Assembly: GCA_016218805.1 (NCBI GenBank)
Contig: JACRCW010000155.1
Coordinates: 1-49,691, forward strand
DNA: 49,691 nt
Source of the DNA: Deltaproteobacteria bacterium
GTDB taxonomy: Bacteria > Myxococcota > JACRCW01
Direction of reading: 5' to 3'
The notes beneath the pieces were generated by a model, which ran no database searches, was not told where the DNA came from, and worked only from the letters and a program-made list of their open reading frames with translations. Numbering within the stretch: position 1 is the first letter of the stretch; each line of letters opens with the position of its first letter. The position numbers and the translations under genes are program-made. Shown piece after piece: positions 1-49,691 of this stretch.

Positions 1-140
1 CCCAAGATCCGGAATCTCAGGCATCAACAGCGAGTCGAAAACTCCCCGTTGGAACAAGCCAAAACGCTGCTCAACTGAATTCTGTCGTCGGAAACCAACA
101 TGCCGCAGATCTTCTCAGACACAAAAGACTTTACACCACC
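1..140 (+). mobile_element. Probable right end of an insertion sequence (IS256-like terminal inverted repeat) with the last codons of an ORF
   Basis: AT-richer segment. Frame-1 ORF remnant PKIRNLRHQQRVENSPLEQAKTLLN* ends at 78. 118-140 GACACAAAAGACTTTACACCACC (rc GGTGGTGTAAAGTCTTTTGTGTC) resembles IS256-family termini as I recall them. There is an abrupt switch to GC-rich Ser/Gly-linker coding sequence at 141. Confidence 0.45.
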
Positions 141-142
141 CG

Positions 143-2014
143 GGCTCCAGCGCGGGTACGACTTCGGCGGCGGGTTTGTCCGCGTCAAGATTTGGATCGG
201 GTTCCAGCGGCGCGAGTTCCGCCCCGGCGTCGTCGACCGGTGCGTCTGCCAGCACCGCCGCGTCGTCGGCGTCCACGGGTGGGTCGTCAGGCCCCGCGTG
301 CGTTGCGGAGCCGCTCGCGGTGACCACCGTCGGGGACTGCGCGACGGAGGAGTGCGTCCTTTCGTTGGAAGAACTGTACCAAGTTGCATCCGGATCGGCG
401 GTGCTCGCCGCGCCTGGGTCACGAGTGATGTTCCTGAGCAACACTCACGGCGCCGGACCCCTCGTTCGAGTCAATGATGACGAGTCCGCTACCGTCCTTC
501 CGCCGACGCCCGTTCAGGGCCGCATCGAGCCCCTGGGGCCCGACGCCGTCATTGTTGTAGGTCAGGTGGCGGTATGGCAGTGGCGCGCGGCGGGATGGCG
601 AGAGGTCAGCGGACCAACGCCAATGCCGTCTGGGACTATCATGACCACCTGCCGCGATCCCACCGGCGGAAGAGTCTTCCTTGCCACCTACGCCGCCACG
701 TTCGCCGAAGTGACGAACGCCGTCGGTAGTGACGCTGTATTGAACTCAGTGTCCCTCACCGGCATCAGCGGCCTCGTCGAAGCATGCAGTTACTCGACGG
801 CCGGGGCGCTGGCGGTCCAAGCCGGTGGCGGGCTTTGGCTACGGGGCCCAGGGCAGGGCGCGTTTGCGCAACTTCCGTCCGTATTCGCTCCGGGCGCGGG
901 CCGCGAATGGTCATGGATTGGGAACCGGTTGGCGGAGTGCACGGGTGCTGGCGCGGTCCGTCTGTTCCAGGCGCCTGGCACTGATGAGTCGTTTGTCGAC
1001 GCCACGTTGCCCTCCGGTGGATGCAGTCTCCTTGCAAGCAGTCGTGACGATGGCGTGTACGCGCGGAGCAGCGGGACTTTGCTACGCATCAATCCGACCA
1101 CCGGCGCCGCGACGGAGATTGGATCGGAGCCAGAAAGCCGCAGCCTCGTTCACCTGCTGCGGGAGAAACCGACCGGCAGCGACCGTTTTGACGGGTTTGG
1201 CGCCTATAGAAAGGCTCAGGCGCACGCGGGTGGTGCGCTGCTCGCGGTCATCTCCGCAACCTGGACCATGGCGCTCGACCGGCAAGGCTGGCTTCTCCAG
1301 GACGAGGGCGCTCTCGAGTTCCTCGACGCATCCTTGACGGCGAGGCGGTGGCCGCCAGTGTCGGTCCCATTGGGCCCCTTGGGCACCGCCTTTGTCACGT
1401 CAGAGGGCGGCCTAGTCGTGGACGGCGCCGCGGCCGATCCTTGCACAGGAGCCGTGGGCGCACAGGCGTCCCAGGGGCAGGTCGTAGCAGCTTGCGGCGG
1501 CGCATCCTATTTCCAAGTGGGTGGGGTCCTTGAGCGACGCGTGGGCGCCGCGGTCTCACGTGTGCCCTTGGGCGTCCTTGACTGGTGGTGTGATTCGGCG
1601 GGGACGATCTTCTTCGCCTTGTCTTCGGGCGCGCTCGCAGAGTGGCCATTGGCCGAGCCGACGCCGATGGAACTGGTTCGATCGATGGAACCGCAATTCA
1701 TCGTCGGAGCTGATGCGGATCGCCTGTACTGGGCCAACCGGGTGGGCCTGTACGCCGTGAGGCGCAGCAGCGGGGAGCTGGAGTGGTTAGCGCCGGTGGA
1801 GCCGGGGGTGTTCGGCGCCCGACCCGCAACGATAGGCGCCGATGGCAGTGCGGCGTGCGTGAAGGCCGGGACCGGACTCCAATGCGCGTCCACCCTTCCC
1901 GAGGTATCCGCCGGCGTCGTTATACAAGGCAACGCGCGACTCTTCATCGTCGGCCGCCACGTCTGGGATGCGTTCAGCGCCACTCTCGTTCCCCTGTCGA
2001 GCTTCGGCCTGTGA
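143..2014 (+). pseudogene. N-terminally truncated exported/lipoprotein-like protein (Ser/Gly linker then probable beta-propeller)
   Basis: The long ORF begins inside an S/G/A/T-rich linker like the one after the lipobox of 9681-12521. It has no signal peptide or credible start. Beta-strand-rich segments such as LYWANRVGLYAV are present. The stop overlaps the next GTG (GTGA). Confidence 0.55.
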
Positions 2015-2731
2015 GCGCGCGCCTGACGACCGCGGTGGAGGCGGTTCATTTCCGTGCACTCCTCCGTGATGCGCGGACGTCCGCCCTCGCCGATGCCGAG
2101 GGCTACCGCGACGTGTTCGTGGCCATCGAGGCGGTTGGATCGTACTTGGCGAACGGCAGGACCCCACGCGGTCTCGGTGGATACGCAAAGCACATCGCGG
2201 GATTCATCGGGGATGACGCGCTGGCACACGAGGGCGGGCTCCTTGACGCGCTGCGTGTGGCCCGGAACGACGCCATTCACGAAGGCGCGGCCGCGCGCCG
2301 CATGACCGCGCAAGCCACCGAAGTGGCCCTGCGCCTGGAGGAAGCGATGGCGGAGCGCGCAAAGCTGCGTCGAGTCCAGGACTACATGGTGGCCAAACCC
2401 CGTGTGCGCGGAATCGTGGCACACGTTGAGGATGGTCAGGCAGGCCATGATGGTGCACCAGTTCTCAAGCCTCCCTGTAAGAACGAAGCGGCGGTGGATG
2501 TTGATCACGGATCACGCCGTCGTGGCCTACCGGGCCGGTCAACACGGGCGCGACAACCAGACCGTTGAGGAAGCGGCGGCCGGGGGCTTGGTGCTGGAGG
2601 CGGCACGAGTCGTCCGGCCAGGCGAACCCGTGGACTACAAGACTTGGGCCGGTGCGACCGGCCCTGCGGTGGTCGCCGATGCTGACGACGGCGAGATTCG
2701 CGGAATCCTGACCGCGTTCGACCTGCTGTGA
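2011..2731 (+). pseudogene. HEPN-like (RxxxxH) domain fused to a CBS-domain pair, split by a +1 frameshift at ~2395-2401
   Basis: GTG at 2011 is coupled to the upstream TGA. The helical N-terminal half has RNDAIH (2263-2280). VQDYMVA(N)P then VCAESWHTLRMVRQAMMVHQFSSLPV...IRGILTAFDLL is CBS-like and continues in the +1 frame (2402-2731). Confidence 0.7.
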
Positions 2732-2756
2732 CGCCGCCGGCGGGGGTCCGCCCTCG

Positions 2757-3176
2757 GTGGTCCTCAACATCAACGCCGAGGAGGAGCGCATCTCCCTGGG
2801 CATCAAGCAGCTGCACGAGGACCCGTGGGGACGCATCCCGCAGGCCTACCCGCGCGGCGCGCGCGTCAAGGGCAAGGTGCAGAAGATCACCGACTTCGGC
2901 GCGTTCATCGAGATCGAGCCGGGCATCGAGGGTCTGTGCCACGTGTCCGAGTTCGACGACGCCCGCGTGGAGAACGCGCGCGACTTCCTCAAGATCGGCC
3001 AGGACGTGGACGTGATGATCATCGACGTCGACGCCGAGGAGCGGAAGATCGGGTTGTCCATCAAGGCGGTCAAGAAGGCCGAGGAAGGCACGGATTACCG
3101 GGCCTATCTCGCTTCCACCAAGGGCGAATCCCGCGCCACGCTGGGTGACCTCCTGAAGGACAAGCTGCAGAAGTGA
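2757..3176 (+). pseudogene. rpsA: 3' fragment of 30S ribosomal protein S1 (end of penultimate S1 domain, last S1 domain and C-terminal tail)
   Basis: VVLNINAEEERISLGIKQL..DPW...VKGKVQKITDFGAFIEIEPGIEGLCHVSE...ERKIGLSIK...ATLGDLLK is typical of the RpsA C-terminus. It starts mid-domain with no RBS and shows high-expression codon usage. Confidence 0.92.
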
Positions 3177-3204
3177 ACCGCTGAGGACCGCGGGCAGTAC
3201 ACGG

Positions 3205-3248
3205 GCCCCCCGCGTCGTCGTCAGACGGCCGGGGGGCTTGGTGTTTGT
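3205..3248 (+). terminator. Intrinsic terminator downstream of the rpsA fragment
   Basis: GCCCCCCG...CGGGGGGC stem followed by TTGGTGTTTGT, about 30 nt after the stop. It overlaps the end of the convergent gene. Confidence 0.6.
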
Positions 3249-5071
3249 GGGCGCCGCCGTGACGCCAGCGCCAACAGCAGCAACCACGGCGGCACGCCGC
3301 CGCGGGCCGTGGCGCACGCACAGCGACGACCTGGCGGTGAGGCTTCCGTCTCGGGACCGGGGCCGCCGTCCACCGCAGGCGCGCCTGCATCGGCCGGCAG
3401 CACCGCGGCGTCCGGCGCGGAGGCCCCCGCATCGGAGGGGACGCCCGCGTCCACGCGCTCGCAGTCCGCTTCGTCCGTCTCACCGTCACAGTCATTGTCC
3501 AGGGTGTCCGCGCATTGCTCCGGCGTGGCAACGTCCCCCACGCACGCGGGGAGGAAGTCCGCGCACGCCACCACGCCCATCCCGCAGTAGTCCGCGTCCA
3601 CCGGCGCATCACACGCCTGCCCAAACGCAAGGCCCTGCCAGGTGAGCCCCTCCGTCTCGTCGACGTCGCCGTCGCAGTCATCATCCGCGCCGTTGCCGCA
3701 CACCTCCGCGGCGCCGGGCGTGAACGGACGCGTGTCACACCGCAGGCCGGTCCCGTCCACGGAGCACGCGTACAGCGAGACGTTGCACCGCCCCGCGTCC
3801 ACCCCCGGGTCACACACGCGCCCCAACTCCGGGAATGCCGCGGAGTCGGAGCGGCCGTCGCAGTTGTCGTCGTGGTCGGCGCCGTCACACCGCTCGGGAC
3901 TGGGCGTGTCCCCCGCGCACGTGAGCTCCGTCAGCGTTCCGCACGCCACGTGGCCGCGCGCGCAGGAGTCATCATCCAGCGGGGAATCACATGGCGCGCC
4001 GTGCTCCAGCCCGTTCCACGTCAGCCCGTTGACGGGGAGCGTGTCGCAGTCCTGATCCTTGTCGTCGCACAGTTCGGGCGCGGAGGGATGCGTGTCCGGG
4101 TCCGCGTCATCGCAGTCCAGTCCGTTTGTCACCGGGTTCACCAGCCCCGCCGCAAGCGCGCTGGCCACGTCACACACCACCACGCCGGTTGCCTGCAGGT
4201 CACCCCACTGATCCCCGTCTGCGTCGCTGTAGTAGCGCCGCAGGCGCGTGCCTTCGTCCGCCGCGCCGTCACAGTTGTCATCCCGCTGGTTGCACCGTTC
4301 CGCCGCGCCCGGGTGGATGGCCGGGTCCGCGTCGTCGCAGTCACCGGTGCCCTGCAACGGATCCGTGAACGCGCACCCGGTTTGACTTACGTACCCGTCG
4401 CCGTCCGCGTCCACGCAGTTCGTCGTCGTCACGGTCACCGGGACGCCGCACGCCGCCGGTCCGCCCGCGGTGGTGCCGCATTCCGTCGCGTTGGCCGTGT
4501 TGGGCGTGTCCGACACCGCGGAAAGCGGGCGCATCTCACCGCGCGCCCTCCGCACGGAGGCAAACACGCGCAGGTTCCCGTCTGCGCCCGCCGGCAGGAC
4601 CGGCGGTTGCCAGAGGGCGGTCCAGGTGACCTGGTGGCGGCCGGCTGCCAGCGCGCTGGGGCGCTTCACCGCGTGCGTGGCTTCCGCGCCGCTCACCCGC
4701 ACCCAGGCGGCTTCCGCCGCGGGCACGGTGAACTTCCCTGACGTGGTGGGCCGCGCGGCATCCCCGGCCGCCAGGTTGAAGCCGGCTTCAAAGGGCGTGG
4801 TGCCGTTGCCGCCGGGGAACCAGTGCGCCCGCACGCGCACCGTGTACGTGGAGGCCGGACTCAGCGGCATCACCGCGGCGTTGTCCTGCGCATCCAGAAT
4901 GGCGACGGAGACGCGCAGATCACGGCCCAGTGTCCGGTGGCACGACAGGCACGTCACGCCCGCCTGTTTCCCTGAACGCCCCGTGATGCCCTGCGGCACC
5001 GCCCGCGCGGGCAGGACCCCTGCACAGGTCAGCGCCCCCGCAAGCGCCCACATCCTCAACGAACTGTGCAT
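3221..5071 (-). CDS. Secreted protein: N-terminal CxxCH-containing Reeler-like domain, MopE-type metal-binding Cys/Asp repeats, MYXO-CTERM anchor
   Basis: Signal peptide (PARA). GITGRSGKQAGVTCLSCH. Repeated DCDD..PxxHPxAxExC..xDxxCDG. C-terminus CACATARGGVPPWLLLLALASRRR. Confidence 0.8.
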   Translation of the reverse strand: MHSSLRMWALAGALTCAGVLPARAVPQGITGRSGKQAGVTCLSCHRTLGRDLRVSVAILDAQDNAAVMPLSPASTYTVRVRAHWFPGGNGTTPFEAGFNLAAGDAARPTTSGKFTVPAAEAAWVRVSGAEATHAVKRPSALAAGRHQVTWTALWQPPVLPAGADGNLRVFASVRRARGEMRPLSAVSDTPNTANATECGTTAGGPAACGVPVTVTTTNCVDADGDGYVSQTGCAFTDPLQGTGDCDDADPAIHPGAAERCNQRDDNCDGAADEGTRLRRYYSDADGDQWGDLQATGVVVCDVASALAAGLVNPVTNGLDCDDADPDTHPSAPELCDDKDQDCDTLPVNGLTWNGLEHGAPCDSPLDDDSCARGHVACGTLTELTCAGDTPSPERCDGADHDDNCDGRSDSAAFPELGRVCDPGVDAGRCNVSLYACSVDGTGLRCDTRPFTPGAAEVCGNGADDDCDGDVDETEGLTWQGLAFGQACDAPVDADYCGMGVVACADFLPACVGDVATPEQCADTLDNDCDGETDEADCERVDAGVPSDAGASAPDAAVLPADAGAPAVDGGPGPETEASPPGRRCACATARGGVPPWLLLLALASRRRPQTPSPPAV

Positions 5072-5150
5072 TGGGCACGGTGTTAACGAGGAGCGGATCG
5101 CTTCACAACGTCGCTTGCGCGATCACCCGGGCATGCCGGACGCTGAGGCC

Positions 5151-6587
5151 ATGAGACATGCGTTCGTCGTGGTGGTCACGCTCCTGGCTGGGTGTGGGGT
5201 GCGGCCACCGTGTTCCACCGATCGCGATGGCGATGGCGCGCTGGCCGCTGCGTGCGGGGGGGCGGACTGCGACGACGAGGACGCGTCCGCGTTTCCCGGC
5301 GCCACGGAGGTCTGTGACGGCGCCGACAACAACTGTGACGGCGTCATGGACCGCGGGCCGGGAACGATGTGCCTCCAGTTCGCACTCACGGGCGAACGCG
5401 ATGACAGCGAACTTGGCTTCCGGTTCTCTCCGCCGCTTGACGTGGACGGTGACGGTGCGGCGGAACTCGCGGTGGGGGCGCGGGTGTCACGGTCACGGCC
5501 GGACCCGGAGGCGTACGTGGCAGCGTGGTCCACCGTTGATGGCGCGCTGGTGCGCACGTGGCGAACGACGCTGAAGGATGCGCTGTTTGGGCACGCGGTG
5601 GTGCTGGGGCCGGACGTTGACCGTGATGGGCGCGCGGACGTGATCGCAGCGGCGCCCAACGCGGAACCGGAGGCCGGGCGGTTCATCCCGCGCGTAACGG
5701 CGTACTCGCTCAGCGCGGAGGCCCCACTGTGGACGCGCGAATACGAAGAACACTCCGCCGTGGGCTGGCACCTGTCCCGCGCGTGGGACGTGGACGGTGA
5801 CGGCGTGGAGGACGTGCTGGCGGGGGACCCGTCTGGGCCGCCACGTCGCGTGCTGTTCCTATCCGGGGCGGATGGCAGCGTCCTGCGCACGTTTGCGGAG
5901 CCTCCGTCCGCCGCGGCGTTCGGGTGGTTCGTTCACGGCATTGGTGACCAGGACGGGGACGGTGACCGGGATGTCCTCGTCGGCGCACCGGGAGCAGACA
6001 CGCCGTCCGCGTTGGTCGCGGGAGCGGTGTTTGTCGTTTCTACGCGGAGCGGGAGCGTGCTGCGGCGGATGGATGGAACCGTTGCTGACGGGCTCTTTGG
6101 TGACGTCGTCGCCGCGCTGCCGGACCTGGATGGTGATGGCCTGGAGGAGGTCGTAGTCGGTGCGCCAGGCAGCGGACGCGTGGAGCGCCCGCCGCCGGGG
6201 AGGGCGTTTGTGTTTCTGTCCACCGGGGTGCAGCGCTTTGCGTGGGACGCGCGCCAGCCGGATGATCTGTACGGGCGCATGGTGGCGCATGCGGGTGACG
6301 TGGACGGTGACGGCGTGGCGGACGTGGCAGTGAGCGCGCCGTTGCACCATGACCGCACGGGCGCTGCCGTCGGGCGGCTGGAGGTCCGGTCCGGCCGGAC
6401 CGGCGAGGTTATTCTGGAGGAGAGCGGAACGGCGCCGGAGGGGTACTTCGGGTGGCACGTTGAGGCGGCCGATGCGGTGGGGCGCCACCGTCGCCCCGGG
6501 CTGGTGGTCTCCGCCCATCACGCATCCGCGGACGGGTTCACCAACAACGGTTGGGTGGGCGTGTACCTCGTCGGCGGACTGCGGTGA
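5151..6587 (+). CDS. FG-GAP repeat (integrin-alpha-like propeller) lipoprotein with one MopE-type repeat
   Basis: ATG 5151 after GAGG. Lipobox LLAGC. DCDDEDASAFPGATEVCDGADNNCDG. About six DxDGDG..D/E+++GAP repeats with FG motifs. Confidence 0.85.
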   Translation: MRHAFVVVVTLLAGCGVRPPCSTDRDGDGALAAACGGADCDDEDASAFPGATEVCDGADNNCDGVMDRGPGTMCLQFALTGERDDSELGFRFSPPLDVDGDGAAELAVGARVSRSRPDPEAYVAAWSTVDGALVRTWRTTLKDALFGHAVVLGPDVDRDGRADVIAAAPNAEPEAGRFIPRVTAYSLSAEAPLWTREYEEHSAVGWHLSRAWDVDGDGVEDVLAGDPSGPPRRVLFLSGADGSVLRTFAEPPSAAAFGWFVHGIGDQDGDGDRDVLVGAPGADTPSALVAGAVFVVSTRSGSVLRRMDGTVADGLFGDVVAALPDLDGDGLEEVVVGAPGSGRVERPPPGRAFVFLSTGVQRFAWDARQPDDLYGRMVAHAGDVDGDGVADVAVSAPLHHDRTGAAVGRLEVRSGRTGEVILEESGTAPEGYFGWHVEAADAVGRHRRPGLVVSAHHASADGFTNNGWVGVYLVGGLR

Positions 6588-8102
6588 TCAGGGGACGTGC
6601 ACCGCGCGCTCACGCACCAGGGAGATGAGGAACACCCGCAGCGCACCCTGTTGATCAAAGGAGAGCGCGCGGAAGGCGTCGCGTGCGTCCGCGGCCTCGC
6701 CACCATGCGCTTCTATCGCCGCGTCGAACGATGCCGCCCGCCCGTCGTAGAACCAGGGCCCACTATTGGCCAGGCCCCACAGGCGGCGCGTGAGGTACGT
6801 GCTGCGGTCAACGCCGCGGTCCACGTGGAGCGACGCGGCCTCGGGTCCCAGATCGTGACGCTTGAAGTCGCTGAAGGCCCACACCGCGTAGCCGGCGGCG
6901 GCGGGGTCGTACGCGGGGCGCGGTGACTGTGCGTACCGGGCCAGGTTGATCTCCAGCGTGCCGTGCGTGGACGCAATCCGCAGGACCGGGTCCCGGAGGA
7001 ACACGACCGGCACGTGGCACGACGTGCAACCGATGGAGTCGAACAACGCGTAGCCCAGCGCAAACTCGTCCGTGTAGTCGCGCGGCACGGGCGCGGGGAG
7101 GTTCGTCGCCGGGGGACCCAGCGGCGGCAGCGGATCCGGTGCGCGGACAATGGGTGTTTCGGCCAGTCCCACGTACGCGGTGAGGGCCGTGAGTTGACCA
7201 TCGGTGAACTCGTGGGTGACGCCGTCCTCGTCGGGATCGGGCCCGTTGCCAAGCGCGTCGGACTGGATCCCGAAGTGCACGTGCAAAGACCCGGTGATGA
7301 ACTCCCGCAGCGTGGTGAACGTCCCCTTCCAGCCAAACGGTTTGACGACGAGATCCGCGTCAACGCCGTCCAATCCGGAGGTGTCCACGGTTCCGTCCGC
7401 ACGCGCAGTGATCACGCCGAACGGGATGCCCTTGGCGCCCAGCATGCGCGCCACCGCAACTCCGGATACGCGCGCCTCTTGCACGGCGGCATCGCGGATG
7501 GACTGCAACTCCGCGCTCATTTCCTCGGCCACGGTCTGCGCCCAACCGGCCCCCAGCAGCGCGGGCGGGTTGCGCGCATCCGCGCTGGTGACGTCGTCAC
7601 CATCACCCAACAGGTAGCTGTTGTCCGTGACGGCGCCCGCTCCAAGGGGTCCGCCGCGCCAGTGACAGGAAGCGCAGGTGGTGGTGTCCGGCCCGCCGCG
7701 CTCGCCCGCGTGCACGCGGCGGAACGGGTTGGTCCCATCGTGTGCGCCGTGGCCCAGTCCCTCGTCACGGGTGAACTCGTGCTCAAACAGCAGCCGTCCC
7801 GCGGTGGCCAGCTCCGTCGGGCACACGCGGCCCTCCGCAACGTCGCGATCGGGGAGGCGCTCGCGGGTACGGCGCAACAGCCAGCCGGGTTCCACCTCGT
7901 CGTGCAGGCGGGCTTCGCGTTGCAGGCCGCGCCAGCGGAAGGCTTCACGCGCTCCATCCATGGACAGGCGGTCCATGAGGGCGGGCTCAGGGCACGGGAG
8001 CGCAACGGGCCCTGCGTCCACGCTGGGGTCGTCATGGTTCTGCGGTACGCAGGCGGCCAGGAAGGCGACGCAGGCCAGCGCGGGAAGCGCGCGGTTGCGC
8101 AT
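6588..8102 (-). CDS. Di-haem oxidoreductase (DHOR-like, cytochrome c peroxidase superfamily) lipoprotein, copy B
   Basis: ATG 8102 overlaps the upstream TGA. Lipobox FLAAC. CASCH and CTSCH. RNPPALLGAG, PFGWKG, FSDFKRHDLG, LWG..PWFYDGRA, AIEAHGGEA. Confidence 0.85.
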   Translation of the reverse strand: MRNRALPALACVAFLAACVPQNHDDPSVDAGPVALPCPEPALMDRLSMDGAREAFRWRGLQREARLHDEVEPGWLLRRTRERLPDRDVAEGRVCPTELATAGRLLFEHEFTRDEGLGHGAHDGTNPFRRVHAGERGGPDTTTCASCHWRGGPLGAGAVTDNSYLLGDGDDVTSADARNPPALLGAGWAQTVAEEMSAELQSIRDAAVQEARVSGVAVARMLGAKGIPFGVITARADGTVDTSGLDGVDADLVVKPFGWKGTFTTLREFITGSLHVHFGIQSDALGNGPDPDEDGVTHEFTDGQLTALTAYVGLAETPIVRAPDPLPPLGPPATNLPAPVPRDYTDEFALGYALFDSIGCTSCHVPVVFLRDPVLRIASTHGTLEINLARYAQSPRPAYDPAAAGYAVWAFSDFKRHDLGPEAASLHVDRGVDRSTYLTRRLWGLANSGPWFYDGRAASFDAAIEAHGGEAADARDAFRALSFDQQGALRVFLISLVRERAVHVP

Positions 8103-9673
8103 CACGGCACCAGCGCGCGGTCGGAGCGCGTCAGTGAGAGGAGGAAGACGCGAAGCGCGCGGCGTTCCTCGTCCGGAAGCGCGTTGTACGCATCGCGCGA
8201 CGCGGCCGCCTCGCCGCCGTGCAGGCGGATGGCCTCGTCTACCGTCGTCGCGCGTCCGTCGTGCAGGAAGGGCGCTGTATCGGCCAGGCCCCACAGCGGG
8301 CGCGTCAGGAACACGGTGGCCGGGATGTTTCCCTGCGGCCCCGGGGACGCAAGCGCCTCGCCCATGTCGTGCCGGCGCAGGTCGCTGAAGAGGGTGACGT
8401 TGTACGTGGGCGTCAGTGACGCGGAGGTGGGCTCCACCTTGGGGCGCTCCCCGTCCCGCGCCACGTCGACAAAGAGCGGCGGCGAAAGGCCCCGCCACGG
8501 GTCCGCCTCCGGGCGCACTTCCAGGACGGGATTCCGCAGTTCCAGGGACGGCACGTGGCACCCGGTGCAGCCGACTTCGCTGAGCACGTTGCGGCCGCGC
8601 GCGTGGGCAATGGCCAGCCCGGTGTCCTGCGGAATGCGGATGACCGGGACCTCCAACTGCGCCAGGTAGAACACCATGGTCGTCAGCATGCCGTCGTCAA
8701 GTTCGAGCGAGACGCCATCGCGGTCGGCATCGTATGCGTCGCCATCGCCGTAGAGCGCGGCGGGGAGGTCTCCGCGTTGCAGCGCCTGTTCGGCGCGCAC
8801 GGAGAGAATGCCCAGGTGGATGCGGAAGGATTCCTCCGCCATGGCGCGCAGCGTGGGGGAATGGCCCTTCCACCCGAACGGCTTCACGACGAGATCCGCG
8901 TCCACGCCACGCACGCCCGCCGTGTCCACCATGCCGTCCGCCGCCACGCTGATGGACCCGAACGACACACCCTTGCTGGTGAGCGCGTAGGTTCGCGCTG
9001 CGCCGGCGGCCACGGCGGCGTCACGCTGGGCCACCAGGTCCGCGGTCATCTCCTGCGCCAGCCGCTGCACGGCGCCCAGGCCCAGCAGGTGCGGTGGATT
9101 GCGCACGTCGGCGGAACGCGTCCGCCGTCCATCACCGCGGAGGAACGCGTTCTGCGTGGCGTGACCCGCGCCGTTGAGCCCGCCTTTGAAGTGGCACTCG
9201 GAGCAGCCCAGCGCGTCCGGCCCGCCAAACTCCCCCTGGTGCACGCGCCGCGCGTTGGGCGCGGCGTGCGGTCCCGCCAGCATCCCGTCACGCCCACCCA
9301 GTCCGTTGCCCAGCCCGTGCTCCGGGCGGAAGGACAGTTCAAACAGGTCATCCCCAAGCACAAACAGCGCCTCCGGGCCCAATCCAACGCGGTCCAACGC
9401 GCCCTGGTCGCGGATGGCGTGGAAGTACTGTTCGCCGGGCTCCTTCTGGTCCAGCCACACGTCCGCGTCCCGTCGCCAGCGCAGGTCCACCGCAAGGTCC
9501 ACCTGCCGGCGGATCTCCGCGTCGTCGGGCGGGTCCACCGCGTAGCCCAGCCACGCCTCGTCTGCGGACGTGAGCGCGCGCTGGATGGCGGCCGCAGTCA
9601 CAAGCTGGGGACCGCCGCCGGGAGCGGGCTGGCACCCCGCTCCAACAAGGAGCATCAGCGCGGCGGGGCGCAT
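8102..9673 (-). CDS. Di-haem oxidoreductase (DHOR-like) lipoprotein, copy A
   Basis: Lipobox GAGC. CSECH and CTGCH. RNPPHLLGLG, PFGWKG, FSDLRRHDMG, TRPLWG..PFLHDGRA, AIRLHGGEA. Confidence 0.87.
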   Translation of the reverse strand: MRPAALMLLVGAGCQPAPGGGPQLVTAAAIQRALTSADEAWLGYAVDPPDDAEIRRQVDLAVDLRWRRDADVWLDQKEPGEQYFHAIRDQGALDRVGLGPEALFVLGDDLFELSFRPEHGLGNGLGGRDGMLAGPHAAPNARRVHQGEFGGPDALGCSECHFKGGLNGAGHATQNAFLRGDGRRTRSADVRNPPHLLGLGAVQRLAQEMTADLVAQRDAAVAAGAARTYALTSKGVSFGSISVAADGMVDTAGVRGVDADLVVKPFGWKGHSPTLRAMAEESFRIHLGILSVRAEQALQRGDLPAALYGDGDAYDADRDGVSLELDDGMLTTMVFYLAQLEVPVIRIPQDTGLAIAHARGRNVLSEVGCTGCHVPSLELRNPVLEVRPEADPWRGLSPPLFVDVARDGERPKVEPTSASLTPTYNVTLFSDLRRHDMGEALASPGPQGNIPATVFLTRPLWGLADTAPFLHDGRATTVDEAIRLHGGEAAASRDAYNALPDEERRALRVFLLSLTRSDRALVP

Positions 9674-9680
9674 CGGCGCG

Positions 9681-12521
9681 TCATGGCAGGCAGCAAGAGA
9701 CGTTGTAGATGCTGTCGCGGCAGAAGTTCCCGCCGGCGCCCGTCACCGTCATTCCCGTGATGGTGCCCGCCGCGCGGTCGGCCACGGCGACAAAATACCC
9801 CGAGTGCCCCTGGTCACCCGTGGGATACGTCCACGGTGCTTGCCCGTCGTTGTTGTTGCCGCAGTAGTAGTCGGCGCCGGTGGGGTAGGTGGCTCCGCCC
9901 AACGTCAACGTCGTGGAAACGTGGATCCACCACCGGTCCACCTGCGCGAACCCGGTGTCCACCGGGTCCACCAGGTCACCGCGCGTCTCCGCGTTCACCA
10001 TGTCCGGGTAGGTGCACACGTCCGTGGACGCGCCAAAGTACTGCCGGCAGGTGCTCACCGCGCCGGGCAGCCCCACGACGCCACCGTAGGACCAACGCCC
10101 ATTCTGCCGCGGCAGGCTCCCCACGTAGCTCTGCGTGCTGGGTGCGCACAGGCCCAGGTAACACTCCTCGCCCAGGATGCACGCGTCCCCTGCGTTCTCT
10201 CCCGCGCAGTTGAGCCGCGCGCCGCAGTACGTGCGGTCCATGGACGGGTCCACGCACCGCCCGCCACACAGGATGAACCCCACGTCGCACGTCGCCTGGC
10301 ACAGCCCGTCGGAGCAGTAGGAACCCGTCGCGCACGTCGTGCCGTCGTTGGCGCCGGTGCAATCCAGCTGCGCGCCGCAGTACGTGTTGTCGCTGTACGG
10401 GTCGATGCAGCGGTTGCCACACTTCACCAGCGGCGGGATGCACAGCACGGAGCATTCGCCGTTGCCGTTGCACGCGGTGTTGCCTGTGCACGCACTCCCT
10501 GCGGACCCCACGCCGCTGATGCCGCAGCCCGGCGTGGCGCCGCAGTGCGCGTTGTCCACAGCGGGGTCCACGCACGTGTTCCCGCACGCAAACGTCCCCG
10601 GCGGGCACACCAGCGTGCAAACGCGGTTCACGCAATGTTGGAAGTTGGCGGTGTCACACTGCTGGCCCGCGCTGCCCACGCCGTCAAACCCGCACTCCAG
10701 TGTCGCGCCGCAGAACCTGTCGTCGTTGGTGGGGTCAATGCACGTGGTGCCGCACACCACGCCCGGTGCCGGGCAGGCCACGCAGGTTCCGTCAATGCAG
10801 TACTCCGCGCCGGTGCACGCGTCCCCTGCGTCCACGCCGGTGCAGCTGGCGGAGGCGCCGCAGTAACGCTCGTCCCGCGCGGGGTTGATGCACTGGTGGT
10901 TGCAGTTGACGTCGGTGGCGTTGGGGCAGGCCGTGCAGGTGCCGGAGGTGCAGATCTCGTTGGACGTGCAGGCGGCACCGGCGTTGGCCCCGGCGCAATC
11001 CGCGGTGGCGCCGCAGAAGTCATCATTGGCGCGCGGGTCCACACACGTGCGGTCACACGTGAGGAACGGCGCTCCGCAGGTCACGCACTGGCCGCCCACG
11101 CACTGCTGGCTGGCCCCGCACTCGGTCCCCGCCGCGCTGCCAAAGCACCCCGGGAGCGCTCCGCAATGGTCGTGGCTCGTCGTGGGATCTGTGCACGCGC
11201 CGTCACACAGTACGGTGCCGGACGGGCAGGGCGCGCAGGTGCCGGCGGTGCAGGCCGCGTTGGTCCCGCACGCGTCGCCGGCGTTGCCGCCCAGGCAGTC
11301 GCCTTGTGCGCCGCAGAACCGCTCGTCAGCCAACGGGTCAATGCAGTAGCCGCCGCACGCCACCTCCCCGGAGGGGCACGGCGCGCACACGCCCGCCTGG
11401 CAGGCCTCCACGGACGTGCACTGGTCTCCCTGGCTCGCGCTGCAGTCCGCCCCGGCGCCGCAGAACCGCGGGTCTGACTGCGGGTTGATGCATTCGGAGG
11501 GCAGCGGCACCGTCGACGGCGCACCACCCACGCCACACCCGATCCGTGCGCCCGTGCCGGCGGCGTCCTCAAAGAGGACGATGGCGCGGCCGGTCATGTC
11601 CGCCGTGCCGTAGCCGCCCGTCACCGTGAGCGCGCCCGCCCCGCTGGAGTCCACAAACAGCACGCCAATGGACTGGTAGGCCGCCCCCACGTTGGACGCG
11701 TCCGGCCCGCTGCAATCCCCGGAGGCGTGCGCGCGGACCAGGTGCTGACCCTGGGATGCACCGACGACGGTGATGACCGCCTGCGTGCTGCTGGTGCCCT
11801 GCTCAATGAACCGCGCGGAGCCCTGCAGCAGAGACCCGCTCTTGGCCTGGAACGTCGCTGTCACCGCGTTGGCAAAACCGCCCCCGCACGTCACCAGCCC
11901 GGCCTGGCAGCTTGTGGAGCAGCCGCCGTTTCCGTCACACACCTCACCGCCGGTGCAGGTCCGTCCGGCGTTGGTGCCCTGGCAATCCGCGCGGGCGCCG
12001 CAGAACTGCGACGACACCGTGGGATCCACGCACACCGGCGTGCTGGTGACCGGGTCCGTGCATGCCACCAGGCCGCGCGGGCATGAGAACGTGCAGTACC
12101 CGTCCATGCAGGCCTTGTTGCCCACGCACTGGGTGCCCGCGTTGGTTCCCTGGCAATTGAGACGCGCGCCGCAAAAGTCCGGGTCGGAAAGCGGATCCAC
12201 GCAGCGCGCGTCACACGCAATGAGGCCCGCGCCGCACGTCAGCGACGACGATTGCGTGCTGCTGGAGGTTCCCCCGCCCACCGACGAGCTCCGTGATGCG
12301 TTGCCGCCCCCGCTGCTGCCGGCGCGACTGCTGCCGCCCGACGTGCCACTGCTGCCGCCCGACGTGGCACCCGACGAACTGCCCGCCTGCCCGCTGCTGC
12401 TGGAACCCGTGTTGCCGGACCCGCCGCTGGAGGCGCCTTCGTCCGAGGAACTGCTTGCACCGGTACAGCCCACCAGGCCCACCAGGCCAACCACGGCCAG
12501 TCCGCGACCGATCGAACGCAT
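9681..12521 (-). CDS. Cysteine-rich repeat lipoprotein (Stig1/MXAN_6577-like repeats) with a degenerate Cu/Zn-SOD-like insert and a Trp-rich C-terminal domain
   Basis: ATG 12521 after GAGG. Lipobox LVGC. Ser/Gly linker. About 11 CxxxC(V/I)DPxxDxxFCG repeats. SOD-like segment 11525-11877. C-terminal domain ends SCCLP. Confidence 0.85.
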   Translation of the reverse strand: MRSIGRGLAVVGLVGLVGCTGASSSSDEGASSGGSGNTGSSSSGQAGSSSGATSGGSSGTSGGSSRAGSSGGGNASRSSSVGGGTSSSTQSSSLTCGAGLIACDARCVDPLSDPDFCGARLNCQGTNAGTQCVGNKACMDGYCTFSCPRGLVACTDPVTSTPVCVDPTVSSQFCGARADCQGTNAGRTCTGGEVCDGNGGCSTSCQAGLVTCGGGFANAVTATFQAKSGSLLQGSARFIEQGTSSTQAVITVVGASQGQHLVRAHASGDCSGPDASNVGAAYQSIGVLFVDSSGAGALTVTGGYGTADMTGRAIVLFEDAAGTGARIGCGVGGAPSTVPLPSECINPQSDPRFCGAGADCSASQGDQCTSVEACQAGVCAPCPSGEVACGGYCIDPLADERFCGAQGDCLGGNAGDACGTNAACTAGTCAPCPSGTVLCDGACTDPTTSHDHCGALPGCFGSAAGTECGASQQCVGGQCVTCGAPFLTCDRTCVDPRANDDFCGATADCAGANAGAACTSNEICTSGTCTACPNATDVNCNHQCINPARDERYCGASASCTGVDAGDACTGAEYCIDGTCVACPAPGVVCGTTCIDPTNDDRFCGATLECGFDGVGSAGQQCDTANFQHCVNRVCTLVCPPGTFACGNTCVDPAVDNAHCGATPGCGISGVGSAGSACTGNTACNGNGECSVLCIPPLVKCGNRCIDPYSDNTYCGAQLDCTGANDGTTCATGSYCSDGLCQATCDVGFILCGGRCVDPSMDRTYCGARLNCAGENAGDACILGEECYLGLCAPSTQSYVGSLPRQNGRWSYGGVVGLPGAVSTCRQYFGASTDVCTYPDMVNAETRGDLVDPVDTGFAQVDRWWIHVSTTLTLGGATYPTGADYYCGNNNDGQAPWTYPTGDQGHSGYFVAVADRAAGTITGMTVTGAGGNFCRDSIYNVSCCLP

Positions 12522-12628
12522 TGCACACCTCGAGGATGAGCCCAGGCACGCCAGCCTGCGGCAGAACGCCGCCAGCGTGCGGATTATCGCGGCCAATTGT
12601 CAATGTAGGTGAGCGTAAGTGCGAAAAA

Positions 12629-13534
12629 TCAGAGTAACAGAGACGCAACAACTGCGCTCAGGCCTGCGGCAACAGTGACCACGCCCAGGAGCAGGCCCGC
12701 TCCGGCGGCCGCGGCGCCCACCCAGACGCCGGCCTGAAGCGGGACCCGGTAGAAGTCCGTACCCGGGACGAACCACACGACGGAATAGATGGCCGCCACG
12801 GCGCCTGCGGACGCCGCGGCCAGCGCCAAGGGCCCGGCCGCACCGACGAGCGCGAGGGCGCCGGCGCTCCGGGTCAACCACGCGGCGGCACGCGAAGGGG
12901 CGGGTTCAGCGGGGGCCGGAGCGGGGGTGGCGGCCGGTGCGGGTGCGGGGGTGACGACGGGCGCGGGCGGCTCCGGGGCCGGCTCGGGGAGCGTTGCCGG
13001 GGTGGCGGCAAGCGGCTCCAGGCTCACGCGCACCTCGCCGCGCTGCCCCTTGTCCACGACGACGGTTTCCTGGTGGACGTGGTAGCCCTGCTTCTCCACC
13101 TTCAGCGGGTAGCCGCCCGGTTCCAGCCACGCCTTGACGGGCCAGCGACGGAAGCGCCGGCCGGCCAGTTCCACGCTGTCGGGCTCGGGGGTGACGGTGA
13201 CGACGACCTTCCCCCACTTCCTCATGTTGGACGCGAGCTCCTTGAGCTTGCGGCGGACCTGCGGGGCCTTCTCGTGCAGCGGGTACTGGCGGAGGAAGGC
13301 CTCGTAGTGCAGTTGTGCGTCGTCAAACCGGTTCAGGTTCTCATTGGCCAGCGCCATGTTCAGGCGGACCTTGGGGTCCGGGAACAGCTCCCAGGCGCGC
13401 TCAAAGGCCACCAGCGCGGCCTCGTAGTCATGCACCCTGTACGCGGCGATGGCCTCCTTGTTGTATTGGCGCGCCGCCTCGTCGGGGCCGGCGGCGGCCA
13501 GGCACGCCACGACGAGGAGGGCGCCGGGCATCAC
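12629..13534 (-). CDS. TPR + PEGA domain protein with C-terminal membrane segments
   Basis: Signal peptide. TPR helices (YEAALVAFERAWELFPDPKVRLNMA). PEGA (LEPGGYPLKVEKQGY). Pro/Ala linker. Hydrophobic C-terminus. Start (GTG 13534 or ATG 13531) overlaps the kinase stop. Confidence 0.85.
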   Translation of the reverse strand: MMPGALLVVACLAAAGPDEAARQYNKEAIAAYRVHDYEAALVAFERAWELFPDPKVRLNMALANENLNRFDDAQLHYEAFLRQYPLHEKAPQVRRKLKELASNMRKWGKVVVTVTPEPDSVELAGRRFRRWPVKAWLEPGGYPLKVEKQGYHVHQETVVVDKGQRGEVRVSLEPLAATPATLPEPAPEPPAPVVTPAPAPAATPAPAPAEPAPSRAAAWLTRSAGALALVGAAGPLALAAASAGAVAAIYSVVWFVPGTDFYRVPLQAGVWVGAAAAGAGLLLGVVTVAAGLSAVVASLLL

Positions 13535-15090
13535 AGCTCCTCCGGCTGCAATTCCCCGGAGGGCTCCGGGGTCCGCGGCGTCCGCGGGGCCCTTTTGCGC
13601 GCGGGTGGCGCGGCCTTGGCGGGGGCCGGTTGCTGCGGTTGCACCACCGGCACGGGGGTGAGCACCAGTTCCACGTCGTGGTCGTGGTCGGGCGTGAGCT
13701 CCCGCATGGCGGGCTGGTGACCCTCCCGCACGGCGCGCAGCGTCACAGGCCCGCCACCGCGCGGCAGCGTGCGGGTGACGGGCGCGGGGCCCCAGGACGC
13801 ATTGTCCACGGTGATGAGCGCGCCCGGCGGGTTGGAGCGCACGGAGATGGCCACCGTGGTGGGTGCCGGCGGCGGCGGCGGCAGTGGTGCGGGCGCGGTG
13901 ACGACGGACGGCTCCGCGGCGGGCGGACCGCGCCCCAGGGCCCAGGCCCCTGCGGCAAGCACCAGCACCACCAGCGCTGCGCCCCCGGCCAGGAGGGGAA
14001 GCGCGGGCTTGTGGGCGGGCGCCGGGGCCAGCGCCGTGAGGTCCGGCGTGATGCGCATCGTCGGGCCGTCGTCGGTGGGAACGGGTGCGGCCGGCTGCCC
14101 GCTGGTCCCCATGGCCACAAAGTCCTCCGTCCGCAGCGCCAGCAGCGCCGGGTCGGAAAGGTTAACCGGCGAAGGCACCAGCTGCTGGATCACGGAGATG
14201 GCGTGCAGCGCGTTGACGGGACGGTCGTCCCGGTTCTTGGCCAGCAGCCGGTCCAGGGCCTTCTGCACGTCCGGCATCCCCGCGAGATCCGGCCGCAGCT
14301 GCGCCACCGGGGTGGGCATGGCCTGCATCTGCTTCATGGCCAGGCCCATGGGCGTGTCCGCGCGGAAGGCGGCGCGCGCGGTGAGCATCTCGTAGAAGAC
14401 AATCCCCAGCGAGTAGATGTCCGTCCGCCCGTCGAGCGGAATCTCCTGCAGCTGCTCGGGTGACATGTACGCGGGCGTGCCCAGCACCACGCCGGTCTGG
14501 GTCAGCTTCATGGATTCGCCGTCCAGCTGCGTGACGTGCGCAATGCCAAAGTCCATGACCTTGGCGGTCTCCGGCTCGTCAGGTGCCTGGTGCAGGAAGA
14601 TGTTGGCCGGCTTGATGTCCCGGTGGATCATCCCCTGCTGGTGGGCCACGTGCAGCGCCTTGAGCGCCTGCGTGGCAATGCCCACCGCGCGCGGCAGGGC
14701 CAGCGGCTTGCCGCGCCGCAGCTCCTGGCGCAGGTCATGCCCGCGCAGCATCTCCATCACCAGGAACGGCATCCCGTCCGACGACACGCCGCTGTCATAC
14801 ACGCGGATGATGTTGGGGTGTTCCAGCCGCGCGGTGACGCGGGCCTCGCGCATGAAGCGCTGGACCACGCCGTCATCCCGCGTGTTGATGATCTTCACCG
14901 CCACCCCGCGGTCCGCGGCCAGCTGGCGCGCGCGGTACACCACGCCCATGCCGCCGCGTCCCAGCACGCCCTCCAGCGCGTAGCGTCCGTCAATGACGGC
15001 CGGCGCGGTGGGCTCCTGGCAGGTCGGACATATCTCCGCCGGCGTGCGCTGCTCGCAGCGTGGACACAACCGCTGCGTCGGGTCGGTCAT
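13531..15090 (-). CDS. Hanks-type Ser/Thr protein kinase with N-terminal Zn ribbon, one TM helix and a PEGA domain
   Basis: CPRC..CPTC, GRGGMG, VAVK, HRDIKPAN, DFG, GTPAYMSPE, TM segment, VRSNPPGA. Start at ATG 15090. Confidence 0.95.
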   Translation of the reverse strand: MTDPTQRLCPRCEQRTPAEICPTCQEPTAPAVIDGRYALEGVLGRGGMGVVYRARQLAADRGVAVKIINTRDDGVVQRFMREARVTARLEHPNIIRVYDSGVSSDGMPFLVMEMLRGHDLRQELRRGKPLALPRAVGIATQALKALHVAHQQGMIHRDIKPANIFLHQAPDEPETAKVMDFGIAHVTQLDGESMKLTQTGVVLGTPAYMSPEQLQEIPLDGRTDIYSLGIVFYEMLTARAAFRADTPMGLAMKQMQAMPTPVAQLRPDLAGMPDVQKALDRLLAKNRDDRPVNALHAISVIQQLVPSPVNLSDPALLALRTEDFVAMGTSGQPAAPVPTDDGPTMRITPDLTALAPAPAHKPALPLLAGGAALVVLVLAAGAWALGRGPPAAEPSVVTAPAPLPPPPPAPTTVAISVRSNPPGALITVDNASWGPAPVTRTLPRGGGPVTLRAVREGHQPAMRELTPDHDHDVELVLTPVPVVQPQQPAPAKAAPPARKRAPRTPRTPEPSGELQPEEL

Positions 15091-15096
15091 GGCGGG

Positions 15097-15102
15097 AGCA
15101 TA
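15097..15102 (-). promoter_or_regulatory. Possible -10 box of a leaderless kinase transcript
   Basis: TATGCT lies 6 nt upstream of ATG 15090, with no Shine-Dalgarno sequence. Confidence 0.45.
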
Positions 15103-15129
15103 GGCGCACCGCCGGCAGCGGGCCAAACC

Positions 15130-16179
15130 TCAGCTGAAGCGGCCTTCCAGCCAGTCACGCAGCGGCTTCTCCGTCCTCACCAGCCGCATGGCCCACTCCG
15201 CGTGCCCGGGCGCAAACCCCACGCCAATGAGGCATTCCACGTCGCGGGCCAGGCCTTCGGCGCCCAGCGCCACCGCCTGGAAGCTGGTGGCCATGTTGAA
15301 GAAGTACGCACGGCCGCCCTGGCGCGCCGCCAGCACCGTGGCCATCTCCGTGCCGGGGACGTTGACGGTGTTGATCACCAGGTCACACATGGCGCCGCCG
15401 GTGGCCTTCTCCACCGCCTTGTGCACATCCAGCGGTTTCTTGGCGTCCACCACAATGGCGTCATGCGCGTAGCCCATCCGCGCGGCGGCCTGCGGTCCGT
15501 CCGGAAACGCGTCCACCGCCAGCAGCCGCCCGCTGCCCGCCAGGCTGTGCTTGGCCTGCGCCAGGCACAACATGCCGCTCTTACCCGCACCCAGTACCGC
15601 CACCGTCATGCCCGGGCGAACCAACCGCGCCACCTGCGCCGGCGCTCCGCACACGTCCAGAATGGCCAGCGCCAGCCGGTCCGGCAGGCTGCCGTCCAGG
15701 CGCGCGCCAATGCCGGACTCAAACAGGATGGCGTGCCCGGTCACATCCACCTGATCCTTGCCCAGGTGCACCTTGCGGATCTCCTGCAGGGACAGCGGCG
15801 TCAGGGTCAGGCTCACCAGCGTGGCAATGCGGTCACCCGGTTCAGCGTGGACGGGGCCGTGGTAGCGCGGACCCTTGGCGCGCAGCTTTCCAATGAGCAT
15901 GCCGCCGCTCTGCGTGACGGGATTGTGCATCTTGCCGCGCTTCCCCACGATGTCCGTGATGCGCTGGGCAATGCCCGCGGGATCGCTCTTGGCGTCAAGC
16001 GACAGCTGGTGGAAGCTGGCCGCGTCAATGTTGAGCGTGTCCACGTCGAGGACCAGCTCGTTGTCCCAGGCGGGCAGGGACGCGTCCAGCACGTCCGCCT
16101 GCTGGGGCAATACGCCCGCCGGGGAAACCACGCGGTGGATGCCAAACACGTGCCCGCCGGTGCGGAAGGAATCGCTCAT
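15130..16179 (-). CDS. kdd: L-erythro-3,5-diaminohexanoate dehydrogenase
   Basis: GIHRVVSPAGVLPQQA, LNIDAASF, GKMHNPVTQSGGMLIG, GDRIATLVSLTLTPL, LDVCGAPAQ, GAGKSG. GGAGG RBS. Confidence 0.88.
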   Translation of the reverse strand: MSDSFRTGGHVFGIHRVVSPAGVLPQQADVLDASLPAWDNELVLDVDTLNIDAASFHQLSLDAKSDPAGIAQRITDIVGKRGKMHNPVTQSGGMLIGKLRAKGPRYHGPVHAEPGDRIATLVSLTLTPLSLQEIRKVHLGKDQVDVTGHAILFESGIGARLDGSLPDRLALAILDVCGAPAQVARLVRPGMTVAVLGAGKSGMLCLAQAKHSLAGSGRLLAVDAFPDGPQAAARMGYAHDAIVVDAKKPLDVHKAVEKATGGAMCDLVINTVNVPGTEMATVLAARQGGRAYFFNMATSFQAVALGAEGLARDVECLIGVGFAPGHAEWAMRLVRTEKPLRDWLEGRFS

Positions 16180-16263
16180 GGGTGGACCTCCAACCTGCGT
16201 GTACGACGACGGGCCAGGTCATGGCGAGTGACATGCCGGCCCGCACCCGGCTATCTGCAGTGA

Positions 16264-16731
16264 ATGGTCATCTACGACCTTGGTTGCCGCGACGGACACC
16301 GCTTTGAGGGCTGGTTCCAGGACCTCGCGGCCTTCCAGGCCCAGCACAAGGACCGCCAGCTTGAGTGTCCCTCCTGCGGGTCACATGACGTGGAGCGCCT
16401 GCTGACCGGCAGCGCCATCCGCCGCTCCGCCGCGGACAAGGCCGGCACGCCGGACACGCCGCGCCCGGCGGTGGCGGAACCCGCCGGCGGCGGCGAGACC
16501 GTGCACCTGTCACCCGCGCAGGTCCGCGAAGCGCTGGGGACCCTGGCGGCGCACCTGCGCGCCAACAGCGACGACGTGGGTGAGCGCTTCTACACGGAGG
16601 CGCGCCGCATCCACCTGGGGCTCGCCCCCGAACGCGCGATCCGCGGCACCACGACGGACGAGGAGGAGCGGAAGCTGGTGGAGGAGGAGATTCCGTTCCT
16701 CAAGATCCCGGTGCCCGCGCAGGATGATTGA
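16264..16731 (+). CDS. DUF1178 family protein
   Basis: MVIYDLGCRDGHRFEGWF, CPSCGS, DVGERFYTEARRIH, ERAIRG. Confidence 0.9.
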   Translation: MVIYDLGCRDGHRFEGWFQDLAAFQAQHKDRQLECPSCGSHDVERLLTGSAIRRSAADKAGTPDTPRPAVAEPAGGGETVHLSPAQVREALGTLAAHLRANSDDVGERFYTEARRIHLGLAPERAIRGTTTDEEERKLVEEEIPFLKIPVPAQDD

Positions 16732-16796
16732 ACGGCGCCAGCGCGCGCCGCGCGGCGCCGGGTGGCGCCGGCATCCCACACGCCCGGTCGTTTCCG

Positions 16797-16824
16797 TTGA
16801 GTGAACTCCGGGTGGGTCTATACT
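16797..16824 (+). promoter_or_regulatory. Sigma70-type promoter for the giant gene
   Basis: TTGAGT-16 nt-TATACT, about 57 nt upstream of ATG 16881. Confidence 0.55.
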
Positions 16825-16880
16825 GCCCGGCCGGTTCCGTGCCCGTCGGGGGCGCGGACGATCCGGCGGGCCAGGCGAGG

Positions 16881-19800
16881 ATGCGCAGGCAGTGTGCACT
16901 CGAGGGGACTTTGGTGACCGCCGCGCTCCTGGCGCTGGCGTTGCCCGCGCGCGCGTCCGTCGGTGGGACGCCGCCCGCGCAGCTGGCCGCGTGGCAGGTC
17001 CAGGGCAGCGCCAACACGGCGGGCGCCTCCATGATGGTGTCGGACGGGTTCGGCGTGAACATCGCCCTGCTGCCGGACAGCAACGCGTTCCTGGCCGCCG
17101 TACCCGGTGACGCGGTGGTGGCGGGGGCGTGGCTGTTCTGGAGCGGCAGCGCGGACCCGTTCTTCGGCACGGACAACGAGGTCCGCCTGCTGACCCCCGG
17201 CGGCGGCAACTACCTCAACCTGCGCACGGACCGCTGCGAACCCGGCGAGACCCCGTGCGACCTGTCGCAGAACCGCTGCCTGTCGGTGCGCACGCCCACC
17301 ATTGACATGGACTTCTACTACTGCCGGCGCAACATCACCGGGCTGCTGGCGCGCATTCCGCGCGGGCAGCTGGGCGGCACGTACACCATGGGGGACATGC
17401 AGGCGTCCGTGGGCCTGACGGAAGGCGCACCGGGCCAGTGCTCCCCCGGGGATCCCAACTGCCAGGCCAAGTACGGCGGGTGGAGCATCGTCGTCGCGTG
17501 GCAGTCGGCGTCGTCGGTGGTGGTGCGTGACGCGGTGCTGTTTGACGGGTTCTTGTACGCCGACGAGGACTACGGCAGCCCCGGCGGCGGTTCCGGCATC
17601 AGCTCCGCGTTCACCATGACGGGGATCAACGCCCGGCCCAATGCCCGCGCGGAACTGTCCATGTTTGCCTTGGAGGGCGACCGGCAGCTGGGCGTGCCGC
17701 CGCAGGATCAGCCGGGCAACCCGCTGTTCTGCACCACGTGCCTGGACTTCCTGGAGATAAGCACGCCGTCCCACGCCGCGCGCTGGCGCGTGACGGATGG
17801 GACGGGACTCAACCCGTCGGGCAACCTGTTCAACAGCAGCAACAAGGGCGGCGGGGATTCCGTTGGCGTGGACGTGGATTCGTTCAACGTGGGCGTGGGT
17901 GGCGTGGAGGCGGTCATCAACGGCGGGGACACGTCACTCACGTTTGTCATGGGCAGCGGAGACGGGCGTGTGGGCGGGGACAACGGCGGCGGCGAACTGT
18001 TCTTCCTGGGCTACCTGTTTGTGGCCCTGGACACGGACTCCCCGCGCCTGGCCAACGCGGGCACGTTCAAGACCGCCAGCCTGGTGACGGCCTCTCCGGG
18101 TGACGTCATTGCCTACACCATCCGCGTCACCAATGACGGCGCAGCCAACGCCACCAACGTGCGCGTCACCGACGCGCTGCCCGCGGGGACCACCTACGTG
18201 GCCGGCAGCACCACCAACACCTGCGGCGCCCCCAGCGGTGACGTGGGCGGCACGTCCCGGCTGTTCCAGCCCGGCGGCGTCAACCTGGGGACCATTGGCA
18301 TCGCCAGCCCGGGCAACTTCTGCGAAGTCCGCTTCCAGGTCCGCATCAACACCACGTTCACCGGCACGGTCCGCAACGTGGCCAGCATCTCCGCGGACGA
18401 CGTGCTGCCCTTCCCGGTGGAGGCGTCCACCACGGTGACCGCGCCGGTACTGGCGCGCTTTGAGAAGACGGTGTCCGGCGCCACGGGCGGTGGCGTGGTC
18501 CCGGGCGCCACGCTGACCTACACCCTGACGCTGTTTGGCAACGCGTCCCAGAACGTCAACGGCGCCAGCGTGGTGGACGTACTGCCCGCGGAACTGCAGG
18601 GCGTTGCCGTGACGTCACGCCCGGCCGGCTCCACGCTCATTTCCGACGTCACCACCGGCCGCCTCCAGGTGGACGGCATCAACGTCCCCGCGGGGGGCAC
18701 TGCCGTCATCGTCTTCACGGCCAGCGTGCGTGCCGGCACCGCGGACGGCACCGCCGTGCGCAACCAGGGCAGCGTGACCTTCCCCGGCGGCGGCCCGATG
18801 CGGTCCGATGATCCGTCCACCGCGGTGGCGGCGGACCCGACGACGGTGACGGTCCGCAACCGGATCGATCTGACCACTTCGCAGAAGACTGTGGTCAGTC
18901 CCGCGTCACTGGTGGCCAGTCCCGGCACTGCCATCCGGTGGCGCATCCGCGCGATCAACAGCGGCAACCGCTCCGCCACCGTTGCCATTGCGGATGACCT
19001 GCCCGCCAACGTTGGCACGTGCACCATCATGGCGGCCCCTGCGGGGGTCACCTGTCAGCCCGGAGGGGTGAACGGCACCGGCCGCGTCGTCGGGACGGTG
19101 ACGCTGGCGGCCGGCGCCACGGCGGACGTGGAGTTCACCGCCACCGTGCTGGCGTCCGCGCCGGATGGTGCCACGCTGGTGAACCGCGCCACGCTGACGC
19201 CGCAGGAAGACGTGACGCGGGTGGTCACCGTGACCGCTCCTGCCGTGACCGTGCGCAACCGGCCGGATGTCACCACCAGCACCAAGGCCGTGCTGGACGT
19301 CAACGGCGCGCCCACGCGTCCCGGGGAGACCGTGCGGTACACGGTGACCGTCACCAACAACGGCACGCGCGCGGCCACTGGCGTCGTCGTCACAGATGCC
19401 ATCTCAGCCAACCTGGCCATTGTGACCGTGGGGCAGGGCGGCATTGCTACGGGTAACAACGTCACGTGGAACGTGGGCAACCTGGCCGTGGGGCAGACCG
19501 TCACGCGGACGGTGGACTGCCGGGTGAACGCGGGCGTTGCCAACGGAACGGTGATCGGAAACCGCGCGCGCATCGCCTCACCGGACCTGGCGGCACCGTT
19601 TGACACGCCGCTGGTGAACTTCACCGTCACGGCGGCGCCGGTCATTGCCGTCACCAAGACGGTGACGGACGTCAACGGAGCGCCTGCCCGGCCGGGGGAC
19701 ACCGTCCGCTACACCCTCACGCTCACCAACACCGGCGACGGGAACGCCACCAACGTGGCGGTGACCGATCCGGTGGATGCGTCGCTCACGTTTGTATCCG

Positions 19801-22800
19801 CCACCGCTGGGGGCGCGCTCAGTGCCGGGAATGTCCGCTGGACGGTGGCCACGCTGGGACGGGGTGCTGCTTCCGCGGTCACGCTGACCTTTGACGCGCG
19901 CATCCGCACTCCGCTGGACAACGGGACGGTGGTCTCCAACCAGGCCAGCGTGACGTCCACGGAGATCACCACCGCGGTGCGCTCTGATGATCCGGGTCTC
20001 CCCGGCGCCACGGACCCCACGCGTTTCACCGTGACCAGCGCGCCCGCAGTGGCCATGACCAAGACCGTCACCGACCTCAACGGCGGGGACACGCTGCCGG
20101 GCGAAGAGGTGCGCTACACGCTCACGCTGACCAACACGGGTGACGCCATCGCGCGCAATGTGACGGTCACGGACGCGGTGGACGCGCGGTTGACGTCACT
20201 GGTGGCCGAAACCGGTGGCACCGTGGCGGGCCAGACCGTGACGTTCACCGGTGGCGGGTTGACGGCGCTGGCACCGGGCACGCCCGTCACGCTGACCTTC
20301 CGCGCGCGCGTGGTGTTCCCGCTGGCCAACGGGACAGTCATTCCCAACCAGGCGCGTGCCGCGGTGGGCGCCGTCACCGTGCTCAGCAATGACCCATCCA
20401 CGCCCGCCGCGCTGGACCCGACCAACCTGCTGGTCCGCTCCCGGCCGGCGCTCACCGTCACCAAGCGCGTCAGCAACCTCACCACGCCCGGCAGCGTGTA
20501 CCGCCCGGGCAACCGCATTGCGTATGACCTCACGGTTCGCAACACCGGCACCGAAAACGCGCTCAACGTTGTCATCACCGACGTGCTGAGCGCCAACCTG
20601 GTGAACATTGACGCCGGCGTGAACGGCACGCTGACGGGGCAGACGGTCCGGTATGACCGGACCACGTTGGCCGCGCTGGCCAGCGTGGCGCCCAACACGT
20701 CCCAGACCGTCCGCATCCAGGCCACCATCCGCCTGCCGCTGGACAACGGCATCACCATCAGCAACGTGGCCACGGGTACGGCGGATACGCTCACGCCCGT
20801 CCCGTCTGACAACCCGGACACGCCCGCGGTGGGTGACCCCACGGTCATCACCATCACCAGCGCAGCGGTGTTGTCAGCCACCAAGACGGTGACGGACCTC
20901 AACGGTGGCGCGTTCGCGCCGGGGGATTCCGTCCGTTACACCATCACGGTGCGCAGCACGGGCACCGCCAACGCACGCAATGTTGTCATCAGTGACCCGG
21001 TGGACGGGCGGCTGCGCAACCCGGTGCCGTCCAACGGTGGCGTGGTGGGCGGCGGTGGCATCCGCTGGGACGCGGCGGTGGTGCCGGCGCTCGCGGTGTT
21101 GTCACCCACGCAGTCCGTCACCGTGACGTTCACCGCAACCGTCCAGACTCCGCTGGATGACGGGACGCTCATTGCCAACCAGGCGCGCATCACGGCGGAC
21201 ACGCTGGCCGCGCTCCTCAGTGATGACCCCAACACGCCGGTGGCGGCGGACCCCACCACCATCCGCATCACCTCGGCCGCGGACCTGTCCGTCTCCACCA
21301 AGGAGATCCTGAACGCGTCCGGGACGCGCATCACGCAAGCCACGCCGGGGCAGGACCTGCAGTACCGCATCCGCGTCCAGAACCGCGGCAACGCCACCGC
21401 GCGCAACGTGGTGGTGGACGACGTGCTTCCGGCGCAGTGGACCACCCCGGTGGTGGTGTCCGGAACGCTGGCGGGGTCCACGGCCACGTGGACCGGTGCC
21501 ACGGTGTCCGGGCTGGTGGCGGTGGCGCCGGGTCAGCAGGTGGACCTGGTGGTGCGCGGGCGGCTGGCGCTGCCGCTGGATGACGGGACGGTGGTGGGGA
21601 ACCAGGCGCAACTGTTTGTCAACAACCGTACGGGCGCACCCTTCACCAGCGACGATCCTGCGACTGCCGCGCCCGGTGACCAGACGCGCTTCACGGTGCG
21701 CTCCGCGCCGCTGATCTCCGTGTCCAAGACGTTCACCGACGTCAACGGCGGCGACGTGGAGCCGGGAGACCAGGTCACCTATACCGTGTCCATTCGCAAC
21801 AGCGGCACGGCCAACGCGCGCAACGTGGTGGTGACGGACCCCCTGGCCGGCGCGCTGCAGTTTGTCTCCGCGGGGCAGGGCGGCACGCTGACGGGCAGCA
21901 CCGTGACGTGGAACAGCGCGGGGTTCCCGGCGCTGGCGGCCATTGCCCCGTCCGCCGCGGCGGTCACCGTCACACTGACCGCGCGCGTGCGCACCACCAC
22001 CGCCAGCGGGACGCTGGTGTCCAACCAGGCCAGTGTCGCCGCCACGGGCGTGGCGGCCGTGCTGTCGGATGACCCGGCGCTGCCCGGGCCGCGTGACCCC
22101 ACGGTGTTCCGCGTTGTCGCGCAGCCGCACCTGGTGGTCACCAAGGCGCTGCCCGCCGGCGCACCGCGCATTGCGTCTCCCGGGGACAGCATCACCTACC
22201 AGTTCTCCATCACCAACACCGGGTCGGCCACGGCCACCGGCGTCACGCTGCGGGATGAGCTCCCCTTTGGCGTGGCGTTCACCAGCGCCACCGGCGGTGG
22301 AACGTTTGACGCGCTTACGCGCACAGTCCGCTGGGCGCTGCCGGACGTCACGCCGTTTGGCGGCGAAGCGCGGGTCACGCTGGTTGTCGTGGTGGATGAC
22401 ACCGCAACGGACGGCCTGACGCTGCGCAACCAGGGTTTTGGGAATGCGCAGGGAACGGTGGCAACCGCGTCCGACGATCCTGCGACGCCGGCGGCGCTGG
22501 ATCCGACGGTGGTGACGGTGAGCGCCATTGTGGACCTGTCCACGGCCGCCAAGACCGTGACGGATGAGAACGGCGGCCTGTTGGTGCCGGGCGACGTGCT
22601 GGCCTGGCGCATCACCGTGCGCAACACGGGCAACACCGCCGCCCGCAACGTGACCGTCACCGACGAGTTGGACCCCGCGCTGGAGGTGGTGGAGGTGCAG
22701 GGCGGCGGCACGGCGTCCGGCAACACGGTGACGTGGGCGTCCGGGGGCGTGCCGGCGTTTGCGCGGCTCAGGCCGGCAGACGGGGAGGTGGCGCTGGTGG

Positions 22801-25800
22801 TCCGCGCGCGTGTCCGCGCCACGGTGGCGGACAACACCAGCGTGGCCAACCAGGGCGTGGTCCGCAGTAACGAATTCCCCGCCGGCATCCGCACGGACAA
22901 CCCCGCCACGACGACGGTGGATGATCCAACCGTGGTGACCGTGCGGGCACCGCGCCTGACCGTCACCAAGCGCGTGGTGGACCAGAACGGCGATCCCACC
23001 ATCCCGGGCGACCGCATCCGCTACTCCATCACCGTGCAGAACGTGGGCGGCGCACCCGCCGCGGCGGTGGAGGTTGATGACGATCTTCCGGCGGAGCTGG
23101 TGGAGATCGCCGTGGGCCAGGGCGGCACGCTGACCGGGCGGCACGCGCATTGGGACCGGACGACCACGCCCGCCCTCACGTCCGTGGCGGCCGCCGTCGC
23201 GGTGGAACTCACCGTGGACGCGCGGGTGGAACCCGGCGTCGCGGGCAACGCGGTGCTCTCCAACCAGGCCAGTGTGCGTTACCCCGGACTCCCGGCCGCG
23301 CTGCTCAGCGACGATCCGTCGACACCCGCGGGGGCGGACCCCACGGTGCTGCGGCTGCGCGGCGCGCCGTCGTTCGCGGGTTCCACCATCACCATTGACG
23401 GGAATCCGCCGGTGGTGAAGCCGTTGGATCCCATCCGGTTCACCATCACGCTGGTGAACGGAGGCACGGCCGTCACACAAGGCGCGGTACTGCGCGTGAC
23501 GCCGGACCCGTCCCTGGTCAGCCCGGTGGCGGAGGACGGCGGCATCCCGGTGGGGGGCGTGTTGACGTGGGACGCCTCCACGCGGCCCGAACTGGTCCGT
23601 ATGCTCCCCGGCCAGTTCATTGTTGTGCACTTCAATGCGCGCGTGGCGTCACCGCTGCCGGACGGAATCACCATCAGCCAGGCCGCGTTCGCGCGTTCGG
23701 TGGAGGTCGCGGATACGCGCATCGGCCCGGTCACCGTGGCGGTGTCGTCGCGGCCGCGCTTTGTTGCGTCCACGCTGGTGGTGACGGATGCCAACAGCGG
23801 TGAAGTGGAGCCCGGTGACCTGCTCAGCTACCGCCTGACCGTGCACAATGACGGCTCGGCCACGGGACGCGCGGTGTCCGTGGTGCTGCCGGTCCCGTCT
23901 GGAACGCGGTACGTCCCGGGCAGCACGCGCGTGGGAGCCGGCGCGCCCGCGGACGTGGGAGACGTGGGGGCGCTGGCAGTGGGCGCGGCGCTGGGTGACG
24001 TGGCGGCGGGCGCATCCGTGGTGGCAACGTTTGACGTGCGCGTGGCCCGCGAAACCCCGCGCGGGTACCGGGTGAGTGCGCAGGCCGCCATCACCGACGA
24101 GGTGGCGGGCACGGTGGCCAGCGACGACCCGCGCACTCCGGCGATCCTGGGCGACCCGACGGATGTGGTGGTGGGCGGTGGCGCGTTCCTGGCGGCCACG
24201 CTGATGGCGGACCCCAACCCAACCGGTGCGGACGGCGCGACCACGCTCCGCCTGGTGGTGGAGAACCCCGGGTCGCTGCCGGCGGCGGATGTGCTGGCCA
24301 CCGTGCCGTTGACACCGTCACTGGTGGTGGAAGCGGGAAGCCTGACGGTGGGCGGGTTGCCGGTGAGCGACGCTGACGACGGAGACGCGGGCGGTGCCAA
24401 CGCACAGCGGTTCTACGTGCGCATGCCGCTGGTGGAGAGCGGCCAGGCCGTGGTGGCCACGCTGCGCGTGCACCTGGCAGGGGGACAGGACCGGGCCGAA
24501 CTGCAGGGCACGTTGTCCCGCCCGGCGGCCATGGACGTCCCGACGGATGGCGACCCGGCGCGCGCGGGTGCGCAACCCACCGTGGTGGTGCGGCCCGGTA
24601 CGGCTGCCGACCTGGGTGGCAGTGCCGTGACGATGGTGGACGTGAACGGTGGAAGCCTGTTGGCCGGTGACATGGTGCTGGTGACGTACACGCTGGCCAA
24701 CCGCGGTGGCGTGGCCGCGCGCCTGTCTGACGGCACGGGTTTCAACGCTTCGCTGGATTCGCGTCTGCAGCTGGATGACACCTCCGTGGCGCCGGCGGCG
24801 CAGTTTGTTGCGGCGGACGGTGGCTCACGCGTGACCTCCGCGCCGGGCGCGCCGGGACAGACGATTGAACCGGGCGCGTCACTGACCATCACGTTCCGCG
24901 CACGGGTGCGGACGCCCACGGAGAGCGGCCGCGAGATCCGCACGCAGGCGCTGGTCACGCTGCAGGACGGGACGCAGTTCACCGTGGGGCCCGCGTCCCT
25001 GCGGGTGGGCGGCGCGGTGGGCACGTCGTCGCTCAGAGGCGTGGTGTTTGAGGACGTGGGCGGCAACAACCGGCGGCTGGATCCGGGCGTGGACAAGCTG
25101 GTGGCGGGTTACACCGTGGCACTGGTCCCGGCGGAGGCCGGTCCCCGCGGCACCGCGGTGCTGTCGGCCGTGTCGGATGACGACGGGAAGTACGCGCTCG
25201 CGTCGGTGGCGCCCGGTGAATACCGCGTGCGCGTGCTGTCGCGCGGTGGTGCGCAGTTTGCGGAGCGCGGCCTGGTCCTCTCCGCCGGCGAGCAGCGCAC
25301 GGAGAACCTGCGCATTGACCCCAGTGGCGTCATCTATGATTCGCGCGACGGGCACCCGCTGGCTGGCGTGCGCGTGACGCTGTTCCGTGACGACGGCGAT
25401 GATTCCGACGTGAACGACGCGGTGCTGCCGGCGGACCAGTTGCCGGCGGGCCAGCAGGACCAGGTGACCGGGCCGGACGGGCGCTACCGGTTTGACCCGT
25501 TGGCGGGCCGCTACCGCCTGGGGCTGGACGGACCGCAGCCCACGTCCGTGTGGCCGTCCGCGGTGATCCCCGTCTCCAATGAAGACCACGTTGCCAACCC
25601 GCTGGGCAGCTTTGCCCGCACGGATGCTGACGGCAACGTGGTCCCTGACGCGCAGCCGCGGTTGGACCGCGAGGTGCGTTACTACCTGCGGTTTGACCTG
25701 ACCACGGGGCGCGAAGTGCTGCACAACCACGTGCCCGTGGACCCGCTGGCGTCGGTGGTGCGCCTCACCAAGCAGGCCAACAAGCGCGTGGTCAACGCCG

Positions 25801-28800
25801 GTGACCTTGTCACGTACACCGTGCGGCTCACCAACACGGCGGCGCAGGATTTCACGGTGCGCAGCCAGATGGGCGGCGTGGAGTTTGCGGACGCCATCCC
25901 GTCGGGCTTCTCGTACGTGAAGGGCAGCGCACGCGTGGACCGCATCGTGCGTGATGATCGCGGTCAGCCGCGGCGCGAACGCCTGCCGACGGTGGACCCC
26001 GCCGGGAGCAAGGTGCTGGTGTTCGGCGCGTATGACCTGCTTGGCCGCTCTGAGATGGAGCTGCGCTACCAACTGGCGGTGGGACCGTCCGCCCGGTTTG
26101 GCCAGGCGGAGAACCGCGTGCTGGCGCGGGCGGCGGCCGGGCAGATGGCCATCAGCGCGGAGGCGCGCGCGTTTGTTGAGGTGCGCCCGGAGACGCTGTT
26201 TGACGACGGCACCGTGGTGGGCAAGGTCTTCTGTGACCAGGACGGTGACGGCTGGCAGGGCGCGGCCGAGGAGGGCGTGTTGGGGGCGCGTGTGGTGCTG
26301 GACACGGGCTTCTACGCGGAGACTGACGAGGACGGACGTTTCCACTTCACGCTGGTGACCCCCGGCAGCCACCTGGCCAAGCTGGACCTGGACACGCTTC
26401 CGCCGGGTGCCGTGCCCACGACGCCCATCCGCAACCCGTTCTACACGACGCGCGGCCTGCCCACGCGGATGAGCTGGGGCGTGCGCTGCCTGCGCGACCC
26501 TGCCACGCGCCCGTTTGTCGTCCTCAACACGGACTCGTATCCGTTGCCGTGGCAGAAACCGGTCCCGCCCGGTCCGCCGCCACCGGACCAGGTGCACGTG
26601 CACGGCGTGCTGACACAGCGGCTGGTGTTCCTGGATGGCGTGCGCCAGGAGCCGGTGCGCGTGGACCTGGGCATTGCGTTTGGGAACCAGGACCCGGTCA
26701 TTGGGCAGGGGCCCGGACCCAACCTGATGGCGTTCCAGGCGGACAAGGGCCTGGGGATGCCGCTGACGTTGCACCCGCGCGTTTCCACGCTGTTGCCGCT
26801 GACCGGGTGGCGTCTCGTCGTGGAGGACGAAGAGTCCCATGCGGTGGCGTGGGCCCTGGAGCAGGAGGAGCCACCGCCGGAGGTTCTCAACTGGGACGGA
26901 CGTGACCCGGCCACCGGCGAGCTGCGGCTGCAGGCCGGCCGCCGTTACATCGCCACGCTGGCGGTGGTGGCCACCAACGGTGACGTGGGCATCAGTGCGC
27001 CGCGGCGGTTTGGTATCCGCGTGGGCGCGGCGCAGGAGGGCGGCGGGTACGAGGCGCTCATAGACGAGGGCGCGGGTGCGCTGTTTGACAAGAAGGGGCG
27101 CCCGGACCCGCGCCTGCTGGCGTGGTTGCGCGAGGAAGCGCCCAAGCTGGGTGCGAGCGCGGAGACCAAGGTGGAGGTGGAGGTCCACGGCGACGACAAG
27201 ACGACGGCCAAGGAGGCGAAGGCCAACCAGAAACGTGCGGAGCGCGTGCGGGACGAGCTGGCCACGATGGGTGTGGCGAAGGACCAGGTGGAGGCGCGCG
27301 GGTTCGGCGGCGAGGCGGCGCGCGTGCCCAACATGGGCCGGCCGCAACGCGCGATGAACCGCCGTGTGGTCATCCGGTCACGCTCCGTGCAGGCCCTGGG
27401 CGAGCCGCTGGCCCCGGTGGAGAGCCTGCCGCGCGTGAACCTCAACGGGCTGGAGATTGCGCTTGACGAGGAACGGGTGCGGTTTGAGACGGACCTGCCC
27501 ATGCGCGTGGGCGAGCTGGTGCGCGTGGACCTGACCATGGCGTCGGGCCAGCGCGTGATCCTGGCGCGCACGTACACCGGCCAGCCGTTCCCGGAAGGCG
27601 CGTCCGCGCCGCCGCAGTCCGCGGGTGTGACGGTGCGCGGGGACATGGCGGGACCGCAGGTGGTGGTGGAGGACACGGCCATCCCCGTGCCCGCGGCCGG
27701 CTCCGTGGCCGCGGAGGTGGATGCGCCGGACGGGGGCGCCGCGCCTTACATGCTGGACGACAACGGGCTGCCGGACCGCGAGATTGCCATCCGGTTGCGC
27801 GCGCCGCCGGATGCGCTGCGCTGGAGCCTGCGCGTGTTCACGGATGCGCCGCCGCCGTCGCCCGCGGCGGACGGTGGTGTGCCTGACGGTGGTGCGCCGG
27901 ACGGCGGAGACGCGGGGAGCCTGTCCGCGGACGCCGGCACGGAGGGGCCGCGGGTGTTCTCCGGTGACGAGGTGGTGGTCTGGGAGCAGCGCGTGGAGGG
28001 CGCGCCCCCGGAGGTGTTCCGCTGGTCCGGCCAGAATGAGACGGGTGCCAACATGTTGCGGCCCGGCACGCTGCGGTTCCGCTTCATGGCGGAGGTTCCC
28101 GGCGGCGTGACGCTCTACGCCCCTGAGGGCGAGATCGCCGTGCAGGCAAAGCCCGCTCCCGTGGTCCTTTCAAACCCGTTCACCAAGACCAAGAAGCTCA
28201 CGCTGGCCGCGCAGATGGCGCTCGGCGGGATGCTCGAGCAGTTCGGGCGCCTGGGCGGGACCATCGTTGTCACGGCGCACACCGACAGCAGTTCCACGCG
28301 CATGAAGGCGCTGTTTGAAACGCAGGACCAGGCGGACCGCATCAAGGAAGCGCTGGTGAAGATGGGCGTCCCCGAGTCCGCCGTGGCGGCGCAGGGGAAG
28401 GGGTTCCAGGAGCCGCTGGTCCCCGGGAAATCCCGCCGCGCGCGTGAGCAGAACCGCCGCGTGGAGCTGCTTGTGGTGCCGGCGGCGCCCGTGTCTGCAC
28501 CCGCAGTGGTGGTGCCGGCCGTGGAGGTCAACGGCCAGCCCGTGCCGCTTACCGGCACCGTGTTCTCAGCCAGAACGTTCCAGACGCGGCGGGGTGACCT
28601 GGTGATTGCGTGGCGCGCCGTGACGGGCGACCGCGTGGTGCTGCGCCACCACGCCGTGCTTCCGGATTCCGGCGCGGCACCGCGGACCCTGGCGCAGGCC
28701 CTGGGGCCCATTCCCGGCACCACGCTGCTGCCGCTGCCTGCCGGGTACGTGCTGCCCTCCGCACCCCCCATGTTGGACGGCGGCACCCAGGACGGCGGCA

Positions 28801-31800
28801 CGGATGACTTCGCCAGTTGGTCGCCCACGCCTGCACTGACGACGTACTGGGCCCCGGGTGGGTTCGCGCTGGCGCCTCCCGTCCCGGAGGCCTTGCCGGT
28901 TCCCACCGTACCCATTGCGCTGCCGCCGCCGGTGCGCGCGCTGCCCACGCCGGGTGAGACCATGGCCGCACAGCTCGTCGTGGACCTGCCGCCTGACGGA
29001 GCGCGCCTGGGCACTTCGCGCCTGCTGGTGCGCGGCATGACGCACCCGCTCAACCGTGTCCTCGTCAACGGGCAGGCGGCCGTGGTGGACCCGGTCACCG
29101 GACAGTTTGTGGCGGTGGTGGGGTTGGCGGAAGGACCGGCCACCTTGAAGGTGGAAGCCGAGGACGTGCGCGGCAACCGCGGCATCATCACGCGGGCCTA
29201 CACCGTCGACACGACGGGCCTGTTCTTCATGGCGTTCACGGACACCGCGGCCAGTGCGGGTGGTCGCCTGGACGAGTTCGGCCAATACAACAGTGTGAGC
29301 CCCATGCTCAGCCCGCGGGGCGCGTCGCTGCGCGGCGGGCCGTTGACGTTCTACGGGCGCACCGCGCTGTACGCACGCGGCAAGTGGAAGGGCTTCTGGC
29401 GCATCCCGTTCATTGAGGCCACGCTGCACCTGGACTCCAACCGCATCAATGACCCGTTCCAGGAGCGTGACCTGGCCGGGCAGTGGGTCAGCTACTACCC
29501 GTCGTTCGGTGACAACGGCGTGGAGGTGCAGGAAGCGCGCGCGCGCTACCCGCTGTACGTGCGCGTGAAGGCCGGCGCCAATGAGCTGTACGTGGGCAAC
29601 ACGGCGGCGGCGCTGCAGAACGGTGACCTGTTCCGGTACGCGCGTGCGCGTTACACGGCGATGGGGTCCGTGGACCAGGGCTGGGTGCAGCTTCCCACGC
29701 TCCCGGTGCTGGGCCAGGTGGACCTGGGGCACACGCGGGCGCGCGTGTTTGCGGCGGGCGGTGACACGCCGCGGCGGCCGGCGCACGTGGAGCTGCGGGG
29801 CACCGGCGGGTCCATCTACTTCCTCAAGGACCGCTACGTGGTGGAAGGCAGCGAGCGCGTCCACGTCGTCGTGCGGGACGCCATCACCGGCCAGGAAATC
29901 CTGCGCGTGCTCAAGGTGCGCAACCAGGACTACACCATCCGCTACCAGGAAGGCCGCGTGTTCCTGAGCATGCCGTTGATGTCCACGGCGGACTCCACCT
30001 TCATCACCAACCAGAACCCCACGGCCATCACGCAGGGAAACCCGGCCTATCTGGTGGTGGACTATGAGCACATGGGCCAGGGGGATTTCAGCGAGTTTGG
30101 TGCGGGCGGCGCGGTGGAACAGGTGCTGCTGGACCACGTGGCCGTGGGCGGCGGGTACGTGCTGGAGGGGCGGCGCAACGCCAACCCCAGCTATCAACTG
30201 GGCGGCCTGCATGCGCGCGCGTTCTGGGACAACGACAACTTTGTGCAGGCGGAGTGGGCCTATAGCCGCGCTGTCAACGTGGAGAACGCCATCAGCAGCG
30301 ACGGCGGGCTCACCTACCAGGCGCTGGGCCAGCCGGTGAACGCCGCGCCCGTGGTGCAGGACAACACGCTGTACATGCCGGAGCGGCAGGGTCATGCCTA
30401 CAAGCTCAAGGGGCAGGTGGCGCTGGGCAGGTGGCTGGGCAAGGCCCCCACCGACGTGAGCGCGCGCGCCTACTTCCAGCGCGTGCAGCCCGGGTTCTTC
30501 TCTGACGGGACCATGTTTGACCAGGGGCAGTGGAAGTACGGCGCTGAGGGCAGCTGGCAGATCACCCGCCGCGACAGCCTGCGCCTGCGGTGGGACGGGA
30601 CGTGGACGGACGTGCCGCTGGTCAGCCAGGTGCTGCAGTACCGCCGCCTGCACCGGGAAATGGCCACCCTGCAGCTCAGGCACGTGGAGGGACCCGTCAC
30701 GTTCACCGGCGAATACGCGTCCAACGTGATGGAGGACGGGGCGGACTTTGGACGGGTGAACTGGCAGCAGCTGCGGCGCCGGTGGATGAACGTGGTGGCG
30801 GGCCAGGTGGACTTCAAGGTGGCGGACACCATGGTGCTGTACGGCCGGCAGGAGGGCGTGCTCACCGCGGACCCGCAGCTCATGCCGCGCTGGAATGACC
30901 GGCTGACCACGACGGTGGGCACGCGCATCAAGCTGCTGGAGAACCTGGAACTCAACGTGGCGGAGAGCCTGCGCTGGAACGGCGAAAACGCCACGCAGGT
31001 GGGCCTGCGCACGCGCGTGGATGACCACACGGACCTGTACGGTTCTGAGCGCTTCACGTTCCGCAACGGGGATTTCCTGTCCACCACGGTGGTGGGCGCG
31101 GGCAGCAACGCGGACGCCACCACGCGCACCTACGGCGAATACCAGCTGGACACCGGCACGCGCATGCAGCAGTCGCGCGCGGTGATGGGCGTGTCCCACC
31201 AGTGGACGCTCATGGAGGGCTTCTCCGTTTCGCTCGGGTACGAGCGCACGCACGTGCTGGGCACCTCCACCACCGAGTCCCCCAACGGCCCGCCGACGGC
31301 GGCGCCCAACGGGACGCCCACTCCGTACGCGTTTGGAGACAGCTACGCGTTTGCCTCACCCGGCGCGGTGGGCGCGCAGCCCATGATCCTGGGGTCCGGC
31401 AGCCGGGACGCGCTCAACGGGCAGGTCAACCTCAGCCCGTTCAAGTGGCTCAAGTTCCAGGGGCGCCTGGAGATCCGCATGGACAACGCTGACGAGCGCC
31501 GCGGCGGGTTTGACCGCCTCGTCGTGTTCTCAGCCAACACGCTGTCCTGGAACTGGACGGAAGACCTGTCATTCATTGGCCGGTTCAACCTGCTGGACGT
31601 CAAGAACCTCACCCTCAACCTCAAGGAGGCGGAGCTGCAGGAACTGGCCGCGGGCCTGGCCTACCGCCCCATCCATCACGAATGGCTGAGCGTCCTGGCG
31701 CTGCTGCGCCACCGCCTGGAGCTGCGCCCCATCATGCTGACCGAGGGCCGGTTTGAACGCACCTCCGCCGACGTGGCGTCGCTGGAGCCCATCATTGAGC

Positions 31801-32180
31801 TGCCGTTTGGCCTGCAGTTGGTGGAGAAGGTGGCCTTCAAGTGGAGCCGCGAAAAGGTGGAGGACCTCAAGGAGGGCAACGCGTTCATGGCGTTGTGGAT
31901 CAACCGCGTGAACTACCACGCGTTCCGCATGCTCAAGCGCTTTGTGCCCTGGTTCAACAAGTGGCCCGGCGACATCGACGTGGCGGTGGAGTACCGCCTG
32001 CGGGCGCTGCTCACGCAGTCCCAGCTGGACCACGGCTTTGTCACGGAGATCGGGATCGTGCCGCTGCCGTTCGTGCGCATCGGACTGGGGTTCAACTTCT
32101 CCCGCGTCTCCGACGACGAATTCGCCAAGGTCAACCAGAACGCGTTTGGTCCCTACGTCCGGATGCAGGCCCAGTACTGA
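16881..32180 (+). CDS. Giant (~5100 aa) surface protein: Cys-rich head, 18 DUF11-type Ig repeats, SdrD-B/carboxypeptidase-regulatory-like domains, two OmpA-like domains, C-terminal outer-membrane beta-barrel
   Basis: Uninterrupted ORF. Signal peptide ends LPARA. Repeated TKxV..PGDxxxYxxxxxNxG...VTD...NQA. OmpA-like ends (NRRV) at ~27170-27377 and ~28263-28476. Alternating amphipathic strands from ~29215, ending in Tyr. Start could also be 16911 or 16914. Confidence 0.92.
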   Translation: MRRQCALEGTLVTAALLALALPARASVGGTPPAQLAAWQVQGSANTAGASMMVSDGFGVNIALLPDSNAFLAAVPGDAVVAGAWLFWSGSADPFFGTDNEVRLLTPGGGNYLNLRTDRCEPGETPCDLSQNRCLSVRTPTIDMDFYYCRRNITGLLARIPRGQLGGTYTMGDMQASVGLTEGAPGQCSPGDPNCQAKYGGWSIVVAWQSASSVVVRDAVLFDGFLYADEDYGSPGGGSGISSAFTMTGINARPNARAELSMFALEGDRQLGVPPQDQPGNPLFCTTCLDFLEISTPSHAARWRVTDGTGLNPSGNLFNSSNKGGGDSVGVDVDSFNVGVGGVEAVINGGDTSLTFVMGSGDGRVGGDNGGGELFFLGYLFVALDTDSPRLANAGTFKTASLVTASPGDVIAYTIRVTNDGAANATNVRVTDALPAGTTYVAGSTTNTCGAPSGDVGGTSRLFQPGGVNLGTIGIASPGNFCEVRFQVRINTTFTGTVRNVASISADDVLPFPVEASTTVTAPVLARFEKTVSGATGGGVVPGATLTYTLTLFGNASQNVNGASVVDVLPAELQGVAVTSRPAGSTLISDVTTGRLQVDGINVPAGGTAVIVFTASVRAGTADGTAVRNQGSVTFPGGGPMRSDDPSTAVAADPTTVTVRNRIDLTTSQKTVVSPASLVASPGTAIRWRIRAINSGNRSATVAIADDLPANVGTCTIMAAPAGVTCQPGGVNGTGRVVGTVTLAAGATADVEFTATVLASAPDGATLVNRATLTPQEDVTRVVTVTAPAVTVRNRPDVTTSTKAVLDVNGAPTRPGETVRYTVTVTNNGTRAATGVVVTDAISANLAIVTVGQGGIATGNNVTWNVGNLAVGQTVTRTVDCRVNAGVANGTVIGNRARIASPDLAAPFDTPLVNFTVTAAPVIAVTKTVTDVNGAPARPGDTVRYTLTLTNTGDGNATNVAVTDPVDASLTFVSATAGGALSAGNVRWTVATLGRGAASAVTLTFDARIRTPLDNGTVVSNQASVTSTEITTAVRSDDPGLPGATDPTRFTVTSAPAVAMTKTVTDLNGGDTLPGEEVRYTLTLTNTGDAIARNVTVTDAVDARLTSLVAETGGTVAGQTVTFTGGGLTALAPGTPVTLTFRARVVFPLANGTVIPNQARAAVGAVTVLSNDPSTPAALDPTNLLVRSRPALTVTKRVSNLTTPGSVYRPGNRIAYDLTVRNTGTENALNVVITDVLSANLVNIDAGVNGTLTGQTVRYDRTTLAALASVAPNTSQTVRIQATIRLPLDNGITISNVATGTADTLTPVPSDNPDTPAVGDPTVITITSAAVLSATKTVTDLNGGAFAPGDSVRYTITVRSTGTANARNVVISDPVDGRLRNPVPSNGGVVGGGGIRWDAAVVPALAVLSPTQSVTVTFTATVQTPLDDGTLIANQARITADTLAALLSDDPNTPVAADPTTIRITSAADLSVSTKEILNASGTRITQATPGQDLQYRIRVQNRGNATARNVVVDDVLPAQWTTPVVVSGTLAGSTATWTGATVSGLVAVAPGQQVDLVVRGRLALPLDDGTVVGNQAQLFVNNRTGAPFTSDDPATAAPGDQTRFTVRSAPLISVSKTFTDVNGGDVEPGDQVTYTVSIRNSGTANARNVVVTDPLAGALQFVSAGQGGTLTGSTVTWNSAGFPALAAIAPSAAAVTVTLTARVRTTTASGTLVSNQASVAATGVAAVLSDDPALPGPRDPTVFRVVAQPHLVVTKALPAGAPRIASPGDSITYQFSITNTGSATATGVTLRDELPFGVAFTSATGGGTFDALTRTVRWALPDVTPFGGEARVTLVVVVDDTATDGLTLRNQGFGNAQGTVATASDDPATPAALDPTVVTVSAIVDLSTAAKTVTDENGGLLVPGDVLAWRITVRNTGNTAARNVTVTDELDPALEVVEVQGGGTASGNTVTWASGGVPAFARLRPADGEVALVVRARVRATVADNTSVANQGVVRSNEFPAGIRTDNPATTTVDDPTVVTVRAPRLTVTKRVVDQNGDPTIPGDRIRYSITVQNVGGAPAAAVEVDDDLPAELVEIAVGQGGTLTGRHAHWDRTTTPALTSVAAAVAVELTVDARVEPGVAGNAVLSNQASVRYPGLPAALLSDDPSTPAGADPTVLRLRGAPSFAGSTITIDGNPPVVKPLDPIRFTITLVNGGTAVTQGAVLRVTPDPSLVSPVAEDGGIPVGGVLTWDASTRPELVRMLPGQFIVVHFNARVASPLPDGITISQAAFARSVEVADTRIGPVTVAVSSRPRFVASTLVVTDANSGEVEPGDLLSYRLTVHNDGSATGRAVSVVLPVPSGTRYVPGSTRVGAGAPADVGDVGALAVGAALGDVAAGASVVATFDVRVARETPRGYRVSAQAAITDEVAGTVASDDPRTPAILGDPTDVVVGGGAFLAATLMADPNPTGADGATTLRLVVENPGSLPAADVLATVPLTPSLVVEAGSLTVGGLPVSDADDGDAGGANAQRFYVRMPLVESGQAVVATLRVHLAGGQDRAELQGTLSRPAAMDVPTDGDPARAGAQPTVVVRPGTAADLGGSAVTMVDVNGGSLLAGDMVLVTYTLANRGGVAARLSDGTGFNASLDSRLQLDDTSVAPAAQFVAADGGSRVTSAPGAPGQTIEPGASLTITFRARVRTPTESGREIRTQALVTLQDGTQFTVGPASLRVGGAVGTSSLRGVVFEDVGGNNRRLDPGVDKLVAGYTVALVPAEAGPRGTAVLSAVSDDDGKYALASVAPGEYRVRVLSRGGAQFAERGLVLSAGEQRTENLRIDPSGVIYDSRDGHPLAGVRVTLFRDDGDDSDVNDAVLPADQLPAGQQDQVTGPDGRYRFDPLAGRYRLGLDGPQPTSVWPSAVIPVSNEDHVANPLGSFARTDADGNVVPDAQPRLDREVRYYLRFDLTTGREVLHNHVPVDPLASVVRLTKQANKRVVNAGDLVTYTVRLTNTAAQDFTVRSQMGGVEFADAIPSGFSYVKGSARVDRIVRDDRGQPRRERLPTVDPAGSKVLVFGAYDLLGRSEMELRYQLAVGPSARFGQAENRVLARAAAGQMAISAEARAFVEVRPETLFDDGTVVGKVFCDQDGDGWQGAAEEGVLGARVVLDTGFYAETDEDGRFHFTLVTPGSHLAKLDLDTLPPGAVPTTPIRNPFYTTRGLPTRMSWGVRCLRDPATRPFVVLNTDSYPLPWQKPVPPGPPPPDQVHVHGVLTQRLVFLDGVRQEPVRVDLGIAFGNQDPVIGQGPGPNLMAFQADKGLGMPLTLHPRVSTLLPLTGWRLVVEDEESHAVAWALEQEEPPPEVLNWDGRDPATGELRLQAGRRYIATLAVVATNGDVGISAPRRFGIRVGAAQEGGGYEALIDEGAGALFDKKGRPDPRLLAWLREEAPKLGASAETKVEVEVHGDDKTTAKEAKANQKRAERVRDELATMGVAKDQVEARGFGGEAARVPNMGRPQRAMNRRVVIRSRSVQALGEPLAPVESLPRVNLNGLEIALDEERVRFETDLPMRVGELVRVDLTMASGQRVILARTYTGQPFPEGASAPPQSAGVTVRGDMAGPQVVVEDTAIPVPAAGSVAAEVDAPDGGAAPYMLDDNGLPDREIAIRLRAPPDALRWSLRVFTDAPPPSPAADGGVPDGGAPDGGDAGSLSADAGTEGPRVFSGDEVVVWEQRVEGAPPEVFRWSGQNETGANMLRPGTLRFRFMAEVPGGVTLYAPEGEIAVQAKPAPVVLSNPFTKTKKLTLAAQMALGGMLEQFGRLGGTIVVTAHTDSSSTRMKALFETQDQADRIKEALVKMGVPESAVAAQGKGFQEPLVPGKSRRAREQNRRVELLVVPAAPVSAPAVVVPAVEVNGQPVPLTGTVFSARTFQTRRGDLVIAWRAVTGDRVVLRHHAVLPDSGAAPRTLAQALGPIPGTTLLPLPAGYVLPSAPPMLDGGTQDGGTDDFASWSPTPALTTYWAPGGFALAPPVPEALPVPTVPIALPPPVRALPTPGETMAAQLVVDLPPDGARLGTSRLLVRGMTHPLNRVLVNGQAAVVDPVTGQFVAVVGLAEGPATLKVEAEDVRGNRGIITRAYTVDTTGLFFMAFTDTAASAGGRLDEFGQYNSVSPMLSPRGASLRGGPLTFYGRTALYARGKWKGFWRIPFIEATLHLDSNRINDPFQERDLAGQWVSYYPSFGDNGVEVQEARARYPLYVRVKAGANELYVGNTAAALQNGDLFRYARARYTAMGSVDQGWVQLPTLPVLGQVDLGHTRARVFAAGGDTPRRPAHVELRGTGGSIYFLKDRYVVEGSERVHVVVRDAITGQEILRVLKVRNQDYTIRYQEGRVFLSMPLMSTADSTFITNQNPTAITQGNPAYLVVDYEHMGQGDFSEFGAGGAVEQVLLDHVAVGGGYVLEGRRNANPSYQLGGLHARAFWDNDNFVQAEWAYSRAVNVENAISSDGGLTYQALGQPVNAAPVVQDNTLYMPERQGHAYKLKGQVALGRWLGKAPTDVSARAYFQRVQPGFFSDGTMFDQGQWKYGAEGSWQITRRDSLRLRWDGTWTDVPLVSQVLQYRRLHREMATLQLRHVEGPVTFTGEYASNVMEDGADFGRVNWQQLRRRWMNVVAGQVDFKVADTMVLYGRQEGVLTADPQLMPRWNDRLTTTVGTRIKLLENLELNVAESLRWNGENATQVGLRTRVDDHTDLYGSERFTFRNGDFLSTTVVGAGSNADATTRTYGEYQLDTGTRMQQSRAVMGVSHQWTLMEGFSVSLGYERTHVLGTSTTESPNGPPTAAPNGTPTPYAFGDSYAFASPGAVGAQPMILGSGSRDALNGQVNLSPFKWLKFQGRLEIRMDNADERRGGFDRLVVFSANTLSWNWTEDLSFIGRFNLLDVKNLTLNLKEAELQELAAGLAYRPIHHEWLSVLALLRHRLELRPIMLTEGRFERTSADVASLEPIIELPFGLQLVEKVAFKWSREKVEDLKEGNAFMALWINRVNYHAFRMLKRFVPWFNKWPGDIDVAVEYRLRALLTQSQLDHGFVTEIGIVPLPFVRIGLGFNFSRVSDDEFAKVNQNAFGPYVRMQAQY

Positions 32181-32187
32181 GCCCGGT

Positions 32188-32216
32188 TTGACGATCCGGT
32201 CGGCGTCTTCTACGGT
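32188..32216 (+). promoter_or_regulatory. Sigma70-type internal promoter
   Basis: TTGACG-17 nt-TACGGT between the giant gene and the next lipoprotein gene. Confidence 0.55.
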
Positions 32217-32246
32217 CCGCGGCCTTTGACGACGCTGGAGGCCGCC

Positions 32247-34013
32247 TTGAGACGTTACCTGCCGGGATTCCTTGTTGCCCTTGCACTGTCCACCGGATGC
32301 AAGGAGTGCACGGGCGAGCTGCAGAAGCTGACCAGCAACGCCGTCCTGGTGCCGTCCGTCTACAGCTTTGGCGTGGTGCAGGTGGGCGCGTCGTGCGATG
32401 GCACCATCAAGGTCCGCAATGAAGGCCAGGCGGAGCTGACCATCACCGGCGTCAGTTACTCTGATGACAACAGTGGCGGCGCGCTGTCCGTGGTCAGCTT
32501 TCCCACGGAGTCCGTCCTGTCCGCGGGTGAGGGCGAGATTGTCCTGCGCTACGCACCCACCGCGCCTTCCAACGGCCTCACCTCCGCCACCCTGCGGGTG
32601 AACACCAATGACCCCACCGGCGGTGGGGAGCGGCGCGGCACCGTCACCGGCGAAGCGGTGGCCCAGACGGCCGGCAAGCTGTGGCCCACCTGCAAGGTCA
32701 ACCTGGACGACACGGGGGACCCCGGTCTGTGCACGCTGATGGAGTTTGGCTCCACGCCCAAGCTGCAGCCGGGCGCCGCGGGCGGGCTCACGCGCACCAT
32801 CACCGTCAGCAATGACGGCACCGCGCCGTTCAACATCCTGGGGGTGAACGTGCTGCCGCCGGACGGGCAGACCCTGCAGCCGGAATTCGCCGTGGACCTC
32901 ATCAATGGCCAGCCGCCCGGCGCCGCGGTCTCCGTCCCCGCTTCGCGCCAGGGCGCATGCGGCGAGGCCATCCCCAACGTCCCGGGCATCCCGGTGGTCA
33001 TCAAGTTCACGCCCACGCGCATTGGCATCCAGGGCGCGCGCATCCAGATCATCACGGACGCGCCCACCGCGGGCACCGGTGACGGCAACCCACCCGCCGG
33101 GCAGGCCAACGTCAACGTCACCGGCCTGGGCAGCGGCACGGGGCTCGGGTTGTCCCCGGAGTTCATTGCCTTTGGCGAAGTGGCAGCGGGCTCCTCCAAG
33201 ACGGAGGACGTGCGCGTGGCCAACCTGGGTGACAGCCAGGCGGCGGTGAACACCACGTGCATTGACATGAATGACAACGGGACCTGTTACACGGACCCGC
33301 TGTGCACCAGCGGCTGCCAGGCGGATACCGCGGACGTGGAGTGCACCGGCGGGGACGCGGACCCCTCCACCGGCCTCAACTGCGACGTGGAGGGGCAGGG
33401 CAAGGGCTTTGTGCTGACGGCCACGGACGCAACCTCCGGCGGCACTGACGAGGCCGTGCTGCACGTGACCTGGGCGCCGCCGTCCGCGGCCACCTTCAGC
33501 AAGAGCCTGTTGTTCATGAGCAACGTGGCGGGGAACACCATCTATTCGGTGCGCATCACCGGCGGCGTGGCGGGCACCATCTCCGCCAACCCGGGCTCCG
33601 TCGTCGTGGCGGCCAGTGATGACACCAACACGGCCACCGGGTCCGCCACGTTTGTGGTGAGCAACACCGGACAGGCGGACCTGGTGATCAGCCAGGTGTC
33701 CTTTGACGGGCCGGCCTCCATCACGGATGACTTCCGCCTCACGCGCGCTGAAGACGGCCTGTTCACCATGTCCTGCACGCGCACCGCCGCCCAGACGTCC
33801 TGCACGGTGCCCGCGTGGAGCACGCCGTTCACCATTGCCCAGGGCGGGCAGACCACGTTCACCCTGGCGTTCCAGGACAACGACGCAGCCGTGAGCATGC
33901 AGGACATGGACATTGCGTTCACGCACAACGGCAACGGCGGCAACCCGTTCCTTGTCGGCGTGAGCGTGTGCAAGCCCGCTGGCGGTACCTCCCCGCGCCC
34001 CACCTGCCCCTGA
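32247..34013 (+). CDS. Lipoprotein with tandem ASH/choice-of-anchor-D Ig domains
   Basis: TTG 32247 after GGAG (alternative TTG 32226). Lipobox LSTGC. Four FG.V......IxxxNxGxAxLxI modules. Confidence 0.8.
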   Translation: MRRYLPGFLVALALSTGCKECTGELQKLTSNAVLVPSVYSFGVVQVGASCDGTIKVRNEGQAELTITGVSYSDDNSGGALSVVSFPTESVLSAGEGEIVLRYAPTAPSNGLTSATLRVNTNDPTGGGERRGTVTGEAVAQTAGKLWPTCKVNLDDTGDPGLCTLMEFGSTPKLQPGAAGGLTRTITVSNDGTAPFNILGVNVLPPDGQTLQPEFAVDLINGQPPGAAVSVPASRQGACGEAIPNVPGIPVVIKFTPTRIGIQGARIQIITDAPTAGTGDGNPPAGQANVNVTGLGSGTGLGLSPEFIAFGEVAAGSSKTEDVRVANLGDSQAAVNTTCIDMNDNGTCYTDPLCTSGCQADTADVECTGGDADPSTGLNCDVEGQGKGFVLTATDATSGGTDEAVLHVTWAPPSAATFSKSLLFMSNVAGNTIYSVRITGGVAGTISANPGSVVVAASDDTNTATGSATFVVSNTGQADLVISQVSFDGPASITDDFRLTRAEDGLFTMSCTRTAAQTSCTVPAWSTPFTIAQGGQTTFTLAFQDNDAAVSMQDMDIAFTHNGNGGNPFLVGVSVCKPAGGTSPRPTCP

Positions 34014-34019
34014 CGTCCC

Positions 34020-34042
34020 GGTGGGCGGACCCACCACATTTC
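34020..34042 (+). terminator. Short hairpin, possible weak terminator or processing site
   Basis: GGTGGG-CGGA-CCCACC followed by ACATTTC, just after the stop. Confidence 0.3.
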
Positions 34043-34131
34043 ACGCACCAGCATCCGTCCGTCGTCCGATACGGTGATGACCCCGTGTCGCGTGCACGCA
34101 CGCCCGGGCACGGGCATGATGGGTGGCTGTC

Positions 34132-36234
34132 ATGAGAAACCTCAGTCTTGGCAGGCAGATGCGGGTGGCGACGGTCGCGGCGGGCCTGGTGGCGCTGACC
34201 GCGTGCGACGGGTGCAACACCGTGGACACGGCGTCGTGCGAAATTGACTCGGACTGCGCGTCCACCGAGCAGTGCGAAAACGGGCGCTGCGTGCCGCGGC
34301 GGGTGGCGGCGTGCACGGAGGACCTGGACTGCGGCAACGGCCGCGAGTGCATCAACGGCGTCTGCCAGGTCCGCATCGTGCGGACGGACGGCGGGCTGCA
34401 GACGGTGGACGCGGGCTCGTCGTCGTCTTCTTCCGGCAACCCGGGCGGCGGGGTGCTGTTCCTCAATCCGTCTGACCAGCTGGAGTTTGGTGACCCGCTG
34501 CTCAACCAGGACATCATCCGCACATCCATCCTGCGCAATGACGGCTCCGGGCCGCTCAACGTCACCGCGGTGACGCTCACGCCCGGCACCAGCAGCGAAT
34601 ACGGCGTGGCCACCTCCAGCACGCTCCCCGTGGCCATTGCCGTGGGCGAGGAGATGCGCATCAGCGTGACCTACCACCTCGTGGACGCCGAGGTGGACGT
34701 GGGCAGCGTCACCATCCGCTCGGATGCGTCGTCCTGCACGTTCAACTGCCCGGACCCCACCAACGTGCGGCTGCCGCTGTTTGCGGAGTTCAAGGGTGAC
34801 AAGCAGCTGGCGGTGGCGCCCACCACGCATGATTTTGGCTTCATTGACGTGGGCAGCCAGTCACCGGACTTCAGCATCAATGCGTCCAACGCGGGGACGC
34901 GTTCACGCATCCTCACCGTGCAGAGCGTGACGCTGACGGGCGCGGGTGCGGCGCATTTTGGTGTCCAGACGGCGGGGCTGACGCTGCCGGCGCTGCTCTC
35001 CCCGCAGCAGGTGGTGCCCATCCCCGTGTTCTACAAGCCGCTGGCGCAAGGCACGCACCAAGCGGAACTGGAAATCACCGCGGACAGTGACAACCCTGAC
35101 CTGCGGCTGCTCAAGGTGACCCTCAACGGGCGCAGCGTGCCCACGGTGGACCTCAGCGCGGATTCCATCAACTTCGGCACCGTGCAGATCGGGCAGGAAC
35201 TCACCCGCTCCACGACGATCCACAACAACAGCAACGTGTCCGTCACCATCCAGGCGGGCGCGTTTGCCAACGGGCAGGGCACGCAGGGTTTCTACCTGCC
35301 CAGCCCGGCGCCGTTCCCGCTCACCATCCCCATGGGCAGCACCGCCACCGTGGAGGTTATCTTCCGGCCCACGGGGACGGCGGGCGCGCGGTCAGACGCG
35401 CTCAACTTTGCGCACAACCTCTCTGCCACGCCGGTGACCGCGGCGCTCACGGGGAACGCGGAGCCGCCGCCGCCGCCGCCCGGAGGTCCGGGGTTGGACG
35501 CCGTCATGACGTATACGCGCGGGGGCACGGAACAGGAGGGCTGCGGCAACTGGACGGGGATAGACAACTACCAGAACATGGACCTCATCATGGAGGCGGG
35601 CGGCGGCACGTGCGAGAAGCCCACCGTGGTGGGCGGCCAATGCCCGTCAGACAACATGTGCACGTGCAGCTTTGGGGCGCAGGGTGGTGCCACGTGGCGC
35701 GCCAGCGGCGGCACCGCGCCGGAGCCGTACCAGGTGGAGAGCATCAGCCACAATCAGGCCGGTGGCGACGGGACCTTCATGGTGAAGACCCGCTATTGGG
35801 ATGATTGCAGTGATTACTACCGCAGCGGATTTGCCGCGTTTGCGCAGGGTATCTGCGGGTACGGCGGCACGCCGCCGCTGCGCTACTACTGCTTCCCGCG
35901 GGACAAGTTCCCGTCCATCTACGTGGCCTGCGGCGTGTCCGGTGAGCCGTACAACGGCTACTGCATCTCAGAGACGGATTGCCTGTACCTGGCGCAGACG
36001 CTGGACGGCGAATGCGGCGGCCATGCCGGGTCCACCGCCAAGGTGGTGGTCACCATCAAGAACCCGCAGGGGCAGGTGGTGGAGGCGCGCGGGTTCTGCC
36101 GTCCGTACACGCAGTCCAGCCAGGCCGTGAAGAATGACGTGGTGACCATGGTGCGCAACCAGGGCTACTTCACGTTTGGCGCGGTGGCGCCGGGCGTCAC
36201 CACGCTGGTCAACGCGTCGGACAACTGCCCCTGA
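34132..36234 (+). CDS. Lipoprotein with Cys-rich N-terminal repeats, three ASH/choice-of-anchor-D domains and a Cys-rich C-terminal domain
   Basis: Lipobox LTAC. CxxDxDCxxxxxCxNGxC twice. LEFG/HDFG/INFG modules. Poly-Pro linker. Confidence 0.8.
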   Translation: MRNLSLGRQMRVATVAAGLVALTACDGCNTVDTASCEIDSDCASTEQCENGRCVPRRVAACTEDLDCGNGRECINGVCQVRIVRTDGGLQTVDAGSSSSSSGNPGGGVLFLNPSDQLEFGDPLLNQDIIRTSILRNDGSGPLNVTAVTLTPGTSSEYGVATSSTLPVAIAVGEEMRISVTYHLVDAEVDVGSVTIRSDASSCTFNCPDPTNVRLPLFAEFKGDKQLAVAPTTHDFGFIDVGSQSPDFSINASNAGTRSRILTVQSVTLTGAGAAHFGVQTAGLTLPALLSPQQVVPIPVFYKPLAQGTHQAELEITADSDNPDLRLLKVTLNGRSVPTVDLSADSINFGTVQIGQELTRSTTIHNNSNVSVTIQAGAFANGQGTQGFYLPSPAPFPLTIPMGSTATVEVIFRPTGTAGARSDALNFAHNLSATPVTAALTGNAEPPPPPPGGPGLDAVMTYTRGGTEQEGCGNWTGIDNYQNMDLIMEAGGGTCEKPTVVGGQCPSDNMCTCSFGAQGGATWRASGGTAPEPYQVESISHNQAGGDGTFMVKTRYWDDCSDYYRSGFAAFAQGICGYGGTPPLRYYCFPRDKFPSIYVACGVSGEPYNGYCISETDCLYLAQTLDGECGGHAGSTAKVVVTIKNPQGQVVEARGFCRPYTQSSQAVKNDVVTMVRNQGYFTFGAVAPGVTTLVNASDNCP

Positions 36235-36242
36235 GGCGTCCC

Positions 36243-36671
36243 GTGCATCGCGCGCACCGTTTCTTCGCCGTGGTTCTGCTGCTGGGCGGCTGCCCGTCAG
36301 CCGTGGAGAATGAGCCGCCCGTGGCGCGGCTGCGCACGCCGCAGTTGTGGGAGGCCACCCAGCCGGTGACACTGGACGCCACCGCGTCCACGGACGCGGA
36401 CGGGATTATTGCGCGGTACACGTACCTGTTTGGAGACGGGACGCCGGAGGAGATCCTGCCACACAGCTCCGTGCAGCACGTGTTCCCCGGCCCGGGCAAC
36501 TTTGAGGTGGAGGTCACCGTGGAGGATGACGACGGCGCCACCGGTTCCATCCGCCGTCACGTGGTGTTGGTGGATGTGCTGGCGCCGCCGTACTGCGCCG
36601 CGGATGCGGACTGCGGGGACGCGGGCGTCCATTGCGAGACCGACGCGGGCGTGTGTTTCGACGGGCCCTGA
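36243..36671 (+). CDS. PKD-domain lipoprotein
   Basis: Lipobox LGGC. NEPPVA, LDATASTDADG, YLFGDG, HVFPGPGNFEVEVTVEDDDG. C-terminal Cys repeat. Confidence 0.85.
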   Translation: MHRAHRFFAVVLLLGGCPSAVENEPPVARLRTPQLWEATQPVTLDATASTDADGIIARYTYLFGDGTPEEILPHSSVQHVFPGPGNFEVEVTVEDDDGATGSIRRHVVLVDVLAPPYCAADADCGDAGVHCETDAGVCFDGP

Positions 36672-36720
36672 AGCGTGGCGGACGCGGCGGAGTTGGTGTA
36701 GCTGCGCGCGGTGCAGTGAA

Positions 36721-38571
36721 TCACTTGCCCGCGTCAGGCGCGCCACCGTCCACGGCGGGCGGCGGAGCGGCGTCTGCGTAGGCCTGGACCTGCTGGGCCA
36801 GCACGTCCAGCGGCACCGCGCCATTCATCAGCACCGCGGCGTGGAACTTCTTACGGTCAAACGCGGCGCCCAGCTTGGCCTCCGCACCCTGCCGCAGGCT
36901 GTCCAACTCCAGCGCCCCCACCATGTAGCTGAGCGCCTGGCCGGGCCACATCACGTAGCGGTCCACTTCGTTGTCAACGTCAACCGGTCCCAGCACGGTG
37001 TGCTGCTTCAGGAACTCCGCGGCCTTGGCCCGGTCCCAGCCCTTGGCGTGCAGGCCGGTGTCCACCACCAGCCGCGCGGCGCGCCACGCGCGGAAGCCCA
37101 GGTAGCCGTAGCGGGACAACGGTGACGCGTACAGGCCAAGCTCGTCGCTGAGCTTCTCCGCGTATACCGCCCATCCCTCCGTGAAAGACGAGATGTCCAG
37201 GATCCTCCGGAAGGCCGGCAGTCCGTCCAACTCATGGGCCAGGCCCACCTGCACGTGGTGACCGGGGATGCCCTCGTGGAACGTGATCGCTTCGGAGGCA
37301 AACAGCGGGCGGGTCTCCGGCTTGAACAGGTTGGCCACAAACTCCGCCTTGCGCGTGCCCGCCAGGTCCGCTTCCTCGTAATAGGCCGCGGGGGCGCTGG
37401 GGGCGCGGGTGGCATCCATCTCCACGACGTCAACGTCCACCTTGGGGAGGCGCTCCAGTAACTCAGGCGCCTTGGCGCGCGCCTTGTCCAGGGCGGCCTT
37501 GTACGCGGCCAACAGCTCCGCCTTGTCCTTGGGGAAGTTCTTCTTGTCCTTGCGCAGCTTGTCGTTGAACTCAGTGAGCGGCCGGCCCTTCTTGTGCTTG
37601 AGGGACAGGGCCACCGTCATCATCTCGGCCTCAATCTTCTCCAGTTCCTTGAGCCCCATCTGGTGCACGTCGTCCGGGGTGAGCGCGCGCGTGGTGTGGT
37701 GCTCAATGAGCCAGGCGTAGATCGCCTCGCCGTTGGGCAGCGCCTTCAGCCCGGGATCGGCGCGCGCGCTGAGGACGTATTCACTCTCCAGGTACGCCTG
37801 CAGCTTGACGTAGGCGGGCAGCACCACGTCCTTCACCGCGGCCAGCAGGTCCGCCTCCAACCGCTTCTTGTCGTCGTCACTGATGCCGGCGGGCCACTCT
37901 TTCACCAGGAAGCTGCTTTGGTCCGGCTTCTCCGCGTTGAGCTCGCGCAGCTGGGCCACCACGCGGTCCACCACCACGGCCGGGGCGGGGAGCTGCTTCT
38001 GGAGCCCGGCGGCCAGCAACGCCACGTACGCATCCATCCACGGCCCGAACGCCTTGTACCGTGCGACCAGGTTCTCCAGGTCCTTCACCGTCCCGCGCGG
38101 GTGGTACTTGCGCACGACGAGGGCGAAGCCGCCCGCCTGCGGGCCGCCCAGCTGGTCCAGCGCGGCCCACCAGTGCATTCCCAGTTCGTCGGCCTTCACC
38201 TGGTCGCGCAGCGTGCGGATGAGCAGTTCGCGCGTGACCTTTTCTTCCGGCTTGAGCTTGGCGGCGTCCAGGCCTTCCGCGGTGCCGAGGAACTCGCGCG
38301 CGCGCGCGGTGGCCTTGCTGCGGCCGTCGTCGGTGACATCGGACAACTTGTCGTCGTGATCGTGGACGCCCAGGATGGTGGCGTACTCAGGGCGGTCCGC
38401 CAAGTAGGCCTTGTACGCAGCGTCCGCCACCTCCGCCAGTTTCACGGACGGTGATTTGGCGTTCTTATCCGCGCCCTGGTCATCCTTCTTCTGGCCGCCA
38501 GAACACGCGTAGAAAATGGCCGCCACCGCCACCACGCCCGCCAGCCCCGCCCGCATGGATGTTACGCGCAT
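36721..38571 (-). CDS. DUF885 family lipoprotein (putative metallopeptidase)
   Basis: Lipobox IFYAC. HEGIPGHHVQ, FTEGWAVYAE, RAARLVVDTGLH, EVDRY..WPGQALSY. Confidence 0.92.
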   Translation of the reverse strand: MRVTSMRAGLAGVVAVAAIFYACSGGQKKDDQGADKNAKSPSVKLAEVADAAYKAYLADRPEYATILGVHDHDDKLSDVTDDGRSKATARAREFLGTAEGLDAAKLKPEEKVTRELLIRTLRDQVKADELGMHWWAALDQLGGPQAGGFALVVRKYHPRGTVKDLENLVARYKAFGPWMDAYVALLAAGLQKQLPAPAVVVDRVVAQLRELNAEKPDQSSFLVKEWPAGISDDDKKRLEADLLAAVKDVVLPAYVKLQAYLESEYVLSARADPGLKALPNGEAIYAWLIEHHTTRALTPDDVHQMGLKELEKIEAEMMTVALSLKHKKGRPLTEFNDKLRKDKKNFPKDKAELLAAYKAALDKARAKAPELLERLPKVDVDVVEMDATRAPSAPAAYYEEADLAGTRKAEFVANLFKPETRPLFASEAITFHEGIPGHHVQVGLAHELDGLPAFRRILDISSFTEGWAVYAEKLSDELGLYASPLSRYGYLGFRAWRAARLVVDTGLHAKGWDRAKAAEFLKQHTVLGPVDVDNEVDRYVMWPGQALSYMVGALELDSLRQGAEAKLGAAFDRKKFHAAVLMNGAVPLDVLAQQVQAYADAAPPPAVDGGAPDAGK

Positions 38572-38691
38572 GTCGCCAAGCCTCCCCGGGCGCACCGTCA
38601 TCGCCGTGGGGCGGTGGGTAGCAGACCGCTCCGCCTGCGGGGAAGCGGCCGGGCGTGGCGGGTTGTGCGCGGTTCCGCTACACCGCGCGCC

Positions 38692-38967
38692 ATGCCGATT
38701 GACCAACCTGAGGACGTGGCCGCACTCACCGCGTACCTGGCGGCTCTCCCCGCGCAGAAGCTGATCCTCCGCCGCATCCACGAACTGCGCCCGACGACGA
38801 CGGGACGGCGCGTGGAGGTGGGTGTGGTGTGTCAGGTGGAAGTGGTCAGCGTGGTGGACCACCAGCGGGTCAGCCGCGTCTTTTGTGGCGTGACGCAGCC
38901 CGTCGCGGTGGCACAGGCCCGCGCCGCGGGGCATGACGTCATTGAACGCAATGCCAACCACACCTGA
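38692..38967 (+). CDS. Small hypothetical protein (91 aa)
   Basis: Fills the gap between DUF885 and DUF4846. GC3-biased codons. 9-nt gap to the next ATG. Confidence 0.65.
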   Translation: MPIDQPEDVAALTAYLAALPAQKLILRRIHELRPTTTGRRVEVGVVCQVEVVSVVDHQRVSRVFCGVTQPVAVAQARAAGHDVIERNANHT

Positions 38968-38976
38968 GGCGGCCGC

Positions 38977-39807
38977 ATGACCCCCGCCGCGTGTGTTTTA
39001 ACGTCGTGGATGGCGCTGGCCGGACCGCCGTGGCCGCACGCGGAGCCGGTGGTGCGCACGGTGGGGGACCTGGCAGTCCCGCCGGGGTTTGCGCGCGTTC
39101 CCGTCAAGGAAGGCAGCTACGCCGCGTGGCTGCGGCGGTTGCCCCTGAAGGACGGCAACCCGCCGGTGCGCCTGCATGACGGGACGGAGAAGCCGTGGCA
39201 GGACGGGCACGCCGCGGTGGTGGACCTGGACGTGGGGAAGGGTGACCTGCAGCAGTGCGCGGACGCGGCCATCCGGCTGCGCGCGGAGTACCTGCGGGAC
39301 GCGCGCCGGGAGGACGCGCTGTGTTTCCATTACACGTCAGGGGACGCAGTGCCCTGGTCCCGCTGGCGCGCGGGCGAACGGCCGCGCGTGAAGGGCCGGA
39401 AGGTGGGTTGGGAGGCCACCGCACGTCGTGACGCGGGCTATGCCAGCTTCCGTGCGTGGCTGGCCAACGTGTTCACCTACGCGGGCACCCTCAGCGTGGC
39501 GGCGGAGACCGCCGCGGTGGGTGATGTGAAGGCGGTGCGCGCCGGGGACGTGTTTGTGATGGGCGGGAGCCCCGGTCATGCGGTGACCATTGCGGACGTG
39601 GCGCGCGCAGCGGACGGGCGCGTGGCGTTCCTGGTGTTGCAGAGCCACATGCCCGCGCAGGAGGTCCACGTTGTCAGCCGGCCCGGTAGTGACCTGGCGC
39701 CCTGGTACACGGATGACTTTGGCGCGGAGCTGGCCCTGCCCGAGTGGACCTTCACGCGCGGCAGTCTGCGGCGCTGGCCGGATAACGCGTGCGCGCGCAC
39801 GCGCTGA
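38977..39807 (+). CDS. DUF4846 domain protein
   Basis: PPGFARV, WLRRLPLK, DLQQCADAAIRLRAEYL, YAGTLS, GSPGHA, QSHMPAQEVH. Confidence 0.9.
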   Translation: MTPAACVLTSWMALAGPPWPHAEPVVRTVGDLAVPPGFARVPVKEGSYAAWLRRLPLKDGNPPVRLHDGTEKPWQDGHAAVVDLDVGKGDLQQCADAAIRLRAEYLRDARREDALCFHYTSGDAVPWSRWRAGERPRVKGRKVGWEATARRDAGYASFRAWLANVFTYAGTLSVAAETAAVGDVKAVRAGDVFVMGGSPGHAVTIADVARAADGRVAFLVLQSHMPAQEVHVVSRPGSDLAPWYTDDFGAELALPEWTFTRGSLRRWPDNACARTR

Positions 39808-39811
39808 AGGC

Positions 39812-40210
39812 CTAGGGCACGTCGAGGTGGAACGTGGCGCTGTCCTGGGAGGCCGCGCGTGACGCGCTGCAGGTGAGGTCCCACGCGCCCGCCATGGTGA
39901 AGGACACGTTGCCCACGGTGTAGCGGCCGTTTCCCGCGGCGGACACGGTGATGGGCGTGCCGCTGCCGTGGCCGTGCGCCGGCATCAGCGCATCCACGGT
40001 GACCGTGGCCCCGTCCACGGGTGATCCGGATGCGGTCAGCTCCAGGGTGAACGTGTTGCTTCCTTGCTGCGGCACGTCCGCGGACGTGAGGTGGAAGGCG
40101 TACAGGCCGTGGTCGCCCGTCTTTGTCTCGTCAAAACCCGCGGTGGATCCATCCCCGCCGTCGGTGCATGCCGCCAGGACGGCCATCAGCATCCATCGGA
40201 TCGTTCGCAT
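39812..40210 (-). CDS. YtkA/FixH-like lipoprotein
   Basis: Lipobox LAAC. GxNxFxL, MPAHGHG, GRY, FTMAGAW. Confidence 0.85.
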   Translation of the reverse strand: MRTIRWMLMAVLAACTDGGDGSTAGFDETKTGDHGLYAFHLTSADVPQQGSNTFTLELTASGSPVDGATVTVDALMPAHGHGSGTPITVSAAGNGRYTVGNVSFTMAGAWDLTCSASRAASQDSATFHLDVP

Positions 40211-40211
40211 G

Positions 40212-41159
40212 TCACTCCCACGCGCCGACAATGCAGCGCAGCCCACCGGTCACCGCGGCGGTCAGCTCGTCATTGCGGCCGGTCCGGTCATACGGGAGGT
40301 CCGCCTGCGCCGTCACCACCAGGTTCCACCGCTCCCCGAACTCCCACGACGCCACGCCGAACAGCGCGGCCTTGGACCGGTCCGCACCCGGCGCCAGGCG
40401 CCCGTTGATGAGCGGCGCGCCCTCGCGCTGGTAGTGCAGGCCCGCCGCCAGTGACAGCGTGCGCCGCAACGTGGGACCGCCCGCCGCAAACACCTGCAAC
40501 TGCGGTGCGTGCTCCACGCGGAAACCACCCGCGTTGGCGGCGGGCTGGCTCAAGCCCACCGTTCCTCCCGCCGCCCAGAAGAAGTCCTCTCCCAGCGCGT
40601 GTTCCAGCGCGACGCCCACGCGCAGTGACGCCAGCCCCGTGCCGGTGACGTCCGCGCCCGCGGGATCACGGCCCGCCCACGGCGCGCGCCCGGTGGGCAG
40701 CGTGAGGGACGCGGTGAGTGCAAAGCCCGGGACCCAACCGGACCCGCCGGAGGGCACCAGTTCGTAACGCCCGAACGCGCGTACGTCACCGATGCCCGTG
40801 CCCACCGCGCGCTTGCGCGGCAGGCCGCGCACCTGGGTCACGCCGCGGAACGCCAGGCCCGCCTGCAGCCCTCGCCACAGGCGCACCATTCCGCTCAGTT
40901 CCGGCCGTCCCTCCAAGGAGACGCTGCGCGCGCGCACAAACCGGCCGTCCGCGTTCATGCTGCCGTACGGCACCGTGCCGGACGCCTGCATGGTCACCGC
41001 GGCGCGCTCCGCCGGCGCCAGCCGCCCGCCCACGCCGTAGCCCGTTCCGCAGCACGCCGCGGCACGTGCGGTCCCAACGCCCGAGCACACGGCCAGGACC
41101 ACCCAACTGACGTGGAGAAGCCCGGAGCGCCACACGGAGGCTGAGCCAGCACGGACCAT
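40212..41159 (-). CDS. Putative outer-membrane beta-barrel transporter with N-terminal Cys-Cys
   Basis: Signal peptide then AACCG. GIGDVR and LTLPTG motifs typical of MetA/SphA-like channels. Amphipathic strands. Start uncertain. Confidence 0.7.
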   Translation of the reverse strand: MVRAGSASVWRSGLLHVSWVVLAVCSGVGTARAAACCGTGYGVGGRLAPAERAAVTMQASGTVPYGSMNADGRFVRARSVSLEGRPELSGMVRLWRGLQAGLAFRGVTQVRGLPRKRAVGTGIGDVRAFGRYELVPSGGSGWVPGFALTASLTLPTGRAPWAGRDPAGADVTGTGLASLRVGVALEHALGEDFFWAAGGTVGLSQPAANAGGFRVEHAPQLQVFAAGGPTLRRTLSLAAGLHYQREGAPLINGRLAPGADRSKAALFGVASWEFGERWNLVVTAQADLPYDRTGRNDELTAAVTGGLRCIVGAWE

Positions 41160-41261
41160 GCCCGTCACGCGGTGCGCGTGTGACGGTATGGACTGCAGTG
41201 CATGCGCTCCCATGTATACCCGCGGCGACGGGACGCCACCCGCGGTGCACACCGCAGCACC

Positions 41262-42338
41262 TCAGCCCAGGGCGACGGCGCGCTCGAAGTCCGCGGAGTT
41301 GGTGGCGGCCTCGGTGGCGGCCTCCATGGTGACCGCGCCCTGTTGCAGCAGCCAGGAGAGGTGCTGGTCAAAGCTCTGCGTCCCGTACACGTCGTGGCCC
41401 TTCTCCAGCAGGTCCTTGATCTCGCTGATGCGGTCGGCGTCGCGGATGCACTCCTGCACGGAGAGCGTATTGATGAGAATCTCCGCGGCCACCACGCGCC
41501 CCCGGCCGTCCGCGCGCGGCAGCAGCCGCTGGCTCATGGTGGCCTTGAGCGTTTCAGACAGGCGGTTGCGCACGCCCGGCTGCGCGTCGGACGGGTAGGC
41601 GCCCACAATGCGCCCAATGGTCCGGGACGCGTCGATGGTATGCGCAGTGGACAGCACCAGGTGCCCGGTCTCCGCGGCCTTGAGCGCAATATCGATGGTC
41701 TCCAGGTCCCGCATCTCTCCGACGAGGATCACGTCCGGGTCCTGCCGCAGCGCGCTGCGCTGGGCGCTGGCAAATCTATGTGTGTCCGGCCCGATCTCAC
41801 GCTGAGTCACCCGCGCGAAGTTGTCCTGGTGGATGTACTCCACGGGATCTTCAATGGTGAGGATGTGCCGGCGCGTGGTCTGGTTCATGTGGTTCACAAA
41901 CGCGGCCAGCGTGCTGGTCTTGCCTGAGCCGGTGACGCCGGTGACCAGGATGAGGCCGCGGTCCTCTTCGGCGATCTTCTTGACCACGGCGGGCAGGCCC
42001 AGCTGGTCAAACGTGGGCACGTTGGCCGGGATGGCACGCATGATCACGGCCAGGTGGCCCATCTGGCGGAACACCGACGCGCGGAAGCGCCCCACGTTCT
42101 CCAGCGGGTAACTGGTGTCCACCTCCTGGAGCTTCTGCGCGTCACCCTGCCAGCGCGCCGCCGTCAGGATGTGGCGCGCAATGGCCATGGTGTCCTCAGG
42201 GCGCAGCGCGGGCACGCGGACCGGGCGGAGTTCCCCGTTGACGCGCACCGCCGGCGTCACGCCGGCCTTGAAGTGGATGTCCGACGCGCCGCTGTTCACC
42301 GCCGCGCCCAGGAACTGATTGAACGTAGCCAGGTCCAT
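41262..42338 (-). CDS. pilT: Type IV pilus retraction ATPase, PilT/PilU family paralogue
   Basis: ASDIH, GVTGSGKT, TIEDPVE, LRQDPDVILVGEMRD, AAETGHLVLSTAHT, G(T)QSFDQ. Confidence 0.9.
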   Translation of the reverse strand: MDLATFNQFLGAAVNSGASDIHFKAGVTPAVRVNGELRPVRVPALRPEDTMAIARHILTAARWQGDAQKLQEVDTSYPLENVGRFRASVFRQMGHLAVIMRAIPANVPTFDQLGLPAVVKKIAEEDRGLILVTGVTGSGKTSTLAAFVNHMNQTTRRHILTIEDPVEYIHQDNFARVTQREIGPDTHRFASAQRSALRQDPDVILVGEMRDLETIDIALKAAETGHLVLSTAHTIDASRTIGRIVGAYPSDAQPGVRNRLSETLKATMSQRLLPRADGRGRVVAAEILINTLSVQECIRDADRISEIKDLLEKGHDVYGTQSFDQHLSWLLQQGAVTMEAATEAATNSADFERAVALG

Positions 42339-42366
42339 GCCGTGCCCTCCCGCAAAACAAGACGTG

Positions 42367-42834
42367 TCAGCGAATCGCCGCCTGGTTGGCGCGCCGCAAC
42401 CGCTCCGACAGCGTGCGGCAGAACGCGCGGTACACCTTCACCTGCAACGCCAGGTCCGACGTCATCAGCGCCTCGAATTCGCGCCGTGGCAGCACCAGCA
42501 GCTCCGCGTCCTCCACCACCTCCACCCGCGCGCTGGTCAGCAGCTCGTCCACCAGGCTCATCTCACCCAGCAGCTCCCCGGCCCCCACGCGGTTGACCTC
42601 CTTGCCATCCGCCAGCACGCGCAGGCTGCCCGACTTCACGATGTACAGCGCCCCGCCCAGTTCGTTCTCCTGGATGACCACGTCACCCTTGGCGCGCTTT
42701 TCCGTCCGCGCCACGGCGAACAGCCGGCGCGTCTCATCAAACGTCAGCGTCTTGAACAACGGGAGCTTCTGCAGAAGCTCCACGCCCTCAAAGCCCTCAA
42801 AGCCGGGCATGGACAGCGGTGCGGAGGTGGCCAT
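42367..42834 (-). CDS. Stand-alone cyclic-nucleotide-binding domain protein
   Basis: LFKTL, LYIVKSG, GELLGEMSL, SARVEV. No HTH domain. Confidence 0.88.
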   Translation of the reverse strand: MATSAPLSMPGFEGFEGVELLQKLPLFKTLTFDETRRLFAVARTEKRAKGDVVIQENELGGALYIVKSGSLRVLADGKEVNRVGAGELLGEMSLVDELLTSARVEVVEDAELLVLPRREFEALMTSDLALQVKVYRAFCRTLSERLRRANQAAIR

Positions 42835-42842
42835 GACCCGTG

Positions 42843-42918
42843 ACCCTAGCAGGACCGCGCCCCGGGAAGTCCAACGGCCCCCGCGGAGGTGACCCGGCCG
42901 CGTCGCCACCGCTAGGGT
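42843..42918. promoter_or_regulatory. Divergent -10 boxes sharing GCTAGGGT
   Basis: TAGGGT on the minus strand (42843-42848, 8 nt before ATG 42834) and on the plus strand (42913-42918, upstream of the FKBP RBS). Confidence 0.4.
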
Positions 42919-42943
42919 GCGCCCACACCCCAAGGAGCATCCC

Positions 42944-43270
42944 ATGGCGGACCTGAAGATCGAGGAACTCAAGGCGGGCACAGGCCCCGAGGCCAAGGCG
43001 GGCAAGCCCGTCAGCGTGCACTACGTCGGCACGCTCACCAACGGCAGCAAGTTTGACAGCAGCCGTGACCGCGGCGAGCCGTTTGCGTTCCGGCTAGGCG
43101 CCGGCGAGGTGATCAAGGGGTGGGACCAGGGCGTGGCCGGGATGAAGGTGGGCGGCATGCGCAAGCTGACCGTCCCGCCGGAGCTGGCCTACGGCGCGCG
43201 CGGCTTCCCCCCCGTCATCCCGCCCCACTCCACGCTGGTATTTGAAGTGGAACTGCTCAACGTTGGCTGA
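42944..43270 (+). CDS. FKBP-type peptidyl-prolyl cis-trans isomerase
   Basis: VHYVGTL, FDSS, VIKGWDQGV, LAYG, IPP.STLVFEVELL. AAGGAG RBS. Confidence 0.97.
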   Translation: MADLKIEELKAGTGPEAKAGKPVSVHYVGTLTNGSKFDSSRDRGEPFAFRLGAGEVIKGWDQGVAGMKVGGMRKLTVPPELAYGARGFPPVIPPHSTLVFEVELLNVG

Positions 43271-43312
43271 CGTTGTGCCTCCCGCGCGCCGCGCGCTACA
43301 GACCGGGCCGCC

Positions 43313-44689
43313 ATGAAGCTGTGCACGACGCTGTACGGTGAGACCTTCAGCTTCCGCGACGTGCGGGACGTGCTGGGCCGTGCCAATGAGCCGCGCTCCG
43401 GTGACGTGCAGGCCGGGCTGGCACCCCGCTCCATGCGCGAGATGGCGGCGGCCAAGTGGGTGGTGGCGCACCTCACCGTGAAAGACCTGCGCGAACACCC
43501 CGCCATCCCCTACGACAAGGACGAGGTCACGCGCGTGGTTGAGGACGGGCTGGATGAGGCCGCGTTCCGCCGCGTGGCCGGCTGGACCATGGCCGAGCTG
43601 CGCGAGTGGATCCTGGATCCGGACACCACCGGCAGTGACATGGGCGAGGTGTCACCCGGCCTCACGCCGGAGGTTGCCGCCGCGGTGGCCAAGCTGATGA
43701 CCAACATGGACCTGGTCATGGCCGGGCGTAAGCACCGTGTCGTCGTGAAATGCAACAACACGCTGGGCATGGAAGGGCGCGTCTCATCCCGCCTGCAGCC
43801 CAACCACCCGCGGGACGACCTGGACGGCGTGCTGGCCGCGGTGAAGGAAGGGCTCAGCTACGGCAATGGTGACGCCGTCATTGGGGTGAACCCGTCCACG
43901 GGCTCCGTGCAGAACACCGCGGACATCCTCAAGGGCGTGAAGGACTTCATGCGCCGCTGGCGTGTGCCCACGCAGAACTGCGTGCTCAGTCACCTGGCCG
44001 TGCAGATGAAGGCGCTGGAGCAGGGCGCGCCGTTGGACCTGATGTTCCAGTCCATTGCCGGCAGCGAGGGCGCCAACCGCAACTTTGGTATCAGCGTGAA
44101 GATGCTGGACGAGGCGCATGACATGGCGCTGCGCGAAGGCACCGCGCAGGGGCCAAACGTCATGTACTTTGAGACGGGGCAGGGCACCGCGCTCAGCGCC
44201 AACGCGCACCACGGCACGGACCAGCTCACCATGGAGGCGCGCGCGCACGGCCTGGCCCGGCGCTACCAGCCATTCCTGCTCAACTCCGTCGTCGGGTTCA
44301 TTGGTCCCGAGTACCTGAAGGACGGCAAGGAAATCACCCGCGCGGGCCTGGAGGACCACTTTGTGGGCAAGCTGTTGGGCATCCCCATGGGGTGCGACGC
44401 CTGCTACACCAACCACGCCACGGCGGACCAGAACGACCAGGAGAACCTGGAGATGCTGCTGGGCCTGGCCGGCGTGAACTACCTGATGGGCATCCCCATG
44501 GGTGACGACGTCATGCTGAACTACCAGACCACGTCATTCCACAACAATGCGGCGCTGCGCGAACTGCTGGGCACGCGCCCCGCGCCGGAGTTTGAAGCGT
44601 GGATGGAGGAGATGGGCCTGTGGCGCAACGGCCGCCTCACCGCGCGCGCGGGTGACCCGTCCATCTTCACCAAGCGGGGGGCTGCGTAA
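43313..44689 (+). CDS. eutB: Ethanolamine ammonia-lyase large subunit
   Basis: RSGD, RLQPNHP.DD, YGxGDAVIGVNP, MYFETGQG, NSVVGFIGPEYL, RAGLEDHF, DACYTNH. Confidence 0.97.
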   Translation: MKLCTTLYGETFSFRDVRDVLGRANEPRSGDVQAGLAPRSMREMAAAKWVVAHLTVKDLREHPAIPYDKDEVTRVVEDGLDEAAFRRVAGWTMAELREWILDPDTTGSDMGEVSPGLTPEVAAAVAKLMTNMDLVMAGRKHRVVVKCNNTLGMEGRVSSRLQPNHPRDDLDGVLAAVKEGLSYGNGDAVIGVNPSTGSVQNTADILKGVKDFMRRWRVPTQNCVLSHLAVQMKALEQGAPLDLMFQSIAGSEGANRNFGISVKMLDEAHDMALREGTAQGPNVMYFETGQGTALSANAHHGTDQLTMEARAHGLARRYQPFLLNSVVGFIGPEYLKDGKEITRAGLEDHFVGKLLGIPMGCDACYTNHATADQNDQENLEMLLGLAGVNYLMGIPMGDDVMLNYQTTSFHNNAALRELLGTRPAPEFEAWMEEMGLWRNGRLTARAGDPSIFTKRGAA

Positions 44690-45547
44690 ATGGACCGGGA
44701 TCAGGTGGCCGCCGCCGTCCGCGAAGTGCTTCGCGAGCTGCTGCAGCAGGAGCCGCCGCGCCAGGCCGGCGGTCCCATGCCCACCGCGCCCGACGGGATG
44801 CTGGTGCGCGCGCGCCACAAGCCGCAGCAGTCACCGTTTGATCCCACGGAGCTGCAGCGCATCAAGGACGCCACGCCCGCGCGGCTGGCCAAGGGACGCA
44901 CCGGCACGCGTTTCCTCACCGAGGTGTCCATCCACCTGCGCGCGGAGCACGCCATCGCCCTGGACGCGGTGCACAGCGCCGTACCGGAGGACTTTGCCGC
45001 GCAGCACGGGTGCATTCCGCTGCAGACCCGTTGCACAACCCACGACGAGTACCTGCTCTACCCGGACCACGGCCGCCGCCTGGACGATGCGAGCCGCACG
45101 CGCCTGGAGAAGGAGGGCACGCGTGGCGCGGACGTGCAGGTCATCCTGGGTGACGGGCTGTCCGCGTGGGCCGCGCTGGAGCAGGGACCGGAACTTGTCC
45201 CCGCGCTGCAACGCGGCCTGGAGGCAGCGGGCTACAAGACGGGCATGCCGTTGTTCGTCCGGTACGCGCGCATTGGCGTGGCGGATGAGATTGGCGTGCT
45301 GCTGGGCTGCAAGGCCACGGCCATCCTCGTCGGGGAACGGCCGGGGCTGGGCACGGGGGACTCGCTGAGCATCTACACGGCGCATGGGCCCAAGCTGGGC
45401 CAGGACAATGCGGAGAAGGACTGCATCTCCAACGTGCGGCCGCTGGGGTTCCCGCCGGAGGAGGCCGCGCGCGAATGCGTGTTGCTGCTCAAGCGCACCT
45501 TTGCGGCTGGCGGGGGCGGCATCCACCTGACGCAGAGCGGGACGTGA
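44690..45547 (+). CDS. eutC: Ethanolamine ammonia-lyase small subunit
   Basis: TPARL..GRTG, HAIALDAV, YL..PDHGR, GDGLS, GERPGL, NCISN-like DCISN. Confidence 0.95.
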   Translation: MDRDQVAAAVREVLRELLQQEPPRQAGGPMPTAPDGMLVRARHKPQQSPFDPTELQRIKDATPARLAKGRTGTRFLTEVSIHLRAEHAIALDAVHSAVPEDFAAQHGCIPLQTRCTTHDEYLLYPDHGRRLDDASRTRLEKEGTRGADVQVILGDGLSAWAALEQGPELVPALQRGLEAAGYKTGMPLFVRYARIGVADEIGVLLGCKATAILVGERPGLGTGDSLSIYTAHGPKLGQDNAEKDCISNVRPLGFPPEEAARECVLLLKRTFAAGGGGIHLTQSGT

Positions 45548-45548
45548 C

Positions 45549-46265
45549 ATGGCGCTGGGGCTGACCGTTGAACTCACCCCGCCGGGGCTGGTGCCGCTCC
45601 GCCCGGTCCTGCTGTCCTGCCGCCTCATTGAGGCCGTGGACGCCCAGCTGCTGGGCGCCCTGAAGCTGGACCCGGCGCGGCACGCCTCGTTTGGCCTGGT
45701 CACCTGTGACCAGGATGACGCCACGTATGTGGCCCTGGACCACGCGACCAAGTTTGCCGACGTGGACGTGGTGTTTGCCAAGAGCTTCTACGCCGGCGCC
45801 CGGCATGCCTCCGGCCCATTCTCCGGCGAGATCCTGGGCATCCTGGCGGGCCCGGATCCCGAGGTGGTCACCGAGGGACTGTGGGCGCTGCGCGAAGGGC
45901 TGCGCGAGAGCATCTGCTTCCACACGTTTGCAGGGGCGGGTCAGCCCGCGTTCTTCGCGCACGTGATCACGCAGACGGGGCGCTACTTGCCGCCCCAGGC
46001 GGATCTCGCCCCGGGTGAGCCCATGGCCTACCTCATCGCACCACCCATTGAGTCGGTGATTGGCCTGGATGCCGCGCTCAAGGCCGCGCGGGTGCGGCTG
46101 GCCCGGCACATCCCGCCGCCGTCGGAGACCAACTTTGGTGGCGCGTACCTCGTCGGAGAGCTGGCGGAGTTGGAGGCCGCCGCGGTGGCGTTTGTGGAGG
46201 CCATCCGGGCCTTCGTGGCCGCGCCGCTCAAGGGATCGCGGCGGCCGGCGCGCCTGCGGCGCTGA
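45549..46265 (+). CDS. eutL: EutL-like tandem BMC shell protein
   Basis: DQDDATYVALDHATK, SFYAGA.HA.GP.SGE, GRYL, AYLIAPP.E, PPSETNFGGA. Confidence 0.9.
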   Translation: MALGLTVELTPPGLVPLRPVLLSCRLIEAVDAQLLGALKLDPARHASFGLVTCDQDDATYVALDHATKFADVDVVFAKSFYAGARHASGPFSGEILGILAGPDPEVVTEGLWALREGLRESICFHTFAGAGQPAFFAHVITQTGRYLPPQADLAPGEPMAYLIAPPIESVIGLDAALKAARVRLARHIPPPSETNFGGAYLVGELAELEAAAVAFVEAIRAFVAAPLKGSRRPARLRR

Positions 46266-46276
46266 TCTGGTACTCT

Positions 46277-47059
46277 ATGCGGGTCGTGCGCCGCTGGCTG
46301 CCCTTCTTCCTGTTCTCCGTCGTCACCGCGGCCATGCCCGCGCGCGCGGACGGGTTTGACCACGCCCATGAAGCCTGGACGCGCGTCTTGCGCACCCACG
46401 TGAACGAAGGCCGCGTGGCCTACACGGCGCTGCACGCGGGGGACGGCGGGAAGGCGCTGGACGCGTACCTGACGACGGTGGGCGCGGTGACACCGGCCCA
46501 GTACGCCGCGTTCACATCACCCCAGAAGCTGGCGTTCTGGATCAATGCGTACAACGCCACGTGCATCAAGAACTTTGTGTCCCGCATGCCGCTGCGCAGC
46601 GTGCAGGGGACGGGACTCAACCCGCCGGACGGAAACCGCGTGAAGGTGGCCGTGAAGGTGGAGGGCGGCGAATCCGTGTCACTGGCCGACGTGGAGCAGA
46701 AGATCCTCCCGCGCTTCAAGGACCCGCGCGCGTGGCTGGCGCTGACCTGCGGGGCGCGCGGTCACCCGCCGCTCAAGGGCACCGCCTACCGCGCGGACGT
46801 GCTGGACAGCCAGCTGGATGATGCGGCGCAGCGGTTCATTTCAGACCCGGCCCGCAACCGCGTGGACGCCGGGGCGCGGACGCTGCGGCTGGCCACGGTG
46901 TTCCAGTGGCACCGCCGCGAAATGGAAGCGGTGGGCGGCCCGCTGCCGGGCGTGGTGGCGCCGTATCTGGACGCGGACGGCTATGAGATGGCGCGCAAGT
47001 ATGGTGCCGGCGTGAAGGTGGTGTTTGAACCGTTTGAATGGGACCCCAACGGTTACTGA
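46277..47059 (+). CDS. DUF547 domain secreted protein
   Basis: FDH..W...L..HV, LAFWINAYNA, DPR..ALxC, LDxQLD, F.W. Signal peptide. Confidence 0.85.
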   Translation: MRVVRRWLPFFLFSVVTAAMPARADGFDHAHEAWTRVLRTHVNEGRVAYTALHAGDGGKALDAYLTTVGAVTPAQYAAFTSPQKLAFWINAYNATCIKNFVSRMPLRSVQGTGLNPPDGNRVKVAVKVEGGESVSLADVEQKILPRFKDPRAWLALTCGARGHPPLKGTAYRADVLDSQLDDAAQRFISDPARNRVDAGARTLRLATVFQWHRREMEAVGGPLPGVVAPYLDADGYEMARKYGAGVKVVFEPFEWDPNGY

Positions 47060-47094
47060 GGCGTGATAGCGTCCCGCCAACCCGAGGAAACCCG

Positions 47095-47772
47095 ATGAGC
47101 CAGTCGGAAGTCCCCGTCCTGCTGGGGGTCGTGCTCCCCGATCTGCGGTCGTTTGGCCTGTTGGTGCAGGAGGTTGCCAAATCTCCGTGCGTGCGCTCCA
47201 CGGAGTTCACGTTTGGGCCGCCGCTGTACAAGGGCACCCCGCAGATTGTGGGCGAACTGGGCCGCGCCTTCAGCGGCATTGACAAGTTTGATGTGTACTT
47301 CCGCAATGCACTGTTGGATGAGGCGCAGCGGCAACACCTGGCCGCGGCGTTCCGCAGGCAATACCTGGCGGCCAGGCCGCGCTCTGAGGGCCAGGACGTG
47401 TACCTGGCCAGCGGGGACGTGCTGGGGTTTGCCTTTGAGTTGCACACGCCCGGCAACTTCCCCGCGCCGGAGGCCGCCTTCCGCGCGTGCGAGGGCTTCT
47501 CGCACGACCCCGCCGTGCTGGCCGCCTGCCGCAAGCGGGACGTGGTGGCACCCAAGCTGCTGGCGGGCCGCCTCAAAGTGTTCCTGGAAGGGCCGCGCAA
47601 CACCCGCCGCCTGGAGGTGCCCGCCGTCCAGACCATGGTCACGCGCAAGGCCCTGCGGGACCCGCACGTGTTTGAGCTGGCGATCACCGGTGCGCTGCCG
47701 GGGTTGTTTGTGTGCTGCGTGGAACCGCTGGCGCGGCAGTTGGGCGGTGGGCTGGCGCTGTTGCCAGGGTGA
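47095..47772 (+). CDS. Hypothetical protein
   Basis: ATG 47095 after GAGG. Host-like codon pattern. No recognised motif. Confidence 0.7.
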   Translation: MSQSEVPVLLGVVLPDLRSFGLLVQEVAKSPCVRSTEFTFGPPLYKGTPQIVGELGRAFSGIDKFDVYFRNALLDEAQRQHLAAAFRRQYLAARPRSEGQDVYLASGDVLGFAFELHTPGNFPAPEAAFRACEGFSHDPAVLAACRKRDVVAPKLLAGRLKVFLEGPRNTRRLEVPAVQTMVTRKALRDPHVFELAITGALPGLFVCCVEPLARQLGGGLALLPG

Positions 47773-47823
47773 AACGGGGCCCCGCGCCGGCTGGCCGCGG
47801 GCACCCCTCCCTATTTGCAGTTG

Positions 47824-49383
47824 TTACGCGTGCGCGCCCATGGCGGCCTTCAGGCGCTTGTTGAACGCCCAGATGGAGCTGCCGGCAATGAGCCCCAGCA
47901 CCATCAGCAGCAGGAAGAACGCGTCCTTGGACATAGACGTGTAGAACTGCCCGATGTAGCCGGACAGCATGTTCCCGAAGAAGCTGGACATGAACCACAT
48001 GCCCATCATCATGGACACAATGCGCGTGGGCGCGACCTTGGTGACCAGCGACAGGCCGATGGGTGACAGGTAGAGCTCGCCCACGGTGAGCAGCAGCGTG
48101 CAGAACATGGGCCAGAAGATGCTGCCCTTGCCGTTGCCCACCACGCGCGCGCCCACGATCATCACGATGAACGACAGCCCCAGGATGAAGCACCCGATGG
48201 CCATCTTGGCGACGGACGAGGGCTCCTTCCCCTGCTTGCCCTGCCACACCCAGAAGCGGTCAAAGAACGGCGCCAGCAGGAAGATGAAGAACGGGTTGAT
48301 GGACTGGAACCACGTGGACGACGCCCAGGACGGCCACACCGTCTGCTCATCCGCCCAGGTCTGCATGGTGTTGCCCTGCTGCTCGTAAACCGCCCAGAAC
48401 ACCACGTTGAGCGCGCACAGGATGATGAGCGCCCAGATGCGCTGCCACTCCTCCTTGGTGAACGGCTTGTGCTCGGCGGGCTTCTGCTCGGTGACGCCCG
48501 CGGCGCCGGCCGCCTGCTTGCGCTGCAACGTGTCCGGCGCCAGCAGGCCCTGTCCCAACAGCTGCACCGCCACGCCAATGCACATCCCAATGCCCGCGGC
48601 GAAGAAGCCCCAGCGCCAGCCGTACGCCGCCGCCAGCGTCCCGCACACAAAGTTGCAGATGAACGCGCCGAGGTTGATGCCCATGTAGAAGATGGTGAAG
48701 GCGCCGTCCCGGCGGTTGTCCCCCGGCGGGTAGAGGTTGGCCACCTGCGTGGAGATGTTGGGCTTGAACAGGCCGTTGCCAATGATGAGCAGCAGCAGGC
48801 CCAGGAAGAACAGGTTCTCCGCGCCGAACAGCACCATGTTGCCGATGGCCATGATGGTGCCGCCGAGGATCACCGACCGCTTCTGGCCCAGCACCTTGTC
48901 CGCCAGGTATCCGCCCAGCAGCGGCGTGAGGTACACAAAGCCGGTGTAAAACCCGTACAACATGGACGCGTTGGGGGAGACCGCGCAGGTCTGTTCGGCG
49001 ATGCGCTGCGCGAGGTCCGCAGCGACGGGAGCAATGTTGTTGGCCGCGTCACCGGCCATCAGCGCGGCGACCTTGGGCGAAACGCACTCCTTGATGATCG
49101 TCGGGTCGGTGACGTCGACGCGGGGGAGCAGCGCCTTGATGAGGCCCCAGCCCCACACGCTGTCCGGGTTGCCTTCGCCCGTGTAGCCGCCGCCCTGCAG
49201 CGTCTGGCGCACGGTGATGAACAGGTAGTTCACCATGTACAGCTTCAGCAGCCCGCGCATCCCGTAGTAGGAGAAACGCTCCCACATCTCCGTGAAGAAC
49301 AGGACGAACAGGCCCGCAGGGTGGCCCATCAGCGTTCTGTTGGACTTGGGCCCCACCCAGGCGGGTGCAGTGTCAGTGGTCAT
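47824..49383 (-). CDS. POT/PTR family proton-dependent oligopeptide transporter
   Basis: GHPAGL, EMWERFSYYG, GNGLFKPN, FYMGINLGA, FQSINP, GELYLSPIG. Start ATG 49383. Confidence 0.95.
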   Translation of the reverse strand: MTTDTAPAWVGPKSNRTLMGHPAGLFVLFFTEMWERFSYYGMRGLLKLYMVNYLFITVRQTLQGGGYTGEGNPDSVWGWGLIKALLPRVDVTDPTIIKECVSPKVAALMAGDAANNIAPVAADLAQRIAEQTCAVSPNASMLYGFYTGFVYLTPLLGGYLADKVLGQKRSVILGGTIMAIGNMVLFGAENLFFLGLLLLIIGNGLFKPNISTQVANLYPPGDNRRDGAFTIFYMGINLGAFICNFVCGTLAAAYGWRWGFFAAGIGMCIGVAVQLLGQGLLAPDTLQRKQAAGAAGVTEQKPAEHKPFTKEEWQRIWALIILCALNVVFWAVYEQQGNTMQTWADEQTVWPSWASSTWFQSINPFFIFLLAPFFDRFWVWQGKQGKEPSSVAKMAIGCFILGLSFIVMIVGARVVGNGKGSIFWPMFCTLLLTVGELYLSPIGLSLVTKVAPTRIVSMMMGMWFMSSFFGNMLSGYIGQFYTSMSKDAFFLLLMVLGLIAGSSIWAFNKRLKAAMGAHA

Positions 49384-49464
49384 CGAGGGTTCTCCCTGAA
49401 AAGGCGCGGCACCCAAGCATGCGCGGCGGCCGCGGCGCAAGCGCGCGGGCCCTTGGGCGCATGA

Positions 49465-49496
49465 CCGGGATTCGGACAGCGGCGTCCGGAATCCGG
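49465..49496. repeat. Imperfect inverted repeat upstream of the POT gene
   Basis: CCGGGATTCGGAC-agcggc-GTCCGGAATCCGG. Confidence 0.4.
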
Positions 49497-49691
49497 CGGG
49501 GCGAATGCCGGGCACGTGCGCGGTGACGGCGGGATGTGCTTGGCGCGGAGGTTGCTCCGGCGCCCGCCGTGCCGGGCCACGTCAGTACCCGGGCGGGGGC
49601 GCGGCCGCGTCTCAAGTACGCCCGTGGGGTGGGAATCCGAGCTGCCCCGGCCAGCCGATGAGGAGACCTGTGTTCGTCTAGATCGAAACTC

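Follow-up and report, generated by a model that had tools for sequence, protein, structure and literature searches.

In Escherichia coli, the 3′ end of icd is the integration site of e14 and phage 21, which bring their own copy of that gene end, and icd stays whole. After integration, the displaced 3′ icd fragment occupies the far junction. The two copies are distinguished mainly by silent substitutions, and an integrase gene lies beside the attachment site, from which the element can excise. A reduced form of such an arrangement is represented by the CIMEs of Streptococcus thermophilus, which are att-flanked, integrase-less ICE remnants at the 3′ end of fda, and the corresponding ICE family is present in related strains. 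In Campbell-type insertion-duplication and in homology-facilitated illegitimate recombination, a homology of a few hundred base pairs is duplicated around the insert with no dedicated recombinase; when the homology is a 3′-terminal gene segment, the result is one intact gene and one 5′-truncated copy. We know of no documented natural example of the Campbell type in an essential ribosomal gene. Among ribosomal-protein genes, the 3′ end of rpsR is the integration site of the PICI SscPIC2865, an element flanked by 15-bp direct repeats that encodes a tyrosine recombinase and has the full gene set of a satellite (PMC8407400).

The locus described here is an insertion in rpsA of a deltaproteobacterium of the phylum Myxococcota. 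The window, a stretch of 49,691 nucleotides that is the entire contig C127, belongs to a metagenome bin of 6.43 Mb in 170 contigs that is 92% complete. Read together with contig C21 of the same bin, the locus comprises, in order, a complete rpsA, its terminator, an XRE-type regulator gene, a lipoprotein gene split by an insertion sequence (IS), a HEPN-like/CBS gene, a second rpsA tail with its terminator, and the chromosome. The insert measures 3,239 bp when the IS is not counted, contains three genes, and has on each side a 495-bp direct repeat of the rpsA 3′ end. It is a real, well-resolved insertion scar, not a prophage and probably no active mobile element. The features in the window are the following:

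1..140, no strand assigned: right end of the IS, a multi-copy repeat; likely end of the transposase frame, with a stop near 78
141..148, no strand assigned: 8-bp target-site duplication of the IS, CGGGCTCC, the reverse complement of C21 155–162 (8 of 8 positions)
149..2014, plus strand: 3′ part of the IS-split lipoprotein gene, 621 codons and stop of a 702-codon gene
2011..2731, plus strand: HEPN-like/CBS gene, frameshifted, with the change of frame near 2396–2402; family of about 250 residues
2732..2756, no strand assigned: 25-nt spacer between the last gene of the insert and the repeat; right insert junction, placed by alignment
2757..3176, plus strand: orphan rpsA 3′ fragment, codons 428–566 and stop, comprising the tail of S1 domain 5, the whole of domain 6, and the C-terminal tail
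3177..3251, plus strand: rpsA 3′ untranslated region with terminator hairpin and tail TTGGTGTTTGTGGG, where the repeat terminates
3221..5071, minus strand: MopE-motif cysteine-rich lipoprotein, the convergent chromosomal neighbor (Pfam Cu-binding_MopE, E 3.9e-30)

Similar to e14 and phage 21 at icd, the insert brings the 3′ end of its target gene, the housekeeping gene is whole, and the displaced fragment lies on the far side. The differences are that the insert is only 3.2 kb long and is without a recombinase, that the repeat (495 bp) is about three times longer, and that the target is rpsA. Like the CIMEs at fda, the locus is a short integrase-less block bracketed by the 3′ repeats of a housekeeping gene; unlike the case of the CIMEs, no cognate element or integrase was found for rpsA, and to our knowledge none is known. 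As in Campbell-type insertions, the insert is flanked by duplicated homology, with an intact gene and a 5′-truncated copy, whereas at rpsA no donor and no intermediate, either circular or linear, was observed. With SscPIC2865, the locus shares a ribosomal-protein gene 3′ end as target and flanking direct repeats, but it is without the 15-bp repeats, the tyrosine recombinase, and the satellite genes.

The orphan fragment (window 2757–3176) consists of 139 open codons followed by a stop and contains a single Pfam S1 domain (E 1.1e-20). Its first codon corresponds to codon 428 of 566, within the tail of the fifth S1 domain, and its protein sequence is 97–99% identical to the C terminus of the full-length rpsA product of C21. 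The preceding, unrelated gene has its stop at 2729–2731, 25 nt ahead of the repeat. The initial annotation, which described the last 139 codons of rpsA as orphaned in the middle of an S1 domain 25 nt past an unrelated gene, is correct in both coordinates and content. With 139 of the 566 codons, the window copy is a fragment that lacks the full set of S1 domains; full genes are found on C21 and on C162. As had also been noted from the sequence, the frame is undecayed and a terminator follows: 3′ of the stop is a GC-rich, 15-pair hairpin with a T-containing tail (−22.1 kcal/mol, z −1.63), although a strict terminator scan left it uncalled. The GGG-TCCG-CCC hairpin reported at the junction did not survive comparison with shuffled sequences, 57 of 200 of which were equally stable (z −0.47). 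At its distal end, the repeat includes the final nine codons and the stop of the convergent MopE-motif lipoprotein gene. The C-terminal end of this lipoprotein (window 3221–3260) is a hydrophobic stretch followed by RRR, an ending that we take to be MYXO-CTERM-like.

The 5′ part of rpsA, which had been expected elsewhere in the assembly, is on C21. There, rpsA (2558..858, minus strand) is complete, with 566 codons that align over the full length with rpsA of 40 of 41 genomes, and the host is not left with a truncated S1, one of the outcomes first considered. The direct repeat pairs window 2757–3251 with C21 1277–786 at 94.3% identity over 495 bp (blastn). Homology starts abruptly at GTGGTCCTCAAC, continues through the stop codon and the hairpin, and ends after the terminator tail GTGTTTGTGGG; the sequences beyond the repeat on both sides are unrelated between the window and C21. 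The C21 gene is thus finished by a second 139-codon 3′ end that differs from the orphan at two residues, a replacement C terminus having been another of the outcomes first considered. Functionally, the accompanying suggestion that the last S1 domain is swapped as a mobile unit is empty here, the two tails being only two residues apart.

A second full rpsA is present on C162 (66916–68586) of the same genome and is 67–69% identical to the window fragment. This paralogue has a long branch and an atypical amino-acid make-up, and its counterpart in the nearest relative, G001, is on contig C514. The C21 gene and its G001 counterpart represent a short-branch, conservative form, and the C162 gene and its G001 partner a faster-evolving form that was born within the family. 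The presence of two rpsA paralogues in the lineage implies some redundancy of S1. Several other families of the phylum likewise have two rpsA-like genes. In E. coli S1, the two C-terminal OB domains are reported to be dispensable for growth (bioRxiv 10.1101/2021.10.20.465233), and by analogy insertions in this part of the gene may be tolerated more easily.

C21 and the window are connected by the IS. Window 1–140 recurs without a difference at the start of contigs C114, C119, and C130, and in metagenome run X1 this IS end has a depth of 110–127 versus 22–27 in the flanks, an approximately 5-fold difference that corresponds to about five copies. The left end is located at C21 1–154 and is common to the start of C15, giving four right-end contigs and two left-end ones, C21 at 1–162 and C15 at 1–149. 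An imperfect terminal inverted repeat (19 of 25 positions) is formed by the last 25 nt of window 1–140 and the outward end of C21 1–154. As listed above, the 8-bp target-site duplication of the window matches C21 at all eight positions; the C15–C130 pair has a different duplication, CCTGCCGC, that also matches at 8 of 8 positions, with a frame open across the join. The other six pairings of left and right ends are alike at no more than four of eight positions, and an 8-bp duplication is found in both of the two reconstructable IS copies. Across the join between C21 and the window, the lipoprotein frame is unbroken, with 702 codons and zero stops. The terminal inverted repeat, the target-site duplication, and the unbroken frame together show that C21 and the window adjoin on one molecule with one IS between them. 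The bin does not contain the interior of the IS, and of the transposase frame only about the first 32 and the last 25 codons are assembled. An exact scan of the genome contigs with a 39-nt piece of the IS end gave 0 matches, and BLAST in five relatives returned nothing.

Other sites occupied by the IS include an RHS-repeat gene and, as judged by eye, a tyrosine-recombinase gene beside a tRNA-like stretch (start of C114) and another transposase-like frame (start of C119). An identity of window 1–140 with a group II intron or another known RNA element was rejected, as a search of window 1–3400 against Rfam gave only a sub-threshold chance match to an miRNA model.

The insert begins, beside its rpsA-proximal end, with an XRE-type regulator gene of 87 codons on the opposite strand, the product of which matches Pfam HTH_31/HTH_3 and phage repressor families (PHROG E 8e-07). 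The lipoprotein gene follows. Its first 81 codons, on C21 397→155, encode a signal peptide, an LAGGC lipobox, and a Ser/Gly linker; the 702-codon protein belongs to no Pfam, PHROG, or PADLOC family and has no homologue besides itself among 5.8 billion proteins. The third gene, at 2011–2731, belongs to a family with 494 homologues at E ≤ 0.001, mostly of 240–270 amino acids (phmmer, 1.84-billion-protein library). Residues 23–141 of the homologue P0004 align with frame 1 (2014–2400) and residues 147–257 with frame 2 (2402–2728), and the family profile gives separate matches at 2026–2400 and 2396–2728. The frameshift is present in the same sequence in independent Logan contigs. In the N-terminal half of the family, R84, N85, and H89 are invariant and form an R-N-x3-H pattern, presumably a HEPN motif. 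The C-terminal half is CBS-like, with Pfam CBS matched in three of nine homologues. The family is rare in the phylum, occurring in 3 of 200 other genomes, and is not matched in PADLOC; the sole full-length copy among those genomes, in G192, is located among housekeeping genes with no link to rpsA.

Two of the three insert genes are therefore broken, the lipoprotein gene by the IS and the HEPN-like/CBS gene by its frameshift. The GC3 of the insert genes is 0.74–0.80, in the lower quartile but inside the range of the genome (median 0.86, 5th–95th percentile 0.69–0.92, for 168 long frames on five contigs). The borders of the insert are compact, lying 38 and 25 nt past stop codons. No integrase, excisionase, phage, or conjugation gene was found among the three genes with Pfam, PHROGs, and PADLOC, and the unassembled interior of the IS may carry more than a transposase. 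In the window as a whole, the 33 frames scanned include no recombinase, transposase, or phage family in Pfam, in agreement with the absence of an integrase noted from the outset. Beyond the three insert genes, 28 further frames likewise contain no integrase, transposase, phage, or conjugation gene. The remainder of the window contains ordinary chromosomal genes. At 16728–32180 of the window is a single frame of 5,150 codons for a giant surface protein that combines 11 DUF11 repeats with CARDB-like, Ig-like, and OmpA domains. The genome is high in G+C, encodes MopE-motif and FG-GAP lipoproteins and many Ser/Thr kinases, and has a myxobacterium-like look.

The two copies of the rpsA tail differ in 19 codons, of which 17 differences are synonymous and 2 are replacements. 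For this tail sequence, 71–77% of random single-base changes would be replacements, and the probability of two or fewer replacements in 19 is 1e-8. On the branch leading to the orphan, with rpsA of G001 as the outgroup, there are approximately seven changes in a 6:1 ratio of silent to replacement (P = 0.0017). This silent-site bias shows that the orphan was not copied in place and then left to drift; it either diverged inside the working rpsA of another lineage or is itself selected. Within the repeat, which is diverged by about 6%, are perfect tracts of 29, 111, and 48 bp. Between the copies there is no difference in the last 34 codons (P = 0.003 for this run of codons) or in the distal 48 bp, and these long identical tracts point to exchange between them. 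The proximal 29 bp are also identical, with a chance probability of approximately 0.14 that is not significant alone. In length (495 bp) and similarity, including the perfect tracts, the repeat is sufficient for RecA-type recombination. As to which copy is native, codon usage shows no significant difference (Fisher p 0.33, 0.22, and 0.09), and polarization with G001, which shares 10 versus 7 states with the two copies, is not decisive. Two other origins of paired repeats were rejected by eye: a template/variable repeat of a DGR, as the copies do not differ at adenines and a reverse transcriptase was not seen, and Xer/dif-type integration, as the repeat is without an AT-rich, dif-like core.

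The surroundings of rpsA were compared with those in relatives. Searches with the proteins flanking the repeats against G001 (two loci), G002, G003, G027, and G034 matched only rpsA itself and an ABC1 kinase upstream of it, and the full rpsA that had been expected next to the 3221–5071 gene in relatives was not found. The ABC1 kinase lies upstream of rpsA in both C21 and G001, and the synteny on that side is common to the two. On the other side, the terminator tail TTGGTGTTTGTGGG is also present 3′ of rpsA in G001, a member of a different genus, and the two genomes diverge beyond it. The conservation of the rpsA unit thus stops at the terminator tail, which would be the natural limit of homology between a donor and a recipient, and this is where the repeat stops. 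Directly 3′ of rpsA, G001 has different accessory-looking genes, indicating that the spot is variable in the family. In locus L039 of that genome (contig C195), a small antitoxin-like frame (approximately 8400–8590) and an HTH plus TPR protein (6750–8420) lie 3′ of the terminator tail.

There is no second case of an orphan rpsA tail in the phylum among the 150 matches listed of 357, from 401 genomes of which 348 have a match, a sampling that includes only one genome from the same family. Five matches in short frames were examined, and three proved to be at contig ends and two to be frameshifted full genes. Second rpsA matches in five genomes are full-length paralogues or, in one case, a gene cut by the start of its contig, and the match in G195 is an ordinary full-length frame. 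The rpsA C-terminal tail pattern gave 0 matches in metagenome contigs. An arrangement that could represent a donor, with rpsA followed by the insert genes, was not found in the loci of six relatives, none of the same genus, or in metagenome contigs, and no empty site and no closer relative were found among the relatives and metagenome contigs searched.

On balance, the chances are about even that DNA of a sister species, with its own rpsA tail, recombined into the chromosome through rpsA homology. The two repeat copies would have diverged within the working rpsA genes of two related lineages, and the incoming DNA would have consisted of the donor rpsA tail and the three genes lying 3′ of it. 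Fixation would have occurred through rpsA homology, by a single crossover of a circularized fragment (Campbell type) or, alternatively, by an insertion that was anchored by homology and joined illegitimately at its far end, at codon 428. Survival would be limited to products in which rpsA remains whole, which is secured when the homologous piece reaches the end of the gene and would explain the extent of the repeat up to the end of the transcription unit. Now decaying, in this view, the insert has no recombinase of its own, and the orphan fragment is most likely an unexpressed by-product. A homology-driven entry is favored by the combination of a xenologous copy, an insert that is fully read and free of a recombinase, and long perfect tracts; the below-median GC3 of the insert and the differing region 3′ of rpsA in G001 also count toward it. 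Against it, no donor genome was found among the relatives and metagenome contigs searched, and the geometry of the locus and its compact borders with an XRE-type regulator at one end suit a site-specific element equally well.

A remnant of such a site-specific integrative element, that is, a CIME-like attL/attR scar left by a tyrosine or serine integrase targeting rpsA near codon 428, is the main rival and a less likely one. The last 139 codons and the terminator carried by the element would have rebuilt rpsA, and the integrase and most genes would later have been deleted, or the cassette would be moved in trans by an integrase encoded elsewhere. These elements have as their hallmark direct repeats by which the target gene is restored, and the initial annotation had read the orphan fragment as the attR of an element in rpsA. 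That reading stands insofar as a distal copy of the direct repeat brackets inserted DNA, but the prophage or large island it envisaged is replaced by an insert of 3,239 bp with three genes. Likewise, the second 3′ copy that was to be tested for was found, its identity with the orphan over the first 29 bp from 2757 being what an att core would show, and the adjacent integrase was not. The phage repressor matches of the XRE-type regulator and the accessory-type cargo, exemplified by the rarity of the HEPN-like/CBS family, fit an element of this type. Ribosomal-protein gene 3′ ends are also known as docking sites, as for the PICI at rpsR (PMC8407400). These points are set against the absence of an integrase or excisionase from the 3.2-kb insert and the rest of the window, the lack of a second orphan rpsA tail among the matches listed in the phylum, a literature search in which rpsA was not found named as an attachment site, and the length of the element-borne gene end, which at 495 bp would be unusual.

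It is unlikely that small cassettes without an integrase dock repeatedly at the end of the rpsA transcription unit, mobilized in trans by a recombinase that has so far not been linked to it. Were this the case, the long element-borne gene end would be the way in which a cassette rebuilds an essential gene. In a bolder variant, the displaced tail would be kept and translated as a free single-domain S1 protein.

Retention and translation of the tail also figure in another explanation, which is decidedly improbable: that the orphan is a local copy of the genome's own rpsA tail, arising by partial duplication in place or from a 5′-truncated cDNA of the abundant rpsA mRNA and kept by selection as a predicted single-S1-domain protein translated from the GTG at 2757. 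The end of the repeat at the terminator tail is the expected end of an mRNA, the frame is intact with a purifying type of divergence, and the GTG that opens the fragment is 25 nt past a preceding gene on the same strand. However, the copy lies in the same orientation 3.2 kb past its parent and brackets a compositionally atypical block of three genes, which random copying does not predict. The scan of its sequence gave neither a convincing ribosome-binding site nor a promoter-like one, and the one clear replacement in the orphan puts Ala at a position where six full-length relatives have an invariant Pro, a loss that counts against selection on the orphan.

The contiguity of the locus was compared with Logan contigs, which are assembled separately from the bin, for window 1–8000 in four runs of one groundwater study. 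The best-matching run may be the bin's own sample, and the support is that of a second assembler and not of a second sample. In run X1, a Logan contig of 2,705 nt covers window 112–2816 with 0 differences, and in run X2, one of 611 nt covers window 2208–2818, also with 0 differences; both span the 2757 junction by approximately 60 nt, which provides the spanning of the junction that had been looked for. The two variants of the repeat have depths of 26.8 versus 27.4 in X1, and one variant accounts for 4.16 of 9.06 in X2 and for 5.61 of 9.2 in X3. No excised circle and no empty site were found among the rows listed for contigs of the four runs, and contigs drop rare forms. An assembly or binning artefact, in the form of a chimeric contig or two strains in one bin, is hardly credible, even in a 170-contig metagenome bin in which many contig ends are shared repeats and 147 further pairs of repeats occur with a length of at least 200 bp and an identity of at least 88%, given the mismatch-free Logan contigs across the junction in two runs, the equal depth of the variants in three runs, and the IS target duplication and continuous lipoprotein frame that tie both contigs to one molecule.

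These other repeat pairs of the genome are dispersed or local and include C40 14168–15428 with C56 21686–22943, C159 11600–12221 with C19 49633–50253, C42 9490–10428 with C78 6686–7620, and, within C24, 137–652 with 24968–25483. Several pairs are approximately 94% identical and end at a stop codon, with different upstream parts of the genes. They may be recent paralogues, or may reflect more exchange with a lineage of approximately 94% identity.

In methodological terms, the target duplication of an IS joined two metagenome contigs, which allowed the whole insert to be read and a prophage to be excluded. For annotation, the warning is that neither a sizeable mobile element nor the disruption of an essential gene follows necessarily from an orphan 3′ gene fragment. 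If rpsA tails did prove to be recurrent sites for cassettes, this would indicate an unrecognized recombination system. For the organism itself, the locus illustrates that foreign DNA can enter the body of a core ribosomal-protein gene and persist there, if it brings a working replacement for the part that it displaces.
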